A stretch of 64,000 bases of DNA, taken from an uncultured Acidobacteriota bacterium (GTDB lineage Bacteria > Acidobacteriota > Terriglobia > Acidiferrales > UBA7541). The notes below the pieces were generated by a model. It had not been told where the DNA came from. It saw nothing but the letters and a program-made list of their open reading frames with translations, and made no database searches. Positions 1 to 64,000 of the stretch are shown in pieces; positions within the stretch are counted from its first letter, which is position 1; each line of letters begins with the position of its first letter. A program made the translations under genes and the position numbers. The stretch spans positions 39,766 to 103,765 of the forward strand of contig CAVZTQ010000002.1 in NCBI GenBank assembly GCA_963778235.1. The letters run 5' to 3'.

Positions 1-665
1 GAATCCGAAAACAAGTCGGCGTGATGGAATTAGAATCCGGCCGCTTCTATCAAAAAGCCGCCGCGCGTTCACAAGACGCCAGCATCCGCCAGTTGCTCGA
101 CGATCTAGCAAATGAAGAACAAGCGCACGTCACGCAATCGGAGGAGCTAACAAACAAGAATCTCCCTGAAAGCGTTCGCGAGCAGGAAGCCGAATCCGAG
201 CGCCGGCTCTTCCTTTTGCAAATTGTTCAGCCGGGCCTTGCGGGATTAATGGACGGTTCTGTCTCCACGCTCGCACCTCTTTTCGCCGCAGCCGTCGCCA
301 CACAAAAAAGTTGGGACGCATTTCTCGTCGGCATGGCCGCAAGCGTTGGCGCGGGAATTAGCATGGGTTTCGCCGAAGCACTTTCTGATGATGGCAGCCT
401 CACCGGCCGCGGCCACCCATGGCTTCGCGGTGGCATCTGCGGACTCATGACCGCCCTCGGCGGCGTTGGCCACACGCTCCCATTCCTATTCCCTAACTTC
501 CGCACCGCCATGATGATCTCGGCCATCGTAGTTTTGTTGGAGCTATCCGTAATCTCGTGGGTCCGCCATCGATACATGGACACGCCAGTCTTCTCCGCCA
601 CGATGCAAGTAATGTTAGGCGGCGCGCTCGTGTTCATCGCCGGACTCCTAATCGGCAGCGCCTAA
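1..665 (+). CDS. VIT1/CCC1-family Fe/Mn transporter with N-terminal ferritin-like domain; 5' end lies upstream of the window
   Basis: The frame is open from nt 3 with no upstream stop. The first residues (ELESGRFYQKAA...LANEEQAHV) are only the second E-x-x-H half of a ferritin-like di-iron domain. The rest (LAGLMDGSVSTLAPLFAAA, GISMGFAEALSDDG, C-terminal TM helices) is typical VIT1/CCC1. Stop TAA at 663-665. Confidence 0.8.
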   Translation, partial: IRKQVGVMELESGRFYQKAAARSQDASIRQLLDDLANEEQAHVTQSEELTNKNLPESVREQEAESERRLFLLQIVQPGLAGLMDGSVSTLAPLFAAAVATQKSWDAFLVGMAASVGAGISMGFAEALSDDGSLTGRGHPWLRGGICGLMTALGGVGHTLPFLFPNFRTAMMISAIVVLLELSVISWVRHRYMDTPVFSATMQVMLGGALVFIAGLLIGSA

Positions 666-669
666 TCTC

Positions 670-700
670 GTAGAGGCGGGTCCGCGACCCGCCCGCCTCC
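670..700 (+). repeat. REP-like element, class I (GTAG + GGCGGGTC-CGC-GACCCGCC hairpin + CGCCTCCAAT tail)
   Basis: GTAG at 670-673, then a perfect 8-bp stem at 675-693. It lies 5 nt after the VIT stop. A 29-nt core is identical to the copy at 46543-46571. Confidence 0.8.
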
Positions 701-828
701 AATTACCCAATCATCCTGCATCTTTCCTATACGGCCACGCCCGTCCATCCCCACAAAAATATTCTCTCCTATCGCCATTCTGTAGGTAACGTTTTCTCCT
801 ATCGAGCGTCTATACGGTAGGTGCACTC

Positions 829-1200
829 ATGACCACACAACAAACCGAACTCCTCCAAGGCACACTCGACATGCTAATCCTGAAATCTCTTGCCCTCGAG
901 CCATTGCACGGACTGGGCGTAGCTCGCCGCATCGAGCAAGTAACCCGCGGCACATTTCAGGTCAAGCCCGGCTCGCTTTTTCCCGCGCTGCATCGCATGG
1001 AAGAAGAAGGCTGGGTGAAATCCTATTGGGGCGAATCCGCAAATAATCGCAAAGCAAAATATTACGAACTGACGCGCACCGGGCCGCCGCCATCTCGAAT
1101 CCGAAACGGAAAAATGGGGACGCATCTCCGTAGCAATCGCCCGCGCACTACAGGCCGAAGGATAATCGCATGGCTCTTTTTCAAAAAATCCGCCGCCTAG
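829..1200 (+). CDS. PadR-family transcriptional regulator (acidobacterial type), C-terminal helix out of frame (1-nt frameshift near 1081-1083)
   Basis: The wHTH core [56 protein letters not shown]...[11 protein letters not shown] parallels the intact paralog at 56758-57120. After the GGG run at 1081-1083, the expected tail [26 protein letters not shown] is encoded in the +1 frame. That frame stops at 1163-1165, 4 nt before the permease ATG. Confidence 0.75.
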
Positions 1201-3824
1201 CACGCAATCTGTTCCATCGCGAAAAAGTCGAACGCGATCTCGACGCTGAAGTGCGTAGCTACTCCTCTATGCTCGAAGACGAAAAACTTTCCAGCGGCAT
1301 GAGCGCAATCGAAGCGAGGCGAAAAACCCGCATCGATTTAGTTGGCCCAGAGCAACTCAAAGAAGAAATTCGTAGCGTACGCACCGGTGCCTGGCTCGAG
1401 TCGCTTTTGCAGGACGTGAAGTTCGGTGCACGAATGCTACGTAAGAATTTCGGCGTTACTGCGATTGCAATTCTCACGCTCGCTCTCGGCATCGGTGCAA
1501 ACACCGCCATTTTCAGCGTCGTGAAAAGCGTTCTTCTCAATTCGCTTCCGTATCCACAATCGGATCGTCTCGTAAAACTGGCGGCGAACGATAGCGGCAC
1601 TCTGAATCCCACAACCGTATCTTACGGATTAGTTCAGGACTGGAAACAGCGCACCAACGTCTTCAGCGCCATCGGAACGTACCGTGATTTTCAACCGGCG
1701 ATCACCGGACAGGACAAGCCGCAAATGGTGATCGGCCTTCGCGCTTCGGTTGACTATTACGAAGCTCTCGGTGCTCATCCGATTCTCGGCCGGAGTTTCA
1801 CGCGAGACGACGATCGGCCCGACCGTTGGCACGTACTTCTTCTGAGTTACGGATTCTGGCAATCCTATTTTGGCGGACGTCCCGACGTGGTCGGTCAAAA
1901 GCTGCCGCTGAATACCACGACATTTGAGATCGTCGGCGTGTTGCCACGAGATTTCGTTCCGGTTGCAAGAAGCGGAGGACAAGGAACTCCGCAGATATTT
2001 GCGCCCCTCGGATACGACTCTTCGCTTCCGTACGCTTGTCGCAGTTGTCAGCATCTACAAACTGTCGCGCGGCTTCGCGATGGCGTCACGCTCGCGCAGG
2101 CGCGCCTAGAAATGAACGCCTTAGCCGGAAGACTCGCGCACGAATTCTCAAACGATTATCCACCCAGTTTTTCGGCAATGATCACGCCGCTGCTCGAATC
2201 GCAGGTAAAAAATGTCCGCAGCCTGATGTTGATGGTCTTGGGCGCCACCGGATTTGTATTGCTTATCGCATGCGCCAACGTCGCCAGCCTGTTGCTATCT
2301 CTCGCGTCCGGACGTCGCCGCGAACTTACTCTCCGCGCCGCGTTGGGCGCTGGACGAAAACGATTGGTCCGGCAGGTTTTGACCGAAAGTATTTTGCTGA
2401 CCTTCGTCGGTGGTGCGGCGGGCGTTATTCTCGCGATGGCAGGTGTCCGCGCACTGATCGCGTGGGGGCCCTCCGATATTCCGCGATTGAATTCGGTGAC
2501 GCTGGATGGCGTCGTGCTTGCGTTCACTTTTGCCGTCAGTTTGATGACGGGAATTCTGGCGGGCCTATTGCCGGCATTTCAAGCTGCGCGAGTGGATCAG
2601 CGTGAAGCGCTGCAAGAGGGAAGTCGTGGCTCAATCGGTTCGCGTCGCGGACGCCTCCGCAACATTCTTATTGTTAGCGAGATCGCGCTCGCATTCGTTC
2701 TCACCGTTGGCACATCACTCCTTGGGTTGAGCCTCGTTCGCGTACTCAAAGTAAATCCCGGATTTCAAACGCACAATCTCTACACCGCCGACTTCGCGCT
2801 GATAGGTAAGAAGTACGCGCAAAATGACGCGGTCATTGAATTCGACCGTCAGGCCGTAAATCGCATTCGCAATATTCCGGGCGTCGAAAGCGTCGCGTTA
2901 ACCACAACTCTGCCGCTCAGTGGCAATTCTGACCGCGACGGCTTCATCATTCAGGATCGCGTCGTGAAGGATTCCGATGCGCCTTCCGTTGATTCCTATT
3001 GGGTCACCTATGATTATTTTAGGACAATGCAAATCCCATTAGTCCGCGGACGATTGTTTACCGCTGCTGATGAAGCCGTCTCCGCAACCTCTCCGGTCGC
3101 CATCATCAGTGAAACAACGGCCAAACAGATGTGGCCATCGGAAGATCCGCTCGGCAAAAAAATCCAACTCGGCGCGCGGGATGAAAAAAATCCCTGGGCA
3201 ACGATCGTCGGAATTGTTCCGGACATCCGTCAGTACGGTTTAGACTCCGACGCAACAGCCGAAGCTTATTGGCTTTCGATGTACCGTCCCAGCAGCTTCG
3301 TCATAAGGACTTCGCTCGCGAAGGCCGCGCTCACTCGCGCCATCGGCAATCAGCTCGCGAGCCTCGATAAAAATGTTCCAGTGTATGACGACGCCACGAT
3401 GGAAGACCTGCTCGCCAAGACGCTCAGCCAGCGCAGATTCGTAGCTTCGCTTGTCGGCGGATTTGGTTTGCTCGCGTTGCTGCTTGCAGGAATCGGAATT
3501 TACGGCGTAATGGCCTATCACGTTGGCCAGCGCACCGGTGAAATCGGAATTCGCATGGCTCTGGGCGCCACCCCGAAGTCGATTCTCGGAATCGTGGCAA
3601 ATGATGGCCTGCGTGTCGCAATCGTGGGATCACTCTTCGGCGTGGTGCTGGCCTTCGGGATCACACGCTATCTCACCAGCCAGCTCTATCACGTAAGGCC
3701 AACCGAGCCCATCGCCTACGTGATTTCCATCGCTGTGATCGCCGCTGACATGTTTCTGGCGTGTTACATTCCAGCGCGTCGCGCCGCACACGTAGATCCC
3801 ATGGTCGCGCTGCGCCACGAGTGA
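1170..3824 (+). CDS. ADOP-family duplicated MacB/FtsX-like permease (copy 1 of 4 in tandem)
   Basis: 884 aa. N-terminal signature [28 protein letters not shown]...[11 protein letters not shown]. Two MacB-like periplasmic plus FtsX 4-TM modules. C-terminal [17 protein letters not shown]. Confidence 0.9.
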
Positions 3825-3837
3825 AGTTTTCGATTTC

Positions 3838-3870
3838 GTAGGGGCCACCTTCAGGTGGGCCGCTGTTTTT
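3838..3870 (+). terminator. REP-like element, class II (GTAG + GGCCACC-TTCA-GGTGGGCC hairpin + TGTTTTT); terminator-like
   Basis: GTAGGGGCCACCTTCAGGTGGGCCGCTGTTTTT lies 14 nt after the ADOP1 stop. The SD AGGAGGG and the ADOP2 ATG follow directly. It is part of a 59-nt block identical to 6615-6673. Confidence 0.65.
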
Positions 3871-3884
3871 AGGAGGGAACAGCA

Positions 3885-6566
3885 ATGCGCAAAATCCTGA
3901 CGGCACTTCGCAATCTCTTCCGTCACAAAAAAGTTGACCGCGATCTCGACGCGGAAGTCCGCAGCTACTCCGACTTACTCGAACACGAAAAACTTTCGAG
4001 CGGCATGAGCCCCGCGGAAGCAAAGCGAATCGCGCGAATCGATTTAGTCGGCCCTGAACAACTTAAAGAGGAAGTTCGCGCAAATCGCGCCGGCGCGCAC
4101 CTGGAAACAATTCTCCGTGACATCCGCTTCGGCGCACGCGCGTTACGCAAGAATCCTGGGTTCACTGCGGTCGCGATCTTGACTCTTACCCTCGGCATTG
4201 GCGCAAACACCGCAATTTTCAGCGTCGTGGAATCTCAACTGTGGCGGCCACTCCCATTTCCGGATTCTGAGCGTCTCGTGGACGCACATCCCGTGTTGGT
4301 CAACAACCCGAAGCAATGGGATGTCCTTTCAAGTCGCGGTTACAAAGCTTGGCGTGAGCAATCTCGCTCGTTTGTGAATCTGGCTGCTTACTTTTATCCG
4401 GGCGCGCGAAATCTGACCGCGAACGGCACATCTGAGCGCGTTTTGGTAATGCCCATCTCAGCCAATTTTTTCGATACGTTCAAAGTTCCGGTCGCACGCG
4501 GCCGCGCATTTTCGACCGATGAGGAATCGTTGGGACGTCAGCACGTTGCAATCGTCAGCAATTCACTTTGGAAGGATCGCTTTGACGCTGATCCAGCCCT
4601 AGTCGGCAAGCCAATCACACTGGACGGCGAGCCATACACGATTGTCGGCATTGGCTCTCCAACTCTTCGTATGGAGTACATGGATGAGCCTGCCGTCTAT
4701 GTTCCACTCCCAATGGATCCGTCTGCGCCGCTGGCACGGGATACTTACGTGGTCGGTAGACTCCCTCCCGATATGACCACGGAACGCGCGAGCGTAGAGC
4801 TCGCCACTATTCTGAATCGGGAGCTCAAATCCGAAGGCATCCAGCCGGAGGATACGGTAGCCGTCACGAATTTGCGGCAAACTTGGACAGAGTTTGCCGC
4901 TCGATCTCTGTACTTCTTCGCTGGCGCCGTAAGTCTCATCCTATTGATCGCCTGCTTCAACACAGCGGGACTCTTGCTCGCACGAGGCCTTGTACGCCGC
5001 CACGAATTTGCTCTTCGCGCGGCGCTCGGCGCCAGTCGAATCGCACTTCTCCGCCAGTTGCTGGTGGAAAGTCTGATGCTCGCGTTTGGCGGCGGCATCG
5101 GTGGGACATTTCTAGGTCTCTGGCTGGCGCAGTTGTTCGCCGCTTTCATTCCGGCCGGTACATTGCCGCTCCGCGCAACGGTTGCTCTGGATGCCCGAGT
5201 TCTTGTTTTCACTGTCGTCGTCTCGATATTCTCGGCGATCCTGCTCGGTGTCGCTCCGGCTATTTTCGCGTCTCGCACAGACTTAAACGACGTTCTGCGA
5301 CAGAGTCCTCGCGGACTCTCCGCCGGCCGACATCAGCATCGTCTGCGCCGAATTCTCGTGTCCACCGAAGTAGCGCTCGGATTGGTTTTGCTTTTTGGCG
5401 CTGGGCTTTTTCTTTCAAGTTTTGTGCGCCTCCAGCAAGCCCCTCGCGGATTCGACGCACCGGGCGCGCTCACTTTCCGCGTTTCTCTGCGCGGGACCGA
5501 CTACTCCAAGCCCGAACAAACGCTCCGCTATTTCAACCGTCTTTCGGAACAACTCAATTCGCTCCCGGGCGTTCGCGAAGTAGCTCTCGGCAGCGGCCTT
5601 CCGTTAACGGGTTCGACCGAAGTATTTGCTGCCGTTAATGTCGCTGGCCGTCCTCTCGTTCAGACTCACGGTGTGGTCGTAACTGTGCACGCCATTTCGC
5701 CAAGTTATTTTGACGCTCTACACATCCAACTTCTCGACGGACACACGTTCAATCCGCAGGACAATAGTGCAGGCTCGCCGCGCGTCGCCATCATGAATCG
5801 AAATGCCGCGCACGAATTATTCGGCTCAGAAGATCCAGTCGGAAAAATGCTCGAGTTCGTTCCTGACGAGCGCCGTGGAGTTCCAGCGCAACCTCCTGTG
5901 CAAATTATCGGCCTCACAGAAAACGCGCAAGAATTCGGCGCCAGCGAAATCCCGATGCCGGACCTCTACGTCCCGTTCTCGCAGCATCCCGTCGCTTCGG
6001 CCTACGCGGTGGTATCGTCGCGCTTGCCTCGTGCCGAACTCGCTGATGCGATTCGCACTGCAACGTTTGCGCTCGATAAAGACCAGCCAATCTACGACTT
6101 GAAGACCATGGACGAGCGAATCGAGAACTCCACGTCGGGTGCGCGTTTCAATCTTTTCTTAATAGCCGGACTCGCCGTCATCGGCGTGCTACTCGTCTCA
6201 GTTGGAATTTTCGGAACCGTTTCTTACTTCGCGCAGCAACGCACGCAGGAATTTGGCATTCGTCTAGCCCTCGGCGCCACTCCCGGCTGGATTTTGCGCC
6301 AGGTAATCGCTCAATCACTCGCCACTGGATTCGCCGGTCTCGCCGCAGGTGTTGCCGTCTCGCTAATCCTTGGGCGGCTCCTTCGCCACGCGCTTTATCT
6401 GGCGCCGCACGAACACACCGGAATGCTTTATGGCGTCAGCATCTACGATCCAGTTTCGCTTTCGATCGCGTCGTTGTTGATAGTGATAGTCATCACGCTC
6501 GCCAGCTATATCCCCGCACGCCGCGCCATGAGAGTGGATCCCATGGTTGCGCTGCGCCACGAATGA
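3885..6566 (+). CDS. ADOP-family duplicated permease (copy 2)
   Basis: 893 aa. [36 protein letters not shown]...[10 protein letters not shown], duplicated FtsX modules, C-terminal [19 protein letters not shown] lies 8 nt upstream. Confidence 0.9.
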   Translation: MRKILTALRNLFRHKKVDRDLDAEVRSYSDLLEHEKLSSGMSPAEAKRIARIDLVGPEQLKEEVRANRAGAHLETILRDIRFGARALRKNPGFTAVAILTLTLGIGANTAIFSVVESQLWRPLPFPDSERLVDAHPVLVNNPKQWDVLSSRGYKAWREQSRSFVNLAAYFYPGARNLTANGTSERVLVMPISANFFDTFKVPVARGRAFSTDEESLGRQHVAIVSNSLWKDRFDADPALVGKPITLDGEPYTIVGIGSPTLRMEYMDEPAVYVPLPMDPSAPLARDTYVVGRLPPDMTTERASVELATILNRELKSEGIQPEDTVAVTNLRQTWTEFAARSLYFFAGAVSLILLIACFNTAGLLLARGLVRRHEFALRAALGASRIALLRQLLVESLMLAFGGGIGGTFLGLWLAQLFAAFIPAGTLPLRATVALDARVLVFTVVVSIFSAILLGVAPAIFASRTDLNDVLRQSPRGLSAGRHQHRLRRILVSTEVALGLVLLFGAGLFLSSFVRLQQAPRGFDAPGALTFRVSLRGTDYSKPEQTLRYFNRLSEQLNSLPGVREVALGSGLPLTGSTEVFAAVNVAGRPLVQTHGVVVTVHAISPSYFDALHIQLLDGHTFNPQDNSAGSPRVAIMNRNAAHELFGSEDPVGKMLEFVPDERRGVPAQPPVQIIGLTENAQEFGASEIPMPDLYVPFSQHPVASAYAVVSSRLPRAELADAIRTATFALDKDQPIYDLKTMDERIENSTSGARFNLFLIAGLAVIGVLLVSVGIFGTVSYFAQQRTQEFGIRLALGATPGWILRQVIAQSLATGFAGLAAGVAVSLILGRLLRHALYLAPHEHTGMLYGVSIYDPVSLSIASLLIVIVITLASYIPARRAMRVDPMVALRHE

Positions 6567-6573
6567 TTGGTTG

Positions 6574-6600
6574 GTAGGGTGGGTCTGCGACCCGCCCGCT
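6574..6600 (+). repeat. REP-like element, class I variant
   Basis: GTAGGGTGGGTCTGCGACCCGCCCGCT lies 8 nt after the ADOP2 stop. Same hairpin architecture as 670-700 with substitutions. Confidence 0.65.
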
Positions 6601-6619
6601 GTTCGATTCGCCGAATTTC

Positions 6620-6652
6620 GTAGGGGCCACCTTCAGGTGGGCCGCTGTTTTT
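6620..6652 (+). terminator. REP-like element, class II; terminator-like
   Basis: Sequence is identical to 3838-3870. It is the second of two tandem REP-like elements in the ADOP2-ADOP3 spacer. Confidence 0.65.
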
Positions 6653-6666
6653 AGGAGGGAACAGCA

Positions 6667-9300
6667 ATGCGCAGAATCCTGACCACACTTCGCAATCTCA
6701 TCCGCCGCGAACATGTCGAGCGCGATCTCGACGCCGAAGTCCGCAGCTATTCCGATCTCCTCGAAGAAGAAAAAATGTCCAACGGCATGAACGCAAACGA
6801 GGCAAAGCGCGCCGCACGTATGACTATCGGCGGCCCGGAGCAACTCAAAGAAGAAATCCGCAGCGCTCGCACCGGATCATGGCTCGAAACTCTTTGGCAA
6901 GACTTACGTTTCAGTTTCCGTACACTGCGAAAGAAACCAGCGTTCACCGCAATCGCCGTCTTGTCGCTCGCGTTGGGAATGGGAGCAGCCACGGCAATTT
7001 TTACGCTTGTTGATCGCGTTCTCCTGCAGCCTCTTCCATATCAAAACTCCGCCCAACTCGTTTGGATGACGGAGCAAACCACCGCCAACGATTCCACCGG
7101 CGTTTCTTGGCCGAATTATCAAGACTGGAAACAGATGAATCGCGCATTCACGGGAATGGCGGGATATCGTGACGCCGGATTTCCAGTTGCCGAAGAAGGA
7201 TTTTCAGGACTCGCCTCCGGCCGTTACGTCACCGCGAATTATTTCGAGCTAATGGGAATCCGCCCGCTGCTCGGCCGCACATTTCAAGCAGGAGAAAATA
7301 CTCCCGGCGGACCGCAACTCGCAATTTTGAGTCACCAGTACTGGCGCAGCCGCTATGCGGAATCTCCCGATGTTTTAGGGAGGGTGATTCGTCTTCGCGG
7401 CGCATCATTCACCATCATCGGAGTTATGCCCGAAGGTTTCGGCGCCGTCACTCACACCTCGTTCTGGTTGCCGTTTGAGCAGAATGTTCCCAAGCTTTAT
7501 CTCACCGGACGCGACGTCGCCTGGCTTTTGTACATTGTCGCCCGGCGCGCTCCCGGCGTTTCGTTTGAACAAGCGCAGCGCGACATGGCTCGCGTGGGCG
7601 ATCTTCTCGCGCAACAATATCCTTCGATTGATTCCAATTCACGTCCCATGATGAAAGATTTAGATCGCCACATGCTCGGCGATAACCGCGCCGTTCTAAT
7701 TCTCGTTTCGTCCGCCGTGAGCTTGCTGCTTTTAATTACTCTTGCAAACATCGCGAGTCTTCTACTCGTGAAAACGAGTGCTCGCAGAAAGGAATTCTCG
7801 CTACGCCTCGCGCTTGGCGCGCGTCGAACCAGAGTTTTCCGCCAGATCCTCACCGAAGGATTTCTCCTCGCTTCCATCGGCGGATTCTTCGGATTCCTGA
7901 TTGCCTGGGCCGCAGTGCGCGTCGCTGCGGACGTGCTTCCCAGAAATCTTCCGCTCACAGCGTCGTTGGGAGTCGACCTCCACGCCTTCGCATTCTGTTT
8001 CGGGGTCACCATGCTCACCAGTTTGATCGTTGGATGCGCGCCCGCTCGTTTTGCAATGCGCTCCGATCCTCAAACTGTATTGCGCGCTACTTCCCATCAA
8101 ATTCGCGGAGGCCACAAACGTTTTCACGGCGGGCTTATCGTCTGCGAAATTGGTTTGGCGATGGCTGTTCTTGTCGGCACCGGGCTGCTCGTTCGCACCA
8201 TGCGCTCGTTACTCTCAACCGATCTCGGATTCGATCCCAATCATTTGGTCACTGCGACAGTTTCAATTCCCCCGGCGCCTTATCCAGACGGCCCCGCCCA
8301 GGCCGCATTCATTCAGCGCGGAATCGACCGAATCGCCACAATTCCTGGTGTAACGTCCGCGTCGGCCGTTTTTCCCGTTCCATTTTCTCCGCAAATTTAT
8401 CAAGTGCTGCTGGCCATCGAAGGACGCATCCCGAAAGTCGGAGTCGAGCAAAGCACTTTCGTTTCCGTCGTGTCGTGGAAATATTTGGACACGATGAAAA
8501 TTCCAATTCTCCAAGGCCGCGGATTTGTCGAGCAGGATACACAACCGAACATCCGCTCCGTTGTAATCGATCGCGGCCTTGCGGAAAGTTATTTCCGCAA
8601 CGAAAATCCCATCGGAAAATCCATCAAGCTATTCACGCAGAATTTTGCAGACGCTTCGCAGACTTCGTATGTCGTTGTAGGAGTTTCGGGCGCCGTGCGC
8701 GCCGCAAGCCTCGACGAAATTCCGCCGCCGCGCGTTTACGTTTTGATGCAGCAGTTGCCGACCGCGTGGACATTCGTCGTGCGCTCCGCCGCCGCGCCGC
8801 AATCCGTCGAACGCGCCATTCAAGACCAACTCCGTACACTTGATCGCAACGTTCCCGTTTTCAATGTCGCTACCATGAATGAATCAATTGGCGCGTCGCA
8901 GAAATCCAGAACGCAGGCCATGTGGCTCCTGATTTCTTTTTCCATCGCTGCGTTACTCCTCGCCGCGCTCGGTCTTTACGGAGTCATGTCCTATCTTGTC
9001 GGGCAGCGCACCAACGAAATCGGAATTCGCATGGCGCTCGGCGCGCATCCGCGTGACATTCGCAAATTAATTTTCGGCTACGGCGCAGCACTCGTCGCCG
9101 GTGGTGCCGTAGTTGGACTAGCATCAGCTCTAATTCTCGGCAGGCTCATGCGCACATTGCTCTACCGCGTCGAGCCCACTGACGGCATCACAATCGCTGT
9201 CGTGACCGCCGTCATCGTCGCCGTCGCATGGATTGCCTGTTACGTCCCAGCGCGTCGCGCCATGAAAGTAGATCCAATGGTCGCCCTTCGATACGAGTAG
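6667..9300 (+). CDS. ADOP-family duplicated permease (copy 3)
   Basis: 877 aa. [41 protein letters not shown]...[13 protein letters not shown]-terminal [10 protein letters not shown]. Confidence 0.9.
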   Translation: MRRILTTLRNLIRREHVERDLDAEVRSYSDLLEEEKMSNGMNANEAKRAARMTIGGPEQLKEEIRSARTGSWLETLWQDLRFSFRTLRKKPAFTAIAVLSLALGMGAATAIFTLVDRVLLQPLPYQNSAQLVWMTEQTTANDSTGVSWPNYQDWKQMNRAFTGMAGYRDAGFPVAEEGFSGLASGRYVTANYFELMGIRPLLGRTFQAGENTPGGPQLAILSHQYWRSRYAESPDVLGRVIRLRGASFTIIGVMPEGFGAVTHTSFWLPFEQNVPKLYLTGRDVAWLLYIVARRAPGVSFEQAQRDMARVGDLLAQQYPSIDSNSRPMMKDLDRHMLGDNRAVLILVSSAVSLLLLITLANIASLLLVKTSARRKEFSLRLALGARRTRVFRQILTEGFLLASIGGFFGFLIAWAAVRVAADVLPRNLPLTASLGVDLHAFAFCFGVTMLTSLIVGCAPARFAMRSDPQTVLRATSHQIRGGHKRFHGGLIVCEIGLAMAVLVGTGLLVRTMRSLLSTDLGFDPNHLVTATVSIPPAPYPDGPAQAAFIQRGIDRIATIPGVTSASAVFPVPFSPQIYQVLLAIEGRIPKVGVEQSTFVSVVSWKYLDTMKIPILQGRGFVEQDTQPNIRSVVIDRGLAESYFRNENPIGKSIKLFTQNFADASQTSYVVVGVSGAVRAASLDEIPPPRVYVLMQQLPTAWTFVVRSAAAPQSVERAIQDQLRTLDRNVPVFNVATMNESIGASQKSRTQAMWLLISFSIAALLLAALGLYGVMSYLVGQRTNEIGIRMALGAHPRDIRKLIFGYGAALVAGGAVVGLASALILGRLMRTLLYRVEPTDGITIAVVTAVIVAVAWIACYVPARRAMKVDPMVALRYE

Positions 9301-9423
9301 CGATGCGTAGACATGGTCGATGAACCGGCCGCTGTACGATTGGCGAGAATGTTGTAGGGGCAATCTTTTTAGCAGGAAGACGCTCGAAGGTCAGGTCGCT
9401 CAAGATTTTTGCGAGGAATAAAA

Positions 9424-12054
9424 ATGCGCAGAATCATCACAACAATTCGCAATCTTCTCCATCGCAAAAATATCGAGCGCGATCTCGACGCCGAAGTCCG
9501 TAGCTACGCCGATCTTCTTCAGGAGGAAAAGATGTCTAGTGGCATGAATGCCGACGAAGCAAAACGCGACGCGCGTATGAATATCGGTGGTCCCGAACAA
9601 CTCAAAGAAGAAATTCGCAGCGGTCGCGCCGGAGCGTGGATCGAAACACTTTGGCAGGACGTGCGTTACGCCGCGCGCCTTCTTCGCAAAAATCCAGGCT
9701 TCACCGCAGTCGCTATTCTCACTCTCGCCCTTGGCATTGGCGCTAACACCGCTGTGTTCAGCGTGGTGAACGCCGTTGTGCTCCGTCCTCTGCCTTACAA
9801 GGATTCTTCGCGTCTCGTGGAGATCACCACGTCCACCGCGATGTTTCCGCAATTTTCCCTCGGTAATTCGTGGGTGGCTTATGAACAGATGCACAAGAAC
9901 GTATCTGCATTTGAGGAACTGACGGCGTATCGCTCATCCAGAATGACTTTGACTGCCTCCGGTGATCCCGCGCGACTTTCCTCCGCTCGTGTTAGCGATG
10001 GATTTTTTGAACTGTTTGGCGTTGCGCCACAGCTGGGGCGATTGCTCGTTCCATCGGACCAATCAGAAAATCAGGGACTTGTGGTTGTTCTGAGCGACGG
10101 GTTTTGGCGCAGCCATTACGGTGGCGATTCAGGCATCGTCGGCCGCACAATCAGGCTGAACAATCAGGAACACGTCGTCCTGGGCGTCGCTTCGCGTGGA
10201 TTCGACTATCCATCTCGCGCCGATGTTTGGGTGCCCCTGATTCTGGCTGACGACGAACGCACAAACGTCACCTCGTTCAATAATCAGATTGTTGCAAAAC
10301 TGCGTCGCGGCGTATCTGTTGATCAGGCTCGGACGCAACTAGCCGTCATCGCGCAGGACATCATCAACGCAAATCCTGCGCTTAAGGAAGGATATTCTCT
10401 GCGCGTCGCGACGATGTTAGATCGCAGAGTCGGCAACATTCGTTCGACATATCTGATGTTATTTGGCGCAGCAGGATTTGTTCTTCTGATTGCGTGTGCC
10501 AATCTGGCGAGCTTATTGCTTGCTCGTGGATGGGGAAGGCAACGAGAAATGGCGATGCGGGCGGCGCTTGGCGCGTCGCGTGGCAGAATTATTCGGCAGG
10601 CGCTGGTGGAAAGCTGTCTTCTTGGATTATTGGGCGGCGTCGCTGGTGCGTTTCTGGCTTCCATTGGAATTGACGCGTTTCGGCAAATTGCTCCGGCAGG
10701 AACGCCGCGTCTCTCGGAAATCTCCGCTGATTCCACAATGTTCTGGTTCGCACTGGGAAGTTCACTCGTCGCGGGAATTCTGTTTGGACTTGCACCCGCG
10801 TTGCGCGCCTCTCGTTCCGATCCAAACTTCGTGTTGAACCGCGGAAGTATTTCCGGAGCGAGCGGAACGCGTCAACCACGCCTGCGAAATGTGCTCGTGA
10901 TCGCCGAAGTCGCTCTCGCATTCATGCTTCTGATTGGCGCCGTGTTGACGATGCAAGGGCTTGCGCAGTTGCTGAAGACTGACACCGGAATGAGAACAGA
11001 TCATCTGCTCACATTTGATCTTCCATTGTCGCAAAGACCGGGCGCAAACGTTGACGCTCTGCATGCAAAGATCCAAGACATTGTCGGGCGAGTTCACGCA
11101 TTGCCCGGAGTTTTGGATGTTACCGCAACGGATCACAGTGTTTTGAGCGGCAACATAAATATAATGTCGGGATTCACTGTCGAGGGGATCCAAGCTCATT
11201 CACAGGCAGAGCGCAGCGCGCAAGTTCGGTACGTTTCGCCTTCTTACTTTCAAATGCTGGGCGTTCATCTGATTCGTGGAAGATTTTTTACCGATCACGA
11301 TCTCCCTAATTCCGAAAAAGTTGGAATCGTGAACGAAGCAATGGCGCAGAAAATTTGGGGCACAGTGGACGTCGTTGGAAAGCGATTCAATACCGGACCG
11401 AGCAACGACAAGGACTGGATCGCTGTTGCGGGTGTTGTCGCCAACGTTCGTGAAGCCGGACTTGGAAACAAACCGGAACCGGAATTCTATTTTCCGATCC
11501 TTCAGGGCGGACCGAACTCCGTGCATATGATTGTTCGTACCGCGCAAGATCCCGGCGCGCTCGCGTCCACCGTTTCGCGGCAGGTTTGGATGGTCGATAA
11601 AGATCAACCCATCAGCAACGTCGAGACGATGGATCAACTCATCAAAGAACAGACTGGCAATTCCAGAATGCAAACTGCGCTGCTGAACTTTTTTGGTGCA
11701 ATCGGACTTGGCCTTGCGCTGCTTGGCGTTTATGGCGTTGTTGCGTATTCCGTTTCGCGGCGGACGCGCGAAATTGGAATACGCATGGCGCTCGGTGCAA
11801 ATCCGCTCAGCGTGCTGCGCATGGTGATTCGACAGGGACTAATTTTGTCGCTAGTCGGCGTGGCGATTGGAACGGCCGGAGCAGTCGCGCTGAAACAGGT
11901 TTTGCAAAATAATTTTACCGTCGCCAACACGAATGACGTCACAACATATGTTGTTGCGGGCGTGCTTGTGATCGTCGTTGCGTGCTTAGCGTGCTACGTT
12001 CCGGCGCGCAGAGCGATGCGCGTTGATCCGATGGTCGCTCTGCGCCACGAATAA
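9424..12054 (+). CDS. ADOP-family duplicated permease (copy 4)
   Basis: The track ORF starts at TTG 9409. I prefer ATG 9424 ([28 protein letters not shown]) because it aligns with the paralog N-termini and has GAGGA upstream. C-terminal [10 protein letters not shown]. Confidence 0.88.
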
Positions 12055-12065
12055 TTTTTATCGAT

Positions 12066-14996
12066 TTATCGATCGGCGTTTTTGCGCCCGGCATTCAGAT
12101 TGTCAAAATTTAGAATCGTATTCAGCACCAGCGAATAATTTCCTACCGTCTCGCCGCGATACATCGGATTCGTCGAAAAAAGAATTATATGTCCGCTGCC
12201 TTCCGGCGAATCGACGACCGCCGGATGCTCGGCAATTTCATTTCCATTTTCCACGAGGCCCGACACGAGCAGATCGCGGGTCTCTGAATATCGGAAAATT
12301 ACGCGCGGTCGCAGCGCTGGAGGAATTAGTCCAACATTATTTCGCATTTGTTCTTCGGTGACCGGCGCGGCCTCCCAAGTTTGAACTGTGGGACGTTCGG
12401 GAATTGTGATCGGCTGGCGGCCCGGCGTTGAATCCAAATCCGTAGCGGTGCCGCGTCCTGTCGGACGCGCGGCTCCGGCGCCACCACGACCTCCACCACC
12501 TCCGCCTCCGCCACGACCTCCTCGTCCGGCAACATTGCTTACGCCGAAGACGAGGCCTTCATTGCAATATGCGGAAAGCGTGTCGCCGTATCCGTACGCG
12601 ATAGGACTTGCGCCGTCCACAATGCGCGTTTTCACTACGCTGCCGACGATGCGTTCGCGCTGACCTTGTGAAACGGAAACTCCATCGAGCATTCCGAAGG
12701 TGGCCGCGAAATTCGCGGTGTCCGCAACGGTCACCAGCACTCCGCCTTTGCGGACGAACGCTTGCAAATGTTCCAGCCCATCCCAGCCGAGGCCGGGCCG
12801 CGTGTCGTCAGTTTGATCGTCGCCAGAAACAACCAGGTTCGGAGTGAGCGGCGTATTTTTCCACGGCAGCGGATTGCCCGCGTCCGTGTATGCGCCTTTT
12901 ATGATGCTGGTGGGATTGCCGCCTCCGCCGGTTGGCGGGAATAAGATCACGTCATACTTCGCGTTCAGATTCGGTGTGCGCGAAACGGTTTGCGTGCTGA
13001 TGTAGTCGTAAGGAATTTTCAAACCGTCCAGCGCTTCACGCCACCAGCCTTCGGTCTGCGTGCTTTGCCACGTGTGCAGCAAGGCGACACGCGCGGCTCG
13101 CAGCGGATGTGTTTTCACTTCGGACGGAATTGAATCAATTCCATAGCCGCGAATTCCGAGTTCCGTTAGGGCGCTTTGCAAATCGGATCCGCTGACACCG
13201 CGCACCAGCAAACTTCCACGATTAAATTTGCGTCCACCGGCTTCAAAGGAATCTTCAGCAGATTGAATATCTGCGTTCTTGAATCGATAACGCAAAGTTG
13301 CCAGCGCAGGATCGGCGTTGTGATTGATGGCGATAATTGTTCCGGTGCCGGTAACTCCGCCGGGTGCGCGAACGTTGGTAACTTTTTCAACCGGCGCGTC
13401 CAAAACTTTCACGTCGGCGACGCGAACGACTTGCACGTTGAAAAGTTCGCCGAACGTCCAGCCGGTATCGTCGTACGGAGTTCGCTGCGGATCATCGGGC
13501 GCCCAATATTGATAATCGAGCAGGGAATCAGCGATTCGCGAATAGGGTTGATCCATGCGGATGATGTAACTGCCCGCTGGAAACTCTTTTGTGATTGTCG
13601 CGGGACGCGCTTCGCGATTTCCGCGGCCGCTTGCTCCGCCAGCGTTTGCCTGATCGCCTTCTGCGCCGCCATTATTTTGTCCGGCAGCACCTGTGCCGCG
13701 GCCTGCACCTTGTCCGCGCGCGGGAGCTGGCATCGTGACGCTAAATGCCGCGGTAGCGCGGGAAATTTCCACGCGCTGCTTCATCATCACGCGGAGCAAA
13801 TCGGCCTGACTCCCGAGACGCGGATCGTCTCCGGGCAAAACATATGCGGACGGACCTTCCTGCGAGGGCTTTTGAATGGAGCGTTTTGCCTTCAAATAAA
13901 AATTCTTCAGGAAAAATTTGCGGCTGTCGCCGAAATAGTGGAGCGCCGTGAGCAATCCGGTTTCTTCGTAATTATTATTGTCGCGCTGCGACCACAACGT
14001 GCGCGGCATTGGAGGATCCTGGCGATACCAGGTGCGGTCATATTCATTCGGAGTGAGCGTGCGAACCAAAGTATCCGCGCCGCCATTTCCGAAAGTTTCG
14101 TAAAGGCGGCTGATGCCGTTGTGCATCGCGGCGATGAACATTAAATATCCGGGCGACCAGGTATCAAAAGTTCCGTGAGTGAAAACTCCGGGCATGCCCA
14201 TCTTGGTCATGTCCGCAACGTTTCGCCAGCCAAGCATTTCCCATTCGTTGGTGAGAATTGGATCAACCCAGGCGTTGAACGGGCCGTCGCCGGCGGTGTT
14301 GTCATAAAGGTAGGGAACTGATTCGTGCAAGTCGTGCAAAACCTGTGCGTCCCAATCGACAAAAGTGTTCAGAACATTTTCGGTGAGCTTCAGCGTGACA
14401 CCCATCGCGTCGCGATTGTTATCGTGCGCGACGTATTTGCCCCAATAAATTAGTCCCGGCCAATTATCTTTCGGATGCGCGAGATGCCAGTTGTAGAGAT
14501 CGACCATTCTGTCGCGTCCATCGACTTCCACGATGGGAGTGATGAGCGTAATGACGCGTTCGCGAATTTCTTTGATGTAGGGGCTTTCGTCAACAGCGAT
14601 GCGATAAGCCAATTCCATTAGCGCCGTGGGCGCGCCGGTTTCGGTGGAATGAATTGTGCCGGTGATGTAATAAACGGGAACGACTTGATCGACAATTTTA
14701 TCGGCTTCGTCGTCATTGAATTTTATTGTGCGCGGATCAGCCAACTTCGCGAGCTTCGCGCGATTTTCGTCCAGGTGCTTCAGATTTTCTTCGGAAGAAA
14801 TTGCGACGGCGAGCATGTCGCGGCCTTCTTCAGTTTTTCCGATGCGGAAAACTTTCACGCGAGGGCTGGCGGCGGCCAGCATGTCCATATATTTGTAAAC
14901 GTCCTTGGAGTAGGGAAGAATTCCGGGCGCGCCGGCGATGTCTCCGAGAACTTCTTTTGGAGTAGGCACGGTTTTTGACGCGGGCAAGTAGTCCAC
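12066..14996 (-). CDS. Large M14-family zinc carboxypeptidase-like protein; its 5' region is interrupted by a 25-nt REP-like element (see findings)
   Basis: HxxE zinc motif in VYYITGTIHSTETGAPTAL. It is 976 aa from the first canonical in-frame start (GTG 14996). The frame stays open upstream to 15227 and encodes a signal peptide (LPLLTLVFITTIFSASALRAQS), but there is no ATG/GTG/TTG in that stretch. Two Gly/Arg-rich low-complexity inserts. Confidence 0.8.
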   Translation of the reverse strand: MDYLPASKTVPTPKEVLGDIAGAPGILPYSKDVYKYMDMLAAASPRVKVFRIGKTEEGRDMLAVAISSEENLKHLDENRAKLAKLADPRTIKFNDDEADKIVDQVVPVYYITGTIHSTETGAPTALMELAYRIAVDESPYIKEIRERVITLITPIVEVDGRDRMVDLYNWHLAHPKDNWPGLIYWGKYVAHDNNRDAMGVTLKLTENVLNTFVDWDAQVLHDLHESVPYLYDNTAGDGPFNAWVDPILTNEWEMLGWRNVADMTKMGMPGVFTHGTFDTWSPGYLMFIAAMHNGISRLYETFGNGGADTLVRTLTPNEYDRTWYRQDPPMPRTLWSQRDNNNYEETGLLTALHYFGDSRKFFLKNFYLKAKRSIQKPSQEGPSAYVLPGDDPRLGSQADLLRVMMKQRVEISRATAAFSVTMPAPARGQGAGRGTGAAGQNNGGAEGDQANAGGASGRGNREARPATITKEFPAGSYIIRMDQPYSRIADSLLDYQYWAPDDPQRTPYDDTGWTFGELFNVQVVRVADVKVLDAPVEKVTNVRAPGGVTGTGTIIAINHNADPALATLRYRFKNADIQSAEDSFEAGGRKFNRGSLLVRGVSGSDLQSALTELGIRGYGIDSIPSEVKTHPLRAARVALLHTWQSTQTEGWWREALDGLKIPYDYISTQTVSRTPNLNAKYDVILFPPTGGGGNPTSIIKGAYTDAGNPLPWKNTPLTPNLVVSGDDQTDDTRPGLGWDGLEHLQAFVRKGGVLVTVADTANFAATFGMLDGVSVSQGQRERIVGSVVKTRIVDGASPIAYGYGDTLSAYCNEGLVFGVSNVAGRGGRGGGGGGGGRGGAGAARPTGRGTATDLDSTPGRQPITIPERPTVQTWEAAPVTEEQMRNNVGLIPPALRPRVIFRYSETRDLLVSGLVENGNEIAEHPAVVDSPEGSGHIILFSTNPMYRGETVGNYSLVLNTILNFDNLNAGRKNADR

Positions 14997-15227
14997 CAGC
15001 GAGGAACCGAAATAAGTTTCGGTGGTGTATTCCTTGATTTTGGCGGTGTACGCGGCATCGACGGCGACTTTGGGATCGCGGACTGGAGCGGTTTCGTTGG
15101 ACTGGGCGCGAAGTGCGCTTGCGGAAAAGATTGTTGTTATGAAGACAAGGGTGAGAAGCGGGAGATTCGAATTTTCCAGCGAACGGATGGATAGCCTTTT
15201 GGGCGATTTGTTGCGATTGCGAATCTG

Positions 15228-15252
15228 GCACCGACAGGAGTGTCGGTGCTAC
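15228..15252 (-). repeat. REP-like element, class III (GTAG + GCACCGACA-loop-TGTCGGTGC), located inside the 5' end of the M14 gene
   Basis: The minus strand reads GTAGCACCGACACTCCTGTCGGTGC. It matches the copies at 32297-32321 and 55719-55743 except in the hairpin loop (CTCC, CTCT) and, at 55719, one stem-closing base (T->C). It starts after codon 6 of the ORF that opens at ATG 15270. Confidence 0.8.
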
Positions 15253-15430
15253 TGAATTCGTGCGCTTCATCGAATCCCTCGATTCATAAAATAAACTGTT
15301 CGCGGTGGCGGATAATTGCGCCGAAGTGCGAGTAGCGTTTATATCGTTACGGCCGCGGCATGTAAAGGCCGGGCCAATTCCAAATCGGAACTGACATCGG
15401 CTGCTCCGTCGTTCGCGCACTCCACGTGCG

Positions 15431-15567
15431 CGCCCCCCCTCCCCCCGTTTTTGTCATCAATATCAAAACAAAGGACTTACGGACGCGATCCATGTTAAGA
15501 ATATCATTCTAAAGGACTTAGCGGTATTACTCCTTCATATACATATCATGCTCAATCTAAAGGGTTT
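15431..15567 (+). repeat. Poly-C tract followed by three degenerate ~40-47-nt-spaced AAGGACTTA boxes (dispersed repeat family, locus A)
   Basis: CGCCCCCCCTCCCCCCG at 15431-15447. Boxes AAGGACTTA at 15471-15479 and 15512-15520, and AAGGGTTTA at 15559-15567. Each is preceded by an ATATCA or ATGCTCAAT segment. The same architecture occurs at 61431-61526. Confidence 0.6.
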
Positions 15568-15771
15568 AGCCACGGCTTGGTTTGACCCTTCTGAAAGGCG
15601 CTTTCTGATTGGTGATTTTGCTGCCGGCAGGATGGGCGAATACTGTTTCTGGATTCGGTAAGGCGGATCGCTTATCCGAGTCGGCTATGGATGTTAGCAT
15701 ATTAGTATATGGGAGTCAATTGAAATCGTGATTCAATTTGAAAATAAATGGTGGAAAAGTTGTGGAAGGTG

Positions 15772-15790
15772 ATTCGAATAGAATTCGAAT
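15772..15790. promoter_or_regulatory. Twin 8-bp palindromes ATTCGAAT-AGA-ATTCGAAT (candidate operator)
   Basis: Two perfect ATTCGAAT palindromes lie 11 bp centre to centre, about 115 bp upstream of ATG 15903, in an AT-rich gene-free stretch. Confidence 0.3.
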
Positions 15791-15902
15791 ACGTGGTCCA
15801 GTTGAGAAAAATGCGGAACCAAAGACTGTCAGTTGGTGTCTTGACTATTCAAGGCACCCAACTCGGGCGAGTCGACACTCGAAACGGTGGGAGGGAAACG
15901 CG

Positions 15903-16550
15903 ATGCGTCTGCTAGCGACGATGTTAGCTCTCGTAGGACTGGTGGCGGATTCAACGGGAAGCCGGATTGCAGGGAATCCTTTCCGAGCGAGCGAAGAGAA
16001 GCCCCAGGTTAGCGATGAAACACTCACGTCTGAGCAGGTAGCGGTCTACAGAGAGGTTCTGCAAGCCTACGTCGGTAAATCTGAAGGCGCGCTGAATCTG
16101 GCGGACACCACATAGGTTCTCGATTTCGCTGGCGTTTTCGGTGTGGACGGTCGGTGTTTGCAAGGGATCAAGCTCGATCCCGTGGTCAGTTCGACGGAAA
16201 CAGTTCACCGCCTTTCATCCGCTGTTCCCCTAAGTCCGAAGATGAAGTTGGTCAACGCAGATGAGCAGGAAAAGAAGATTGAGATGAACGATCCACAAAT
16301 CGTCATGAAGAGCGCGATCGATGAACACGCAGAGGTCACGGATAAGCAGCTAGAAGATTCAATCAAGCGAGCTTTTGAGACGGGACTGTTCAGCTTTTCA
16401 GAGATTCGTTTTGATAAGCAACACCGGAACGCCGTCGTGCAGTATGGATTCGCATGTGGAAGGCTGTGCGGTAACGGAAACACGTTGTTGCTCAAGAAAT
16501 CCGGAAATAAATGGAAGATTCGGAAGAGATGTGGCGGGTGGGTTTCTTAG
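15903..16550 (+). pseudogene. Secreted hypothetical protein gene with one in-frame TAG (16113-16115)
   Basis: SD GGGAGGGA lies 6-7 nt before ATG 15903, and the N-terminus is signal-like (MRLLATMLALVGLVA). Track ORFs 15738-16115 and 16143-16550 share one frame and are separated only by the TAG. The downstream half has no SD of its own. Confidence 0.45.
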
Positions 16551-16602
16551 AGCGCATGGGAGTTCAAACTTTCCGCACGTGACATTGGTATGAGGGATTC
16601 CT

Positions 16603-16914
16603 TTACTTGTTGTGCGGGCCGCCGAACCATGACGCGAGTTGGACTGCCATGAGTACGCCGCCGGCTGCGACGAGCAGAATGTCGATGGTGTTGCGCATGT
16701 CGAAGTCACCGACGCGGAAAATTAGCAGATAGGCGATTGCAAAATTAAATGCGCCCTACAGGACGTTGACGACTGGAGAGGAGAGACCTTTGCCGGGAGG
16801 TGATGCGAATGGACTGGGGAATGGACGACCGGTGACTCCGCTTACGAAATGAGGAATCGCGTTGACCAGGAATGCGCCTGCGAAGAAGTAGGCGATGTAG
16901 GTGTACCACTGCAT
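16603..16914 (-). pseudogene. Small membrane protein gene with one in-frame TAG (16756-16758)
   Basis: SD GGAGG lies 5 nt before ATG 16914. It reads MQWYTYIAYFFAGAFLVNAIPHFVSG...SSPVVNVL*GAFNFAIAYLLIF...VLMAVQLASWFGGPHNK, with stop TAA at 16603-16605. Both halves are below 60 aa, so neither appears in the ORF track. Confidence 0.55.
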
Positions 16915-17158
16915 GATGGCCTCCGGTTTTGCGAGTTCACTTTATTCCCAGGACAGAAAGCAAGTCAAAATCCCTACGCGTAATCCCGAAGAATCGGGAC
17001 GATGTGTGGGACACCCTGATGACGAGAGGAATGTGGGTTTGTTGTGGTTGTTGGATTCGCCGGGCAGAGACCCCAGCCTATCGACTTTTAAATCGGTTTA
17101 AGTAGAATAAGCACTTTGTGAACTAATAAGCAGTTCTCTTCCACGGGGTGATCATGCC

Positions 17159-18391
17159 ATGTGCTCTCTTAGGTTTACGCAGCGAATTAGTTTCCGGCAA
17201 GTGACTTCTTTGATTCTGCTATGCGCGCTACTTAGCGGATGCGGTTCCGGTTTGAAGTTAGTGGGCGGCAATCCTGTTGTGCCTCCTTCGACGATGCTGA
17301 CGTTCGCACTGCCGGTTCTGCTCGGCACGAACGGATCGAATCCGGCGTCCATCGCGATTGCTGATTTTAATGGCGACGGAAAACTGGATATCGCTGTCTC
17401 AAACTTTTTTTCAAACACCATCTCGATTTTCATCAACAGGGGTACCGGAATATTTAATAGTCCAATTTTGGTGCCCGTGACTATTACGGACAGCATTGGC
17501 GCGATTGCCGTCGGCGATTTTAATGAAGACGGGAAACCTGATCTCGTGGTGGGAACAATTTCTGGGCCGCAAGCGGATATCGTGCTGCTGAACACGGGCA
17601 ACGGGACGTTTGCCCAGCAGGCGCCAATTCCAAACTCGTTCGGCTTTTTTCAAGCGGTTGCCGTGGATTTGAATGGCGATGGACATTTGGATTTGGTCCG
17701 CTGCGGCAACGCGTTCGTGTCCGTTTCATTGGGGAAGGGCGATGGCACGTTCAGCGCCAGTGTGGATTTGACGCTCAGTCCCAACACCGCCGGCCCGGTG
17801 CAGGGGCTGGTCGTGAAGGATTTCAACGGAGACGGAAAACTGGATGTTGTGGCCGTGCAACCTACGACAGTGGTTGGCAACAACTTTACTCAGGGAAATC
17901 TGTTATTTTTCGCCGGCAATGGTGACGGGACTTTCAAGATCGGCACGTCAACGCCCTTAGGACTCGGTGAGTTAGTTTCGATCGTCGCCGGAGATTTTAG
18001 TGGCGATGGAAAACAAGACGTGGTGGTCGGAACGGCAGTCTCAGCGTTGCTTCTGCCCGGAAATGGCGATGGGACATTCGGCAAATCAGTGCTGGTGGTG
18101 AATCCTTCGGGAAGCACCGCGACAAATTTCGTGGAACTTGCAACCGCCGACTTCGATGTGGACGGCAAACCAGACGTTATTGCGACCAACTCTGGAAGCG
18201 GAACAGAAACGTTAGTTCTGAATAACGCGCTGGGAGTTTTTCCGCCGCCTGCAAATACATCGTACACATTCAATCTGATCGCCGGAGTTGCCGCAATTGC
18301 AGTGGGAGATTTTAGCGGAGATGGGCTGCCGGATTTCGTCACCGTCAATAACGTGACGAATCAAATCTCGATAATTCTTTCGCAGAAATAG
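17159..18391 (+). CDS. FG-GAP/VCBS-repeat lipoprotein (7 repeats, probable beta-propeller)
   Basis: Lipobox LLSGC. Seven DFNGDGKLD-type repeats: DFNGDGKLDIAV, GDFNEDGKPDLVV, VDLNGDGHLDLV, KDFNGDGKLDVV, GDFSGDGKQDVVV, ADFDVDGKPDVI, GDFSGDGLPDFV. Confidence 0.85.
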   Translation: MCSLRFTQRISFRQVTSLILLCALLSGCGSGLKLVGGNPVVPPSTMLTFALPVLLGTNGSNPASIAIADFNGDGKLDIAVSNFFSNTISIFINRGTGIFNSPILVPVTITDSIGAIAVGDFNEDGKPDLVVGTISGPQADIVLLNTGNGTFAQQAPIPNSFGFFQAVAVDLNGDGHLDLVRCGNAFVSVSLGKGDGTFSASVDLTLSPNTAGPVQGLVVKDFNGDGKLDVVAVQPTTVVGNNFTQGNLLFFAGNGDGTFKIGTSTPLGLGELVSIVAGDFSGDGKQDVVVGTAVSALLLPGNGDGTFGKSVLVVNPSGSTATNFVELATADFDVDGKPDVIATNSGSGTETLVLNNALGVFPPPANTSYTFNLIAGVAAIAVGDFSGDGLPDFVTVNNVTNQISIILSQK

Positions 18392-18471
18392 AACGGGAGA
18401 ATTGGGAGTCAGGATCCGTACACGTGAGGTCGATGTGTGAGGGACCCGATTCGGCGAACCCGGGCTACAAT

Positions 18472-19452
18472 TCATTTTCCAGATTTTTTCGCGTAATAGC
18501 CTTTGCGCGCGAAGATTTTGTATTTCTTGCCGGTTAGTTCCAGCTTCAATTGTCTGTATTTTCCGTCGGGGTCGCTGTTCGTAGGGTAATAGCCGATGGA
18601 ATATTCGGTGCGAAGCTCGTCAGAAATTTGATCGAAAGCTTTCTGAAGGCGCGACTGGTTCGCGACGTCAATCGCGCGGCCTCCGGTATCTTCGGTAAGG
18701 TGTTTTGCTGCGTCGAAATCCGCGTAATCCTTCTTGCCATAGACGACCAGCAACTGGACGAGGGTGTCGGCGCGTTGCGCGGCCTCAACTGCCTGCTTGA
18801 TGGTGATGTAACTGCCCTGATCGCTTGCGTCGGTGAGGATGATGAGCGCTTTGCGTCCTGCTTCGCCCGCCATTTTCTTCAAGCATGCGGTATAGATCGT
18901 GTCGTACAAACGCGTGCCGCCTTGATACGGAGAATACTGGCCGGGCCTGAGATGATTGGCGCCGCCCATCCCGATATCGGCTCGCCGAACGCTGCGATCG
19001 AGAGCCGCAAAGTCGCTCGTCCAATTGGAAAGCATCACGGCATCAGCATCGAATGCAACCACGAACGCTTTATCGCCTTCCTGAAGCACCCGGTGAAGGA
19101 ATTGAGTGGCGGCCATCTGTTCAGCGCCAATCATGTCTTGTTCACTGCCGCTGGTGTCAATCAATAGTCCAAGGGAAAGCGGCATAGTTTTTTCGTGCGA
19201 GAAGAACGCAATTTTTTGTTCGATTTTATCTTCAAAAATTCTGAAATCCGATTGATCGAGATTCGGCACGTTGACGTTATGTTTGTCGACGACCGTGGCG
19301 TAAATATTTACCAGCGGCACTCCGATGCGAATGGCGTCATCTTGCGGGGCCGCGGGAATGGCGGAAGCCGTGGCGCGACGGGCGGGGGTGCCAAGCAAAG
19401 TGGCGGATACGATAGCTAAGACAATCAACGCCGGCGTAGAACGGATTTGCAT
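18472..19452 (-). CDS. VWFA-related acidobacterial-domain protein (secreted VWA protein)
   Basis: Start moved to ATG 19452 (MQIRSTPALIVLAIVSATLLG signal peptide). N-terminal module IRIGVPLVNIYATVVDKHNVNVPNLDQSDFRIFEDKIEQKIAFFSHE is followed by a VWA fold with MIDAS-like LLIDTSGS. Confidence 0.8.
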   Translation of the reverse strand: MQIRSTPALIVLAIVSATLLGTPARRATASAIPAAPQDDAIRIGVPLVNIYATVVDKHNVNVPNLDQSDFRIFEDKIEQKIAFFSHEKTMPLSLGLLIDTSGSEQDMIGAEQMAATQFLHRVLQEGDKAFVVAFDADAVMLSNWTSDFAALDRSVRRADIGMGGANHLRPGQYSPYQGGTRLYDTIYTACLKKMAGEAGRKALIILTDASDQGSYITIKQAVEAAQRADTLVQLLVVYGKKDYADFDAAKHLTEDTGGRAIDVANQSRLQKAFDQISDELRTEYSIGYYPTNSDPDGKYRQLKLELTGKKYKIFARKGYYAKKSGK

Positions 19453-19616
19453 GGTTTTGGTTAGATGAAACTCCGTCGCTATTGGGGGCGGCCGAGTGAA
19501 AAATACGATCTGTGTTCGAGGGTACATTATTTTTGAGAAAGAAAACAATACGGAATAATGACAGGAAGGTGAAAGTTGCCGAGGGCGGAGAGTGAAGGCC
19601 GCCGCTCGAATGATCG

Positions 19617-19682
19617 ACAGGAATAAAAACAACAAGGCGAGCCTTGCACGAGAGTGGAGGCTCGTGCCGGCTCGCCTTGTTG
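19617..19682 (-). terminator. Rho-independent terminator of the TPR gene
   Basis: A perfect 14-bp outer stem (CAACAAGGCGAGCC 19630-19643 / GGCTCGCCTTGTTG 19669-19682) encloses a 7-bp inner stem (GCACGAG/CTCGTGC). On the minus strand TTTTTATT follows. It lies about 40 nt after the TPR stop. Confidence 0.75.
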
Positions 19683-19723
19683 GTACAGAAACCCTCAGGG
19701 GGAAAGTTGGGCTACAGTTTTTG

Positions 19724-20215
19724 TTAGCGAACGGTTTCGGCGACGGCCGGACCGGTGTGGCCTTCGATTACTTTCAGCGTGCGATGCCGCCATATCCCGA
19801 GGCTGCGATTCAAGAAATGACTGCGATGCAGAAACGGCAGCACTGGCTGACGCCGACTGGAGAGTTGATTCAGCATTCGGTAGATGCGTCCGTCACGTTG
19901 CGCATATTTGGTGGCCATCAAGAGAGTTTCGACGGCATCTTGTTTACGTCCTGCGGAGACGTAAACTTCCGCGAGATTCAGATAGAGTTGAGGTTGGTCG
20001 CGCTTACCCTTCAGCGCGGCGTTACAAAGTTCTTCGGCTTCGTCCCACTTCTGGTGTGCGCGGGCGAGGGTGAGTCCGAGATAGGAACGGTAAAAAGGAT
20101 TTTCTTCTTCGAGTTCACTGGCACGGCGAATATGTGACAGAGCTTTTTCGGAATAATCATCGCGCAAGTATCCAAGTGCTTTTCGGAACTCGGCGAATGC
20201 TTCTGTGTCGATCAT
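19724..20215 (-). CDS. Tetratricopeptide-repeat protein
   Basis: 163 aa. TPR-like helices (ALSHIRRASELEEENPFYRSYLGLTLARAHQKWDEAEELCNAALK...PQLYLNLAEVYVSAGRKQDAVETL). Confidence 0.75.
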   Translation of the reverse strand: MIDTEAFAEFRKALGYLRDDYSEKALSHIRRASELEEENPFYRSYLGLTLARAHQKWDEAEELCNAALKGKRDQPQLYLNLAEVYVSAGRKQDAVETLLMATKYAQRDGRIYRMLNQLSSRRQPVLPFLHRSHFLNRSLGIWRHRTLKVIEGHTGPAVAETVR

Positions 20216-20585
20216 GATGCCTCCGCGGGAATTGGAAGCTAGGGCGAGTACCGGCCGGAACCCGCCCCCAAAACTTACAGCGACAGTGAAAGCATTTTAT
20301 TTTGCGGGAGCCCCAAAAACTACTGGACGCGTGTACAGTCTTGGGACAGTCGAAAATGTGGGAAAAGTATTTCCACTATTTTGCATGCAGAAAAATCAAG
20401 CCGGGATTGACTTGTTTGATGGGGCAACGTAGAAGGGGTGGGCGGATTATGCATATGGGCAGGAGGAAATTGAGCGCGCAATTTGCGGCGCGTAATTGGT
20501 GGAATTGGGATAGTTTGCGCAGAGAGGCCTCGGGGCTTATGAGACGCCCCAAGCTACACGAACGGTTTTTTGCCGAGGTGACAGG

Positions 20586-23500
20586 ATGAGTTTTGTGGCT
20601 GAGAAAATTACGCGGGGATTTTGGCGTATTTGCGCGTGCGCAATGATATTCGCGGTGGTGGCTGGGGCGGCGATGGCGCAGCAGACGAACTCACTCGAAA
20701 CGCGAATTGCGGCGATCATGGAGCGGCCGGAATTTAAATATACAAGTTTCGGGATTGAGTTTTATTCGCTGGATAAGGGCAAGGCGATTTACAAGCTGGA
20801 TGCTGGGAAGCTTTTCACGCCGGGTTCCACTACGAAATTGCTGACGGAAGGTACTGCGCTGGCTTTGTTGGGCGCGGATTATCGATTTCACACGAAGGTG
20901 TATCGGACGGGACTGATTGATGCGGATGGCACGTTGAAGGGCGATTTGATTTTGGTGGCCAGCGGCGACCCGAATTTGAGTGGGCGGATTCAGTCTGACG
21001 GCACGATGGGATATACCAACGAGGACCACTCGTATGCAGGGAGTCCCGACACGAAGGCGGTGCCGGGCGATCCGCTGATGGTGATTCGCGAACTGGCGGC
21101 GCAGGTGGCGGCGCGCGGAGTGAAGCGCGTTGAAGGACATGTGATTGTGGACGCGTCATTATTCCGCGAAGGCGCGCGCGAGCTGGGAACCGGCGCGGTG
21201 ATTTCGCCGATCTCGGTGAATGACAATTGTGTGGACATCACCGTGGCGCCGGGCGAGAAGGTCGGCGATGCGGTTGCCGTGACAGTTTCTCCGCAGACGA
21301 GCTATGTGCGATTTCTGGTGCGCATGAATACCGGTGACAAAGATACGCAGCCGATGATGCGTTACAACTCGGACGATACGGACGCCGAAGGGAAGCACAC
21401 CGTAATTCTGGCCGGCAGTGTGCCGCTGGGCGGGCCGCCAATTTTGTGGACGTACAAAGTGCCGGAGCCCAGCCGGTTTGCGGAAATTGCTTTTGTGGAG
21501 GCGTTGAAGGAAAAGGGAGTTGCGGCGGAGCTTCGTTCAGCGACGACGAAGCCGGATTTCGCGGCGGTTGCTCCTCAATATAAGGATGATGCCATTGTGG
21601 CGGAGCACGTGTCGCCACCGCTTTCTGAAGAAATAAAAGTTACGTTGAAAGTGAGCCAGAATTTGCATGCCAGCATGACACCTTCGATTGTTGGTGCGCT
21701 GGTCGTGCCGTCGCTGACGGGGAACGCATCCGAACAGGCTGGTTTCGACAAGGAAAACAAATTCTTAACGAAGGCGGGACTGGATTTAGGCGGCGCTTCG
21801 CAGGGCGACGGAGCTGGCGGCGCGCAGTCGGCATATTTCACGCCGGAATTTATGGTGTCGTATCTCACGTACTGGTCGAAGCGTCCGGACTTCAAGATTT
21901 TTTACGACGCACTGCCGATTCTGGGGCGCGACGGAACGCTGTGGAATATCCAGCCGGATTCGCCGGCGGCTGGGAGCGTTCACGCGAAGACGGGAACGTT
22001 CAGCGCCGGTAATGCGCTTACAAAAACTTTGATGGTCACGGGCAAGGGTCTTGCAGGATATATGACGACCGCCAGCGGTGAGCATTTGGCGTTCGCGATT
22101 TATGCGAATCATGTGACGGTGCCGAGAGATTTGCCGGATGCTGCGTCGAAAATTGTTGGTCAGGCGCTGGGTGAAATTGCCGCGGCGGCATATGACGGGC
22201 GTTCAACCGCCCCGACCAAAGAAGTAGCTTCACCGCAGGCACCATCCGCCGAATACGATATTTTGATTCGCAACGGGCACATCGTGGATGGCAGCGGAAA
22301 TCCGTGGTACGCGGGGGATGTTGCGATAAGCGGAAATCGTATTGTGAAGATTGGGAATCTGAAGGATGCACACGCGAAGCGGGTGATTGACGCGAAGGGA
22401 ATGGCCGTCGCGCCGGGATTTATCGACATGCTCGGCCAATCGGAAACCTCTTTGCTGATTGACAGCCGCTCTCTGAGCAAGCTTTCGCAGGGAATTACTT
22501 CCGAAATTACAGGCGAGGGTGGAAGCATCGCGCCACAGGACGCATTAACGCTCGAGCCGCTGAAGCCCTTCCTGGATCACTACAAGCTGATGGTCGATTG
22601 GACGGATTTGGACGGATATTTCCGCCGATTGGAAAAATCGGGCACGCCGATTAATTTCGGAACATATGTCGGCGCGGCGCAAGTCCGCGAAGCTGTGCTG
22701 GGCGACGCTGACCGTGCGCCGACGGCGGATGAACTCGCGAAAATGAAAGCGCTTGTCGCGACGGCGATGCAACAAGGCGCGATGGGAGTTTCTACCGCGC
22801 TGATTTATCCTCCGGGACATTTTGCAAAAACGGACGAGCTGATCGCACTCGCGAGCGTGGCGGGAACTTACGGCGGAATCTACGCGTCGCATATGCGCAG
22901 CGAGGGCCGCGCGCAAATGGCGGCGCTCGACGAAGCAATTCGCATCGGCCGTGAAGCGAGACTTCCCGTCGAGATATTTCATCTGAAAGTTGCGGGCAAG
23001 GATCGCTGGGGACAAATGCCGCTGGTCGTGAAGAAAATTGAAGCCGCGCGGCAGTCCGGCATCGATATCGCGGCGGACATGTATCCCTATTTGGCCGGTG
23101 CGACGGCACTCTCTTCGGCACTGCCTCCGTGGGTTGCAGCGGGCGGGCCGGCGAAGGAAATCGAGCGACTGCACGATCCGAAAATGCGCGCTCGAATTAA
23201 ATTGGAAATGGCGGTAAGTCACGCGGACTGGGAAAATTTATATTTGGCGTCAGGCGGCGCGGGAGGAGTGATGATCGCGTCGGTTTTCAGTCCGGAGCTG
23301 AAGAAATACGAAGGCAAAACGGTTGCGGAAATGGCGGCATCCGAACACAAGACACCGATTGACGCGCTGATGGATTTTGTAATTGAGGATAATTTACAGA
23401 CCGGCGCACTTTATTTTATTGCCAGCGAACCGGACCTTCGTACCGGCCTTTCGCAATCGTGGACGAGCATCGGTCTGGACGCGAATGAGGAGTCGCTCGA

Positions 23501-23873
23501 CGGACCACTATTCAATCCGCACGACCATCCGCGAACGTGGGGCGCGATGCCGCGATTTCTGGGCCACTATTCGCGTGATTTGAAAATGATGCCGATGGAG
23601 CAGGCGGTACGGAAAATTACTACGCTGCCTGCTGAGCGCGAGCATCTAACCGAGCGCGGAATGTTGAGGGCGGGATATTTTGCGGACATCACAATTTTCG
23701 ATCCGGAGAAAATTATCGATCACGCGACGTACACGAAACCCGGCCAGCTTTCCGATGGCGTGGCTTTCGTGCTGGTGAATGGGCAGGTTGCGTTTGAGGC
23801 GGGGAAAATTACCGGCGTGACAGCGGGCGTTCCGTTGCGCGGGCCGGGATGGAAGGCTGGATCGTCGAATTAG
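20586..23873 (+). CDS. Fusion protein: N-terminal PBP4-type D-Ala-D-Ala carboxypeptidase/endopeptidase (peptidase S13), C-terminal N-acyl-D-amino-acid deacylase (D-aminoacylase, amidohydrolase fold)
   Basis: Signal peptide. S13 motifs: STTK (20826-20837), GDLILVASGDPNLSG, HAKTGT (KTG at 21987-21995). Linker STAPTKEVASPQAPSAE. From about 22251: YDILIRNGHIVDGSGNPWYAGDVAISGNRIVKIGNL...VAPGFIDMLGQSE...YASHMRSEG...EIFHLKVAG...ADMYPY, typical of the D-aminoacylase family. Confidence 0.85.
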   Translation: MSFVAEKITRGFWRICACAMIFAVVAGAAMAQQTNSLETRIAAIMERPEFKYTSFGIEFYSLDKGKAIYKLDAGKLFTPGSTTKLLTEGTALALLGADYRFHTKVYRTGLIDADGTLKGDLILVASGDPNLSGRIQSDGTMGYTNEDHSYAGSPDTKAVPGDPLMVIRELAAQVAARGVKRVEGHVIVDASLFREGARELGTGAVISPISVNDNCVDITVAPGEKVGDAVAVTVSPQTSYVRFLVRMNTGDKDTQPMMRYNSDDTDAEGKHTVILAGSVPLGGPPILWTYKVPEPSRFAEIAFVEALKEKGVAAELRSATTKPDFAAVAPQYKDDAIVAEHVSPPLSEEIKVTLKVSQNLHASMTPSIVGALVVPSLTGNASEQAGFDKENKFLTKAGLDLGGASQGDGAGGAQSAYFTPEFMVSYLTYWSKRPDFKIFYDALPILGRDGTLWNIQPDSPAAGSVHAKTGTFSAGNALTKTLMVTGKGLAGYMTTASGEHLAFAIYANHVTVPRDLPDAASKIVGQALGEIAAAAYDGRSTAPTKEVASPQAPSAEYDILIRNGHIVDGSGNPWYAGDVAISGNRIVKIGNLKDAHAKRVIDAKGMAVAPGFIDMLGQSETSLLIDSRSLSKLSQGITSEITGEGGSIAPQDALTLEPLKPFLDHYKLMVDWTDLDGYFRRLEKSGTPINFGTYVGAAQVREAVLGDADRAPTADELAKMKALVATAMQQGAMGVSTALIYPPGHFAKTDELIALASVAGTYGGIYASHMRSEGRAQMAALDEAIRIGREARLPVEIFHLKVAGKDRWGQMPLVVKKIEAARQSGIDIAADMYPYLAGATALSSALPPWVAAGGPAKEIERLHDPKMRARIKLEMAVSHADWENLYLASGGAGGVMIASVFSPELKKYEGKTVAEMAASEHKTPIDALMDFVIEDNLQTGALYFIASEPDLRTGLSQSWTSIGLDANEESLDGPLFNPHDHPRTWGAMPRFLGHYSRDLKMMPMEQAVRKITTLPAEREHLTERGMLRAGYFADITIFDPEKIIDHATYTKPGQLSDGVAFVLVNGQVAFEAGKITGVTAGVPLRGPGWKAGSSN

Positions 23874-23897
23874 TATGTTTCGGCGGAAAGATAACGA

Positions 23898-23919
23898 GCC
23901 GGCAGGATGCCGGCGCTAC
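23898..23919 (-). repeat. REP-like element, class IV (GTAG + GCCGGCA-TCC-TGCCGGC hairpin)
   Basis: The minus strand reads TTTCGTAGCGCCGGCATCCTGCCGGC. It lies 25 nt after the stop of the PBP4 fusion gene. Confidence 0.6.
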
Positions 23920-23957
23920 GAAACTTGGCGCGCTAAGAGGAATTGGAGATCGCTGAA

Positions 23958-24767
23958 ATGAATTTCGCGAAGGAATTGAAAGTCCGGCCGGGAAAGCGCG
24001 TGAAGCTTTCGCATTACGATGCCGCCGAAACATTTGGATACGAGAAGGACGCTGATTGTAAAAGGCTGACGGAAAAATCGCTGGCCCATATGGATGCGGC
24101 GCAGGACTTGCTGTATGCCGAAAACAAGCGCGCGGTATTAATCGTTTTGCAGGGGATGGACGCGGCGGGTAAGGACGGCACAATCCGTCACGTGATGTCC
24201 GGCGTGAATCCGCAAGGATGTTCCGTCACAGCGTTCAAGGTTCCATCGCATGTTGAAGCGCAGCACGATTTTCTGTGGCGCGCGCACGTGGCCGTGCCGG
24301 GTCGCGGTCAAATTGGAATCTTCAATCGCTCCTACTATGAAGATGTGCTGGTCGTGCGCGTTCACAAGCTCGTTCCGGAAGAGGTGTGGAAGAAGCGGTA
24401 CGAGCAAATCAACAATTTTGAAGCGATGCTCGCCGAAAATAATGTCACGCTGCTGAAATTTTTTCTGCACATCAGCAAAGACGAGCAGAAGCGGCGCTTC
24501 GAGGAACGGCTCAAGGACCCCAGTCACCAATGGAAGTTATCTCCGGCGGATTTGGCGGAGCGGAAATATTGGGATGATTATGTTGAAGCGTACGAAGCGG
24601 CGTTGACGAAGTGCAATACTGGGGACGCGCCGTGGCACATCATTCCCGCGAATCATAAATGGTTCCGGAATCTGGCGGTTTCAAGAATAATTGCGCGCAC
24701 GCTGGAAGGCTTCCACATGAAATATCCGAAGCCGTCGTTTGATTTTTCCCACTACAAGCTGAAGTAG
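23958..24767 (+). CDS. ppk2: Polyphosphate kinase 2 family (polyphosphate:nucleotide phosphotransferase)
   Basis: LIVLQGMDAAGKDGTIRHVMSGVNPQGCSVTAFKVPS...FNRSYYEDVLVVRVH...LKFFLHISKDEQKRRFEERL...WKLSPADL. ATG 23958 with GGAG 9 nt upstream is preferred over TTG 23943. Confidence 0.88.
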   Translation: MNFAKELKVRPGKRVKLSHYDAAETFGYEKDADCKRLTEKSLAHMDAAQDLLYAENKRAVLIVLQGMDAAGKDGTIRHVMSGVNPQGCSVTAFKVPSHVEAQHDFLWRAHVAVPGRGQIGIFNRSYYEDVLVVRVHKLVPEEVWKKRYEQINNFEAMLAENNVTLLKFFLHISKDEQKRRFEERLKDPSHQWKLSPADLAERKYWDDYVEAYEAALTKCNTGDAPWHIIPANHKWFRNLAVSRIIARTLEGFHMKYPKPSFDFSHYKLK

Positions 24768-24784
24768 TTTTCCCACTCCCGCCA

Positions 24785-24813
24785 TTGACTGTTATTTTCC
24801 GAGAGAGTATTTT
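24785..24813 (+). promoter_or_regulatory. Candidate sigma70-type promoter for the four-paralog array
   Basis: TTGACT (24785-24790), a 17-nt spacer, then TATTTT (24808-24813). It lies about 35 nt upstream of ATG 24847. Confidence 0.3.
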
Positions 24814-24846
24814 TGCGCTGTCGGGTTGACATATATGGGAGGAATT

Positions 24847-25752
24847 ATGTTTCGTCGATTCGTGGCAGGTGCGCTAATGACGCTCGGTCTTGCTGTGCTC
24901 GTGACAATGGCAGATGAAGCGTGGGCGGATAAGGATTGGCATCAATGGTCGAAGGACGAAGTAAACGTCGTGCTGCACGATTCACCGTGGAGCAAGCGTT
25001 GGGCGAAAGGCCAAGTGAATACCAGCGCGGCATTGCCTGGTATCTCCGGAGCCGGTCAGGAAGGCGCGGCTGGCGAAGGCGCGCCGCGGATTGACTACTA
25101 CTTCCAGATTCGATCGGCGGAGCCGGTGCGCGATGCAATTGTTCGCCAGTTCCAGTTCGACCAGTCATACGACACGAGTATGTCGGCCAGCGAAAAAAAA
25201 TCCTTCGACGAAAAAGCCGCGCAGATCATAAATCGCCGGTATGACGATTCAATCGTCGTGCACGTCCTCTACAGCTCAAATATTCAGGCATTCGAGAGAG
25301 ATTTGGCGACGTACTGGCAGAGCCTGACGCAGGATTCAATTAAAGATAGGGTTTATCTGATCACTGAGCGCGGCGACCGCATCGCGCCAAACCGGTTTGT
25401 GTCGTCACGCACAGGCTCATATGAATTTGAATTGAATTTCCCGCGCACAGTAAATGGCGAGCCTTTGATTCATCCAGACGATAAAGAGTTCAGCATACAA
25501 TTCACCAATCCTCCTGTGGGTGACACACAATCTACCGGAAGTCGTGCGCCGAACAGCGCTGGACTCGCGCAATCGGGCGCGGCGCGGGAAGCCAGTCGGG
25601 GTACTACCGCAGCGAACAGGAATCCCTTGCCTCCGACGGGCGCAAATTCAACAAATCCTACCAGTCACACCGTCGCGAGTTTTAAGGCGGAGCGAGTACT
25701 GGTTCAATTCAATGTAGCTAGCATGATGTGGAAAGGGAAACCGGCATTTTGA
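24847..25752 (+). CDS. Secreted protein of unknown function, paralog 1 of 4 (Trp-rich N-terminal motif family)
   Basis: SD GGGAGG plus ATG 24847, with a signal peptide. Motif KDWHQWSKDEVNVVLHDSPWSKRW, then YDDSIVVHVLYSSNIQAFERDLATYW, RFVSS..GSYEFELNFPR, ERVLVQF. It is the most diverged member and has the longest low-complexity insert before ERVL. Confidence 0.8.
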   Translation: MFRRFVAGALMTLGLAVLVTMADEAWADKDWHQWSKDEVNVVLHDSPWSKRWAKGQVNTSAALPGISGAGQEGAAGEGAPRIDYYFQIRSAEPVRDAIVRQFQFDQSYDTSMSASEKKSFDEKAAQIINRRYDDSIVVHVLYSSNIQAFERDLATYWQSLTQDSIKDRVYLITERGDRIAPNRFVSSRTGSYEFELNFPRTVNGEPLIHPDDKEFSIQFTNPPVGDTQSTGSRAPNSAGLAQSGAAREASRGTTAANRNPLPPTGANSTNPTSHTVASFKAERVLVQFNVASMMWKGKPAF

Positions 25753-25814
25753 GATTTGAATGTGGGAATCGAGTTTCGTGAAGATGGTGATTGGAACGAA
25801 AAGGGGGAAATTTT

Positions 25815-26717
25815 ATGAATCGTCGCCGATATGCAATCGCGGTAATGGGAGTTCTTGCACTGGCGGTTCTAACCGTGCAAGCCGAGGATTTTTGGGTCAA
25901 GAAGGACTGGACGAAGTGGTCGAAAGACGAATGCAATAAAATTTTGACTGATTCGCCGTGGAGCAAGAAGTGGGGCAAGGGCGAAGTAGCGCTCAGCGCG
26001 GCACTGCCTTCACAACAGCAGGTCAATCCAGCGAATGACAAATCGATGGGCGGGGGCGGCACGCTGGGCTCGTCCGCCACAGGAACGACCGGCGCCGGGC
26101 AGGAAGGCGCGGGCGGGGACAACAATATCGAGATTCATTACTACATCGAGTTGCAATCGGCGCTACCGGTGCGTCAGGCGCTGATTCGCCGAGCGCAATT
26201 CAACAACAACTACGACAAGCTGGACGCGGAGCACAAGAAGGCGTTTGATGCGCAGGTAAAAGGCCTTCTGGACGCGACCTATGATGACGCGATTGATGTC
26301 CGCGTTTCGTACGGGTCAGCACAGCAATATTTGGAACGCCAACTTGCGACGTACTGGAAGTCAATTCCAGAGAACTCACTTCCAGTTGACGTTTATCTAA
26401 TCAATGAGAAGGGCGACCACATCCCGCCGGCGAAATTCCTTTCTCCCAAGGGCGCGGATTATTCATTTGATTTGATTTTTCCGCGCATGCAAAACAATGA
26501 GCCGGTGATTCGCACGACGGACAAATCGTTCAGCGTACAGTTTCCGCATCCGGCGATTGGCTCGCAGAAAAAAGGGCAGAATATTCCAACGGACCCAAGT
26601 AATCCGAATGCCGAAGGTACAGGAAGCACTCCGGCCACAACCAGCCTCGGCAGGGAACGCGTGCTGGTGACCTATCAGTTGAACAAGATGGTGGTGGGCG
26701 GGAAACCGCTCTACTGA
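25815..26717 (+). CDS. Secreted protein of unknown function, paralog 2 of 4
   Basis: Signal peptide ...LTVQA/EDFWVKKDWTKWSKDECNKILTDSPWSKKW, then LQSALPVRQALIR, YDDAIDVRVSYGS, LATYWKSIP, YSFDLIFPRMQNNEPV, ERVLVTY. Confidence 0.82.
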   Translation: MNRRRYAIAVMGVLALAVLTVQAEDFWVKKDWTKWSKDECNKILTDSPWSKKWGKGEVALSAALPSQQQVNPANDKSMGGGGTLGSSATGTTGAGQEGAGGDNNIEIHYYIELQSALPVRQALIRRAQFNNNYDKLDAEHKKAFDAQVKGLLDATYDDAIDVRVSYGSAQQYLERQLATYWKSIPENSLPVDVYLINEKGDHIPPAKFLSPKGADYSFDLIFPRMQNNEPVIRTTDKSFSVQFPHPAIGSQKKGQNIPTDPSNPNAEGTGSTPATTSLGRERVLVTYQLNKMVVGGKPLY

Positions 26718-26849
26718 TTATTTACAGACAAGCTAGGCCACGACCAGTAGCAAGGCTATATTATATCGTCGTTACGTGAGCGCAGTGGCCTGAAGTCACA
26801 ATTTTGTGGCGTCAGGCCATTTGCGTGTATCCAACTTCCGGAGGGAAGA

Positions 26850-27656
26850 ATGAACTTGAAACGCCGCTATTTTGCAGGTGTGCTCGCAGTGCTGGCGGTT
26901 GCCGTGTTGACTGCACGCGCTGAAGACTTCTGGGTCAAGAAAACGTGGAATCAGTGGTCGAAAGATGAATGCAACAAAATTTTGACGGATTCGCCGTGGT
27001 CCAAGAGGTGGTCGAAAGGATCAGTGACGGTGAGCGCCGCGCTCCCCGGAAATTCCGGCCAGTCTTCGGAAGGCGCGGGCGGTGAAAAATCTCCTGAAGT
27101 TTTCTACGTGGTCCAGCTCAGGTCGTCTCTTCCCGTTCGAGAGGCGGTCGTGCGGCAGCAGCAAATTCAGGGATACAGCAAGCTTAGCGATGCGGAGAAG
27201 AAAGCGTTTGACGCCAAAGCCGAGGCGTTCTTCAACACGTCATACGAGGACGTAATTCTAGTCCACGTGGACTATGGTTCAAACGTTCAAACATTCGAGC
27301 GCGAGATGGCCGTCTATTGGAAGAACATTCGCGAGGACTCAGTGCCGGTGGATTTCTATCTGATTAACGAACGCGGCGATCGCATCACACCAGCAAGGTT
27401 CGTTTCTCCCAAGAACGGCACCTACGCATTTGATCTGATATTTCCGCGCTTGAAGAACAATGAGCCAGTCGTCCGCGAAGGCGATAAGACCTTGCAGATT
27501 CAATTCGTAAATCCTGCGGTGGGGAATCAGAGCCAATCGACCGGTGGCGCTTCCGCTGGGTCGCTTGATCCTTCCATTGGCGTGTTCGGCCGGGAGCGCG
27601 TCTTGATCCAATTTAAGCCGGACAAAATGATGGTGAACGGCAAACTGTCATTTTGA
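26850..27656 (+). CDS. Secreted protein of unknown function, paralog 3 of 4
   Basis: SD GGAGGGA. Signal peptide ...ARA/EDFWVKKTWNQWSKDECNKILTDSPWSKRW, then LRSSLPVREAVVR, YEDVILVHVDYGSNVQTFEREMAVYW, YAFDLIFPRLKNNEPV, ERVLIQF. Confidence 0.85.
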   Translation: MNLKRRYFAGVLAVLAVAVLTARAEDFWVKKTWNQWSKDECNKILTDSPWSKRWSKGSVTVSAALPGNSGQSSEGAGGEKSPEVFYVVQLRSSLPVREAVVRQQQIQGYSKLSDAEKKAFDAKAEAFFNTSYEDVILVHVDYGSNVQTFEREMAVYWKNIREDSVPVDFYLINERGDRITPARFVSPKNGTYAFDLIFPRLKNNEPVVREGDKTLQIQFVNPAVGNQSQSTGGASAGSLDPSIGVFGRERVLIQFKPDKMMVNGKLSF

Positions 27657-27791
27657 GGGATTGGTCAGCCCGAAATTGAGGCACGTGCGCGCATGAAGTT
27701 ACCAACGCGCGACCAAAAATAAGAATCAGGCAAACTAACGGAAGTCTCCGGCGTCTAAGCAGTAATAGAACACGTCGGAGGCTTCTGGATA

Positions 27792-28589
27792 ATGTCGATT
27801 TCACGAGGGAAGTTTGCAGGAATTCTAGCGGTATTGCTTTTGGCGGCGTTCACGGCGCAAGCCGAGGACTTCTGGGTTAAGAAAGACTGGAAGCAGTGGT
27901 CGAAAGAGGAGTGTACGAAGATTTTGCAGGACTCGCCGTGGTCCCGTAAGTGGGCCAAGAGCCAAATGGGCAGTCCTCAAATGCCGGGCGTTTCCGGTGC
28001 CAATGCAGAAGGCGCTTCTGGAGAGAAAACTCCGGAGATGCACTACGACATTGAACTGCAATCCGCCCTGCCGATTCGCGAAGCGGTAATTCGCAAAGCC
28101 CAAATCGATCAAAAATACGACAAGATGACCGAAGCGCAGAAGAAGGAGTTCGACTCGAAAGCGGGCGCCTTTCTGAATCGCAGCTACGACGACGTGATTT
28201 TGGTTCACATTACTTTTGGCTCGAATCTGCAAGCTTTTGAACGGGAGATGGCCACGTATTGGAAAACGATTCCACCCGAAGCGCCTCCCGTCGACATGTA
28301 CCTGATTACCGAAAACGGCGATCGCGTGCCGCCTATCAGATTCAATACATCGCAGAGTGGCGCTTACTCATTTGATTTGATTTTTCCGCGTATGAAAAAT
28401 CGCGAGCCAATTGTGCATGACGGCGATAAGGTTCTGAGCCTGCAGTTCACGCATCCGGCGATTGGGAATCAAACGCAAATCAATACGACCAATCCAACGA
28501 ATCCTTCGATCGATGTTTTCGGGGAAGAACGAGTCCTGATTCAATTCAAGCTGGATAAGATGGTAGTTAACGGTAAAGCAAATTATTGA
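27792..28589 (+). CDS. Secreted protein of unknown function, paralog 4 of 4
   Basis: Signal peptide ...AQA/EDFWVKKDWKQWSKEECTKILQDSPWSRKW, then LQSALPIREAVIR, YDDVILVHITFGSNLQAFEREMATYW, YSFDLIFPRMKNREPI, ERVLIQF. Confidence 0.85.
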   Translation: MSISRGKFAGILAVLLLAAFTAQAEDFWVKKDWKQWSKEECTKILQDSPWSRKWAKSQMGSPQMPGVSGANAEGASGEKTPEMHYDIELQSALPIREAVIRKAQIDQKYDKMTEAQKKEFDSKAGAFLNRSYDDVILVHITFGSNLQAFEREMATYWKTIPPEAPPVDMYLITENGDRVPPIRFNTSQSGAYSFDLIFPRMKNREPIVHDGDKVLSLQFTHPAIGNQTQINTTNPTNPSIDVFGEERVLIQFKLDKMVVNGKANY

Positions 28590-28755
28590 TTTTCTAAAAG
28601 ATTGAGCCGCTGGGCTGGGATTCGGGTAGAATGGCCTGATAGTCGAGCTTTGAATTGGCGGGCGCATGCAGAGCCAGTTCGGGCTTGGCGAAACTAGATT
28701 GCCGTCCTTGGATTAGCACACTACATCGGCAGCAATTTGAAGAGGTAGGTGGCCA

Positions 28756-30645
28756 ATGCCTTCCCAACCGTCCATAACGAACGGACTTGTTTCCGGAAAA
28801 TTTCCGAAGGTGCTGAAGCGTCCGCTGGCGATTCTCGCCACCTTGGGCGCGCTTGTACTAATTTCTTTGGCGCCTATGCTTCGCGCCGCTCCGCAATCGC
28901 AGACTCCGCCCCCGCCTCCTCCGGCGCAGAAGACTCAAGCACCCACAGATAGTTCGGCGACCGAAGCTGCTCGGCCCGCGCTGCGCGTGGTCCAGCAAAT
29001 GGTGCAAGTGGACATTATCGCGAAAGACCGCGACGGCAAGCCTGTCCAAAATTTGAGACAGAGCGATTTCACCGTGTACGACAACGGCCGGAAGCAGGAC
29101 ATTTCGTTCTTTTCGTTGGAGACGGATAAGACGCGAAATCTGCCGCGGCCTCAGTTGGCGCCGGGAACTTATTCCAATTTGATTGAACAGAAGCAAGGCG
29201 TGCCGGGGAATCTGACGATTCTGTTGCTGGATTTTCTGAACACGAAGCATTCAGATATTGCATTCGCGAAAGACAAAGTAATCAAACTACTTCGCGACAT
29301 GAAACCGGACGATCGCGTTGCGGTTTACGTGTTGAGCGGACGGCTTTATGTGCTGCACGATTTCACGAGCGACATGACCGCGCTGACGCAGTCCGTGAAG
29401 AAGTACGACACGGTTGACTCTGCGGATGTTGCGAACTCATCCTCGTACACTCCGGACTTCGGACCGGTGATCGCGGACAGTCAGTTCTTGAACCAAGCGT
29501 CTCAAGATATGTCGGATTACGCAAATATTGATCGCGTGTTCACGACGACAAATGTTTTTGAAATCATCGCGCAACATATGATCAGATTGCCGGGGCGCAA
29601 GAATCTCATTTGGGTATCGGGGTCATTTCCGATAAGCATGAATTTGGACAAGATCGAAAATTCTACGAACGATGCTTATGAGACTCCCTCAACGCCGATG
29701 CTCAGTCCTGCCACATATGGAGTGAAGCCCGGCCCGAGTAACCACTCGGAAGGGTTGTACATGTCCGATCGCAGGACTTTCGACGATCAGGTGGCGCGAG
29801 CCGTCCGCTCGCTTGCGAGCGCAAACATCGCGATTTATCCCGTGGACCCGCGCGGTCTGATTGGCAATTCCGGAACACTGGCACCGGCGCCTGCTATGAC
29901 AGGATCCATGCCGATCTCTTCTCCGCTAATGTATGAGCAGCCCGGTGCGCTTTACGATATTGCGCCTAATTTTGACACGATGAATATGCTCGCGAGTCAA
30001 ACCGGCGGACTCGCGTTCTATAACAACAATGACATCGGATCAGAAGTGCGGAAAGCGATCGAAGATTCGCGTGTAAGTTATATGCTCGCGTTCTATCCGT
30101 CGGTGGATGACGGTAAAGGAAGATTTCACAACCTTAAGGTGCGGGTAGACCGGCCCGGCATTGAACTTCGTTACCGCAACGGATATACGCCGAAGCCGCT
30201 GAACTTTACGGGCATCATTGATAACAGCGCCATTCTGCGCGAAGCAGTTGCAAGTCCGCTGGACGCTACGGGCCTGGGGATGACCGTGCACGCTTCGTCC
30301 GTACACGGCGCCACGACTCCGACGGTCGCGCTGCGAATTAATCTCGAGGAAAACGATGTCAGCTTCAAGTTTGACGACGAGCGCAACACCGGACTAATTG
30401 AAGTGATGCTGGTGCAGTACGACGCCGAAGGAAATCAGATTTGGGGCGAAACCAGCAAAGTGAAAATGCGTCTGGTGAAAGATACCTACGCGAAAGTTCG
30501 GAAAGAAGGCCTTCAGTTCGGACGGAATTTGCCGCTGAAACCCGGCGCCGTTGAATTGAAGGTGATTGCGTGCGACGACAAGAGCAGCGCGATCGGATCG
30601 GTGTCAATTCCGTTGGCGTCGTATCAGCCGCCGTCAGGAAAGTAA
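28756..30645 (+). CDS. VWFA-related acidobacterial-domain protein (large, secreted or membrane-anchored)
   Basis: 629 aa with an N-terminal TM/signal segment and a Pro-rich linker. Family module LRVVQQMVQVDIIAKDRDGKPVQNLRQSDFTVYDNGRKQDISFFSLE. VWA-like core (LTILLLDFLNT..., NLIWVSGSFP, IAIYPVDPRGL, TGGLAFYNNND). Confidence 0.82.
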   Translation: MPSQPSITNGLVSGKFPKVLKRPLAILATLGALVLISLAPMLRAAPQSQTPPPPPPAQKTQAPTDSSATEAARPALRVVQQMVQVDIIAKDRDGKPVQNLRQSDFTVYDNGRKQDISFFSLETDKTRNLPRPQLAPGTYSNLIEQKQGVPGNLTILLLDFLNTKHSDIAFAKDKVIKLLRDMKPDDRVAVYVLSGRLYVLHDFTSDMTALTQSVKKYDTVDSADVANSSSYTPDFGPVIADSQFLNQASQDMSDYANIDRVFTTTNVFEIIAQHMIRLPGRKNLIWVSGSFPISMNLDKIENSTNDAYETPSTPMLSPATYGVKPGPSNHSEGLYMSDRRTFDDQVARAVRSLASANIAIYPVDPRGLIGNSGTLAPAPAMTGSMPISSPLMYEQPGALYDIAPNFDTMNMLASQTGGLAFYNNNDIGSEVRKAIEDSRVSYMLAFYPSVDDGKGRFHNLKVRVDRPGIELRYRNGYTPKPLNFTGIIDNSAILREAVASPLDATGLGMTVHASSVHGATTPTVALRINLEENDVSFKFDDERNTGLIEVMLVQYDAEGNQIWGETSKVKMRLVKDTYAKVRKEGLQFGRNLPLKPGAVELKVIACDDKSSAIGSVSIPLASYQPPSGK

Positions 30646-31268
30646 GAATATTTACGCAACAGAATCAAGTGTACGGGCAAATAAAACAGCAGGACCGTGC
30701 CCGTGAAAATAATCGCCAAATGAACTGGCGCCGGCCCCAGCGCGCGATGAAATACCGGATCGAGAACTGCGTAATTCAAATTTCCTGACGGCCCCATCCA
30801 ACGAGAAACAGCCAACACGCATACGGTAATCCCTGATTGCAGCGCCAGTGCGCGGCGATCGTATCCAATCCGCGCGCACAGGACGACCAGCAGAATCGGC
30901 AATCCGATATGAAATAGCGAGAGCATCCGTACCCACAATGGAATCGTTGCGTCCCAAAGATATTCCGTGCCGCCGAGTAAGTTGTGGTGAAACACAACTC
31001 GCCAACAGGCGTCCAATCCCCAAAGAATGCCTGTCACAACCGTGGCAAGCGCCTGCGAAGAAATCAGCAAACGATTCCCGAAAATAATTCCGAGGCACGC
31101 AAGAATCACGGCGATATCGCACAAGTGAAGAAAATTCTGCCAGCCCCACGCGCGCCAGTACGCGGGAATCCAGATGGCGAGCCACGCAAGCGCGATCCAT
31201 TTCAAAACAGGGAAGTTGACGGGTGGAAATTCACCGGAGGAGTTGCGCGAGTTTCGTAGCACCGGCAC
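30624..31268 (-). CDS. Integral membrane protein, unknown function
   Basis: 214 aa with about 6 hydrophobic helices (WIALAWLAIWIPAYW, CDIAVILACLGIIFG, ...). Its 3' end overlaps the convergent VWA gene by 22 nt. Confidence 0.6.
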   Translation of the reverse strand: MPVLRNSRNSSGEFPPVNFPVLKWIALAWLAIWIPAYWRAWGWQNFLHLCDIAVILACLGIIFGNRLLISSQALATVVTGILWGLDACWRVVFHHNLLGGTEYLWDATIPLWVRMLSLFHIGLPILLVVLCARIGYDRRALALQSGITVCVLAVSRWMGPSGNLNYAVLDPVFHRALGPAPVHLAIIFTGTVLLFYLPVHLILLRKYSYFPDGG

Positions 31269-31316
31269 GAGCCGGACTTTACATCCAAATCACAATTTCG
31301 GACAGATGGACTTCAG

Positions 31317-31685
31317 TTAGTTATGCGCTTGCGTTGTCGGCGTCGCCGGCGCATCGCTCGCGTTCATAATATTTTTCGTGTGGCGTCCGGAAGGTTGTGC
31401 GGCCGGTTCTTTCGATACTGACGGCATCGCGGCGCGCTTATGGCAGGACGTTGCCCACCAACGCGTTTCGTACTTCGGGATCTCGCACATTTTTTTCGGA
31501 CATGACGCCATGCCGTCATGACCTTCGCACTGGCAATAGCATTTGAATTGTTTCGCGGCGGCCGGTTGCGGCGTGCGTCCGTCAGCAAACATCGGAACTG
31601 CAGCGCAGGTGATCAGCGCAATCAGTGCTGCGGTTTGCCATATCGCTCGCCGGGTGGTTGTCGTGATGTGTGCTCTCATTGACAT
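31317..31685 (-). CDS. Small Cys-rich secreted protein, unknown function
   Basis: Start moved to ATG 31685 (MSMRAHITTTTRRAIWQTAALIALITCAAVPMFA). The mature part has 7 Cys (FKCYCQCEGHDGMASCPKKMCEIPKYETRWWATSCHK). Confidence 0.5.
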   Translation of the reverse strand: MSMRAHITTTTRRAIWQTAALIALITCAAVPMFADGRTPQPAAAKQFKCYCQCEGHDGMASCPKKMCEIPKYETRWWATSCHKRAAMPSVSKEPAAQPSGRHTKNIMNASDAPATPTTQAHN

Positions 31686-32243
31686 GACGCAATATTGCGC
31701 TGCGGAAGTGCACAGCCTGTATGGCGCTGTAGGATAGTTCGCCGCGTACCGGGGTTCTATAACCACAATTTTCAAGTGATTGAAAATAGGGGACTTAAAG
31801 ACACAGTACCGCGATGGTACTGCCTTATTTCGGGGCATTTTTGGCTTGAGAGAGCAGCAAGGAAAACTTGAACGCTTTAGCGAACACTTTTTTAGAAAGG
31901 GACCTATCTGAGATGAATCTCAGCGAATCAGTTCCTTAATAGGAACGTCCGCCCGAAATGGAACTGCGCGCGTGGGAATTATTCCGCGAAAACCGAATCG
32001 CAAACTCGCAAGTGATAGGAAAGATTGAAAAGTTTTCGCGCGTGCTTGCTCCAAAAAATTGGCCCACTTATTGCTATGACAGAGACGGGTGCATTTCGAA
32101 AGCGATCCAAAGCCCGACGACGAGTGAGGGGGAAGGGGCTTGCTCGTTGAAAGGAATGGATCGTTCCTACCTGCCTCTGAGAGGGAAGCATGTTGGATGA
32201 CCCCACGCCCCGGTCTCTGTGCCGGGAAACGAAATGCACTTTT

Positions 32244-32282
32244 CGAGGCTCCAGTCCCAAGCTGGGGCCTCGATCTATTTTA
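32244..32282 (+). terminator. Orphan terminator-like hairpin in a gene-free region
   Basis: CGAGGCTCCAG (32244-32254) pairs with CTGGGGCCTCG (32262-32272): 11 bp including one G-U. ATCTATTTTA follows. There is no convincing plus-strand gene upstream. Confidence 0.4.
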
Positions 32283-32296
32283 GTAGTAAAGATTTC

Positions 32297-32321
32297 GTAG
32301 CACCGACACTCTTGTCGGTGC
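32297..32321 (+). repeat. REP-like element, class III
   Basis: GTAGCACCGACACTCTTGTCGGTGC is flanked on both sides by the identical heptamer AGATTTC (32290-32296 and 32322-32328). Confidence 0.8.
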
Positions 32322-32422
32322 AGATTTCCGACCGCCTACACAAGTCCACCAACAACAAAAATTGGGAAAAATTATTCGGAGGTTCGGTTTGCGTGGCACA
32401 GCCATTCCTGGCTGTGTTGTCT

Positions 32423-32644
32423 CTAAATCATTCCCTCGGCAACAGGAATATTCGCCGCGCGCAGCACGTGCGCCACTTGAGTCGCACGCAAACGCGACGC
32501 GTCATATTCAAATCGCACCACGTTTCCCGCTTCATCAATGTGAAAACGCCGGAGCCCGTACGTGTTTGAAAATTCCGCGAGAGCCTGCAGTTGCGTGGAC
32601 GTAATCGGCGATTGCAGGCGAAACTTCACTTCAACCAGTGTCAT
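32423..32644 (-). CDS. Small hypothetical protein (73 aa), divergent from the Cu-ATPase gene
   Basis: Clean ORF (MTLVEVKFRLQSPITSTQLQALAEFSNTYGLRRFHIDEAGNVVRFEYDASRLRATQVAHVLRAANIPV). TATAAT (32654-32659, minus strand) ends 8 nt before the ATG and there is no SD, which suggests a leaderless mRNA. Confidence 0.5.
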   Translation of the reverse strand: MTLVEVKFRLQSPITSTQLQALAEFSNTYGLRRFHIDEAGNVVRFEYDASRLRATQVAHVLRAANIPVAEGMI

Positions 32645-32744
32645 ATGCCGCGATTATATCAGGAGTGCCGCGGCGAATGCAGGATTCCGCAGACGAGCGT
32701 TTTGAATTGCACGTCATGCGCCGTGATATTCTGATGACGACCCA

Positions 32745-35282
32745 ATGACAGACAGAGTGAATTCCGAGCGAGATCCCGTTTGCGGTATGCAGGTCGACCC
32801 TGCGCGCGCCGCCGCGAAAGTGGAACACGGCGGAAAAATATTTTATTTTTGTTCGGCGGGATGCGGAAAGAAATTTACGGAGACGCCAGAGAAATACTTG
32901 TCGGCGAAGACGATTGATCCACGTGAAATGATGCCTGCGTCCGGCGGCTTTGTGACCATCGGCGGTGCGAAGCCAGTGCATGCGCCGCACGAAGTAAGAG
33001 CTCCGCAAAGGGGTTCTGTCGAGTACACCTGTCCGATGCATCCGGAAATCCGCGAAATCGTTCGCGCCGGTGCGAATCCGCCACCCTGTCCAGATTGTGG
33101 GATGGCACTGGATCCAGTTAATGTCGAAGCAAACCAATCCTCGGCGAAAACCGAATACGTTTGCCCGATGCACCCCGAAATTGTTCGTGACGCACCGGGG
33201 ACTTGCCCCATCTGCGGAATGGCGCTCGAACCGCGCACTGTAACTCTCGCGGAGCCGCCGAACGCTGAACTTATTTCAATGACGCGCCGACTCTGGATAT
33301 GCGCCGTGCTTACCGCGCCAGTTTTTCTGCTGTCCATGTCGGATTTAATTCCGGGTATGCCGATGCAGAATTTGCTCGGCATGCGCGCAATCACCTGGAT
33401 TGAATTTCTGCTCGCCACTCCGGTGGTGCTTTGGGGCGGATGGCCGTTTTTTGAGCGCGGCGTCGCTTCGATCGTTCGGCTCAAACTAAATATGTTCACG
33501 CTGATTGCGATTGGCACAAGCGCCGCCTACGGATTCAGCGTGGTTGCGGCGATTGCTCCCGGAATATTTCCGGCGTCATTTCGGGAGATGGACGGGAGTG
33601 TGGCCACATATTTCGAGGCAGCCGCGGTAATCACAACTCTCGTGCTTCTCGGACAAGTGCTGGAACTTCGCGCGCGAAGTCAGACGAGTGGAGCGATTCG
33701 CGCGCTGCTCGGCCTGCAACCTTCCACAGCTCTGCGTGTATCCGCGGACGGACGCGATGAGGAAGTCCCGATGGACGCGGTGCATCCGGGAGACAAACTT
33801 CGCGTACGTCCCGGAGAAAAAATTCCAGTCGACGGAATTGTGCTCGAAGGGCGCAGCACCGTGGACGAGTCCATGATTACCGGCGAAGCGATTCCCGTGG
33901 AAAAGATGGAGGGCGTGCGAGTAACCGGAGGCACCATAAATTCGACGGGAAGTTTTGTGATGCGCGCGGAAAAAGTTGGACGCGATATGTTGCTGGCGCA
34001 AATCGTGAAAATGGTCAGCGATGCCCAACGAAGCCGCGCGCCAATTCAGCGGTTGGCTGACGTGGTTGCGTCATATTTTGTTCCGGCGGTATTAGTTTGC
34101 GCGGCTATTACGTTTGTAGTCTGGACGTTTGCAGGCCCGCAACCGCGATTGGCGCATGCGATCGTGAATTCCGTCGCGGTTCTGATTATCGCCTGTCCTT
34201 GCGCGCTGGGATTGGCTACGCCGATGTCGATTATGGTCGGCACCGGACGAGGCACGCGCGCCGGCGTCCTGATTAAAAACGCGGAGGCTCTCGAAATTCT
34301 GGAAAAGGTTGACACGCTGGTGGTGGACAAAACGGGCACGCTGACCGAAGGAAATCCGCGCGTGACCGCGATTGTTCCGGCGGCCGCGCACGCTGAAAAA
34401 GAGCTATTAGGTTTTGCTGCGAGTGTCGAGCGCGCCAGCGAACATCCATTGGCCGCGGCAATTTTAGCCGCGGCGAGAGAAAAATCTGTAGAAGCTTCCG
34501 CGGTTTCCAATTTCAACGCTATCGCTGGCGGCGGAGTTACCGCCGAAATTGCACGAGATGGAAATTTTCCGGTACAGCGCATCAGCCTAGGAAGCTCAGC
34601 GTTTCTGATTGAGCAGGGAATTCCGACGGATTCACTTTCAGCGCAAGCGGAAAAGCTCCGGCAGAACGGTGACACCGTTGTGTTCGTGGCGGCCGGCAGC
34701 GAATTAATCGGAATGATCGGCGTGGCAGATCCAATCAAAAAAACGACCATCGAAGCATTGCGAGATTTGCGTGCCGAAGGGCTGAAGATCGTGATGCTGA
34801 CCGGCGACAACAAGACCACCGCCGAAGCCGTCGCACGAAGTCTAGGCATTGACGAAGTGCACGCCGAAGTTCGACCCGAAAGAAAAGGCGAAATTATTCG
34901 CGAGCTGATCGCGCAGGGTCGCAAAGTCGCCATGGCAGGAGACGGAATTAATGACGCGCCGGCGCTCGCGGCTGCGGACGTCGGAATCGCGATGGGTTGC
35001 GGCACGGACGTGGCCATGGAAAGCGCCAGTATCACGCTTGTCGGAGGAGACTTGCGCGCCATCGTTCGCGCCAGCCGGTTGAGCCGTGCAACAATGCGGA
35101 ATATTCGCCAGAATTTGTTTTTCGCGTTCGTTTATAACGTGTTGGGCATTCCACTGGCCGCAGGCGTACTGTATCCATTTTTCGGATGGCTGCTTAGCCC
35201 GATGATTGCCAGCGCCGCGATGAGTTTTAGTTCTGTCTCGATAATTTCCAACGCTCTTCGCCTGCGAAAAGTTCAGCTTTAA
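32745..35282 (+). CDS. copA: Copper/silver-translocating P1B-type ATPase with a YHS/TRASH domain and two CPMHPE-type metal-binding modules at the N-terminus
   Basis: DPVCGMQVD...[11 protein letters not shown]. Two copies of Y(T/V)CPMHPEI...CP.CGMALEP. CPC in [35 protein letters not shown]. Confidence 0.92.
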
Positions 35283-35437
35283 CGCAACCCTCACTCTCAA
35301 GAAAAGTTTCGCGCACGCCCGCAAATAAACTCCAATAAAACACAAAACATTCGGAAACTTCGCTGATGCCAGTGTGTTTGAAGGAATGGGATGAGAGAGA
35401 AGTAAGCAGTCAAATCTAGTGCGAACGAGGTACGATC

Positions 35438-35830
35438 ATGAAACGCGAGTGGATGAATTGGAAATCATTGGTTGTGGCATTTGTATTGGTGGGAGCTTTC
35501 ACGGTGACGCAATTGTCTGCGCAGCAAACTCAATCCACCGGACAAACTTCCTCCACGTCGGCGCAGCCAGCTGGAAAAATTGCCGACCGCAAAGAAAATC
35601 AGCAGGATCGAATCGCGCAGGGCGTGAAAAGCGGTCAACTGACTGCGGGCGAAACGGCGAATCTCGAGCACAAAGAAGCGCGAATCAACCGCGAAACCCG
35701 CGCGGACCGCGCCGCGAACGGCGGCAAATTAACTGACGCCGAAAAAGCGAAAGTGAATCGCCAGCAGAATCGTGTATCAAATAAAATCTACCGTGACAAG
35801 CACAACAACCGCACGCAGCACCCGAAGTAA
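35438..35830 (+). CDS. Secreted Lys/Arg/Gln-rich small protein, unknown function
   Basis: Signal peptide WKSLVVAFVLVGAFTVTQLSAQ. The mature part is charged and helical (RKENQQDRIAQGVKSGQLTAGETANLEHKEARINRE...KVNRQQNRVSNKIYRDKHNN). Confidence 0.65.
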   Translation: MKREWMNWKSLVVAFVLVGAFTVTQLSAQQTQSTGQTSSTSAQPAGKIADRKENQQDRIAQGVKSGQLTAGETANLEHKEARINRETRADRAANGGKLTDAEKAKVNRQQNRVSNKIYRDKHNNRTQHPK

Positions 35831-35968
35831 TTACTGCTCAAAGATTTTCCCCTTGATTTGTGCCAATGCTCCTCGAATGCTGGGGAGCATTTGCACTTCT
35901 GAATGGCAATTTACGGAGCGAGATTGTATGCGCGATGCGCGTATGCGAGAATAGAGCTTGGAAGAACG

Positions 35969-36508
35969 ATGGCCACAACTCTTGGACACAACGTAACGCT
36001 GGAAACTCCCGAGGACGTCGGCAAATTCCTCGCGGACGAAGGCGTTATTTTCACTCAGCTCGATAAAGCCATCAACTGGGCGCGCAAAAGTTCCATCTGG
36101 CCGCTCGGATTTGGTTTGGCGTGCTGCGCGATTGAAATGATGTCCATGGCCGCCGCGCGGTTTGACGTTGCGCGATTTGGCTCCGAAGTATTCCGTCCCT
36201 CGCCGCGTCAAGCCGACTTGATGATCATCGCGGGACGCGTCTCCGTGAAGATGGCGCCGGTGATCAAACAACTTTACGAACAAATGCCGGAACCGAAGTG
36301 GGTGATTTCGATGGGTGCGTGCGCCACGTCCGGCGGCGTGTTCAATAATTACGCGATTGTGCAGGGCGTGAATCAGGTGATTCCGGTGGACGTTTATGTG
36401 CCGGGATGTCCGCCGCGTCCGGAAGCGCTGCTCTATTCCATTCTTCAACTTCAGAAAAAAATTCAGGGCGAACGCGGAAGTTTCAAGCGCGCGCTGAATA
36501 TCGCTTAA
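35969..36508 (+). CDS. nuoB: NADH-quinone oxidoreductase subunit B (NuoB/NDH-1 20-kDa subunit), stand-alone
   Basis: [22 protein letters not shown]...[18 protein letters not shown]...[24 protein letters not shown]...[14 protein letters not shown]: the N2 cluster Cys ligands are present. ATG 35969 is preferred over ATG 35903. No other nuo genes are nearby. Confidence 0.88.
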
Positions 36509-36549
36509 CCCGCGCTAACTCTTTCCAAAATATTTTGTTGAATTGTAAT

Positions 36550-36870
36550 TTATCGTGGAGAAAGCAGCTTTAGTCCCGCAATTCCCGCAACGATCAACGC
36601 CATGCAGCCAAGCCGAAGCGCCGTTCGCGGTTCGTCAAATAGCGCGATGCCGAGCAGCGCCGTACCCACCGCGCCGATGCCTGTCCAAACCGCATAGGCC
36701 GTTCCGATAGGAAGTTGTTTTGCCGCCAAGCCCAATAAATAAACGCTGACGATTCCGCCCGCGAATACTCCGACCGTCGGCCACAGTCGCGTGAATCCGT
36801 TGGAATATTTCAGCGTGATTGCCCACGCAATTTCGCAAAGCCCTGCGACAAAAAGTAATAGCCAGGCCAT
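36550..36870 (-). CDS. sugE: SMR-family transporter, SugE/Gdx subtype
   Basis: MAWLLLFVAGLCEIAWAITLKYSNGFTRLWP...GTAYAVWTGIGAVGTALLGIALFDEP: 106 aa, 4 TM helices, conserved Glu in TM1. Confidence 0.88.
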   Translation of the reverse strand: MAWLLLFVAGLCEIAWAITLKYSNGFTRLWPTVGVFAGGIVSVYLLGLAAKQLPIGTAYAVWTGIGAVGTALLGIALFDEPRTALRLGCMALIVAGIAGLKLLSPR

Positions 36871-36904
36871 CGTTCCTCCTAAATCGCGAATGCTAGAAAT
36901 TCAA

Positions 36905-38016
36905 TCAGGCGTTAGCGCTCAATTCAATCGGCAACGCAATCACTTCAGCGTCGCCCCCGGCCCAAGTAAGTTTGCTGCCAACGGAATTATGTTCGCGCCG
37001 CACATACGCCATTCCGATCGGGCGTTCAAGCGCGTAAGAAAATGCCGCGCGCGTAACAAAACCCACGTCAGCGGCGCCAACTTTCAGCAGGGTTCTTGCC
37101 GCAGGAATTGTTTCGCCGGAAAACGAAATTCCCACGCGCTTGCGATTCACGTGTCCGCGCGAGCGCACGCGCTCCACAATTTCCTGTCCGGTGTAGCAGC
37201 CCTTCGTATAACTGATGTGCGAATTTTCCAGTCCGGCTTCGTGCGGAAGTGTCGTGTCGTCAAAATCGTATCCGAACCACGGAATGCCCGCTTCAAGACG
37301 CAACGTGCTCAGCGCGTCATATCCAATTGGCCCGCCGCCGATTTTCTCGCGCAGCGTCCACAAGCGTCTGCCAAAGTTTCGGCAGAGATTCGCGTGATGC
37401 AATGAACTCCGCACCAGGAATTCCACCGGGTGACCTGCGAACGATGCGGCAACAGACTCCGCCGATTTGGGTTTCCATGTGACTGAGTTCAGAAAGAAAA
37501 TCCAGCGCAGGTCCGCCTAGCGACGAAATAATTTTCGACTGCCGCCGGTCCTTCAATTGAAACAACGCCCAATTGCTCCGTCACGTCTTCCATAACCACG
37601 TCGTCCATGATGATGAATTTGTCGAGCGTCGCCGCGGTGCGTTCGCGAATCATTGCATGGGTAACGACGAGTAATTTGTCGGCCAGTCCGTACACTACAA
37701 GTTCCGCCATGATGTGCCCCTGAGGATTCAGCAGCAGGGAAGGAACACCCTGACCTGGCTGCACATCTCGAATATTATTGGTGAGAATTGCATTTAAATA
37801 ACGCGCGCGGTCAGGCCCGGTGAAACTGAAAAACGCGCGGTAGTTTTTGTCCGCGACGGCTGCGGTTTTCCGCGCAAAAGAATATTCCTCGCGCGAATTT
37901 GTGAATCGCGCGGGCAGCTCGCACCCAAAATATTCGGCGAATGTGGCGCCTGCTGATTCGTGAAGCGCCCGCAATGGAGTTTGAATTGGCATGAGTGAAT
38001 TTATTCCGTTCAACAT
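36905..38016 (-). pseudogene. ygfZ: YgfZ/GcvT-like folate-binding protein gene split over three frames (two 1-nt frameshifts)
   Basis: Frame A (..37489-38016) ends ...GVVSIEGPAAVENYF. Frame B (37317-37565) carries IISSLGGPALDFLSELSHMETQIGGVCCRIVRRSPGGIPGAEFIASRESLPKLWQTLV. Frame C (36905-37426) carries GGGPIGYDALSTLRLEAGIPWFGYDF...KGCYTGQEIVERVRSRG. The junctions are near 37540-37548 and 37338-37349. Confidence 0.7.
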
Positions 38017-38094
38017 CTTACCAGCTTGCGCAAAATAACTCGTACGTCGAATGTTATACTTCGACGCGAGAAAAGCGAGTCTAGTGATTTCAAA

Positions 38095-38802
38095 ATGAGC
38101 AGCGCGGCACAACTAATCCACGAAATTCTTCCTGTCGGCATGTTGCAATGCAATTGCCACGTCGTCGGCGATCCCGTCACGCGCCAAGCCGTCGTCATCG
38201 ATCCCGGCGATGATGTCGACACAATTCTTGAAGTAATCGCGCGCCACAAACTGAAAGTCTGCGCCATTCTGATTACGCACAGCCACATCGACCACATTAT
38301 TGGATTAAAGAAGATGCGCGAAGCAACCGGCGCGCCAGTGATGATGCATCAGGACGACGTCGCGCTCTACAAGGACATGGAAAAGCAGGCCGAATGGATT
38401 CAGTGGGCCACGCCGGAACTCGCCGAAGTTGACGATTTTCTGACCGAAGGAAAATCCGTGAAGTGGGGAAGCTACGAACTTCGCGTGATGCATACGCCTG
38501 GGCACACCAAGGGCAGCGTCTGTCTGTATCTTCCGCGTGAAGAAAATATTATTCATTCGACGAGCGCAGCCAGCAATCCGGAAGTGATGCAAGAGCCGGG
38601 CCTACTTTTCGCCGGCGACACACTTTTCGAGGGAAGCATCGGACGAACCGACCTGTGGGGCGGCTCGATGAAAGAAATTCTGCGCTCGTTGAAGACGAAA
38701 TTAATGGCGCTGCCCGACGAGACGATTGTGTTCCCAGGGCACGGCGGCATAACTACGATAGGCGTCGAGCGCGAAACAAATCCATTCTTGCAGCGGGTGT
38801 AA
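38095..38802 (+). CDS. MBL-fold metallo-hydrolase (glyoxalase II-like)
   Basis: LQCNCHVVGDP...AVVIDPGDD...ILITHSHIDHI...MHTPGHTKGSVCLY...FAGDTLFEGSIGRTDLWGGS...FPGHG. ATG 38095 is preferred over the upstream ATG 38026. Confidence 0.85.
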   Translation: MSSAAQLIHEILPVGMLQCNCHVVGDPVTRQAVVIDPGDDVDTILEVIARHKLKVCAILITHSHIDHIIGLKKMREATGAPVMMHQDDVALYKDMEKQAEWIQWATPELAEVDDFLTEGKSVKWGSYELRVMHTPGHTKGSVCLYLPREENIIHSTSAASNPEVMQEPGLLFAGDTLFEGSIGRTDLWGGSMKEILRSLKTKLMALPDETIVFPGHGGITTIGVERETNPFLQRV

Positions 38803-38828
38803 CTTAAGAGTTTATAGCCCGAGAAAAT

Positions 38829-39110
38829 TTACTGTGCGCGCAAACGCTGCTCACGCTCAACCCGCAATTCTTCCATCACACTCTGAATTAACTCTTTCGC
38901 CTTCTGCAATTCTTCCTGAATAATCTGAATATCCATCGTGGGCTTTTCCGGATCTCGGTTGCTGTGGCAGTAGACGCCGTGTTGTCCGACAAATACCATC
39001 GCGTTCGTCACGCGGTCCAGTGACACGGCCAATCGTCCGCGATGCCGCCCCAACATTTGTTCGTAATGTTCTAGTTCATCTTTATGTTTCTCGAATGCCG
39101 ACATTCGCAC
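38829..39110 (-). CDS. Hypothetical protein (93 aa)
   Basis: Clean ORF with a coiled C-terminus (IQIIQEELQKAKELIQSVMEELRVEREQRLRAQ). No family recognised. Confidence 0.45.
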   Translation of the reverse strand: MRMSAFEKHKDELEHYEQMLGRHRGRLAVSLDRVTNAMVFVGQHGVYCHSNRDPEKPTMDIQIIQEELQKAKELIQSVMEELRVEREQRLRAQ

Positions 39111-39351
39111 TCTCCCAACTCGCGAATTATTTCCTCAATTCCACGCTACCGCTTTCGCGCGGCCATCGCAACTCGCGCAACTGTTTGCGCTCACGCAAGC
39201 AACGCCCCCACTCTGCATGTGCCGTAAGCCGTATTGCAGCGGAGGAACGCTTCTCGCCACACGTTATGGACGTTCGCCGCATTCGCGCTGGATAATGGGC
39301 GCATAGCATTCGAAGTCGCGTTCGCGTGCTATCAGTTTCTGTGAGGGGTCA

Positions 39352-39909
39352 ATGAGACGCTCCGATTTATTGCAGCATTCCGAAAAGCATCATACCGGCC
39401 GCACTACGCAAATTGTTTTTGGTGAGCGGCAGCATTTGTTGCGCGTGCTTGATTCGATCGAGAACACCAACGTATCGCGCCCTCGCTTTGAGCAGGAGCG
39501 CCGCACTCTCGAACAATTAATTCACGGGCGCACCCAGGAGTTGAATTCCGTGAACGACGATTGGGATTTGAAAGTCGGCATGTTGCTGAGCGCCGACGCC
39601 AAGCCCGAACTTCTTGAGAAATTGGCTCGCGAAGCTCCCGAGCATGACTATTATTTACTGCGCCTGATTAGCGAACATCCGCGCGTGACCGCGAAAACTC
39701 TAAGCAAGCTCGCGAAGCATCCGTATGCCGCGATTCGAGAGAATGTTGCGCGTCACCCGAATTCGGACGCCGCGACGCTCACCGCGTTATCCAAAGATCG
39801 CAGCCAGCCGCTGTGGTATTTGGTGGCGTTCAATCCGAATACTCCGGGACCGTTGCGCGGCAAACTGCAGGATCGGTTGCGCAAACTCGGACAAACACCC
39901 GCAAAATAA
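39352..39909 (+). CDS. Hypothetical protein with C-terminal LRV/HEAT-like repeats
   Basis: The repeating pattern ISEHPRVTAKTLSKLAKHPYAAIRENVARHPNSDAATLTALSKDRSQPLWYLVAFNPNTPGPL resembles leucine-rich-repeat-variant units. Confidence 0.55.
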   Translation: MRRSDLLQHSEKHHTGRTTQIVFGERQHLLRVLDSIENTNVSRPRFEQERRTLEQLIHGRTQELNSVNDDWDLKVGMLLSADAKPELLEKLAREAPEHDYYLLRLISEHPRVTAKTLSKLAKHPYAAIRENVARHPNSDAATLTALSKDRSQPLWYLVAFNPNTPGPLRGKLQDRLRKLGQTPAK

Positions 39910-39941
39910 AAATTCATTTGCGCGTCGCAGTGGGTACCTGA

Positions 39942-39970
39942 AAGACAGCAGCTTCCTGAAAGCGTAGAAT
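39942..39970 (+). promoter_or_regulatory. Candidate promoter giving a leaderless transcript of the acyl-CoA ligase gene
   Basis: AAGACA (39942-39947), a 17-nt spacer, then TAGAAT (39965-39970). The ATG at 39977 is only 6 nt downstream and there is no SD. Confidence 0.3.
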
Positions 39971-39976
39971 GTCGGC

Positions 39977-41632
39977 ATGTCTGACGAGCCACGTGCAGTA
40001 CATCCTGCGCAGCACGAAGTTGCAGGCCGCCACGAAGTCGCAGCACATCTGAAAATTCCCGCGTCATTTAATATCACCGATTATTTTCTCTACGTTCCCG
40101 CGCTCGCGCATCCGGGCCGCGCCGCAATTCTCGGCGAACCCGCGTCGGTAACCTATGGCGAGCTGGCTAGTTTGACGAAGCGCGTTTCTCTGGCGCTTTC
40201 ACGAGAGGGAATTGCGCCGGCCGAGCGGGTGCTAATCGTTCTGCCCGACTCAGTGGAATTTATCGCTGCATTTATGGGAGTAGTCGCAATCGGCGCCGTG
40301 GCCGTGCCCGTAAATCCAATGGCGCGCGAATCGGATTACGCACATTATCTGGGCGATTCCGGCGCGCGTCTCGCCATCGTGCATGAATTCGCACTCGCGG
40401 AATTTATTCCGGCCGCGAAAGGATTTCGCGCGAGTTCGATTGTTGTCGTCGGCGAAAATGTCGCAGGGGAGAAAAGCGCCGCACCCGCGGGAAGTCTTCG
40501 CTGGCAGAAATGGCTGCCCGCAAGTGCGGAGCACAAAGCCACACGCAACACTCTTGCGACGGACACCGCGTTTTTCCTCTACACCTCCGGCAGCGGCGGC
40601 ACGCCGAAGGCCGCCGTCCATCAGCATAAGGACATGCTCGCCACGACGCACAGTTTCGCACGCAGAATTCTCGGCATCAGCGCGGAAGATCGCACCTATT
40701 CCGTTTCCAAATTATTTTTCGCCTACGGACTTGGCAACGGAATGTATTTCCCGTTTTCCGCCGGCGCTGCAACTATTCTCGATCCTGAGCGCCCCAAGCC
40801 GGAGCGCACCGCCGCGATCTTAATCACATATCGACCAACAATTTTCTTCGCCGTGCCCACGTTTTATTCCGCTCTGCTTCACGCTGCCGAGCAAGGCCTA
40901 CTCATCGATTTTTCATCGGTGCGTCTCGCAGTCTCAGCCGGCGAACGACTGCCGCCGGAAATTCTGGAAAAATTCAAAGCGCGTTTCGGTCTGGAAATAT
41001 TGGACGCCATCGGCTCCACTGAAATGCTGCACATGTTTCTTTCGCCAGAGCCCGGACGCGGCCGCCCCGGCAGTTGCGGATTTCCCGTACCGGGCTACGA
41101 AGCAAAAATTGTGGACGATGAAGGCGCGCCCGTGCCGCAAGGGGAAATTGGAAATTTGTGGGTGAAAGGTGCCAGCGCATTTTCCGAATATTGGAACATT
41201 CCGGAATTAACTGCGCGCACAAAAGTCGGCGATTGGGTGGTAACGGGAGACAAGTTTTTCACCGACGCTGACGGCTACTATCACTACTGCGGCCGCGGCG
41301 ACGACATGATGAAAGTTTCCGGAATGTGGGTCGCGCCCACTGAAGTCGAGAACACGCTGCTCGGCCATCCCAGCGTCGCGGAAGCCGCCGTCGTCGGAGT
41401 GATTGAATCAAGCGGACTGACGCGCCCGCTCGCGTTCGTCGTCATCCCGCCGGACGTTACTCCGACAGACGCGCTCGCCGAAGATCTCCGCCAATTCGTG
41501 CGCGGCAAGTTGGCAGGGTACAAGTGTCCCGCGGAAATAAAATTTCTCGACGCGCTGCCGAAAACCGCTACGGGAAAAATTCAGCGATTCCGCCTACGCA
41601 GTGGCTCTTCTGAGCAGTCCAATACGCCATAG
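39977..41632 (+). CDS. Benzoate-CoA ligase family AMP-binding enzyme (aromatic acid-CoA ligase)
   Basis: FFLYTSGSGGTPKAAVHQH, GSTEMLH, GDKFFTDADGYYHYCGRGDDMMKVSGMWVAPTEVE, LPKTATGKIQRF. Confidence 0.82.
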   Translation: MSDEPRAVHPAQHEVAGRHEVAAHLKIPASFNITDYFLYVPALAHPGRAAILGEPASVTYGELASLTKRVSLALSREGIAPAERVLIVLPDSVEFIAAFMGVVAIGAVAVPVNPMARESDYAHYLGDSGARLAIVHEFALAEFIPAAKGFRASSIVVVGENVAGEKSAAPAGSLRWQKWLPASAEHKATRNTLATDTAFFLYTSGSGGTPKAAVHQHKDMLATTHSFARRILGISAEDRTYSVSKLFFAYGLGNGMYFPFSAGAATILDPERPKPERTAAILITYRPTIFFAVPTFYSALLHAAEQGLLIDFSSVRLAVSAGERLPPEILEKFKARFGLEILDAIGSTEMLHMFLSPEPGRGRPGSCGFPVPGYEAKIVDDEGAPVPQGEIGNLWVKGASAFSEYWNIPELTARTKVGDWVVTGDKFFTDADGYYHYCGRGDDMMKVSGMWVAPTEVENTLLGHPSVAEAAVVGVIESSGLTRPLAFVVIPPDVTPTDALAEDLRQFVRGKLAGYKCPAEIKFLDALPKTATGKIQRFRLRSGSSEQSNTP

Positions 41633-41636
41633 ACAA

Positions 41637-41693
41637 ATTGGCTCTTTACAGGCCATAATAGTGGTGTAAATTGGCCCAGTCGAAAGAGCCAAT
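41637..41693. promoter_or_regulatory. 11-bp perfect inverted repeat ATTGGCTCTTT...AAAGAGCCAAT plus a third ATTGGCC box, spanning the regulator start
   Basis: Arms at 41637-41647 and 41683-41693. The right arm overlaps ATG 41692. An extra direct copy AAATTGGCCC lies at 41668-41677. Confidence 0.4.
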
Positions 41694-43233
41694 GCTGCCA
41701 CTACAATTACAGCTCGAAAGCCACATTCCGCTTTACGTACAACTGCGCGATCAGGTCCGCGCGTTGGTGCATGGCGGAAATCTGCGCGTCGGTGACCGCA
41801 TTCCCGCCACGCGCGAACTCGCCGTCCAGTTGGGCGTGCATCGCACCACGGTTGCGAACGCGTACGCGGAACTGGAATCCGAAGGCCTCATTCGCGGACA
41901 CGTCGGTCGCGGAACTTTTATCTGCGGCGAATCCAACATCACAAAAATAACTCCTGCCCCTCCGTCACTGAATGGCGGCGGTGGCGTTCGCTGGGAATCG
42001 CTTTTTGCGGACGAGCGCGGTGAAGAATTACTCAGCCGTCTGACTCAGCCCGCAACCGCGGACAGTATTTCTTTCGTTGCCGCGCGTCCTGACAGCAGAC
42101 TTTTTCCTGTTGCGGAACTTGCTCAATGCTGCCAGACGGTGATGAAGCGCGAAGGCGCGGAAATCCTGCAACTCGGTCCATCCGACGGCTATCCGCAATT
42201 GAAAACCGCGCTCGTGGAACTGCTGCGCACCGAAGGCCTCGGTATTAAGGATGAAAATTTATTAATCACCGGCGGCTGCCAGCAAGCGCTCGATCTACTT
42301 TGCAAAGCATTTCTACGGCCCGGCGATTCCGTTCTGTTGGAAAATCCAACATATCCCGGCGCAATTGCAATTTTCGCCGCCGCGCGCGTCCGCTGCCTCG
42401 GCGTTCCTGTACACACCGAAGTTCAACCCGGCTCTACTCCGGGCGTCGATCTCGCCGCGCTCGAAGCCACACTTCTCTCGAATCGAATTAAGTTGATGAT
42501 CCTTACGCCGGATTTTCACAATCCCACCGGCACAACTTTGCCGATCGCCGCGCGAAGACGTTTGCTCGAAATCGCCGCGCGCTATCAGGTGCCTATCGTC
42601 GAAGATCATATTTACGCGCGTCTGCATGCCGAAGGCGAACGCATGCCGCCGCTGAAACAATTGGATCGCGCGAATCTAGTCATTCAAGTCGACAGTTTTT
42701 CCAAATTAGGTTTTCCGGGTCTTCGCGTCGGATGGTGCATCGCGCCGCCAAGTGTCATCGAGCGTCTGCGTCTCGTAAAGCAAACCACGGACCTTCACAC
42801 CGATCAGCTCGCGCAGGCAATTCTCGCGGAATTTATGCGCCGCGGATCGCTCGCAAAGCACATCACGAAAATGCGCAAAGCGTATGCAAAGCGCCTGAAT
42901 GCAATGCAATCTGCACTCACCAAACACATGCCGGAAGAAACTCGTTGGACGCGTCCTACAGGTGGAATGTGCATGTGGGTTGAGCTGCCGCCCGGATTCG
43001 ACTCCAGCGAATTGCTGATTCACATTCGCGAACGAGGCGTTTTGTTCGCGCCCGGCCGTTATTTTTATTTGCAAAATCCGCAGCCGAACACGTTGCGCCT
43101 GAGCTTCAGCAATGTGGATGAAAAAGAAATCGCACGCGGCATCGCAACTCTTGCCGACGTGCTGAAGCAAGAAATGCGCAAGCGTCAAAGGGGATCGCGC
43201 AGAGTGGAAGGCGCGCGCGTGGCCCTCGTATGA
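41671..43233 (+). CDS. MocR-subfamily GntR regulator (wHTH + fold-type-I aminotransferase-like domain); PdxR-like by context
   Basis: PLYVQLRDQVRALVHGGNLRVGDRIPATRELAVQLGVHRTTVANAYAELESEGLI is the GntR HTH. A long AAT-like domain with SFSKLGFPGLRVGW (PLP-Lys region) follows. The start may be ATG 41692 instead of TTG 41671. Confidence 0.85.
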   Translation: MAQSKEPMLPLQLQLESHIPLYVQLRDQVRALVHGGNLRVGDRIPATRELAVQLGVHRTTVANAYAELESEGLIRGHVGRGTFICGESNITKITPAPPSLNGGGGVRWESLFADERGEELLSRLTQPATADSISFVAARPDSRLFPVAELAQCCQTVMKREGAEILQLGPSDGYPQLKTALVELLRTEGLGIKDENLLITGGCQQALDLLCKAFLRPGDSVLLENPTYPGAIAIFAAARVRCLGVPVHTEVQPGSTPGVDLAALEATLLSNRIKLMILTPDFHNPTGTTLPIAARRRLLEIAARYQVPIVEDHIYARLHAEGERMPPLKQLDRANLVIQVDSFSKLGFPGLRVGWCIAPPSVIERLRLVKQTTDLHTDQLAQAILAEFMRRGSLAKHITKMRKAYAKRLNAMQSALTKHMPEETRWTRPTGGMCMWVELPPGFDSSELLIHIRERGVLFAPGRYFYLQNPQPNTLRLSFSNVDEKEIARGIATLADVLKQEMRKRQRGSRRVEGARVALV

Positions 43234-43688
43234 GCGACTCTGTGAGCGAGACAACCCGGAAATTCCCGGCGAAGGCCGATAACGTCTGTTTCGGTTGCGG
43301 TGGCGCAAATGCCGCCGGAATGAAATTGGAATTTGAAGCGAACACCGAAACGGGGCACGTGACCGGACGCTTCAAAATTGCAAAAGATTTTCAGGGCAGC
43401 ATGGGAATGCTGCACGGCGGAATTATCGCGCTGCTGATGGACGAGGCCATGGGAAAAGTTTGCCGCCTAGGCGACGTGCGCGCCGTCACCGCGGAACTTT
43501 CCGTGAAATATTTGCGGCCGATCCAAGTGGAACAGGAAATTGTCGTCGAAGCCTTTCAAGTGAAGCGCCAAGGGCGAGACATGTATCATGAAAGCACGAT
43601 TTCAGACGTGCGTGGCAAAGTGCTCGCGCGCGGCACAGGCCGGTTCGTAGTGATCAATCCAGCCGATTTTGCGAAGCGGGATTCGTAG
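43230..43688 (+). CDS. PaaI/hotdog-fold thioesterase
   Basis: CFGCG...GMLHGGIIALLMDEAMG...VEAFQVKRQGRDMYHESTISD..GKVLARGTGRFVV. Its start overlaps the regulator stop (ATGA). Confidence 0.78.
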   Translation: MSDSVSETTRKFPAKADNVCFGCGGANAAGMKLEFEANTETGHVTGRFKIAKDFQGSMGMLHGGIIALLMDEAMGKVCRLGDVRAVTAELSVKYLRPIQVEQEIVVEAFQVKRQGRDMYHESTISDVRGKVLARGTGRFVVINPADFAKRDS

Positions 43689-43752
43689 TCGTTACATCAA
43701 ACTGCTACACATTTTGTAAGGCATTCATTATTAAAAGGCGAAGGAGAATGAA

Positions 43753-44754
43753 ATGGCAAAGCTCAATGGACGGAGCAACGGAAAAAATAATGGCAAGTCG
43801 AACGGCAAGCCCAGCGTGAAAGCGGAACCGCGCGCTCTCGGTGAAGTCGTGGAAGTTTCGCGCATCGTGAATAATGACGCGAATCTCTGGCGCGTGAAAG
43901 TCGGCCTCGCCGAAATGCTGAAGGGCGGCGTCATCATGGACGTCACCAACGTCGAGCAGGCGAAAATCGCCGAAAAAGCCGGAGCCTGCGCGGTGATGGC
44001 GCTCGAACGCGTCCCCTCCGACATTCGCAAAGAAGGCGGCGTGGCGCGCATGGCGTCCACCAAAATTATTCGCGAAATTATGGATACCGTCAGCATTCCG
44101 GTGATGGCCAAAGTTCGCATCGGACATTTCGCCGAAGCGCAGGTTCTCCAAGCGCTCGAAGTGGATTTCATTGACGAGAGCGAAGTGCTCACGCCGGCCG
44201 ACGAAGAAAATCACGTTTGGAAACACGATTTCCGCGTGCCCTTTGTTTGCGGCGCGCGCAACTTGGGCGAAGCGTTGCGGCGCATTGCCGAAGGTGCCGC
44301 AATGATTCGCACCAAAGGCGAGGCCGGCTCCGGAAATATTGTTGAGGCTGTGCGCCACATTCGCGCGATCGTCAGTGAAATGCGCCGCATCACAACTCTT
44401 CGCGGCGATGAACTCGTCCGCGTATCAAAAGATTTGGGCGCTCCTCTCGAATTGATTCGCCAAATTGCCGAAACAGGAAAGCTGCCCGTCCCGAATTTTT
44501 CAGCGGGCGGAATTGCAACTCCGGCCGACGCCGCGCTCGTCCGCCAACTCGGCGCCGAAGCAGTTTTCGTTGGCTCTGGAATTTTCAAGTCGTCCGATCC
44601 TGAAGTTCGCGCAAAAGCAATCGTGAAAGCGGCCACACACTTCGACGATCCGAAGGCCGTGCTTGAAGCCAGTGAAGAACTTGGCGAAGCGATGAAGGGT
44701 TTGGACATCCGCCAGATGGATGAAAAAGACATGCTGCAAACCCGCGGCTGGTAG
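43753..44754 (+). CDS. pdxS: Pyridoxal 5'-phosphate synthase lyase subunit PdxS, with an Asn/Gly/Lys-rich N-terminal extension
   Basis: [52 protein letters not shown]...[32 protein letters not shown]...[24 protein letters not shown]. The first ~35 aa ([15 protein letters not shown]) are not part of canonical PdxS. Confidence 0.95.
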
Positions 44755-44802
44755 GACGTTTGCAAACGCATCACTACACTTCGCAAATAAAATTGGTGTC
44801 CA

Positions 44803-45375
44803 ATGAAAGTCGGCGTGCTCGCAGTGCAGGGAGATTACGAAGCGCACGCGTCCGCGCTAAAACGCGCTGGCGCGGAAGCGACGTTCGTCCGCACCGTCGC
44901 CGACATGAAGGGAATTGACGCGTTAATCCTTCCCGGCGGCGAAAGCAGCACGCAGCTCCAATTCCTGCAGGAAGAAAAACTCGATAGAGCCATCGCCGAT
45001 TTCGCGCGCAATGGCGGCGCAATACTCGGCACATGTGCCGGAGCAATTCTTCTGGCGCGCAGGGTTCATGGCCCCGATCAAAAATCACTTGGACTTTTGG
45101 ACGTCATAATCGAGCGCAACGCCTACGGCCGACAGCTCGCCAGTCACGTCACCGAAGAAAATTCCACAATAAGTGATCGTCCGCTGGAAATGGTTTTCAT
45201 CCGCGCGCCAATTATCGAAAAAATGGGACGCAAAGTAGAAGTCCTCGCGAAATCCGAAGGCCATCCAGTTCTCGTTCAACAGGGCCGTATCCTGGCCGCA
45301 ACATTTCATCCGGAGTTGACTTCCGACCCCACTGTCCACGAGTATCTTCTTCGTGTAGCCCGGAACGGAAAATAG
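44803..45375 (+). CDS. pdxT: Pyridoxal 5'-phosphate synthase glutaminase subunit PdxT
   Basis: MKVGVLAVQGDYEAH...ALILPGGESST...GTCAGAILLA...RNAYGRQ...FIRAP...ATFHPELT. Confidence 0.93.
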   Translation: MKVGVLAVQGDYEAHASALKRAGAEATFVRTVADMKGIDALILPGGESSTQLQFLQEEKLDRAIADFARNGGAILGTCAGAILLARRVHGPDQKSLGLLDVIIERNAYGRQLASHVTEENSTISDRPLEMVFIRAPIIEKMGRKVEVLAKSEGHPVLVQQGRILAATFHPELTSDPTVHEYLLRVARNGK

Positions 45376-45388
45376 GACGGAAAATAAA

Positions 45389-45841
45389 TTGAATCCTGCA
45401 AAACGATATCGAGTCCTCTTCGTCTGCCTGGGAAATTCCTGCCGCAGCCCCATGGCCGAAGCTATTGCGCGTCAAACCGCGTCGGACGTAATCGTCGCCG
45501 CCAGCGCAGGAACAATGGCGCTAGGCTTCGTTGCTCCGCCAACTCTTCGCGTGCTTGAAGAACGCGGCATGAAAATCGAAGGCCTCAGCTCCAAACCAAT
45601 CACTCGCGAAACTCGCGCCAATGCGGAGATCATCATTAATATGACAGGTAGTCCCGCAAAGCGCGTTTTCTCCGCAGAAGAATCGAAAACGGAAGATTGG
45701 CTCGTCACCGACCCGTACGGCGAGCGCGTCGAAGCTTATCGCGATACTTATGATGAAATTGAAGCGCGCATGACGGAATTTGCCGCGCGTCTTCGGGCGC
45801 GTCGAACCTCATCTGCCGAAGCACCGGTACGCGGAAAATAA
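45389..45841 (+). CDS. Low-molecular-weight phosphotyrosine phosphatase / ArsC-like family protein
   Basis: P-loop VLFVCLGNSCRSPMAEA (C-X5-R-S). TTG start with AGGACGG upstream. Confidence 0.8.
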   Translation: MNPAKRYRVLFVCLGNSCRSPMAEAIARQTASDVIVAASAGTMALGFVAPPTLRVLEERGMKIEGLSSKPITRETRANAEIIINMTGSPAKRVFSAEESKTEDWLVTDPYGERVEAYRDTYDEIEARMTEFAARLRARRTSSAEAPVRGK

Positions 45842-45851
45842 AGGAGATCTT

Positions 45852-46523
45852 TTGCGGCGCGAAACCACCAGCGTTTCTCAGGAAGATTACCTGAAGGCAA
45901 TCTGGGAGATGCTCGAAGAGGAAGAAATTCCCATCAGCGCTCGTGTCGCCGAGCAGCTTGGTGTTACTCCGCCCGCCGTAACTGCTGCGCTCAAACGCAT
46001 GACACGCGACGATTACTTGCGCATCGATCGCAACGGACACATCCGCCTCACCGCCAAGGGACGCGGTATTGCGCAGCATCTTGCGTTGCGTCACCAACTC
46101 GCCGAAAAACTTCTCACCGAAATTATTGGCCTCGATTGGGCCAAGGCTCATGACGAAGCTGAGCGCCTCGAGCACGCCATCTCTCCGGAAGTGGAAGCGC
46201 TGCTGCTCGCGCGTTTCGGAGCAGACGGAACTTGTCCTCATGGCGTTCCACTCTTCGGCGGACTAGCAAAACTTCGCCGACGCGACGGCGCCGTCCAGCT
46301 CAGCGGAATCACCGCAGGCTCGACAGTAGAAATTCTCTGCGTCTACGAACGCGATCCGAAATTCCTGCTCTTCCTAGCAGGACTAAAACTAAAGCCTGGT
46401 GTTCGCCTCCGCGTTTCGCGCCGCGAATACGATCAAACAATGTTGCTCGCCGTAAACGGAAAGAAAATCCATCTCGGCGCCCCAGCCACCAGTCGCATCT
46501 GGGTCCGCAAATTGCCATCGTAA
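45852..46523 (+). CDS. DtxR/MntR-family metal-dependent transcriptional regulator with a FeoA/SH3-like C-terminal domain
   Basis: SQEDYLKAIWEMLEEEEIPISARVAEQLGVTPPAVTAALKRMTRDDYL...HLALRHQLAEKLL...AHDEAERLEHAISPE. TTG 45852 with AAGGAG 5-6 nt upstream is preferred over the track start 45780. Confidence 0.82.
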   Translation: MRRETTSVSQEDYLKAIWEMLEEEEIPISARVAEQLGVTPPAVTAALKRMTRDDYLRIDRNGHIRLTAKGRGIAQHLALRHQLAEKLLTEIIGLDWAKAHDEAERLEHAISPEVEALLLARFGADGTCPHGVPLFGGLAKLRRRDGAVQLSGITAGSTVEILCVYERDPKFLLFLAGLKLKPGVRLRVSRREYDQTMLLAVNGKKIHLGAPATSRIWVRKLPS

Positions 46524-46537
46524 TCCGCCTTTGGTTT

Positions 46538-46570
46538 CGTGGGGGCGGGTCCGCGACCCGCCCGCCTCCA
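46538..46570 (+). repeat. REP-like element, class I (GTGG variant)
   Basis: TTTCGTGGGGGCGGGTCCGCGACCCGCCCGCCTCCAAT lies 15 nt after the regulator stop. The hairpin and tail are identical to the copy at 675-703. Confidence 0.8.
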
Positions 46571-46692
46571 ATCGACCAATCTTCAAAGTCTCCGCCCGCC
46601 GGGCGTCGCCCCCGCTTGAAATTTCCCTCCCAGCGGGTGTAACGTCCTAAGCCTCGGCACGACCCACCGCTGCAAATCGAAGGGAGCCCACG

Positions 46693-48189
46693 ATGGCTAC
46701 AGCAGTCACGGCACCGTCCATGGATTCAGCAGTATCAAGTTTCATTGATCGCAAACAAAAACTTCTTATCAACGGAAAATGGGTTGAAGCCGCATCCGGC
46801 AAAACTTTTTCGAGCTATAACCCCGCAACCGGCGAAGTGCTCGCCACCATCGCCGAAGGCGATCGCGAAGATATCAACCGCGCTGTCATCGCAGCCCGCG
46901 CCGCATTTGAAACAGGCCCGTGGTCTAAAATACCGCCCGCCGGACGCGCAAGATTAATCTGGAAGCTCGCCGACCTTCTCGAAAAGCACGCGGAAGAATT
47001 CGCGCAATTGGAATCACTCGATAACGGCAAGCCGCTCACCGTTGCCCGCGCCGCTGACGTTCCGCTCTCGATCGAGCATCTGCGTTATCATGCCGGATGG
47101 GCCACGAAAATCGAAGGTAATTCGATTCGCCTCGCCCTGCAAGATCCCGCGAAGTTTCACGTATACAGCTCACGCGAGCCGGTCGGCGTTGTCGGTCAAA
47201 TTATTCCCTGGAATTTTCCGTTGTTGATGGCAGCATGGAAACTTAGCCCCGCGCTCGCAGCCGGATGCACGGTGATTCTGAAGCCGGCGGAACAAACTCC
47301 GCTTACCGCGCTTCGTCTCGGTGAACTCGTTCAGGAAGCCGGATTTCCGGACGGCGTCGTCAATATCGTTACAGGTTTTGGCGAAGCAGGCGCCGCTCTT
47401 TCCGCGCATATGGACGTGGACAAAGTCGCGTTCACCGGTTCGACGGAAGTCGGCAAACTAATCGTGAATGCTGCCACCGGAAATTTAAAGCGCGTGTCGC
47501 TCGAACTCGGCGGAAAATCTCCAAATGTGGTTTTCGACGACGCCGATATTGACGCCGCAATTCCCGGCGCCGCCAGCGCAATCTTCTTCAATCAGGGCCA
47601 AACCTGCTGCGCGGGTTCACGTCTGTTCATAGAGAAAAAGAGCTTCGACAAAGTTGTCGATGGCATATCGCAAATCGCGGAAAAAATCCAGGTCAAGCAG
47701 GGATTCGATCCGGAAAGCCAAATGGGTCCGCTGGTGTCCGAGGAGCAACTGAACCGCGTTTGTGGCTTCCTCGAGTCCGGCGTTCAAGAAGGCGCTAAAG
47801 CTACCACGGGCGGTTCACGTCACGGCGATAAGGGCTATTTTGTGAAGCCCACCGTGCTCGTGAACACGAATGACAAAATGAAAGTGGTGCAGGAAGAAAT
47901 TTTTGGGCCGGTCTTGGTGGCAACTCCATTCAGCGACCTGAACGAAATCGCTGCGCGCGCCAACGATTCCGTCTACGGTCTAGCCGCCGGCGTCTGGACG
48001 CGCGACATCAAGAAAGCGCACGGCCTCGCCGCGAAACTCCGTGCCGGCACGGTGTGGGTCAACTGTTACAACGTATTTGATCCCACCATGCCGTTTGGTG
48101 GATACAAACAATCGGGCTGGGGACGCGAAAGCGGCCACGGCGTAGTGGACCACTACACGGAAACAAAGTCAGTCTGCTGCAAACTGTAA
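46693..48189 (+). CDS. NAD(P)-dependent aldehyde dehydrogenase
   Basis: IIPWNFPLLMAAWK, FTGSTEVGK, LELGGKSP, FFNQGQTCCAGSR, EEIFGPV, PFGGYKQSGWGRE. Confidence 0.92.
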   Translation: MATAVTAPSMDSAVSSFIDRKQKLLINGKWVEAASGKTFSSYNPATGEVLATIAEGDREDINRAVIAARAAFETGPWSKIPPAGRARLIWKLADLLEKHAEEFAQLESLDNGKPLTVARAADVPLSIEHLRYHAGWATKIEGNSIRLALQDPAKFHVYSSREPVGVVGQIIPWNFPLLMAAWKLSPALAAGCTVILKPAEQTPLTALRLGELVQEAGFPDGVVNIVTGFGEAGAALSAHMDVDKVAFTGSTEVGKLIVNAATGNLKRVSLELGGKSPNVVFDDADIDAAIPGAASAIFFNQGQTCCAGSRLFIEKKSFDKVVDGISQIAEKIQVKQGFDPESQMGPLVSEEQLNRVCGFLESGVQEGAKATTGGSRHGDKGYFVKPTVLVNTNDKMKVVQEEIFGPVLVATPFSDLNEIAARANDSVYGLAAGVWTRDIKKAHGLAAKLRAGTVWVNCYNVFDPTMPFGGYKQSGWGRESGHGVVDHYTETKSVCCKL

Positions 48190-48202
48190 TTCCGGTAATC
48201 TG

Positions 48203-48261
48203 AAATCCGGCGTCGCGCGATGAAGATATTTTTCCATCATGCGGCGCCGGATTTTTCTTTT
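48203..48261 (+). terminator. Rho-independent terminator of the aldehyde dehydrogenase gene
   Basis: A long imperfect hairpin, AAATCCGGCG...(48203-48212) pairing with CGCCGGATTT (48245-48254) plus inner pairs. TTCTTTT follows. It lies 14 nt after the stop. Confidence 0.7.
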
Positions 48262-48336
48262 CATCGGCGCAACAGGTATCATCGTCCGCGGCGGAGGAAG
48301 AATGATTGCTGTTTTCCGTGACCGTGCCGGCAAAAA

Positions 48337-48567
48337 ATGCTCAGCGTCCTAAAATTCTACTGGCTCTCCTGCAAAGGCTACCGCCTTCGACCCTGGCGCA
48401 GCCCGTACATCCGCTGGCGCATGGAAACTTTCTTCGGCCCCGAGGCCGCTCCCACCGACGCTCGCACTTTTTTCCGCCTGACCTGGCGCGAACACGCGCG
48501 CCTACTAAAATTTTTTCGCTGGGCTGAAATTCGCCGCGAAGAAATGCGCCGTAAGCGCCCCGTCTAA
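48337..48567 (+). CDS. Small Trp/Arg-rich hypothetical protein (76 aa)
   Basis: MLSVLKFYWLSCKGYRLRPWRSPYIRWRMETFFG... has protein-like composition but no clear SD. Weak call. Confidence 0.35.
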   Translation: MLSVLKFYWLSCKGYRLRPWRSPYIRWRMETFFGPEAAPTDARTFFRLTWREHARLLKFFRWAEIRREEMRRKRPV

Positions 48568-48665
48568 TCCCTGAAGCGTTCCACAATAAATCCGCTTCCT
48601 ATCTTCTATAGAAGTTAGGCTTGATGTAATATGGCGCCCACGTGATCCAATCAAGGAGCCCAGCC

Positions 48666-49481
48666 GTGAAAATGTTTCCGCGCATTCTTATGTGTTTCGC
48701 AGCATTAATGTCAGCGCAGGTGTGCTTAGCGCAAGCCAAGGACGCTGAGGGCTGCAAAGATTCTCCGCTCATCAGCCGTTTTCCGGGCAGCGTACTGACA
48801 AGCTGCAAGGACAAAGAGGACGACAGCTTCAAATTCACTCTCGACAAGGGCGGCCCGAAGACAGTCGAAGGTGAATTCCATGAGATCGTTTATCAATTTC
48901 CGAGCACCGCATCCAAGGCGCAAGTTGTTCGCAATTTGAATACCGCCATCCGGAAAGCCGGCTATACGATGGTTTATGACTCCGGCGATTACGGCGATTT
49001 CACAGGACACATGGGAAAGACCTGGATTCAGATCGAAATTGGCGGTGGCGGCGGAATTAAGGAAACAATTGTTATTGAAACGCAACTCACTCAGGACGTC
49101 GTGGCCAATGCCGCGGCGCTTGGAGGCAGCCTTGCCAGCAGCGGCCACACTGTCGTGAATGGAATTTTATTCGACACTGGAAAAGCCGACGTAAAGCCAG
49201 AATCCTCAGCAGCGCTCGACGAAGTTGCAAGTTTACTGAAGGGCGACGCGAAACTAAAACTCTACGTTGTTGGCCACACGGACAACGTCGGCGTACTCGC
49301 GTCGAATATGGATCTCTCCAAACGCCGCGCCGCAGCCGTCGTTCAATTGCTCATCACTAAATACGGCATTGCAGCCGACAGACTGTCACCGTACGGCGAC
49401 GGCCCGTACGCGCCACTCGTGTCAAACGACACTGAAGATGGACGCACCGCCAATCGCCGCGTCGAATTAGTCAAACAATAA
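48666..49481 (+). CDS. OmpA-family protein (N-terminal domain of unknown function + OmpA_C peptidoglycan-binding domain)
   Basis: AAGGAG lies 7 nt before GTG 48666. Signal peptide FPRILMCFAALMSAQVCLAQA. C-terminal FDTGKADVKPES...LYVVGHTDNVG....NMDLSKRRAAAV...GRTANRRVELV. Confidence 0.85.
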   Translation: MKMFPRILMCFAALMSAQVCLAQAKDAEGCKDSPLISRFPGSVLTSCKDKEDDSFKFTLDKGGPKTVEGEFHEIVYQFPSTASKAQVVRNLNTAIRKAGYTMVYDSGDYGDFTGHMGKTWIQIEIGGGGGIKETIVIETQLTQDVVANAAALGGSLASSGHTVVNGILFDTGKADVKPESSAALDEVASLLKGDAKLKLYVVGHTDNVGVLASNMDLSKRRAAAVVQLLITKYGIAADRLSPYGDGPYAPLVSNDTEDGRTANRRVELVKQ

Positions 49482-49547
49482 AGTTGGAAGAAAAACAATG
49501 GACGCCGCTGTAACTAGCCAGCGGCGCCCTATTTTTGCGCAATGTTT

Positions 49548-50084
49548 TTATTTCGATTTTGTTTTTGCAGCAGGCCCCGGCGTTTCCGGCAATAAATCAG
49601 TATTGAAAATATCCGTCACCGTCTTCCAACTTCCGTTGGTCTGCTTCTTCCAAACCTCCACATATTTTCCGTGGTCCAACACAGTTTTTCCCTGCGAATC
49701 CTTCGACGCCATTTGATATACGCCAATCACGTAAGCCAAATCGCTCGACTTTGAAACTTCAATCTTAGTCGGCTGCCAGGCAATTGAATCGACGGAGCCG
49801 AGAAGCCCCGCCCACGCCGTGTGAATCGCCGTCTTGCCCGATTGAATTGCTGTGTTCGGCGGCAAAAGGGAAGCGTCGTCTGCGTAATAGGAAACCGTCC
49901 CTTCCAAATCTTTCGCCGCAGCCGCAGCGGACCACTTCACATCCAGCTCTCGAACCGCACTCTCATCCGCCACGCGCGTATCCGCTGGCACTTGCTGCCC
50001 GCATCCCGACGCAAACAAAATCACTGCCGCACACGCGCAAAAAAACGGCGCGAATTTTCTCTGACTCAACGAATTACCGTGCAT
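49548..50084 (-). CDS. DUF4440/SnoaL-like (NTF2-fold) lipoprotein
   Basis: Lipobox LFASGC. Then ESAVRELDVKWSAAAAAKDLEGTVSYYADDASLLPPNTAIQSGKTAIHTAW...WKKQTNGSWKTVTDIFN. Confidence 0.72.
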   Translation of the reverse strand: MHGNSLSQRKFAPFFCACAAVILFASGCGQQVPADTRVADESAVRELDVKWSAAAAAKDLEGTVSYYADDASLLPPNTAIQSGKTAIHTAWAGLLGSVDSIAWQPTKIEVSKSSDLAYVIGVYQMASKDSQGKTVLDHGKYVEVWKKQTNGSWKTVTDIFNTDLLPETPGPAAKTKSK

Positions 50085-50219
50085 CAGTTATTCCCCCTGG
50101 CGTCGAATTCTATAGCAAGCGCAATGGCCGCGCACTACTCGAAACGCTCGAGCGTCATTCGTTGACGTGCAGACGGCCTGCCCTTACTATGGGGCGGCTT
50201 AAAGCCGCTCAATCTCCGA

Positions 50220-52754
50220 ATGATCGACCAAATTATTTCTCACTATCGCATCGTCGAAAAACTCGGCGGCGGTGGCATGGGCGTGGTTTACAAAGCGGAA
50301 GACACGCGCCTGCACCGGTTCGTCGCGCTGAAATTTCTTCCCGATGACGTTGCGAAAGATCCGCAAACGCTCGAGCGTTTCCGCCGCGAAGCGCAAGCCG
50401 CATCCGCGCTGAACCATCCAAACATCTGCACCATTCACGACATCGGTGAAGATCAAGGCCGCCAACATATCGTAATGGAGTTTCTCGAAGGCAGCACGCT
50501 GAAGCATCGCATCGAAGGCAAACCGCTTTCGCTCGATCAATTGGTGGATTTCAGTTCGCAAATTGCAGACGCGCTCGACGCCGCGCACTCCGCCGGAATT
50601 GTTCATCGGGACATGAAGCCCGCGAATCTGTTCATCACCAAACGCGGCCACGCAAAAGTTCTCGATTTCGGCCTCGCCAAAGTTACCGGCAAACCGTCGT
50701 CTCAGCAGACAGAACAGGACGGCGCGACTCTCGCAACAGAAGCCGTCAGTCCCGCGAATCTCACCAGCCCCGGAACAGCGCTCGGCACCGTCGCGTATAT
50801 GTCGCCGGAGCAAGCGCGTGGCGAAGATCTTGATGCGCGCACCGATTTATTTTCTTTCGGCGCAGTGATCTATGAAACCACCACCGGCAAGCAACCTTTC
50901 ACCGGCAATACTTCGGCCGTAATTTTTGACGCTATCTTAAATCGCGCGCCTATCGCGCCCGTCCGCCTGAACCCGGACTGTCCTCCGGAACTCGAGCGCA
51001 TCATCAACAAAGCACTCGAGAAGGACCGCGATCTTCGGTATCAAGTGGCTTCGGAAATGCGCGCGGACCTCAAGCGCCTGAAGCGTGAAATTGAGTCCGG
51101 AAGGACGTCTGCGGTTCCCGCTGCCACATCATTTTCAACTACGTCTGCTTCCTCGCCTTCCGGCCCGCAAGTATCCGCTTCCGCGGTGCAATCAGATTCG
51201 CAACGCCCCAACCGCGAATCCGAATCCGGAAATTCAGCAGCAACCGTGCGCCCCGATAAAGCTCATTATCGTGATGCGAGAATGACCGCATCACTAATCG
51301 TCCTCGTCGCAATTGCCGCGGCAGGTTTTTGGTATTGGCGCAGCCGTTCCAGCGCGCCGCAAATCGGTTCCATCGCCGTAATCCCATTTTCAACTTCAGG
51401 CGGCACCGCCGAAACCGATTTCGTCAGCGACGGAATCACCGAATCATTAATCGACAGCCTCGCCCATGTTCCCGACCTCAAAGTAAAATCCCGCAACTCC
51501 GTTTTCCGCTACAAAGGCAAAGAAGTTGACGCCCAACAAGTGGGGAAGGAATTGACCGTCGACGCGCTCCTTACCGGACGTGTCGTTCAGCACGGAGACA
51601 CAATTCAAGTCAGCGCAGACCTCACCAACGTTCAGGACAATACGGAAATTTGGGGCCAGCACTACGAGCGCAAAGCGTCCGACATCATCGCGCTGCAGGA
51701 GCAAATTGCCGGCGACATCGCCGGAAAACTTCGCTCGAAATTAAGTGGCGCGGAAAAAAGTCAGGTCACCAAGCAAGGCACTCAAAATCCAGAGGCTTAT
51801 CAGCTCTATGTAAAGGGCCGCTACTACTGGAATAAACGCACCGCCGCCGATATTCAGACCGCAATTTCCTATTTCAATCAGGCAATCGATAAAGATCCCG
51901 GTTACGCACTCGCATATTCAGGACTAGCCGACGCCTATAGCGTGCTGATTGTTTATGGCAGCGCTGCCACCGAGGTTGTACCCAAGGCAGATGCCGCGGC
52001 CAAGAAAGCTCTGGAGCTCGATCCCTCGCTCGGGCACCCGCATGCGGTTCTGGGCGCCAGCAAGAACGAATATTACTTGGACTTCACCGCCGGCCAAGCT
52101 GAGTATAGAAAGGCGTTGGAGCTGGATCCGAGTGACGCAACCGCGCATCAATGGTTTGCCGAGGACCTCGCCGCCTTCGGCGGGCATTCAGAGGAAGCGA
52201 TCAAAGAAGCCAATCTTGCGCGCCTACTCGATCCGTTATCTCCAATCATCGGCGTCGCACAAATGGAAGCCTACCGATCAGCCGGGCAATTCGACAAAGC
52301 TGTCGAGATTGGCCAGAAATCGGTCGCTGAAAATCCGACGTTTGGCCCGCCGCATTTGTATTTGGCGCGTTTGTATTGGTTCCAGCATAAATATCCAGAG
52401 GCGATCCAAGAATTTAAGGCTGCCGCTCAATTGATGGGCGACAAGAACGGCGCCGAGTTCGCGGCCGGATTAGATTCAGGCTACCGATCGAACGGGTGGC
52501 AAGGCGCGCTGCGCAAGGGAATTGAGGTTTCACTGGTTCAGCGTAAAGCCAAAACTGCATACGTATCTCCGACAAGCATCGCGGAGCTCTATGCTGAATT
52601 GGGCGACAAAGATCACGCTTTCGAGTGGCTTAACACTGCGTCTCAGGAGCGCGACTTTGCGGTAAGTTCCATCCGCACCGACTTCCTGCTTGATTCTCTG
52701 CGCTCCGATCCGCGCTACGCCGAACTCGTCCGAAAAATCGGTCTTCCGCAATAG
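50220..52754 (+). CDS. Ser/Thr protein kinase with a TM segment and C-terminal TPR domain
   Basis: [41 protein letters not shown] segment [17 protein letters not shown]. The C-terminal half has TPR-like repeats ([12 protein letters not shown]..., [11 protein letters not shown]...). Confidence 0.92.
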
Positions 52755-52835
52755 AAGCGCCCACGCTGTATTCACAACTCAACTCTGAATTAGAATATCC
52801 GTGCGTTCCAATTCACTCGCACGAGGCACCCGCGC

Positions 52836-53231
52836 ATGACACCCTCACCGGACAACGGCCTAATCCACGTCAGCACTCCTTACTCAGTCCCAGAAACTGT
52901 CCAGCGTCCCGAGTCCATTCTCCGCGCCAAAAATCTCACCATCTTCGCGCTCATCGACCACAGCGGCGAAGCCGCAAAAGTCGGACTCACCATGCGTCCC
53001 ACCCAACTAATTATTTTCGGCAGCCCGAAAGCAGGCACGCCAATGATGGTCGCCTCTCCTACTCTAGCAATTGATTTGCCGCTGAAAGCGCTCGTGTGGC
53101 AAGACGCCGAAGGAAAAGTTTGGCTCTCCTACAATGCCTCCGAATATTTGAAGCGCCGCCACCACATTCCAGACGATCTGCTAAATAACATCTCAAGTGT
53201 TGCCGCCCTACTTGCAACCGCTGTAGAGTGA
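52836..53231 (+). CDS. DUF302 domain protein
   Basis: IFALIDHSGEAAKVGLTMRPTQLIIFGSPKAGTPMM...LAIDLPLKALVWQDAEGKVWLSYN. Confidence 0.8.
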   Translation: MTPSPDNGLIHVSTPYSVPETVQRPESILRAKNLTIFALIDHSGEAAKVGLTMRPTQLIIFGSPKAGTPMMVASPTLAIDLPLKALVWQDAEGKVWLSYNASEYLKRRHHIPDDLLNNISSVAALLATAVE

Positions 53232-53277
53232 GCCAGGATTTTCATCACCTTTATTCGGGGAAATATTGGAGGAGAAA

Positions 53278-53721
53278 ATGTGCAGCTTTAAGACGTTGCT
53301 CGCGTTGGGCGTGATGGTCTGTTTGCTTGCCGGCGCCGAGGTCATTTCATCTCAGGAAAAAACACATTCACAGGCATCAGCAACTGAAAAAATGCTCTGG
53401 GACATGGAACACGCATACTGGCATTACGTTCAGGATAACGATCTGCGTGCTTACCGCGCGCAATGGCACGAGAATTTCATCGGCTGGCCCTCCGTCAGCG
53501 TTGCGCCTGTGAACAAAGCTCACATCACGGATTGGATCACCTCGCAAACGAGCGATGGTATGTCATTCAAGCCCGGAGAGTTCAAGGAGGCAGGGATTAA
53601 AGTCACCGGGAACAACGCGGTGACGTATTACTGGATGACATTTAGTTGGGTAGACAAGAATGGCAAGGGCGATGCGCACAAAACGCGTCTGACCCACACG
53701 TGGCTCAAGGAAGGAAATTAG
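53278..53721 (+). CDS. Secreted NTF2-like (DUF4440/SnoaL-like) protein
   Basis: GGAGGAG before ATG 53278, with a signal peptide. Then EKMLWDMEHAYWHYVQDNDLRAYRAQWHENFIGWP...WLKEGN. Confidence 0.62.
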   Translation: MCSFKTLLALGVMVCLLAGAEVISSQEKTHSQASATEKMLWDMEHAYWHYVQDNDLRAYRAQWHENFIGWPSVSVAPVNKAHITDWITSQTSDGMSFKPGEFKEAGIKVTGNNAVTYYWMTFSWVDKNGKGDAHKTRLTHTWLKEGN

Positions 53722-53776
53722 TGGCGGATTATCGGCGGTATGTCCATGCTGGAACCCGCCACTCCCTAGGCCGTAG

Positions 53777-54553
53777 TCAATTCACCGGCGTCCGCATACG
53801 CGTCTCCGGCGTGGTGCACATATATTTTTTGTACGCGCAAAGGTCGTTCAGCAAATCTTTCGACTCCGAAATAATTTTCTCTTTCTCCGTTTCGCCCACC
53901 AGCATGATAATCACGTCGTCGCGCCCCGGACTCATGCTCAGCATAAACGGATACATCCCGAATCCCGCGCCGCCGATATCCTTATTCTTCACTCCCGGCG
54001 CGTAAAACATGTAGTGCGGCATGTTCATCGTCTGCGGATCGGGTCGTGACGTAAATCCCCGCATCACCGGAGCAATCATATATGCAATTCCGTTCCGCGC
54101 CGGATTCGGCGCAGCGGCCGTCCCAAATCTTTTTGTCACTTCGGCGTTCACGTGAGGCGAATCCATTCCGCGCGCCCTCAACTCCGCCGCGTAAATATAA
54201 TCTTGCAGCAACGTCTTCGATCCTTCCGCGTCAAAGCACACCGCCCACGCAATATCGTCCCGAAATGCTGCGTCCGCAAATTGCCAGTCCGTGCGCACCA
54301 CGATGCAGCTCACCCCATTCGTGCCTTGGTGATGCAGCACAAATCCCTTCGCCGGATCCAATACATAAGTCGTAGCGCCATCACGCAAATGCGGCGGTGC
54401 GGCGCTCAGCGCGAATCGCACCTCCAGCGCCTCCGGCATGCGCTCCAGTTTTGCGGACGCAACTTCCGTTTGCGCGTCCATCTTCTTCATCTGTGCAAAG
54501 CAACTCGTGCTTATCATCAAGCTTAGAATCACAATTCGCCGTGCGATTCTCAT
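53777..54553 (-). CDS. Secreted hypothetical protein
   Basis: Start moved to ATG 54553 (MRIARRIVILSLMISTSCFAQ). About 258 aa, family not recognised. Confidence 0.6.
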   Translation of the reverse strand: MRIARRIVILSLMISTSCFAQMKKMDAQTEVASAKLERMPEALEVRFALSAAPPHLRDGATTYVLDPAKGFVLHHQGTNGVSCIVVRTDWQFADAAFRDDIAWAVCFDAEGSKTLLQDYIYAAELRARGMDSPHVNAEVTKRFGTAAAPNPARNGIAYMIAPVMRGFTSRPDPQTMNMPHYMFYAPGVKNKDIGGAGFGMYPFMLSMSPGRDDVIIMLVGETEKEKIISESKDLLNDLCAYKKYMCTTPETRMRTPVN

Positions 54554-54598
54554 GCTTTCTCTCCTTTTGTGAATTTTAGAAATTATCACTCAACAAAA

Positions 54599-54949
54599 CT
54601 ATTTTGCTTTTGCAATCCGTTTCAGCAACTCTTCCACCACATCAAAATCAATCTTCTCCGGCTTCGTAAAATTCACGCAACCTTTCCCCTTTTTCTCGCC
54701 AGAAAGTTTCGCGCGCAAATCTTTCACCGCCGGCGATCCGCACCCGTAAATCGAAATGTATTGTTTCTGACTCGCAAACGCGAACGCCATCGCTCCGTTG
54801 CGTTTGTAAACAGGCATCCCGTATTCGATCGACTCGTCAAATCCAACCAAATGTTTTTTGGAAAGTGTCCACAACTTCGTAATCGCCGCGCGCCGTTCTT
54901 CCGGCACCTCCGCGATATATTCCTTTACGTCCGCCGCTTTGCTGATCAT
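54599..54949 (-). CDS. DUF1801 (YdhG-like) domain protein
   Basis: VKEYIAEVPEERRAAITKLWTLSKKHLVGFDESIEYGMPVYKRNG..AFAFASQKQYISIY. Confidence 0.75.
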   Translation of the reverse strand: MISKAADVKEYIAEVPEERRAAITKLWTLSKKHLVGFDESIEYGMPVYKRNGAMAFAFASQKQYISIYGCGSPAVKDLRAKLSGEKKGKGCVNFTKPEKIDFDVVEELLKRIAKAK

Positions 54950-55113
54950 CGCCGTCCCTCCTGTGCGCCAGATTCTACACGTTTACCGTCATTGCGAAAA
55001 CGCAATCAAGCGTCGCGCGGCTTTTCGTTGACTCGCGAATGCACCATCCATAAAATCAAGCCGCCTAAGTCACATTTATCTTCGGATGATCGCCTGCTTT
55101 CTGGAGGGAGTCT

Positions 55114-55698
55114 TTGGACAACGTTCTGCAGTTGGAACTCCGCCACACTGGAGAAATTCTCCGCCTCCGCCGGATCCGCAACTCCGCCGGCGAAATTATT
55201 TTGTCCATCGACGGCAGTTTGCCGCCACACGCCGGTGGCCCTCCGCTGCACATTCATCTCCTGGAAGCGGAAGCTCTCACCGTGAAAGCTGGAACTCTCG
55301 GAGCCAGCGTCGGAAAAAATAAGATCCAGGTATCGACCGGAGGGAGCGCAGTATTTCCCGCCGGGGTCGTCCACACCTGGTGGAACGCCGGCGAAGACCT
55401 CCTGGAATTGAGCGGACACGTAACCCCGACCGTCGATTTGGATCGTTATCTCCAGGCGATATGGGCAGTGCTCAATGCCAGCTCGTCCGGCCGGCCATCG
55501 ATCTTTTATCTCGCTCACGTATTGTGGCGCCATCGTCACTCGCAAACGATTACCCGGCCGCCGCGATTCGTTCAGCGAGTTTTATTTCCAGTAATTTTAT
55601 TTGTTGGCCGCGTTCTCGGCAAATATCGCGGAGATGCATGGCCCGGCTCGCCTGCATCCTGTCCGGGCGCTCCGGAAGTGGAAGTTGCAGCCGATTAG
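55114..55698 (+). CDS. Cupin-domain protein
   Basis: GGAGGGA lies 5 nt before TTG 55114. GGPPLHIHLLEAEALTVKAGTL...GGSAVFPAGVVHTWWNAG is the two-motif cupin core. Confidence 0.72.
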   Translation: MDNVLQLELRHTGEILRLRRIRNSAGEIILSIDGSLPPHAGGPPLHIHLLEAEALTVKAGTLGASVGKNKIQVSTGGSAVFPAGVVHTWWNAGEDLLELSGHVTPTVDLDRYLQAIWAVLNASSSGRPSIFYLAHVLWRHRHSQTITRPPRFVQRVLFPVILFVGRVLGKYRGDAWPGSPASCPGAPEVEVAAD

Positions 55699-55718
55699 CT
55701 GGCGCTTATCACCATGCG

Positions 55719-55743
55719 AGTAGCACCGACACTCTCGTCGGTG
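55719..55743 (+). repeat. REP-like element, class III
   Basis: GTAGCACCGACACTCTCGTCGGTGC lies 21 nt after the cupin stop. Confidence 0.75.
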
Positions 55744-55917
55744 CAAGTCAGTTCAAGCCACCAATGTGTCCGTGCTGCACAGACCTCCAGCAAACTGCGC
55801 ACCTGCCCGTACATCACCAATAACGATTGACCGTGTCTTTCCCGTCATCCCGACCAGCAAATCCATAGCTTCGCCGTCACCAACTCCGCAAAATAAAAAC
55901 CGGAGGCAGCCACATCC

Positions 55918-56661
55918 GTGCGCCGAATAATTCTGTTGTGCGTCGTACTCGCAGCGATCGTCGTCGGAACGTGGCTATGGTGGCGCAGCTCCTCACCGCA
56001 GCAGCCGTCCGGTGTAACTGCGATTCCGACGATCATCAAGCACCCGGAAAATTTCGCGAGCCGCACATTCGATCCCGCAAATCCTTCACCCGATATGCCG
56101 CAACTCACAGGTGATGAACTTGCCGTCTGCGATACAAATTTTCTATCCAACGCAAACGTCGCCGGTGAAGCTCATGAAACAGACGCCACGCACGCCATCC
56201 TCACCGTCACCGGCGTCAACGTAAATCTTGAGCTCGACATCACAATTTGGGTGCCCAACGCCGCATCCGATCACGTGATCGAACATGAACAAGGCCATCG
56301 CGAAATTTCAGAACATTTTTACGCAACGGCCGACAAACTCGCCGCGAAAATCGCCTCCGAATACATCGGAAAGAAAATTCTAGTGACCGGCGCCGATTTG
56401 CGCGGCGAAATTAGCAAAACACTTCGCCAAATGGGCGCCGACATCACCGAACAATACGGCAGGGAATTGAATCCAAATCCAACGCAACTCCGCTACGACT
56501 CCATCACCGATCACAGCCGCAATGACGTCTCGGCAAAAGACGCCGTCGCTCAAGCCCTCAGCGAGAGTCCCGCCGCTTCAACCAGACTCCGTCAAGTCGA
56601 AAACGCTCTCGCGCTCGGTTCACGTAGGGGCGGTTCCGTGACCCGCCCGCCTCCCAACTAG
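55918..56661 (+). CDS. Secreted/anchored putative Zn-metalloprotease-like protein (HExxH), C-terminal codons supplied by a REP-like element
   Basis: N-terminal TM segment (ILLCVVLAAIVVGTWLWW). HEQGH motif in SDHVIEHEQGHREISEH. The last 12 codons (RRGGSVTRPPPN*) read through the class I repeat. Confidence 0.6.
   Translation: MRRIILLCVVLAAIVVGTWLWWRSSSPQQPSGVTAIPTIIKHPENFASRTFDPANPSPDMPQLTGDELAVCDTNFLSNANVAGEAHETDATHAILTVTGVNVNLELDITIWVPNAASDHVIEHEQGHREISEHFYATADKLAAKIASEYIGKKILVTGADLRGEISKTLRQMGADITEQYGRELNPNPTQLRYDSITDHSRNDVSAKDAVAQALSESPAASTRLRQVENALALGSRRGGSVTRPPPN
56624..56656 (+). repeat. REP-like element, class I
   Basis: GTAGGGGCGGTTCCGTGACCCGCCCGCCTCCCAA has the same architecture as 670-700 with 3 substitutions. 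Confidence 0.75.
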
Positions 56662-56719
56662 CAGACGCCCCAGTCCATATGCCTTCCCTGCATTGGTTGC
56701 GCAAACGCAAATTCTCACC

Positions 56720-56748
56720 TTGACATTCGAGTGGAGTCTTTGTATCCT
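56720..56748 (+). promoter_or_regulatory. Candidate promoter of the PadR-ADOP5 operon (near-leaderless)
   Basis: TTGACA (56720-56725), a 17-nt spacer, then TATCCT (56743-56748). ATG 56758 is 9 nt downstream and there is no SD. The inverted repeat TTGCG-CAAA-CGCAA lies just upstream (56697-56710). Confidence 0.4.
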
Positions 56749-56757
56749 CCGCCTAGA

Positions 56758-57120
56758 ATGTCTACTAAAGAACAATCCGACCGTATCGAAATGCTCCAAG
56801 GCACTCTCGACCTTCTCATCCTCCGCACGCTCCTGCTCGGCCCAACTCACGGCCACGCTATCGCGAAGGCCATTGAATTTAATTCCGACGACGTCCTCCA
56901 GGTCGAACAAGGCTCTCTCTATCCCGCGCTCCACCGGCTCATCAAGCGCGAATGGATTTCTTTCGAGGTCGGTACCTCCGAAAATAATCGTCAGGCAAAA
57001 TTTTATCGGCTCACCGCAAAGGGCCGCCGCCAGCTGATCGTCGAAACCAGCAAGTGGGACAAACTCGCTCGCGCCATCGGACAAATTCTTCGTCCGGCGG
57101 AACAGGAAGGTGAAGTATGA
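56758..57120 (+). CDS. PadR-family transcriptional regulator (acidobacterial type), intact
   Basis: [56 protein letters not shown]...[32 protein letters not shown]. Its stop overlaps the ADOP ATG (ATGA). Confidence 0.88.
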
Positions 57121-59771
57121 GTATTCGCAAACGCATGTTGAATGACATGGATCAGGACATCAGCGAGCACATCGCCCGCGAAACGCAGGACAACATCGAT
57201 CGCGGCATGGCGCCCGACGAAGCACGCTTCGCCGCTCTGCGAAAATTCGGCAATGTCGGCGTGGTAAAAGAAAATACGCGCGAAGTGTGGAGCGTCGTTT
57301 GGGTTGAGCAATTAGGAAAGGACCTTCGCTTCAGCCTGCGCATGTTGCGCAAAAATCCCAGTTTCACGCTCGTCGCCATTCTTACTCTGGCTCTCGGAAT
57401 CGGCGCAAACGCCGCTATCTTCAGCCTCGTTCGGGGAGTCCTTCTGCGCCCCCTCGTGAATCGCGACGAGAATCGCCTCATCTACGTTCGCCAAAGCGCC
57501 GCAGGTCTTAATGTCGACGACATAGCATTCTCCGTCCCAGAAGTGGAGGATCTCCGCGCCGGCGTTAAATCCGTTTCCGAATTTGGCGAGTTCTCCCAGA
57601 ACAATTTCACTCTGCTCGGCCTCGGCGATCCTCGCGTCGTTCGCGCCGGTATCGTTGATGGTTCTTATTTTGAAGTCGTCGGCCTGCATCCCGTTCTCGG
57701 GCGTCTGCTGGACATGCGCGACGACGGCCCCAAAGCCGAAGGCGCGGTAGTACTCACATATCATTTCTGGACCGACGTCCTCAAAAGTGATCCCTCCGTC
57801 ATCGGCAAAACCGTTCGTCTTGACGGTATTTTCGGGATGCGCCCTGCCACCGTTGTCGGAGTCCTTGAGCCGTCCATCCCGTATCCCGCCGAGACTGAAA
57901 TCATGTCCAACGTCGTCACCAGCCCGCATCATCTTTCCGCCACCATGGTCCAGGGCCGCGTTCATCGTATGACGGAACTTTTCGGCCGCCTCGCTCCAGG
58001 CGTAACTCTCGAGCAAGCCCGCGCCGAACTCACCGGCGTCTTCGCAACAATGACCAAAGATCATCCGTCTGATTATCCCAAGCAAGACCGCAACGGTATT
58101 GACGCCAAACTTCTGCGCGAACAAATCACTTCCAGAGCGCGAACTGTTCTTCTCGTTCTCCTCGCTGCATCCGGACTCATTTTCATCATTGCCTGCTCCA
58201 ACGTCGCGAACTTAATTCTTGCGCGCACCGTTCGCCGCGAAGGCGAACTTGGTATTCGCGCCGCTCTCGGCGCCAGCACTGGTTCGCTTCGCCGTACTCT
58301 ACTCGCGGAAAATCTTTTGCTGTGCGGAGCGGGCGCCGCGCTTGGCGTTCTGATCGCGCGGCCGATGGTAGCCGTTCTCGCGCGTTACGCTTCGCGATTT
58401 TCTGTTCGTGCCTTGGATCTCAAAGTGGATTCGACCATGCTCTGGGTCGGCGCGGGACTCGCGCTGCTTGCGGCGGTTCTGCTAGCGTTCGTTCCGCGCC
58501 TGCCCTCGGCAAATGCCTCCCAGGGAATTACCCACGCCGCCGGCGGCACGCGCGTAGCGGGCGGAACCAATCGACGCCTTCGCATTTTCGCAATGGTCCA
58601 AATCGCCGCGTGCTTTGTGCTTCTTGCGGGCGCCAGCATGCTGGTAAAGACGCTTCTTTCTCTGCAATCCGCGCAGACCGGTCTGGACATGCATCATGTG
58701 CTCACGTTTAACATGCCCGTAACCACCTATGGAAAAACTGAGGACCAGAACGCCAGTTTCTACCGCGAAACTCTTCGCCGCATTCAGGCAATTCCTGGCG
58801 TGGACGCTGTCTCCATCGGTTCTGAAATTCCCTGGCGCGACGCTGGTCAATTCGGTTCCGGTGTGCACTTCACTGCCGACGGACAAGTTCACGGCACTCC
58901 GGAGCAAGATCCGCGCGGTCACTTCCGCACCGTTACTCCGGGATTTTTCGCTTCACTCGGCGTTCCCATCCTCGCTGGCCGCGATTTCAATGACTCCGAT
59001 CGCCGCACTTCCGAGCCTGTCGTCATCATTAGCCAAACGGTTGCCCAGCGCACGTTCCCGAATCGCGATGCCGTCGACCGCCACGTGATCTTGACCGATC
59101 CCGTAATTAAATTTATTCCCGGATTTAACACCGCCACAGCGCGCATCGTCGGCGTCTCTGCCGACGTGGACGACGAGCACGTTGTTCCCGGCCAAATCAT
59201 GACCCTCTACTATCCGTTCGAGCAGGTAATGTTCGGCGGCAGATTGTTTGTGCACACCAGCGCCGATCCTTACTCGCTAGTTAAGCCCATCACGCGCGTC
59301 GTGCGCGATATGTCCGCCGACCAGCCGCTCGAGAGCGCCGCCACGCTCGCCGACGTCCGTGCAGAAGTTCTCACTCCCGACCGCCTCAACACTTTCGTCT
59401 TTGGCGGATTCGCTCTCGTCGCGCTCGTCATCGCAGTCGTCGGAGTCGCCGGAGTTCTCGCATTTTCGGTCAGCGCTCGCACACGCGAATTTGGAATTCG
59501 CATCGCGCTCGGTTCGCAACCCTATCAGCTATTGAAGGGCGTAATTGTCGAAGGTGTCGTGATGGCAGGCTTAGGAATTATCGCAGGCGGAGCGGCAGGA
59601 TACGCGTTGGCTCGTCTCGCCGGAAGTTATTTCCAGGACGTGCATATGCCCGGCGCAATCGTCGTCGGCGTCTCGGCATTACTCTTGCTGGCCGCGGCCG
59701 TAATCGCTTCTGCGCTGCCGGCAATTCGCGCCGCCCGTGTTGACGTGATCCAAGCCCTTCGCGCGGAATAA
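57117..59771 (+). CDS. ADOP-family duplicated permease (fifth copy, diverged N-terminus)
   Basis: 884 aa. ...[72 protein letters not shown], two FtsX modules, C-terminal [10 protein letters not shown]. Confidence 0.9.
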
Positions 59772-59821
59772 AATCTGAAATTGTTTTCACCGGCGGGCAG
59801 TCCTGCGGCGCTAAACAATAT

Positions 59822-60340
59822 ATGCGGCGTCTAGCGCTAAGTAGGAAAACCGAGGTGCCACTCATGCTCAACCGAATCTTCCCGAAGCAGTTCGACAATC
59901 ACTATCGCGGGCAAAAAGTTGCCGTCTGGCTTTTTGCGCTCCTCACGTTGATGAACACCGTGATTTCCCTTGTCGCCATTTTCAAAGCCGATGGCGCCTT
60001 GCAGTCCGTCGACGGAATTCCGCTCGACACTTATGGCTCGTCCGCCGCCCAAGCCGTAATCGGAATCGTAGCTGTCCTCGGACTCGCCAGACTCCTGCTC
60101 TGCGTCATCTTCTTCATAGCGTTCATTCGCTACCGCGCCATGATTCCGCTCATGTATGTCCTGCTCGTCAACGACTGGCTCGCGCACAGGGGAATCGGAA
60201 TAATTAAACCCATCGCCCGCAGCGGTGTCCCCGCAGCACATTACGTCCCCTTCGCGCTTCTCGCAATCAGCGTGATCGGCCTGATCCTCTCCCTGACCGG
60301 AAAAAATTATTCGCAAACGCAAAGCCCTCCCTCGGTCTGA
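59822..60340 (+). CDS. Integral membrane protein, unknown function
   Basis: Four hydrophobic helices (VAVWLFALLTLMNTVISLVAIF, AVIGIVAVLGLARLLLCVIFFIAFI, ...). The start may be ATG 59864. Confidence 0.6.
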   Translation: MRRLALSRKTEVPLMLNRIFPKQFDNHYRGQKVAVWLFALLTLMNTVISLVAIFKADGALQSVDGIPLDTYGSSAAQAVIGIVAVLGLARLLLCVIFFIAFIRYRAMIPLMYVLLVNDWLAHRGIGIIKPIARSGVPAAHYVPFALLAISVIGLILSLTGKNYSQTQSPPSV

Positions 60341-60346
60341 ATACAT

Positions 60347-60973
60347 TTACTCTTCGACGAATCGATAGCTGCCGTGGCTGTCGTAGTCGATTCCGTGCTT
60401 TTTCTTCAGCTCTTGAATGTACTTCAGCGTTGTTTGGTTGTGGGGCCCGACGCCGTCATTTGTATGGAGCAGTATTTCTTCCAGGCAACTATTCACGCTC
60501 ATGCGATTGTGCGCGGCCAAATCATTCAGCAGAGCAGCGAGGCGCTTTTCGAGGCGTACCGGAACATCTACGCGCTGAATCTTGATTGGTGTCCCGGCAT
60601 TGAACAAGTGGTGCCCAAAGGAAAGGTAGTATCCATGTAAGTCGCGGACGGCGTAATCGCGAATTCCGTATTCACGGTCGTCGATCGGTGTCGCGATTTC
60701 CACGCCATTGTCGCGATGGAATTCGTACAGCTCGTCGGCATTTCCGACAACGAATGAAACCGTCCAGCCCTTTGGGTCGGGCGCGCCCTTCTGCAAGAAC
60801 ATCTGCACGTTGCCGAGGTTGACCCCTGCGAATGTCGGCGGATCGCCCCAGGTAAAGCCCAACTTGAATCCGAGTTTGCGCGTGTAAAACTCCGCGGCTG
60901 CGGGAATATCGGAGACGACCAGAGCGGGATGAACTTGCTCGCATTCGACAAACGGAGTGACTGGCGTCATCAT
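60347..60973 (-). CDS. VOC (glyoxalase/bleomycin-resistance fold) protein with a ~75-aa C-terminal extension resembling a ribbon-helix-helix
   Basis: GAGGAGG lies 6 nt before ATG 60973. HPALVVSDIPAAAEFYTRKLGFKLGF...YGIRDYAVRDLHGYYLSFGHH is the VOC fold. The tail VDVPVRLEKRLAALLNDLAAHNRMSVNSCLEEILLH fits a beta-helix-turn-helix (RHH) pattern. Confidence 0.75.
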   Translation of the reverse strand: MMTPVTPFVECEQVHPALVVSDIPAAAEFYTRKLGFKLGFTWGDPPTFAGVNLGNVQMFLQKGAPDPKGWTVSFVVGNADELYEFHRDNGVEIATPIDDREYGIRDYAVRDLHGYYLSFGHHLFNAGTPIKIQRVDVPVRLEKRLAALLNDLAAHNRMSVNSCLEEILLHTNDGVGPHNQTTLKYIQELKKKHGIDYDSHGSYRFVEE

Positions 60974-61159
60974 GGATGCCTCCTCGGCCTGGTCCAATAA
61001 CTTATTTCAAGCGCGCCGACTGTAGCAGCGTCGCAAGAATTGCCTGGTGAAACACTACAATAATTGCTGGCCACGGCGCTAGAAGGAGTATTGGCGGGTG
61101 GCCGCACTTCTGCCCCTCTGTTGAATATGTTCTTGACCGAGTTTTGACTCTGCCGGGTG

Positions 61160-61186
61160 CCCCACACGTCGTACCTACGTGTGGGG
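61160..61186. repeat. 10-bp perfect hairpin CCCCACACGT-N7-ACGTGTGGGG (member of a GTGTGGG-core repeat family)
   Basis: Related half-sites: CGATGTGTGGGACACCC at ~16998, CGATGTGTGAGGGACCC at ~18437, AAAGTGTGGGGCTTTTG at ~61325. Confidence 0.55.
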
Positions 61187-61430
61187 TTCTTGACCTTCCA
61201 CCCAATCGCGAGTCGGGTCGACCACCCTAAACAAATCGCCATCGCCCCAGCTCTCGATCGTCACCCCGAGCTTCGAGGGACCTGCTTTTTGTTTGGCGGG
61301 TGGTCATCCTTTGCATCACGCAAAGTGTGGGGCTTTTGACGTCTTAGCGCGACCTTGCAACAATCAAAACGAAAAATCCACTCTCATATCCGTATTATTT
61401 CCAAGCCCTTACACCATATTTCATCAAGAA

Positions 61431-61526
61431 CCCCGTACCCCCCACCCCCACCCTCGTTAACGATGTGCATGCTAATAAAGGACTTTCAGCGATCTGGTGT
61501 GCAAGTGTATGCTAATAAGGGACTTA
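61431..61526 (+). repeat. Poly-C tract followed by two ATGCTAATAA(A/G)GGACTT boxes (dispersed repeat family, locus B)
   Basis: CCCCGTACCCCCCACCCCCACCC at 61431-61453. Boxes GCATGCTAATAAAGGACTTT (to 61486) and GTATGCTAATAAGGGACTTA (to 61526) lie about 40 nt apart. The architecture matches 15431-15567. Confidence 0.6.
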
Positions 61527-61724
61527 GAGGAGATTGATGTTTCAGAGTTGAAAATTTCGCCTTCGACATTGCCTTGTCCGAACTCTTTTCTGTCGACTAA
61601 CCACCCGCCCCTAGCCACTATCTCTCGAACTATTACTCATTACTAATAGCATAAAAATCGCCCGTCAGACGCCAACCAAATCCCAAAAGCCCCATTTTCC
61701 TTTTTTCCAAATCCCTACCAAAAA

Positions 61725-61780
61725 CTGCATTATAATGCAGTTTCCTGAAAAACCACCCATTCCGTATGCATTATAATGCA
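61725..61780. promoter_or_regulatory. Two copies of the perfect palindrome TGCATTATAATGCA (candidate operator pair; each embeds TATAAT)
   Basis: CTGCATTATAATGCAG at 61725-61740 (16-bp perfect palindrome) and TGCATTATAATGCA at 61767-61780. The centres are 41 bp apart, 215-270 bp upstream of the radical SAM gene. Confidence 0.5.
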
Positions 61781-61993
61781 CTTTGTCACCCTTTTTACCT
61801 TTCTTTCCGGTACCACTCTCATTGCTCGCCGCACCCGAAGCCGGTTGAACTTGAACCCAGGGGGAGTAACTACATAGTTATCTACGGGGCGCCATTCTTC
61901 GCCCCGGCATACACTGATGAAGAGATCACTTCGGGCGATGAACGCATGTTAGAATGTTGATGGAACGCCAGACCCTCTTCCGGAATTTTCGCC

Positions 61994-63109
61994 ATGCAAG
62001 ATTTGAAAATCCTACAAAAGACTGAATCGCTTCATGAAGCCCGCTGGTGGGAAACTTCAGCGGATGGACGTGTGCATTGCTATTTGTGTCCGAGGCATTG
62101 TCACATCGGGGATGGGCAGGGGGGATTTTGTTTTATCCGCGTGAATCAGGGCGGTAAACTTTTTAGTTTGGGATACGCCTCGCCCGCCGCGCTGCAAGTG
62201 GATCCGATTGAGAAAAAACCGCTGAATCATTTTCTTCCCGGCACAAAGGTTTTTTCGATGGGCACCGCAGGATGCAACATGGGCTGCTTCTTCTGTCAGA
62301 ATTGGGACATTTCAAAATCGCATCAGGATCAAGTTCATTCGACACTCTTGCCGCCGGAAGATGTTCCAACTATGGCGCGAAGAAATGGATGTCCGACGAT
62401 TGCGTTCACCTACAACGAGCCGACGATTTGGGGCGAATATGTTGTGGACATTTGCAAGTCAGCGCGCGAGCAGGGAATTGCAACCGTGATGGTGACAAAC
62501 GGATACATCACGCGCGAAGCCTTCCACGATATTTACGATCACATTGACGCCGCGAACGTGGATCTGAAAGCGTTCACCGAGAACTTTTACGGGCGCATTA
62601 CCCTGACGGAACTCCAGCCGGTACTGGATGTAATTAAATGGCTGAAAAATGATACTGATGTTTGGTTTGAGCTGACGAATCTACTGATTCCAACTTTGAA
62701 TGACGATCCCGGAGAAATTCGTAGACTAGCGGACTGGGTTTTGGAAAATATTGGGCCAGATGTGCCCGTACATTTCACAGCGTTCCATCCGGATTTCAAA
62801 TTGCGGGATAAGCCGCCAACTCCTCCAGAAACTTTGCACATGGCGCATAAAATCGCGCGCGAAGCCGGACTGAATTACGTTTACGAGGGGAATATTCATG
62901 GCGGCGCAAAGGATACAATTTGTCCTTCGTGTAACACCGCAGTGATTCGGCGGTCGTGGCATAACGTGATTGAAAATAATTTGCGTGATGGCGCGTGCGG
63001 GAAGTGCGGCACGAAAATTCCGGGTCGGTGGAAAACATTGGATGGTGGGGCGCGGTTATCTGCTGACGGACGGAAAAATATTTCCAGATACGATTCGATT
63101 AATATTTAG
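61994..63109 (+). CDS. AmmeMemoRadiSam-system-type radical SAM enzyme (no AMMECR1 or Memo partner in the window)
   Basis: WWETSADGRVHCYLCPRHCHIGDGQGGFCFIRVNQGGKL...GTAGCNMGCFFCQNWDISK (CX3CX2C)...IAFTYNEPTIWGEY...VTNGYI...NVDLKAF...VHFTAFHPDFK. The C-terminal CPSC...CGKC is a Zn-ribbon-like pair. Confidence 0.85.
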   Translation: MQDLKILQKTESLHEARWWETSADGRVHCYLCPRHCHIGDGQGGFCFIRVNQGGKLFSLGYASPAALQVDPIEKKPLNHFLPGTKVFSMGTAGCNMGCFFCQNWDISKSHQDQVHSTLLPPEDVPTMARRNGCPTIAFTYNEPTIWGEYVVDICKSAREQGIATVMVTNGYITREAFHDIYDHIDAANVDLKAFTENFYGRITLTELQPVLDVIKWLKNDTDVWFELTNLLIPTLNDDPGEIRRLADWVLENIGPDVPVHFTAFHPDFKLRDKPPTPPETLHMAHKIAREAGLNYVYEGNIHGGAKDTICPSCNTAVIRRSWHNVIENNLRDGACGKCGTKIPGRWKTLDGGARLSADGRKNISRYDSINI

Positions 63110-63148
63110 TCCCCGCAGAAATTACAACTCCGAAGAATGTTTGAACTC

Positions 63149-64000
63149 TTAGACGGCCCATCCGTAGCGCTCTACTTGGCTGAAATGTTCGCGCATGGCT
63201 TCGCGCGTGCAGGAAACAAATTCCGAACAGCTTACGGATTTGGTGCCGCGCTCTGCGATATCTGCTGTGCGCATTCCGGATTCGAGCACGTGCTCGATGG
63301 CGGTTTCGATTGCTTGCGCTTCGGCGTGCATGTCAAAACTTTCTCGCAGCATCATTGTCGCGCTAACGATTGCTCCGATGGGACATGCAATGTCTTTTCC
63401 TGCGATTGAGGGAGCCGAGCCGTGAATCGGTTCGTACAGCGATGGGCCGAGTCCCCAGCTCATTGAAGGTATTAGTCCGAGTGAGCCTTCGACGCCGGCG
63501 GCGCCATCGCTCAAAATATCTCCAAACATGTTTGAAGTGACGATCACGTCAAATTGTTCGGGATTGATCACGAGTTGCAGGGAAGCGTTGTCGACATACA
63601 TGTGATCGGTTTTTACGCGCGGATAATTCAGGGCGATTTCTTTCGCGCGTGTGCGCCACAAAACGGAGGACGCGAGAACATTTGCTTTATCGACGGACGT
63701 CAAATAATTTCCGCGGCGCGCCGCGCGTTCAAATGCGAATCGCACGATACGATCAATTTCAGTAGCCGTATAAGATTCGATATCCCACGCGCGTTCTGAT
63801 CCTGATACGCCTTCGGATTTGTGTTCGCCAAAATAAATTCCGCCCGCAAGTTCGCGGACGATTTCCAAATCCACATTTCGCGCACGCTCGGCGCGGAGCG
63901 GAGAAATATTCAGAAGGGCTGGGCGAACTTTTATCGGGCGAACATTTGCGAAGAGGCCGAGTTCCTGACGGAGAGCGAGAAGTCCACTTTCGGGGCGATT
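63149..64000 (-). CDS. leuB: 3-isopropylmalate dehydrogenase (or a close isocitrate/isopropylmalate DH family member); 5' end beyond the window
   Basis: The frame is open to nt 64000 (...[19 protein letters not shown]...[29 protein letters not shown]...VDKANVL...[27 protein letters not shown]...GSLGLIPS...[23 protein letters not shown]). Confidence 0.88.

Follow-up and report, generated by a model that had tools for sequence, protein, structure and literature searches.

The M14 zinc carboxypeptidase gene on the minus strand of the window, by which we mean the whole 64,000-nt stretch of Acidobacteriota DNA analyzed here, carries in its signal-peptide region a 25-nt GTAG-type REP hairpin that forms the leading edge of a lineage-specific and apparently translated insert, and the break between its start codon and its peptidase reading frame appears to stem from one extra base located downstream of the hairpin. 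We assign a probability of roughly 80% to this combination of a translated, REP-edged insert and one extra base in the window. According to this explanation, a segment of about 100 nt with a REP at its 5′ end would have entered the M14 gene right after codon 6 in the ancestor of one Acidiferrales/Acidoferrales subclade, landing between the MKR n-terminus and the signal-peptide hydrophobic core with the reading frame kept by chance. The segment would have been translated ever since as a long n-region, with its peptide loosely constrained and its frame and hairpin maintained, and the gene in the window would share this architecture, with the addition of one base at about 15183-15186 that alone breaks the frame.

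Reading along the minus strand, the gene is preceded by a conserved, promoter-like block (15338..15366), composed of TTTACA (15366-15361), a 17-nt spacer and TATAAA (15343-15338), which is unchanged from CTTTAC to AACGATATAAACGCTACTCGCA across short and long orthologues and constitutes a putative promoter; a consensus promoter scan did not call this block, the -10 hexamer of which ends in A. A Shine-Dalgarno-like (SD) GAGGGA (15275..15280), kept in all orthologues, short and long, lies 4 nt 5′ of the conserved ATG start (15268..15270; MKR...), which opens MKRTNS in the window. The hairpin, GTAGCACCGACACTCCTGTCGGTGC, occupies positions 15228..15252 of the same strand and consists of a GTAG head (15252-15249) and a 9-bp stem formed by the arms GCACCGACA (15249-15241) and TGTCGGTGC (15236-15228), closed by a CTCC loop (15240-15237). 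Its translation in the ATG frame is VAPTLLSV. From CAG 15227 onward the M14 frame is open; it has an in-frame TAG at 15251-15249 and contains no ATG, GTG or TTG upstream of its first canonical start, GTG 14996. The GAGGGA, the ATG, the hairpin, the in-frame TAG and the lack of a start before GTG 14996 had all been listed in the earlier note, and all are present. The signal-peptide hydrophobic core and predicted cleavage region (15105..15158) translate as LLTLVFITTIFSASALRA followed by QS and align to the h-region and cleavage motif of all orthologues, with the predicted cleavage site falling between A-x-A and QS. The coding region for the mature M14 zinc carboxypeptidase (Pfam PF00246), stop codon included, spans 12066..15104, and its product shows no further lesion and 95% identity to its nearest relative (P0121), at about 85% nucleotide identity. 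On its plus strand, the window also contains a paralogous family of seven ORFs, each about 845-893 aa long (1170-12054, 32745-35282, 50220-52754, 57117-59771). Four of them stand in tandem beside the M14 gene, where relatives carry two to four, and duplicated MacB_PCD/FtsX permeases are the orthologues of the ORF at 9409-12054.

When the M14 frame was used as a protein query, thousands of M14 peptidases were retrieved, the closest of them from Acidiferrales/Acidoferrales-type Acidobacteriota, and these closest orthologues display two kinds of N-terminus. Short forms have an ordinary signal peptide (e.g., MKRIISGLVFGIIVFSASAATAQS), while long forms open with MKRTNSVAPT..., MTRTNLVAPTLPSVPVSQSQRIAPK..., MKRKNLVAQTFLSVRCSQSQ... 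or MTRTNLVAQPILAVR... A single ATG/SD block begins both the short forms (MKRIISGLVF..., MKRTVSSLLF...) and the long forms (MKRTNSVAPT...), which bears out the earlier reading of the MKRTNS ATG as the start and shows it to be conserved. The long-form N-termini, gathered from cluster members and metagenome contigs, amount to about 20 distinct alleles (86-95% protein identity) with the hairpin at the same site. These alleles read the hairpin in the ATG frame, as V-A-(P/Q)-(T/P)-x-L-(S/A)-V, and none is interrupted over the 57-66 residues that separate the conserved ATG from the AQS cleavage motif. The ATG frame of the window reads MKRTNSVAPTLLSVPDSQSQQIAQKAIH, and its homology to the SVPVSQSQRIAPKA and SVPVPQAKLIAQEPNH of its relatives indicates that the reading frame of the gene runs on past the hairpin. 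From the conservation of the frame in about 20 alleles, we infer that the insert is translated. The NCBI annotation of two related proteins (P0124 and P0154) starts at an internal codon giving MCALIL..., revealing that at least one annotation pipeline favors a downstream start.

The short forms share the promoter-like block, the SD and the ATG and lack the insert, and the alignment gap that they define opens exactly at GTAG, right after codon 6, which places the REP at the 5′ edge of an insertion about 100 nt long. In the window, this lineage-specific insert occupies the signal-peptide n-region at positions 15153..15252 of the minus strand, its 3′ border being approximate. The earlier note had placed the element inside a coding sequence, and it does lie there, as part of an insertion present in some orthologues and absent from others, with the frame kept except in the window. 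The remainder of the insert is homologous among long forms, which have the motifs SQSQ and ANH-S-R in common, and blastn-short detected no second copy of these 75-85 nt, either within the window or across the roughly 1 Mb of DNA fetched; the insert as a whole does not behave as a member of a repeat family, only the 25-nt REP being recurrent. Derivation of the insert from a REPIN doublet through decay, or from other DNA by copying, was considered and set aside, given that the insert contains no second inverted REP and yields no blastn-short match. In a neighbor-joining tree of the mature regions the long forms group together, with one short form (P0004) nested among them, a placement that points to presence/absence polymorphism or recombination at this site.

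The position of the frame break follows from a DNA alignment of long forms (L001-L005, L129-L133) and short forms (L006-L008). In the seven long-form loci measured, the distance from the ATG to the conserved CARTCMARCGAAACC (the QSNET codons) is 165, 171, 171, 171, 174, 174 and 186 nt, in every case a multiple of three, and it amounts to 66 and 84 nt in short forms. The equivalent distance in the window, from the ATG to CAGTCCAACGAA, is 166 nt, or 1 mod 3. One of the long-form loci (L130) has a hairpin identical to that of the window, an intact frame and a span of 165 nt, exactly one base shorter. All five long-form relatives aligned across the break show a one-column gap opposite the CCGT at 15186-15183 of the window. 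Homology to these relatives is maintained in the ATG frame through CAT 15189-15187 (ATC CAT vs. AAC CAC) and in the M14 frame from TCG 15182 onward (TCG CTG GAA AAT TCG AAT CTC vs. TCG CGC AAA AAA TTG AAT CTC). As placed by this alignment, the lesion is most readily described as one extra base, unique to the window, within the CCGT at 15183..15186 (minus strand). It lies about 45 nt 3′ of a REP that would not itself break the frame, and it switches the ATG frame to that of M14.

The earlier note had instead proposed that a 25-nt REP transposed into an intact gene reading MKRTNS-QIRNRN..., and that precise excision of the element would restore the frame. The arithmetic behind this proposal is correct, since deletion of the 25 nt joins 6 and 1053 codons into an open ORF, and REPs are thought to be mobile; however, the deletion mends the frame only because 25 = 3n+1, and a deletion of any 3n+1 length falling between the ATG and about 15185 would do so, a one-in-three coincidence for an element of arbitrary length. 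None of the orthologues lacks exactly 25 nt, and the short forms lack about 100 nt instead. The hairpin does not interrupt the gene in the long forms either, all of which retain it and read through it in the ATG frame, and in L130 the very hairpin of the window coexists with an intact frame. Moreover, the reading MKRTNSQIRNRN predicted for orthologues without the 25 nt occurs in none of the approximately 20 long forms, and the n-region reconstructed in the earlier note, QIRNRNKSPKRL, is in the wrong frame: orthologues read positions 15227-15187 in the ATG frame, as ...SVPDSQSQQIAQKAIH, and the codons that follow the REP (SQSQ..IA..) are homologous in this frame and not in that of QIRNRN. Transposition of a 25-nt REP into an intact gene is hence very improbable. 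That the REP region is non-coding in every lineage, with translation starting near the h-region and the hairpin acting as a control element in the 5′ leader, is also unlikely, if less starkly so. The documented caution regarding N-terminal REPs (PMC3733652), the annotation of P0124 and P0154 from MCALIL... and the presence of TTG or GTG codons near the h-region in some alleles would all fit a leader of this kind, but it would have to coexist with a frame that is open across about 20 divergent alleles in which all length changes are multiples of three. If these changes represent some six independent indels, the probability that all of them preserved the frame by chance is about (1/3)^6. The ATG/SD of the long forms is furthermore identical to that of the short forms, no downstream start is conserved across alleles, and those present would yield leaders devoid of a charged n-region. 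A programmed +1 ribosomal shift or hop near the hairpin, producing full-length peptidase, could draw on a stable hairpin upstream of the shift site and on an ATG frame that stays open, but the discontinuity is unique to the window and every relative measured is in frame. Positions 15183-15189 offer no slippery or stop-codon context, no Rfam match was obtained, and the region has neither matching take-off and landing codons nor a stop after the take-off codon, unlike T4 gene 60, all of which makes recoding scarcely credible. As regards other RNA-level signals, a known RNA family or an intrinsic terminator was discarded, with no Rfam match and no terminator-like site.

The translated insert with one extra base leaves the origin of that base to be weighed, and the remaining genes of the window are informative in this regard. 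Comparison with syntenic loci (L003 and L132) and Pfam analysis revealed four further genes with a single lesion in the 64-kb window, for a total of five. A PadR regulator gene on the plus strand (790-1200), which precedes the first MacB/FtsX permease, carries a +1 insertion at about 1083 (CACCGGGCCGCC vs. CACCGGA-CGCC in L003), and its last 27 residues are 93-100% identical to those of orthologues in the shifted frame. The gene for a 215-aa protein divergent from the M14 gene (15903-16550, plus strand) contains a TAG at 16113-16115, reading ADTT-stop-VLDF where L132 has a Tyr (ADTTYILDL), and a small membrane-protein gene of about 125 aa (16597-16914, minus strand) contains a TAG at 16758-16756, reading VNVL-stop-GAFNF where orthologues have a Trp (VNVLWGIFNF). 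Lastly, a GCV_T-family (aminomethyltransferase-like) gene on the minus strand (36908-38112) is divided near 37500 into two overlapping ORFs in different frames, one matching positions 1-150 of Pfam GCV_T and the other positions 206-253 together with GCV_T_C, in what looks on these Pfam matches like a frameshift near 37500. None of the five genes shows secondary decay. Recoding of TAG was examined for the two in-frame TAGs and rejected, because TAG, an ordinary stop in the source genome, terminates 9 of the 34 confident ORFs and the residues at the two sites are not the same in orthologues (W at one, Y at the other). In a separate MAG, the peptidase gene of a member of the P0001 cluster (P0122, on a 570-kb contig) yields a 180-aa fragment that goes out of frame in a GGRGGGGGGG tract, which indicates that assembly-type frameshifts in the M14 peptidase gene do occur in public MAGs.

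A consensus or assembly error is, on balance, the favored origin for the extra base, given the occurrence of five one-hit genes in 64 kb without secondary decay and the 95% identity of the mature peptidase to its nearest relative. The pattern of isolated single lesions, affecting well-conserved genes several times per 64 kb and leaving no secondary decay, resembles that of consensus-error frameshifts in draft or long-read MAGs. It departs from indel-type MAG errors in that TAG-creating substitutions make up two of the five lesions; these are not explained by random indel-type errors and are hard to attribute to random substitution error, which lends some credit to the possibility that the extra base is real. 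In that event, which we consider appreciably less probable, the gene would be a very recent pseudogene or be expressed weakly from a non-canonical start, such as ATC 15188, with an AAGG 6 nt upstream, or CTG 15179; this alternative differs from the explanation put forward here in its last step only. It also gains from the fact that the assembly is not grossly inaccurate, a Logan contig of run ERR10755946, from an independent assembly of the same strain, being 100% identical to the window over 6.5 kb (17941-24496; 6,556 nt), although this contig covers none of the lesions and hence decides nothing between error and mutation. Exact-product look-ups of the 976-aa ORF, the FG-GAP protein and the permease retrieved no second assembly across the extra-base site. 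Furthermore, the repaired n-region of the window (…KAIH-x-SLENSNLPLL) lacks the K/R that relatives show just before the h-region, which could be a hint of relaxed constraint. On the other hand, errors fit the five single-lesion genes better than does a natural spread of pseudogene ages, and 95% identity of the mature peptidase at about 85% nucleotide identity speaks of strong purifying selection. No aligned relative is frameshifted at this site, nor does any of them conserve ATC or CTG as a start, so that the non-canonical initiation suggested in the earlier note, needed only if the extra base is real, finds no backing among relatives.

The hairpin at the head of the insert has been conserved in a manner that differs from that of the sequence around it. 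Three types of stem are seen among long forms (CCGACA/TGTCGG, CAGACA/TGTCTG and CAGCCA/TGGCTG), with zero or one stem mismatch in all eight DNA sequences. Over the 18 stem positions, the eight DNA alleles differ at 0-5 sites, and, with the exception of the loop-closing pair, all differences are compensatory (C-G to A-T, A-T to C-G); the other 78 columns of the insert show 27-60% divergence between lineages. The hairpin also emerges from RNAalifold, with two compensatory pairs and a share of paired cells of 96.8%, against 33-46% in slid controls. The compensatory changes alter the encoded peptide (APT..SVP, AQT..SVR, AQP..AVR), and a stem kept by compensatory pairs while its peptide changes indicates a constraint acting on the nucleic acid rather than on the protein. 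The stem could be upheld by REP/RAYT-type recognition or homogenization, or else by mRNA structure. Across the protein tree the stem types form a mosaic, two members of a single 90% cluster (P0131 and P0002) differing in stem type, and this mosaic may with equal likelihood have been generated by allelic recombination or conversion or by repeated double mutation. It is conceivable, though rather doubtful, that the hairpin, located in the first 45 nt of the coding sequence, constitutes a selected cis-element rather than a tolerated passenger, providing an mRNA or DNA structure that tunes initiation, stability or RAYT-dependent processing of the secreted peptidase, or taking part in a RAYT-linked homogenization with the REPs of the genome. 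If true, such a role would explain why the stem switches among three genome-wide REP types only through compensatory pairs within a diverging leader. A long-range helix sequestering the SD is not claimed here. In the RNAalifold prediction, GAGGGAUUCRAU forms a helix with the 3′ end of the insert in which 88% of cells are paired and one pair is compensatory, but predicted SD pairing probabilities overlap between long (0.58-1.0) and short forms (0.48-0.68), and the CU-rich partner of the SD may simply reflect Leu/Ser codons. Two long-form alleles (P0003, at L002 2381-2426, and the P0127 N-terminus) have a hairpin loop that is longer by 21 nt and stays in frame (VAPTREPALSCEGSVPV and VTPTLLPVLSNEGSVPV), which suggests an insertion nested in the element or a right arm duplicated in part.

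The window contains three copies of the REP at no more than two mismatches, against none expected from shuffles, and one related variant. The second copy (32297..32321, plus strand; one mismatch) is intergenic and is followed head-to-tail by the variant, GTGG-CACAGCCA-TTCC-TGGCTGTG (32393..32416, plus strand), which belongs to the CAGCCA type. The third copy (55720..55744, plus strand; two mismatches) is also intergenic and lies 22 nt past the stop of a cupin-domain ORF ending at 55698. The copy in the apparently translated 5′ end of the M14 gene thus departs from the extragenic location of the other two. The repeat displays the defining trait of these elements, that is, a terminal GTAG (or GTRG) adjoining a palindrome of 20-40 nt with a 6-9 bp stem. 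A second class of palindromes, GGCGGGTC-CGC-GACCCGCC, headed by GTAG or GTGG, is found on the plus strand at 670-693 and 46539-46563, just 3′ of the stops of a rubrerythrin and an iron-dependent repressor gene, and probably corresponds to the other REP classes of the earlier note.

When one genome per GTDB species was scanned with a degenerate pattern, at least 120 loci containing the repeat (L009-L128) were identified, and the matches listed come mostly from the Acidobacteriota. Among them, single MAGs of Planctomycetota, Chloroflexota, Thermoanaerobaculia, Verrucomicrobiia and Ignavibacteria contribute several loci each, whereas single matches have to be read against the roughly 70 chance matches expected in a collection of 596 billion bases and against possible bin contamination. 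In the 139 instances compared among the matches listed, conservation is restricted to the 25 nt, with an invariant head and stem, and the flanks show only a weak TTCA on the 5′ side and a weak T-rich signal on the 3′ side. The loop, left unspecified in the pattern, is nonetheless conserved as CTCC, CTCT or TTCC in these instances. The commonest stems among the matches listed are CAGCCA/TGGCTG, the top variant in other genomes, and CAGACA/TGTCTG, with the CCGACA/TGTCGG of the window being rare, and inverted REP doublets 75-129 nt apart also occur among them. Such near identity of a 25-nt REP, loop included, across several phyla represents an unusual breadth for a REP family. About 10 of 140 instances among the matches listed lie deep within ORFs of at least 250 codons. 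In L048, for instance, a REP copy (6039-6063, minus strand) is found in frame within a type I restriction R-subunit gene (ORF 5306-7990), where it contributes ..SSTATPGCAPS.. to the linker that joins Helicase_C and EcoEI_R_C.

The 64-kb window itself contains no RAYT gene. In other genomes with the same repeat, however, a Y1_Tnp (PF01797) ORF adjoins the repeats in six fetched loci (L024, L048, L097, L116, L122 and L125), the ORFs of the first two having been identified with Pfam and those of the other four through a search for an N-terminal motif and H-x-H. All six putative RAYTs carry the signature RNLPHW...HxH...NPV(K/T)AG, and the ORF is clearly bracketed by two repeats in L024 only. The RAYTs of L024 and L048 share only 34% identity. 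The assignment of the 25-mer as a REP rests on its GTAG head, 9-bp stem and loop, its three copies in the window, the existence of doublets and the adjoining PF01797 ORFs, and, judging from these sequence features, it is a genuine GTAG-headed REP of the kind acted on by RAYTs, which are Y1/HUH transposases; in this respect, the earlier description of a REP-like element stands.

GTAG-tagged REPs and their associated RAYT (TnpA-REP) transposases have been characterized in a number of bacterial groups (Nunvar et al., 2010, PMC2817692; Bertels and Rainey, 2011, PMC3116915; Di Nocera et al., 2013, PMC3733652). The surveys of GTAG elements consulted here covered the Proteobacteria, Cyanobacteria, Chloroflexi and the PVC group, with the Acidobacteria credited with TIR-flanked transposases and not with REPs (Di Nocera et al., 2013, PMC3733652). 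The family described here resembles GTAG REPs in its 25-nt unit with a 5′ GTAG (at times GTGG), its 9-bp GC-rich stem, short loop and recurrence within the window and in related MAGs, as well as in its mostly intergenic location, often just past stop codons, its inverted doublets 75-129 nt apart and its PF01797 neighbors. It departs from the surveyed REPs in that nearly one and the same 25-mer is found in several phyla, yet two of its RAYTs are as divergent as indicated above. A literature search by repeat sequence returned no relevant match. REPs of the GTAG and CGTC kinds lying wholly inside ORFs, many of them at N-termini, were reported in several species together with the caution that most N-terminal REPs may in fact be extragenic as a result of misannotated starts (Di Nocera et al., 2013, PMC3733652). 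In the case of the M14 gene, this caution is answered by a frame conserved in about 20 alleles and by an ATG/SD common to the short forms.

Palindromic elements that enter coding sequences have a second point of comparison in the Rickettsia palindromic elements (RPEs), which reportedly, in work by Ogata and colleagues from 2000, were found inserted in frame in protein-coding genes. Some intragenic repeats have been equated with RPEs in the REP literature (PMC3733652). The element in the M14 gene is similar to intragenic REPs and RPEs in being a palindromic repeat within an ORF that appears intact in relatives and in contributing a short peptide to a tolerant region, here the n-region of a signal peptide, and close orthologues likewise differ in its presence. 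Unlike in RPEs, the repeat unit is confined to the leading 25 nt of the approximately 100-nt insert, the remainder of which belongs to no detectable repeat family. The persistence of the hairpin at an orthologous coding site, with compensatory changes in its stem, is not documented in the published surveys consulted here (PMC3733652). Intragenic GTAG REPs, including N-terminal ones, are hence already described as of 2013, and the additions made here are modest, consisting of a covarying hairpin kept at an orthologous coding site, its location in the n-region of a signal peptide and the finding that a nearly identical REP accompanies RAYTs in the Acidobacteriota and other phyla.

For annotation purposes, the gene is best recorded either as encoding an intact M14 peptidase whose signal peptide is long or as carrying a one-base frameshift, and not as a gene disrupted by a REP, and the window should be regarded as carrying several single-base lesions. 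If the frameshift were genuine, the M14 gene would be dead or weakly expressed from a non-AUG codon. Current views of REPs stand, and the case is largely an ordinary one. At the same time, it offers a clean and comparatively dated example of a REP that appears to have been captured into a coding region and long translated, with its hairpin kept by covariation, and it documents a GTAG REP/RAYT family in the Acidobacteriota, with almost the same 25-mer in other phyla.

Follow-up and report, generated by a model that had tools for sequence, protein, structure and literature searches.

Four exported paralogs outside known families adjoin a TIGR03436 VWA gene in an Acidobacteriota genome

The window, a stretch of 64,000 nucleotides from an uncultured Acidobacteriota bacterium, carries four co-oriented open reading frames on the forward strand that encode paralogous proteins of 265–301 aa (P1–P4). 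They are flanked by a PPK2 gene upstream and by the gene of a VWFA-related protein, here VWA629, downstream. The features of the locus are as follows.

23943–24767, + strand: PPK2 polyphosphate kinase (TIGR03709, E = 4.5e-118)
24785–24813, + strand: sigma-70-like promoter before P1, TTGACT-17-TATTTT (pattern scan, 9/12 matches)
24847–25752, + strand: P1, 301 aa, signal peptide ending in VTMA and followed by DEAW
25815–26717, + strand: P2, 300 aa, its first loop (after SAALP) enlarged by 24 inserted residues
26786–26819, + strand: P2–P3 spacer element, an imperfect inverted repeat or RNA hairpin, 16-nt arms, 88% complementary
26850–27656, + strand: P3, 268 aa, the best conserved of the four, used for modelling
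27739–27787, + strand: predicted hairpin in the P3–P4 spacer, its 3' arm covering the GGAGG of P4
27792–28589, + strand: P4, 265 aa, the copy adjoining the VWA gene
28756–30645, + strand: VWA629, 629-aa VWFA-related protein (TIGR03436, E = 9e-71, 239 bits against a cutoff of 81)
30624–31268, − strand: 214-aa multi-pass membrane protein, convergent with the VWA gene with a 22-nt 3' overlap

The array of four genes on one strand, the PPK2 gene before it and the VWA gene after it had all been proposed in a first-pass annotation made from the sequence, and each was recovered here. The paralogs are 46–59% identical in pairwise comparison and align collinearly, and every motif of the shared scaffold described earlier is visible in the alignment, including W..WSK.E...L.DSPW, RSALPVR.A..R, KK.FD, YDD.I.VHV, FER..A.YW, YLI.E.GD, F.L.FPR..N.EP, ERVL and GK..[FY]. 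Each protein begins with a predicted Sec/SPase-I signal peptide, composed of an R/K n-region, a hydrophobic stretch of ~15 residues (Kyte-Doolittle 2.4–2.7) and an A-x-A-type site. The site immediately precedes EDFW, as had been claimed for all four, but DEAW in P1. Neither a lipobox nor a second hydrophobic segment was found in any of P1–P4. The ATG of P1 lies 5 nt downstream of a GGAGG Shine-Dalgarno sequence, and its mature protein lacks Cys and has a long pre-ERVL loop rich in Gly, Ser, Thr, Asn and Pro.

The candidate promoter upstream of P1 is phylogenetically conserved, with TTGAC(T/G)-N17-(G)TATTTT (−35/−10) kept in 9/10 related loci despite diverged surrounding spacers; the pattern scan by itself is not above chance (3 sites in the region versus 5.7 expected), and the PPK2–P1 spacer is 90% identical to that of the related locus L013, although dS of the genes on either side reaches 0.36 (PPK2) and 0.72 (P1) between the window and L013. 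The hairpin noted earlier between P2 and P3 was likewise found. In L013 it is retained, with G.U pairs changed to G.C, its consensus stem over six loci holds five pairs with double-sided changes, and a search of Rfam gave no match to it. The hairpin in the P3–P4 spacer, which is 83% identical to L013 (spacer fold and comparison), forms part of a conserved 'GCGTCTAA...GTCGGAGGC' leader element that precedes the P4-type gene in 7/8 loci, with weak covariation support.

The first-pass annotation could not place the paralogs in any family, and profile searches and structure prediction agree with it: Pfam, NCBIfam and PADLOC returned zero matches for P1–P4 (E ≤ 0.1) and for 55 diverse relatives (E ≤ 0.01), and the family comprises at least 1,638 detectable clusters at 50% identity. 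GWxTD domain proteins (TIGR04514/PF20094), exported and functionally uncharacterised proteins common in Acidobacteria, share export with P1–P4; their model gave no match at these same thresholds, and membership of P1–P4 was therefore rejected. The AF2 model of P3 (pLDDT 77 overall, ~90 in the core) is a mixed alpha/beta structure with long helices, for which no PDB entry matched at E < 1e-3 and query-normalised TM did not exceed 0.34. The best, weak match is PDB 3fjv from Burkholderia pseudomallei (E 0.019, probability 0.99, target TM 0.44 over 141 columns), a protein that is itself uncharacterised and for which a literature search found no paper mentioning the entry. Still weaker matches are to periplasmic beta-sandwich proteins, FtrA/P19 and a CopC-like domain (E 0.06–0.18); in contrast to these, conserved metal ligands (His, Met or Cys) are lacking in the paralogs and their relatives.

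Across the 55 diverse members the only strict invariants are W36, W50, R97 and A99, 'FPR' is near-invariant in the family, and the N-terminus bears a Trp-rich helical motif, FW.KK.W..WS..E....L.DSPW. This residue pattern bears on the proposal that the paralogs catalyse reactions on a polymer or lipid of the envelope (peptidoglycan, exopolysaccharide or phospholipid). Their export, the recurrence of envelope-related neighbours (the neighbouring PBP4-amidohydrolase gene, or the Mla context of distant members, would fit) and the conserved S48, S92, Y86, R97, R102 and R200, potentially a binding site for an anion or ester, speak for such a role. However, no set of His, Asp, Glu or Cys residues is conserved among the 55 members, and neither enzyme families nor enzyme folds were matched, so that we regard catalysis as unlikely. 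Of the diverse representatives 134/149 end in Tyr or Phe, as do 119/120 of the close homologs; this terminal residue falls within a G-[KQE]-[LPV]-x-[YF]-COOH motif and might be read as an OMP-like C-terminal aromatic signal that targets the proteins to the outer membrane. The model shows no beta-barrel, though, and the alternating hydrophobicity of a beta-signal is missing beyond position −3, which makes outer-membrane targeting highly improbable.

Each paralog has orthologs in related Terriglobia (Acidoferrales-like) assemblies. Those in L013 are 84% (P1), 76% (P2), 96% (P3) and 88% (P4) identical, with dN/dS of 0.11, 0.07, 0.02 and 0.06, respectively. In the tree, the window shares orthologous groups of P1, P2, P3 and P4 with L013, L014 and L017, and the latest split is that between the P3 and P4 types, among which the single-copy genes next to VWA in L016 and L015 also fall. 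The four genes are real and conserved, and each copy is under purifying selection.

Two segments of the paralogs had been singled out as hypervariable in length and composition, the pattern expected of diversified surface loops. They do differ between paralogs, but the first varies in length only through the 24-aa insertion of P2, shared with the P2-type orthologs P0011 and P0015; the second runs from ~20 aa (P3 and P4) to ~56 aa (P1). The idea that a conserved scaffold displays hypervariable loops under diversification, adhesin- or antigen-like, for varied ligand recognition draws on this strong dissimilarity in length and composition between paralogs, on the predicted disorder and exposure of the segments, which are the only low-pLDDT loops of the P3 model (residues 60–79 and 229–238), and on P1, where they evolve ~3.5-fold faster than the core (dN/dS 0.19 versus 0.06). 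Measured against the ortholog array in L013, however, their dN/dS is 0.03–0.19, never near or above 1, and the segments are therefore under purifying selection. Moreover, they are paralog-specific: within each orthologous group the inserts keep their length and much of their sequence across genomes, and no repeats or cassettes hinting at a diversification mechanism were found nearby. The expectation of diversifying selection thus did not hold, and we consider loop diversification decidedly improbable.

TIGR03436, the 'VWFA-related Acidobacterial domain' (NCBIfam acidobact_VWFA), is described in TIGRFAMs as expanded in Acidobacteria. VWA629, a member whose homologs carry the JGI name 'VWFA-related protein', is unrelated to the paralogs (hhalign probability 1%). 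It comprises an N-terminal hydrophobic anchor or signal (residues 21–42), a Pro-rich linker, a beta-sandwich, a VWA domain with long insertions and C-terminal beta-sandwich domains (AF2 pLDDT 72). Foldseek matched it to the VWA domains of ANTXR2/CMG2, BatB, integrin beta and ITIH1 (E 2e-5 to 1e-3). The MIDAS position in the VWA629 subfamily reads D159-F-L-N-T instead of DxSxS, with D159 and N162 invariant; as Leu takes the place of the motif's first Ser, canonical MIDAS-mediated ligand binding is unlikely. BatA/BatB of the Bacteroides aerotolerance (Bat) operon resemble VWA629 in being membrane-anchored with a periplasm-facing VWA domain, and the BatB structures 3ibs and 4jdu are among its best matches (E 4e-5 to 9e-5, target TM ~0.58). 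In contrast, VWA629 has additional N- and C-terminal beta-sandwich domains, its gene in the window is not adjoined by a MoxR-type ATPase, DUF58 or TPR BatC-like gene, and Bat operons hold no counterpart of the small exported paralogs. A shorter VWA_2-type VWA protein, weakly similar to VWA629, is encoded at 18472–19635, which fits a large paralogous VWA expansion; VWA is among the listed paralog families of Solibacter usitatus (PMC3174227).

Linkage of the array to the VWA gene, suggested earlier as a sign of a candidate extracytoplasmic system, is recurrent but not family-wide. A VWA629-type gene, whose product is 46–87% identical to VWA629 in related loci, lies directly downstream of the family in 17/17 assessable non-redundant close-subfamily loci, so that the recurrence on which that suggestion depended is observed; these loci carry one, two, three, four or five family copies. 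Among more distant members such a gene adjoins in only 1/45 assessable loci (1/24 and 0/21 in the two bands), and the linkage is clade-specific, not general to the family. The 17 linked loci all come from a single clade with synteny across the entire neighbourhood, and inheritance alone therefore accounts for part of the signal.

It is possible, and only somewhat less likely than the reading favoured below, that the paralogs function independently of the VWA protein, each as an envelope protein in its own right (for example periplasmic binding, chaperone-like or membrane-peripheral), and that the VWA gene is retained beside them as inherited synteny within this clade. Distant members occur in unrelated envelope contexts: downstream of CarboxypepD_reg/OMP_b-brl_4 (TonB-type) barrels in L006, L009 and L010, after an MlaE-MlaF-MlaD-ABC_trans_aux operon in L067, after an ECF sigma factor and two unknown genes in the L079 group, and elsewhere beside LolA-like or FecR genes. 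The family is also duplicated in tandem where the VWA gene is lacking (L004, L046, L050, L056, L082, L083 and L092). The syntenic genomes L004, L005 and L007 run from PPK2 through the family to p173 with the VWA gene absent, and in one genome the VWA ortholog (L019) stands alone, ~1.4 Mb from the family genes (L002, L007); in L001/L033 the VWA protein is reduced to its C-terminal ~150 aa. Spacers in the window are long. The one between P4 and the VWA gene spans 166 nt and shows little conservation (49%), so that co-transcription is not assured, and a TAGAAT −10-like element precedes the VWA gene. Set against this, beside the 17/17 linkage, is the persistence of the family–VWA pair through three different upstream contexts (PPK2 in most loci; three VWA_2 genes in L015/L032/L043; an M61 peptidase and MsrPQ in L022/L051), and down to 46% (VWA) and ~40% (family) identity, with intergenic gaps as short as 24–36 nt in L015 and L022. 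The family member of L022 branches deeply and the VWA protein there is only 46% identical, and the pairing is therefore older than the P1–P4 expansion.

The reading that we tentatively favour, with somewhat less than even confidence, is that P1–P4 are non-enzymatic envelope proteins acting as alternative partners of a membrane-anchored VWA protein with a degenerate MIDAS. On this reading the paralogs form a new accessory family that goes with a VWA family already known but uncharacterised. We infer a partnership with the VWA protein, physical or functional, a non-enzymatic role and a periplasmic location. Acidoferrales-like Terriglobia would then have a conserved envelope module of two genes, the first of which has undergone lineage-specific amplification at this locus. 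This first gene would encode a Sec-exported soluble alpha/beta protein of ~240 aa, without catalytic-looking residues and ending exactly in Tyr or Phe, and the second a membrane-anchored, periplasm-facing TIGR03436 VWA protein in which a conserved D-x-L-N-T replaces the canonical MIDAS. The small proteins may be envelope binding or adaptor subunits that act together with the VWA protein, whether as its ligand, its cap or a cargo-adaptor. A membrane VWA protein with a soluble protein partner would follow the receptor–ligand logic of integrin I-like domains and of ANTXR2/CMG2 (with anthrax PA or NetF), receptors that resemble VWA629 in VWA fold; at this locus the logic is suggested by gene linkage alone. 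P1–P4 would be sub-functionalised isoforms with a common core, differing mainly in the two disordered loops, and would be expressed from the conserved promoter upstream of P1, with structured leaders before P3 and P4.

Of the flanking genes, PPK2 precedes the family in 18 loci, whereas in L015/L032 the three VWA_2 genes stand in its place and in L022 other genes do; PPK2 is a syntenic neighbour that we do not consider part of the module. The 214-aa membrane protein, for which family searches gave no match, is a possible third component. It is absent from loci without the VWA gene and adjoins VWA629-type genes in nine loci by neighbour clustering, or ten when L027 is included from the phmmer map.

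The arrangement described in the first-pass annotation, four + strand reading frames followed by a VWFA-related gene and preceded by a PPK2 gene, was confirmed:

24847–25752, +, P1, exported protein, 301 aa
25815–26717, +, P2, paralog of P1, 300 aa
26850–27656, +, P3, paralog of P1, 268 aa
27792–28589, +, P4, paralog of P1, 265 aa
28756–30645, +, gene of VWA629, a 629-aa protein matching TIGR03436 (acidobact_VWFA), next after P4
upstream of P1, PPK2, polyphosphate kinase gene of TIGR03709 type

P1–P4 align collinearly from end to end with pairwise identities of 46–59%, all of the motifs previously attributed to them are present in this alignment, and a GGAGG lies 5 nt ahead of the P1 ATG. An HMM of the family (P1–P4 and their homologs) detects no further copy elsewhere in the window. 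The syntenic reference contig, L013, carries in order a PBP4-amidohydrolase gene, PPK2, four paralogs, a VWA gene, and genes for a 214-aa membrane protein, a 173-aa protein and a P-type ATPase, and its orthologs were compared gene by gene.

Table. Genes in the window compared with their L013 orthologs
P1: 84% identity; dN/dS 0.11
P2: 76% identity; dN/dS 0.07
P3: 96% identity; dN/dS 0.02
P4: 88% identity; dN/dS 0.06
VWA gene: 84% identity; dN/dS 0.11
PPK2: dN/dS 0.03

A neighbour-joining tree gives four orthologous groups (P1-, P2-, P3- and P4-type) common to the window, L013 and two further related loci (L014 and L017), the P3/P4 split being the most recent among the paralog types. The presence of an ortholog for each copy, the low dN/dS and the four orthologous groups argue that the array is an old expansion that has been inherited stably, and neither a recent nor a decaying duplication. 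Frameshifts split two family copies, the VWA gene and the PBP4 fusion in L014 (7058–9004 and 11903–13793) and L013 (3809–7089); in these long-read metagenome contigs they are more likely to be assembly errors than pseudogenes.

Two segments of the paralogs had been interpreted as hypervariable, diversifying surface loops. Length variation in the first was borne out, but only as a 24-aa insertion confined to P2-type genes, and the length of the second does differ, from ∼20 aa (P3, P4) to ∼56 aa (P1). Both segments coincide with the sole low-confidence regions of mature P3 in an AF2 model (residues 60–79 and 229–238). Within each orthologous group the inserts keep their length and much of their sequence, and segment dN/dS relative to L013 lies at 0.03–0.19 (P1 0.19, P3 0.03, P4 0.04; synonymous sites of P2 are saturated), which contradicts the proposed diversification and makes it a less likely reading. 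Each paralog has its own version of these disordered loops, on which selection is purifying or mildly relaxed.

Sec signal peptides had also been predicted, and each paralog does show the n-h-c pattern and an A-x-A-type site directly before EDFW (DEAW in P1). A basic n-region precedes one hydrophobic stretch of ∼15 residues (Kyte–Doolittle 2.4–2.7), the single hydrophobic maximum falls at residues 5–22, and the predicted cleavage sites (VTMA↓D, TVQA↓E, TARA↓E and TAQA↓E) have a small residue at −1 and are permissive at −3. Sequence inspection and hydropathy revealed neither a lipobox nor a second hydrophobic segment in P1–P4, and a lipobox-like motif occurs in just 3 of 149 family representatives. 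With these Sec/SPase-I features and no lipobox cysteine, P1–P4 are predicted to be exported.

The AF2 model of P3, built on a 30-sequence alignment (mean pLDDT 77, pTM 0.73, core ∼90), begins with short Trp-rich helices at 27–46 and a β-hairpin broken by the first loop, continues with helices 94–111, 114–129 and 147–159 against strand 135–144, and is β-rich in its C-terminal half. The chain ends in Y or F in 134 of the 149 representatives and in 119 of 120 close homologs, so that the family shares the C-terminal aromatic residue (β-signal) of outer-membrane β-barrel proteins; the model, with five helices including the three just named, contains no barrel, and a barrel architecture is less likely. 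Foldseek searches with this model gave nothing below E 1e-3 in either the PDB or BFVD. The top-ranking structure, at E 0.019 and a target-normalised TM of 0.44, is 3fjv, an uncharacterised Burkholderia protein of which we found no mention in the literature; FtrA/P19 and a CopC-like domain come next (E 0.06–0.18). Sequence-profile searches of the PDB with two alignments yielded matches at E ≥ 0.12 only, a GGDEF fragment (common 'FPR') and mt-LAF4 (common 'SALPxRxA'), and these were discarded. As far as solved structures are concerned, the family would therefore appear to lack a known fold. The P19/CopC-like matches suggested a copper role, as did a P-type ATPase and CsoR conserved a few kb downstream; since no His, Met or Cys ligand is conserved in the family, this role was rejected.

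The first-pass annotation could assign P1–P4 to no family, and profile searches agree. No Pfam-A or NCBIfam family reached E ≤ 0.1 for P1–P4, save one spurious signal-peptide match, and for 55 diverse relatives at E ≤ 0.01 NCBIfam gave none and Pfam three different, weak matches of one member each (TPM_phosphatase, LTXXQ and Chlamy_scaf), which were taken as chance. The GWxTD domain family (TIGR04514/PF20094), considered as a lead, was dropped, with no model match and no GWxTD motif in the P1–P4 alignment. PADLOC models of anti-phage defence match none of P1–P4, VWA629, mem214 (the 214-aa membrane protein) and p173 (the 173-aa protein). Homologs in the source databases are named 'hypothetical protein' or are unnamed. 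A word-indexed search with the family gave 203 clusters at 90% identity, and a HMMER census, exhaustive over 1.84 billion representatives, gave at least 1,638 clusters at 50% identity (E ≤ 1e-3), of which 596 reach E ≤ 1e-10 and 217 reach E ≤ 1e-30. Among the best 150 of the 1,638 clusters, almost all are stand-alone proteins of ∼240–300 aa, and a few are shorter and probably partial. The motif WS..E....L..SPW is found in 126 of 149 representatives (median position 33). Across the 55 diverse members (P3 numbering), only W36, W50, R97 and A99 are invariant, with W28, L45, S48, P49, Y86, S92, P95, R102, W157, L171, F198-P199-R200, F255, M260 and G264 nearly so; that the small proteins are enzymes is a less likely reading.

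P1–P4 thus belong to a real, exported and uncurated accessory family under purifying selection, so far absent from curated databases and the PDB and matching nothing among solved structures. Acidobacteriota rank with the most abundant bacteria of soil, yet a large part of their envelope proteome lacks annotation; a sizeable exported family has here been defined for which there is neither a Pfam/NCBIfam model nor a solved structural relative.

VWA629 is a member of an already known, uncharacterised family, matching TIGR03436 over model positions 2–321 of 324 (E 9e-71, 239 bits, NCBIfam cutoff 81.25); no Pfam VWA model reaches E 0.1, and literature searches for TIGR03436 or VWFA-related Acidobacteria returned nothing relevant. 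In its AF2 model (mean pLDDT 72), the sole hydrophobic segment is an N-terminal helix (21–37), followed by a disordered Pro-rich linker, a small β-sandwich (83–140), a VWA domain carrying long disordered insertions and C-terminal β-sandwich domains (about 440–620). Foldseek matches this model to the VWA domains of ANTXR2/CMG2, BatB, integrin beta, ITIH1 and Mfa5 (E 2e-5 to 1e-3; probability 0.96–1.00, and 1.00 for all except Mfa5), and the predicted Rossmann-like VWA fold places VWA629 in the VWA domain superfamily. In place of the canonical MIDAS DxSxS (plus T and D), VWA629 reads LLLD159-F-L-N-T163, the first Ser being Leu. Among 42 homologs D159 and N162 are invariant and T163 nearly so; the site is conserved, yet with D-F-L-N-T instead of DxSxS canonical metal-mediated ligand binding is doubtful. 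Unlike the Bat (BatA/BatB) aerotolerance operon, which has an adjacent MoxR-type AAA ATPase, DUF58 and TPR (BatC) genes, the locus in the window is without these, and the neighbours there are a PBP4-amidohydrolase fusion, PPK2, and unassigned membrane and Cys-rich proteins.

To assess whether the linkage of family and VWA gene recurs, 101 related loci (93 non-redundant) were collected from species-representative genomes, metagenomes (scanned with alignment A2 as the query) and exact look-ups, and scored by HMMs of the family and of VWA629.

Table. VWA629-type gene directly downstream of the family gene, by family HMM score
Close band (≥ 300): 17 of 17 assessable loci
Middle band (200–299): 1 of 24 assessable loci (L022)
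Distant band (< 200): 0 of 21 assessable loci

The proposed linkage therefore holds in the close band but not in the middle and distant ones: the pairing of the family with one orthologous group of TIGR03436 VWA proteins is clade-specific but strict. Within the close band, L001 has merely a C-terminal remnant of the VWA gene. In this locus (10776–11474), as in L033, the last ∼150 residues of a VWA629-type protein (53% identity) lie 3′ of the family gene, in a 232-aa ORF overlapping its end; they are either what a deletion has left or a C-terminal domain that stands alone. Homology of the paralogs to any part of VWA629, which would have explained such a stand-alone remnant, was rejected (hhalign probability 1%). 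At this fixed chromosomal slot the family is amplified to between one and five copies: linked loci carry one copy in nine cases, two in two, three in three, and four in the window, L013 and L024. The loci with three include L014, which has five copies, two of them frameshifted and not taken as full.

The family–VWA pair outlasts changes of upstream context. PPK2 lies upstream of it in most loci; three VWA_2 genes do so in L015 and L032 (family–VWA gap 24 nt), and an M61 peptidase and MsrPQ in L022 and L051 (gap 36 nt, the VWA protein only 46% identical). PPK2 itself was rejected as the primary functional partner: the enzyme is cytoplasmic, its gene has a stop of its own with a conserved promoter behind it, and other genes take its place in L015 and L022, where the pair is still found. 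We tentatively infer, at somewhat less than even confidence, that the small proteins partner the membrane-anchored VWA protein in the envelope in a non-enzymatic role, P1–P4 being sub-functionalised isoforms, and the gene arrangement is best described as a new form of VWA-based envelope module.

The main rival, that the small proteins act as independent envelope proteins and that adjacency to the VWA gene is inherited synteny, is a real but lesser possibility, which the behaviour of the wider family favours. Counter-examples to the pairing are L004, L005 and L007, in which PPK2, the family gene and p173 are retained in this order without a VWA gene, and a MAG holding L002 and L007, in which the VWA ortholog is ∼1.4 Mb distant. 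Distant members follow CarboxypepD_reg/OMP_b-brl_4 barrels, an MlaE-MlaF-MlaD-ABC_trans_aux operon or an ECF sigma factor, and others adjoin LolA-like, FecR or TPR genes; these are all envelope contexts, though heterogeneous. In L067 (2246–6741), the family gene is last in a tight MlaE-MlaF-MlaD-ABC_trans_aux operon (phospholipid-transport type), and in L079 (3268–6709; also L071, L075 and L080) an ECF sigma factor and two unknown genes precede it in a tight operon, which hints at an envelope or lipid-related role. An Acidobacteria-type CarboxypepD_reg outer-membrane barrel also precedes the family gene in DATNLZ010000084.1 (L009, binned as Dormiibacterota) and DATMNZ010000148.1 (L010, binned as Saccharimonadales), which probably reflects mis-binning.

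The large VWA expansion thereby gains a first partner hypothesis that can be tested. A genuine partnership would open a way into the function of both families; even without one, the family deserves a curated model (DUF) and a structure. A bolder proposal, which we consider unlikely, would make the small proteins soluble, mutually exchangeable subunits or ligands of an integrin-like envelope receptor not recognised before, VWA-based and MIDAS-less and possibly including mem214, with copy amplification (1–5) tuning binding or transport; this would provide a first function for a new exported fold and for the large TIGR03436 VWA expansion. The mem214 gene (30624–31268, −) encodes a multi-pass protein with no family match and overlaps the VWA629 stop codon region by 22 nt. 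It accompanies VWA629-type genes in 9–10 loci, is missing wherever the VWA gene is missing, and may encode a third component of the family–VWA module.

Conserved elements also occur between the genes. The PPK2–P1 spacer is 90% identical to that of L013, with flanking dS of 0.36 (PPK2) and 0.72 (P1). The promoter suggested here by the first-pass annotation does not exceed chance in a single-sequence scan, but TTGAC(T/G)-N17-(G)TATTTT is kept in 9 of 10 loci while the surrounding spacer has diverged, good comparative evidence for a promoter. The hairpin noted in the P2/P3 spacer corresponds to a conserved inverted repeat at 26786–26819, in which G.U pairs are replaced by G.C and some changes are double-sided. 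An Rfam search of the spacers gave no match. In 7 of 8 loci the P4-type gene is preceded by a conserved leader (27712–27791 in the window) reading 'CG-GCGTCTAA ... GTCGGAGGC', with equivalents in L013, L014, L023, L027 and L030. A predicted hairpin at 27739–27787, with weak covariation, overlaps the P4 Shine–Dalgarno sequence and would occlude it; consensus folding of the P3–P4 leaders supports it only weakly.

Several neighbouring genes were also noted. The PBP4-type fusion (20586–23873, +; 1095 aa) joins a D-Ala-D-Ala carboxypeptidase (Peptidase_S13) to an Amidohydro_3 domain; in at least 16 related loci it lies, together with PPK2, in synteny upstream of the family. The product of the p173 gene (31317–31838, −) matches no family and carries a Cys-rich motif, 'FRCYCQCE', that is conserved. 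In 14 loci this gene is found in synteny downstream of family or VWA genes; it is followed by a copper-type P-type ATPase gene (YHS/HMBD; 32745–35282), with CsoR-like repressors in related loci. An FG-GAP repeat (integrin-alpha-like) protein (17159–18391, +) adjoins a second, shorter VWA protein of VWA_2 type (18472–19635, −), and L001, L015, L017 and L032 have two or three such VWA_2 genes ahead of their family gene. Another tandem paralog array, of four ORFs of ∼880 aa each, occupies 1170–12054 (+); the copies scanned (1170–3824 and 3885–6566), together with a fifth at 57117–59771 (+), are duplicated MacB_PCD/FtsX permeases of the acidobacterial 'ADOP' type.
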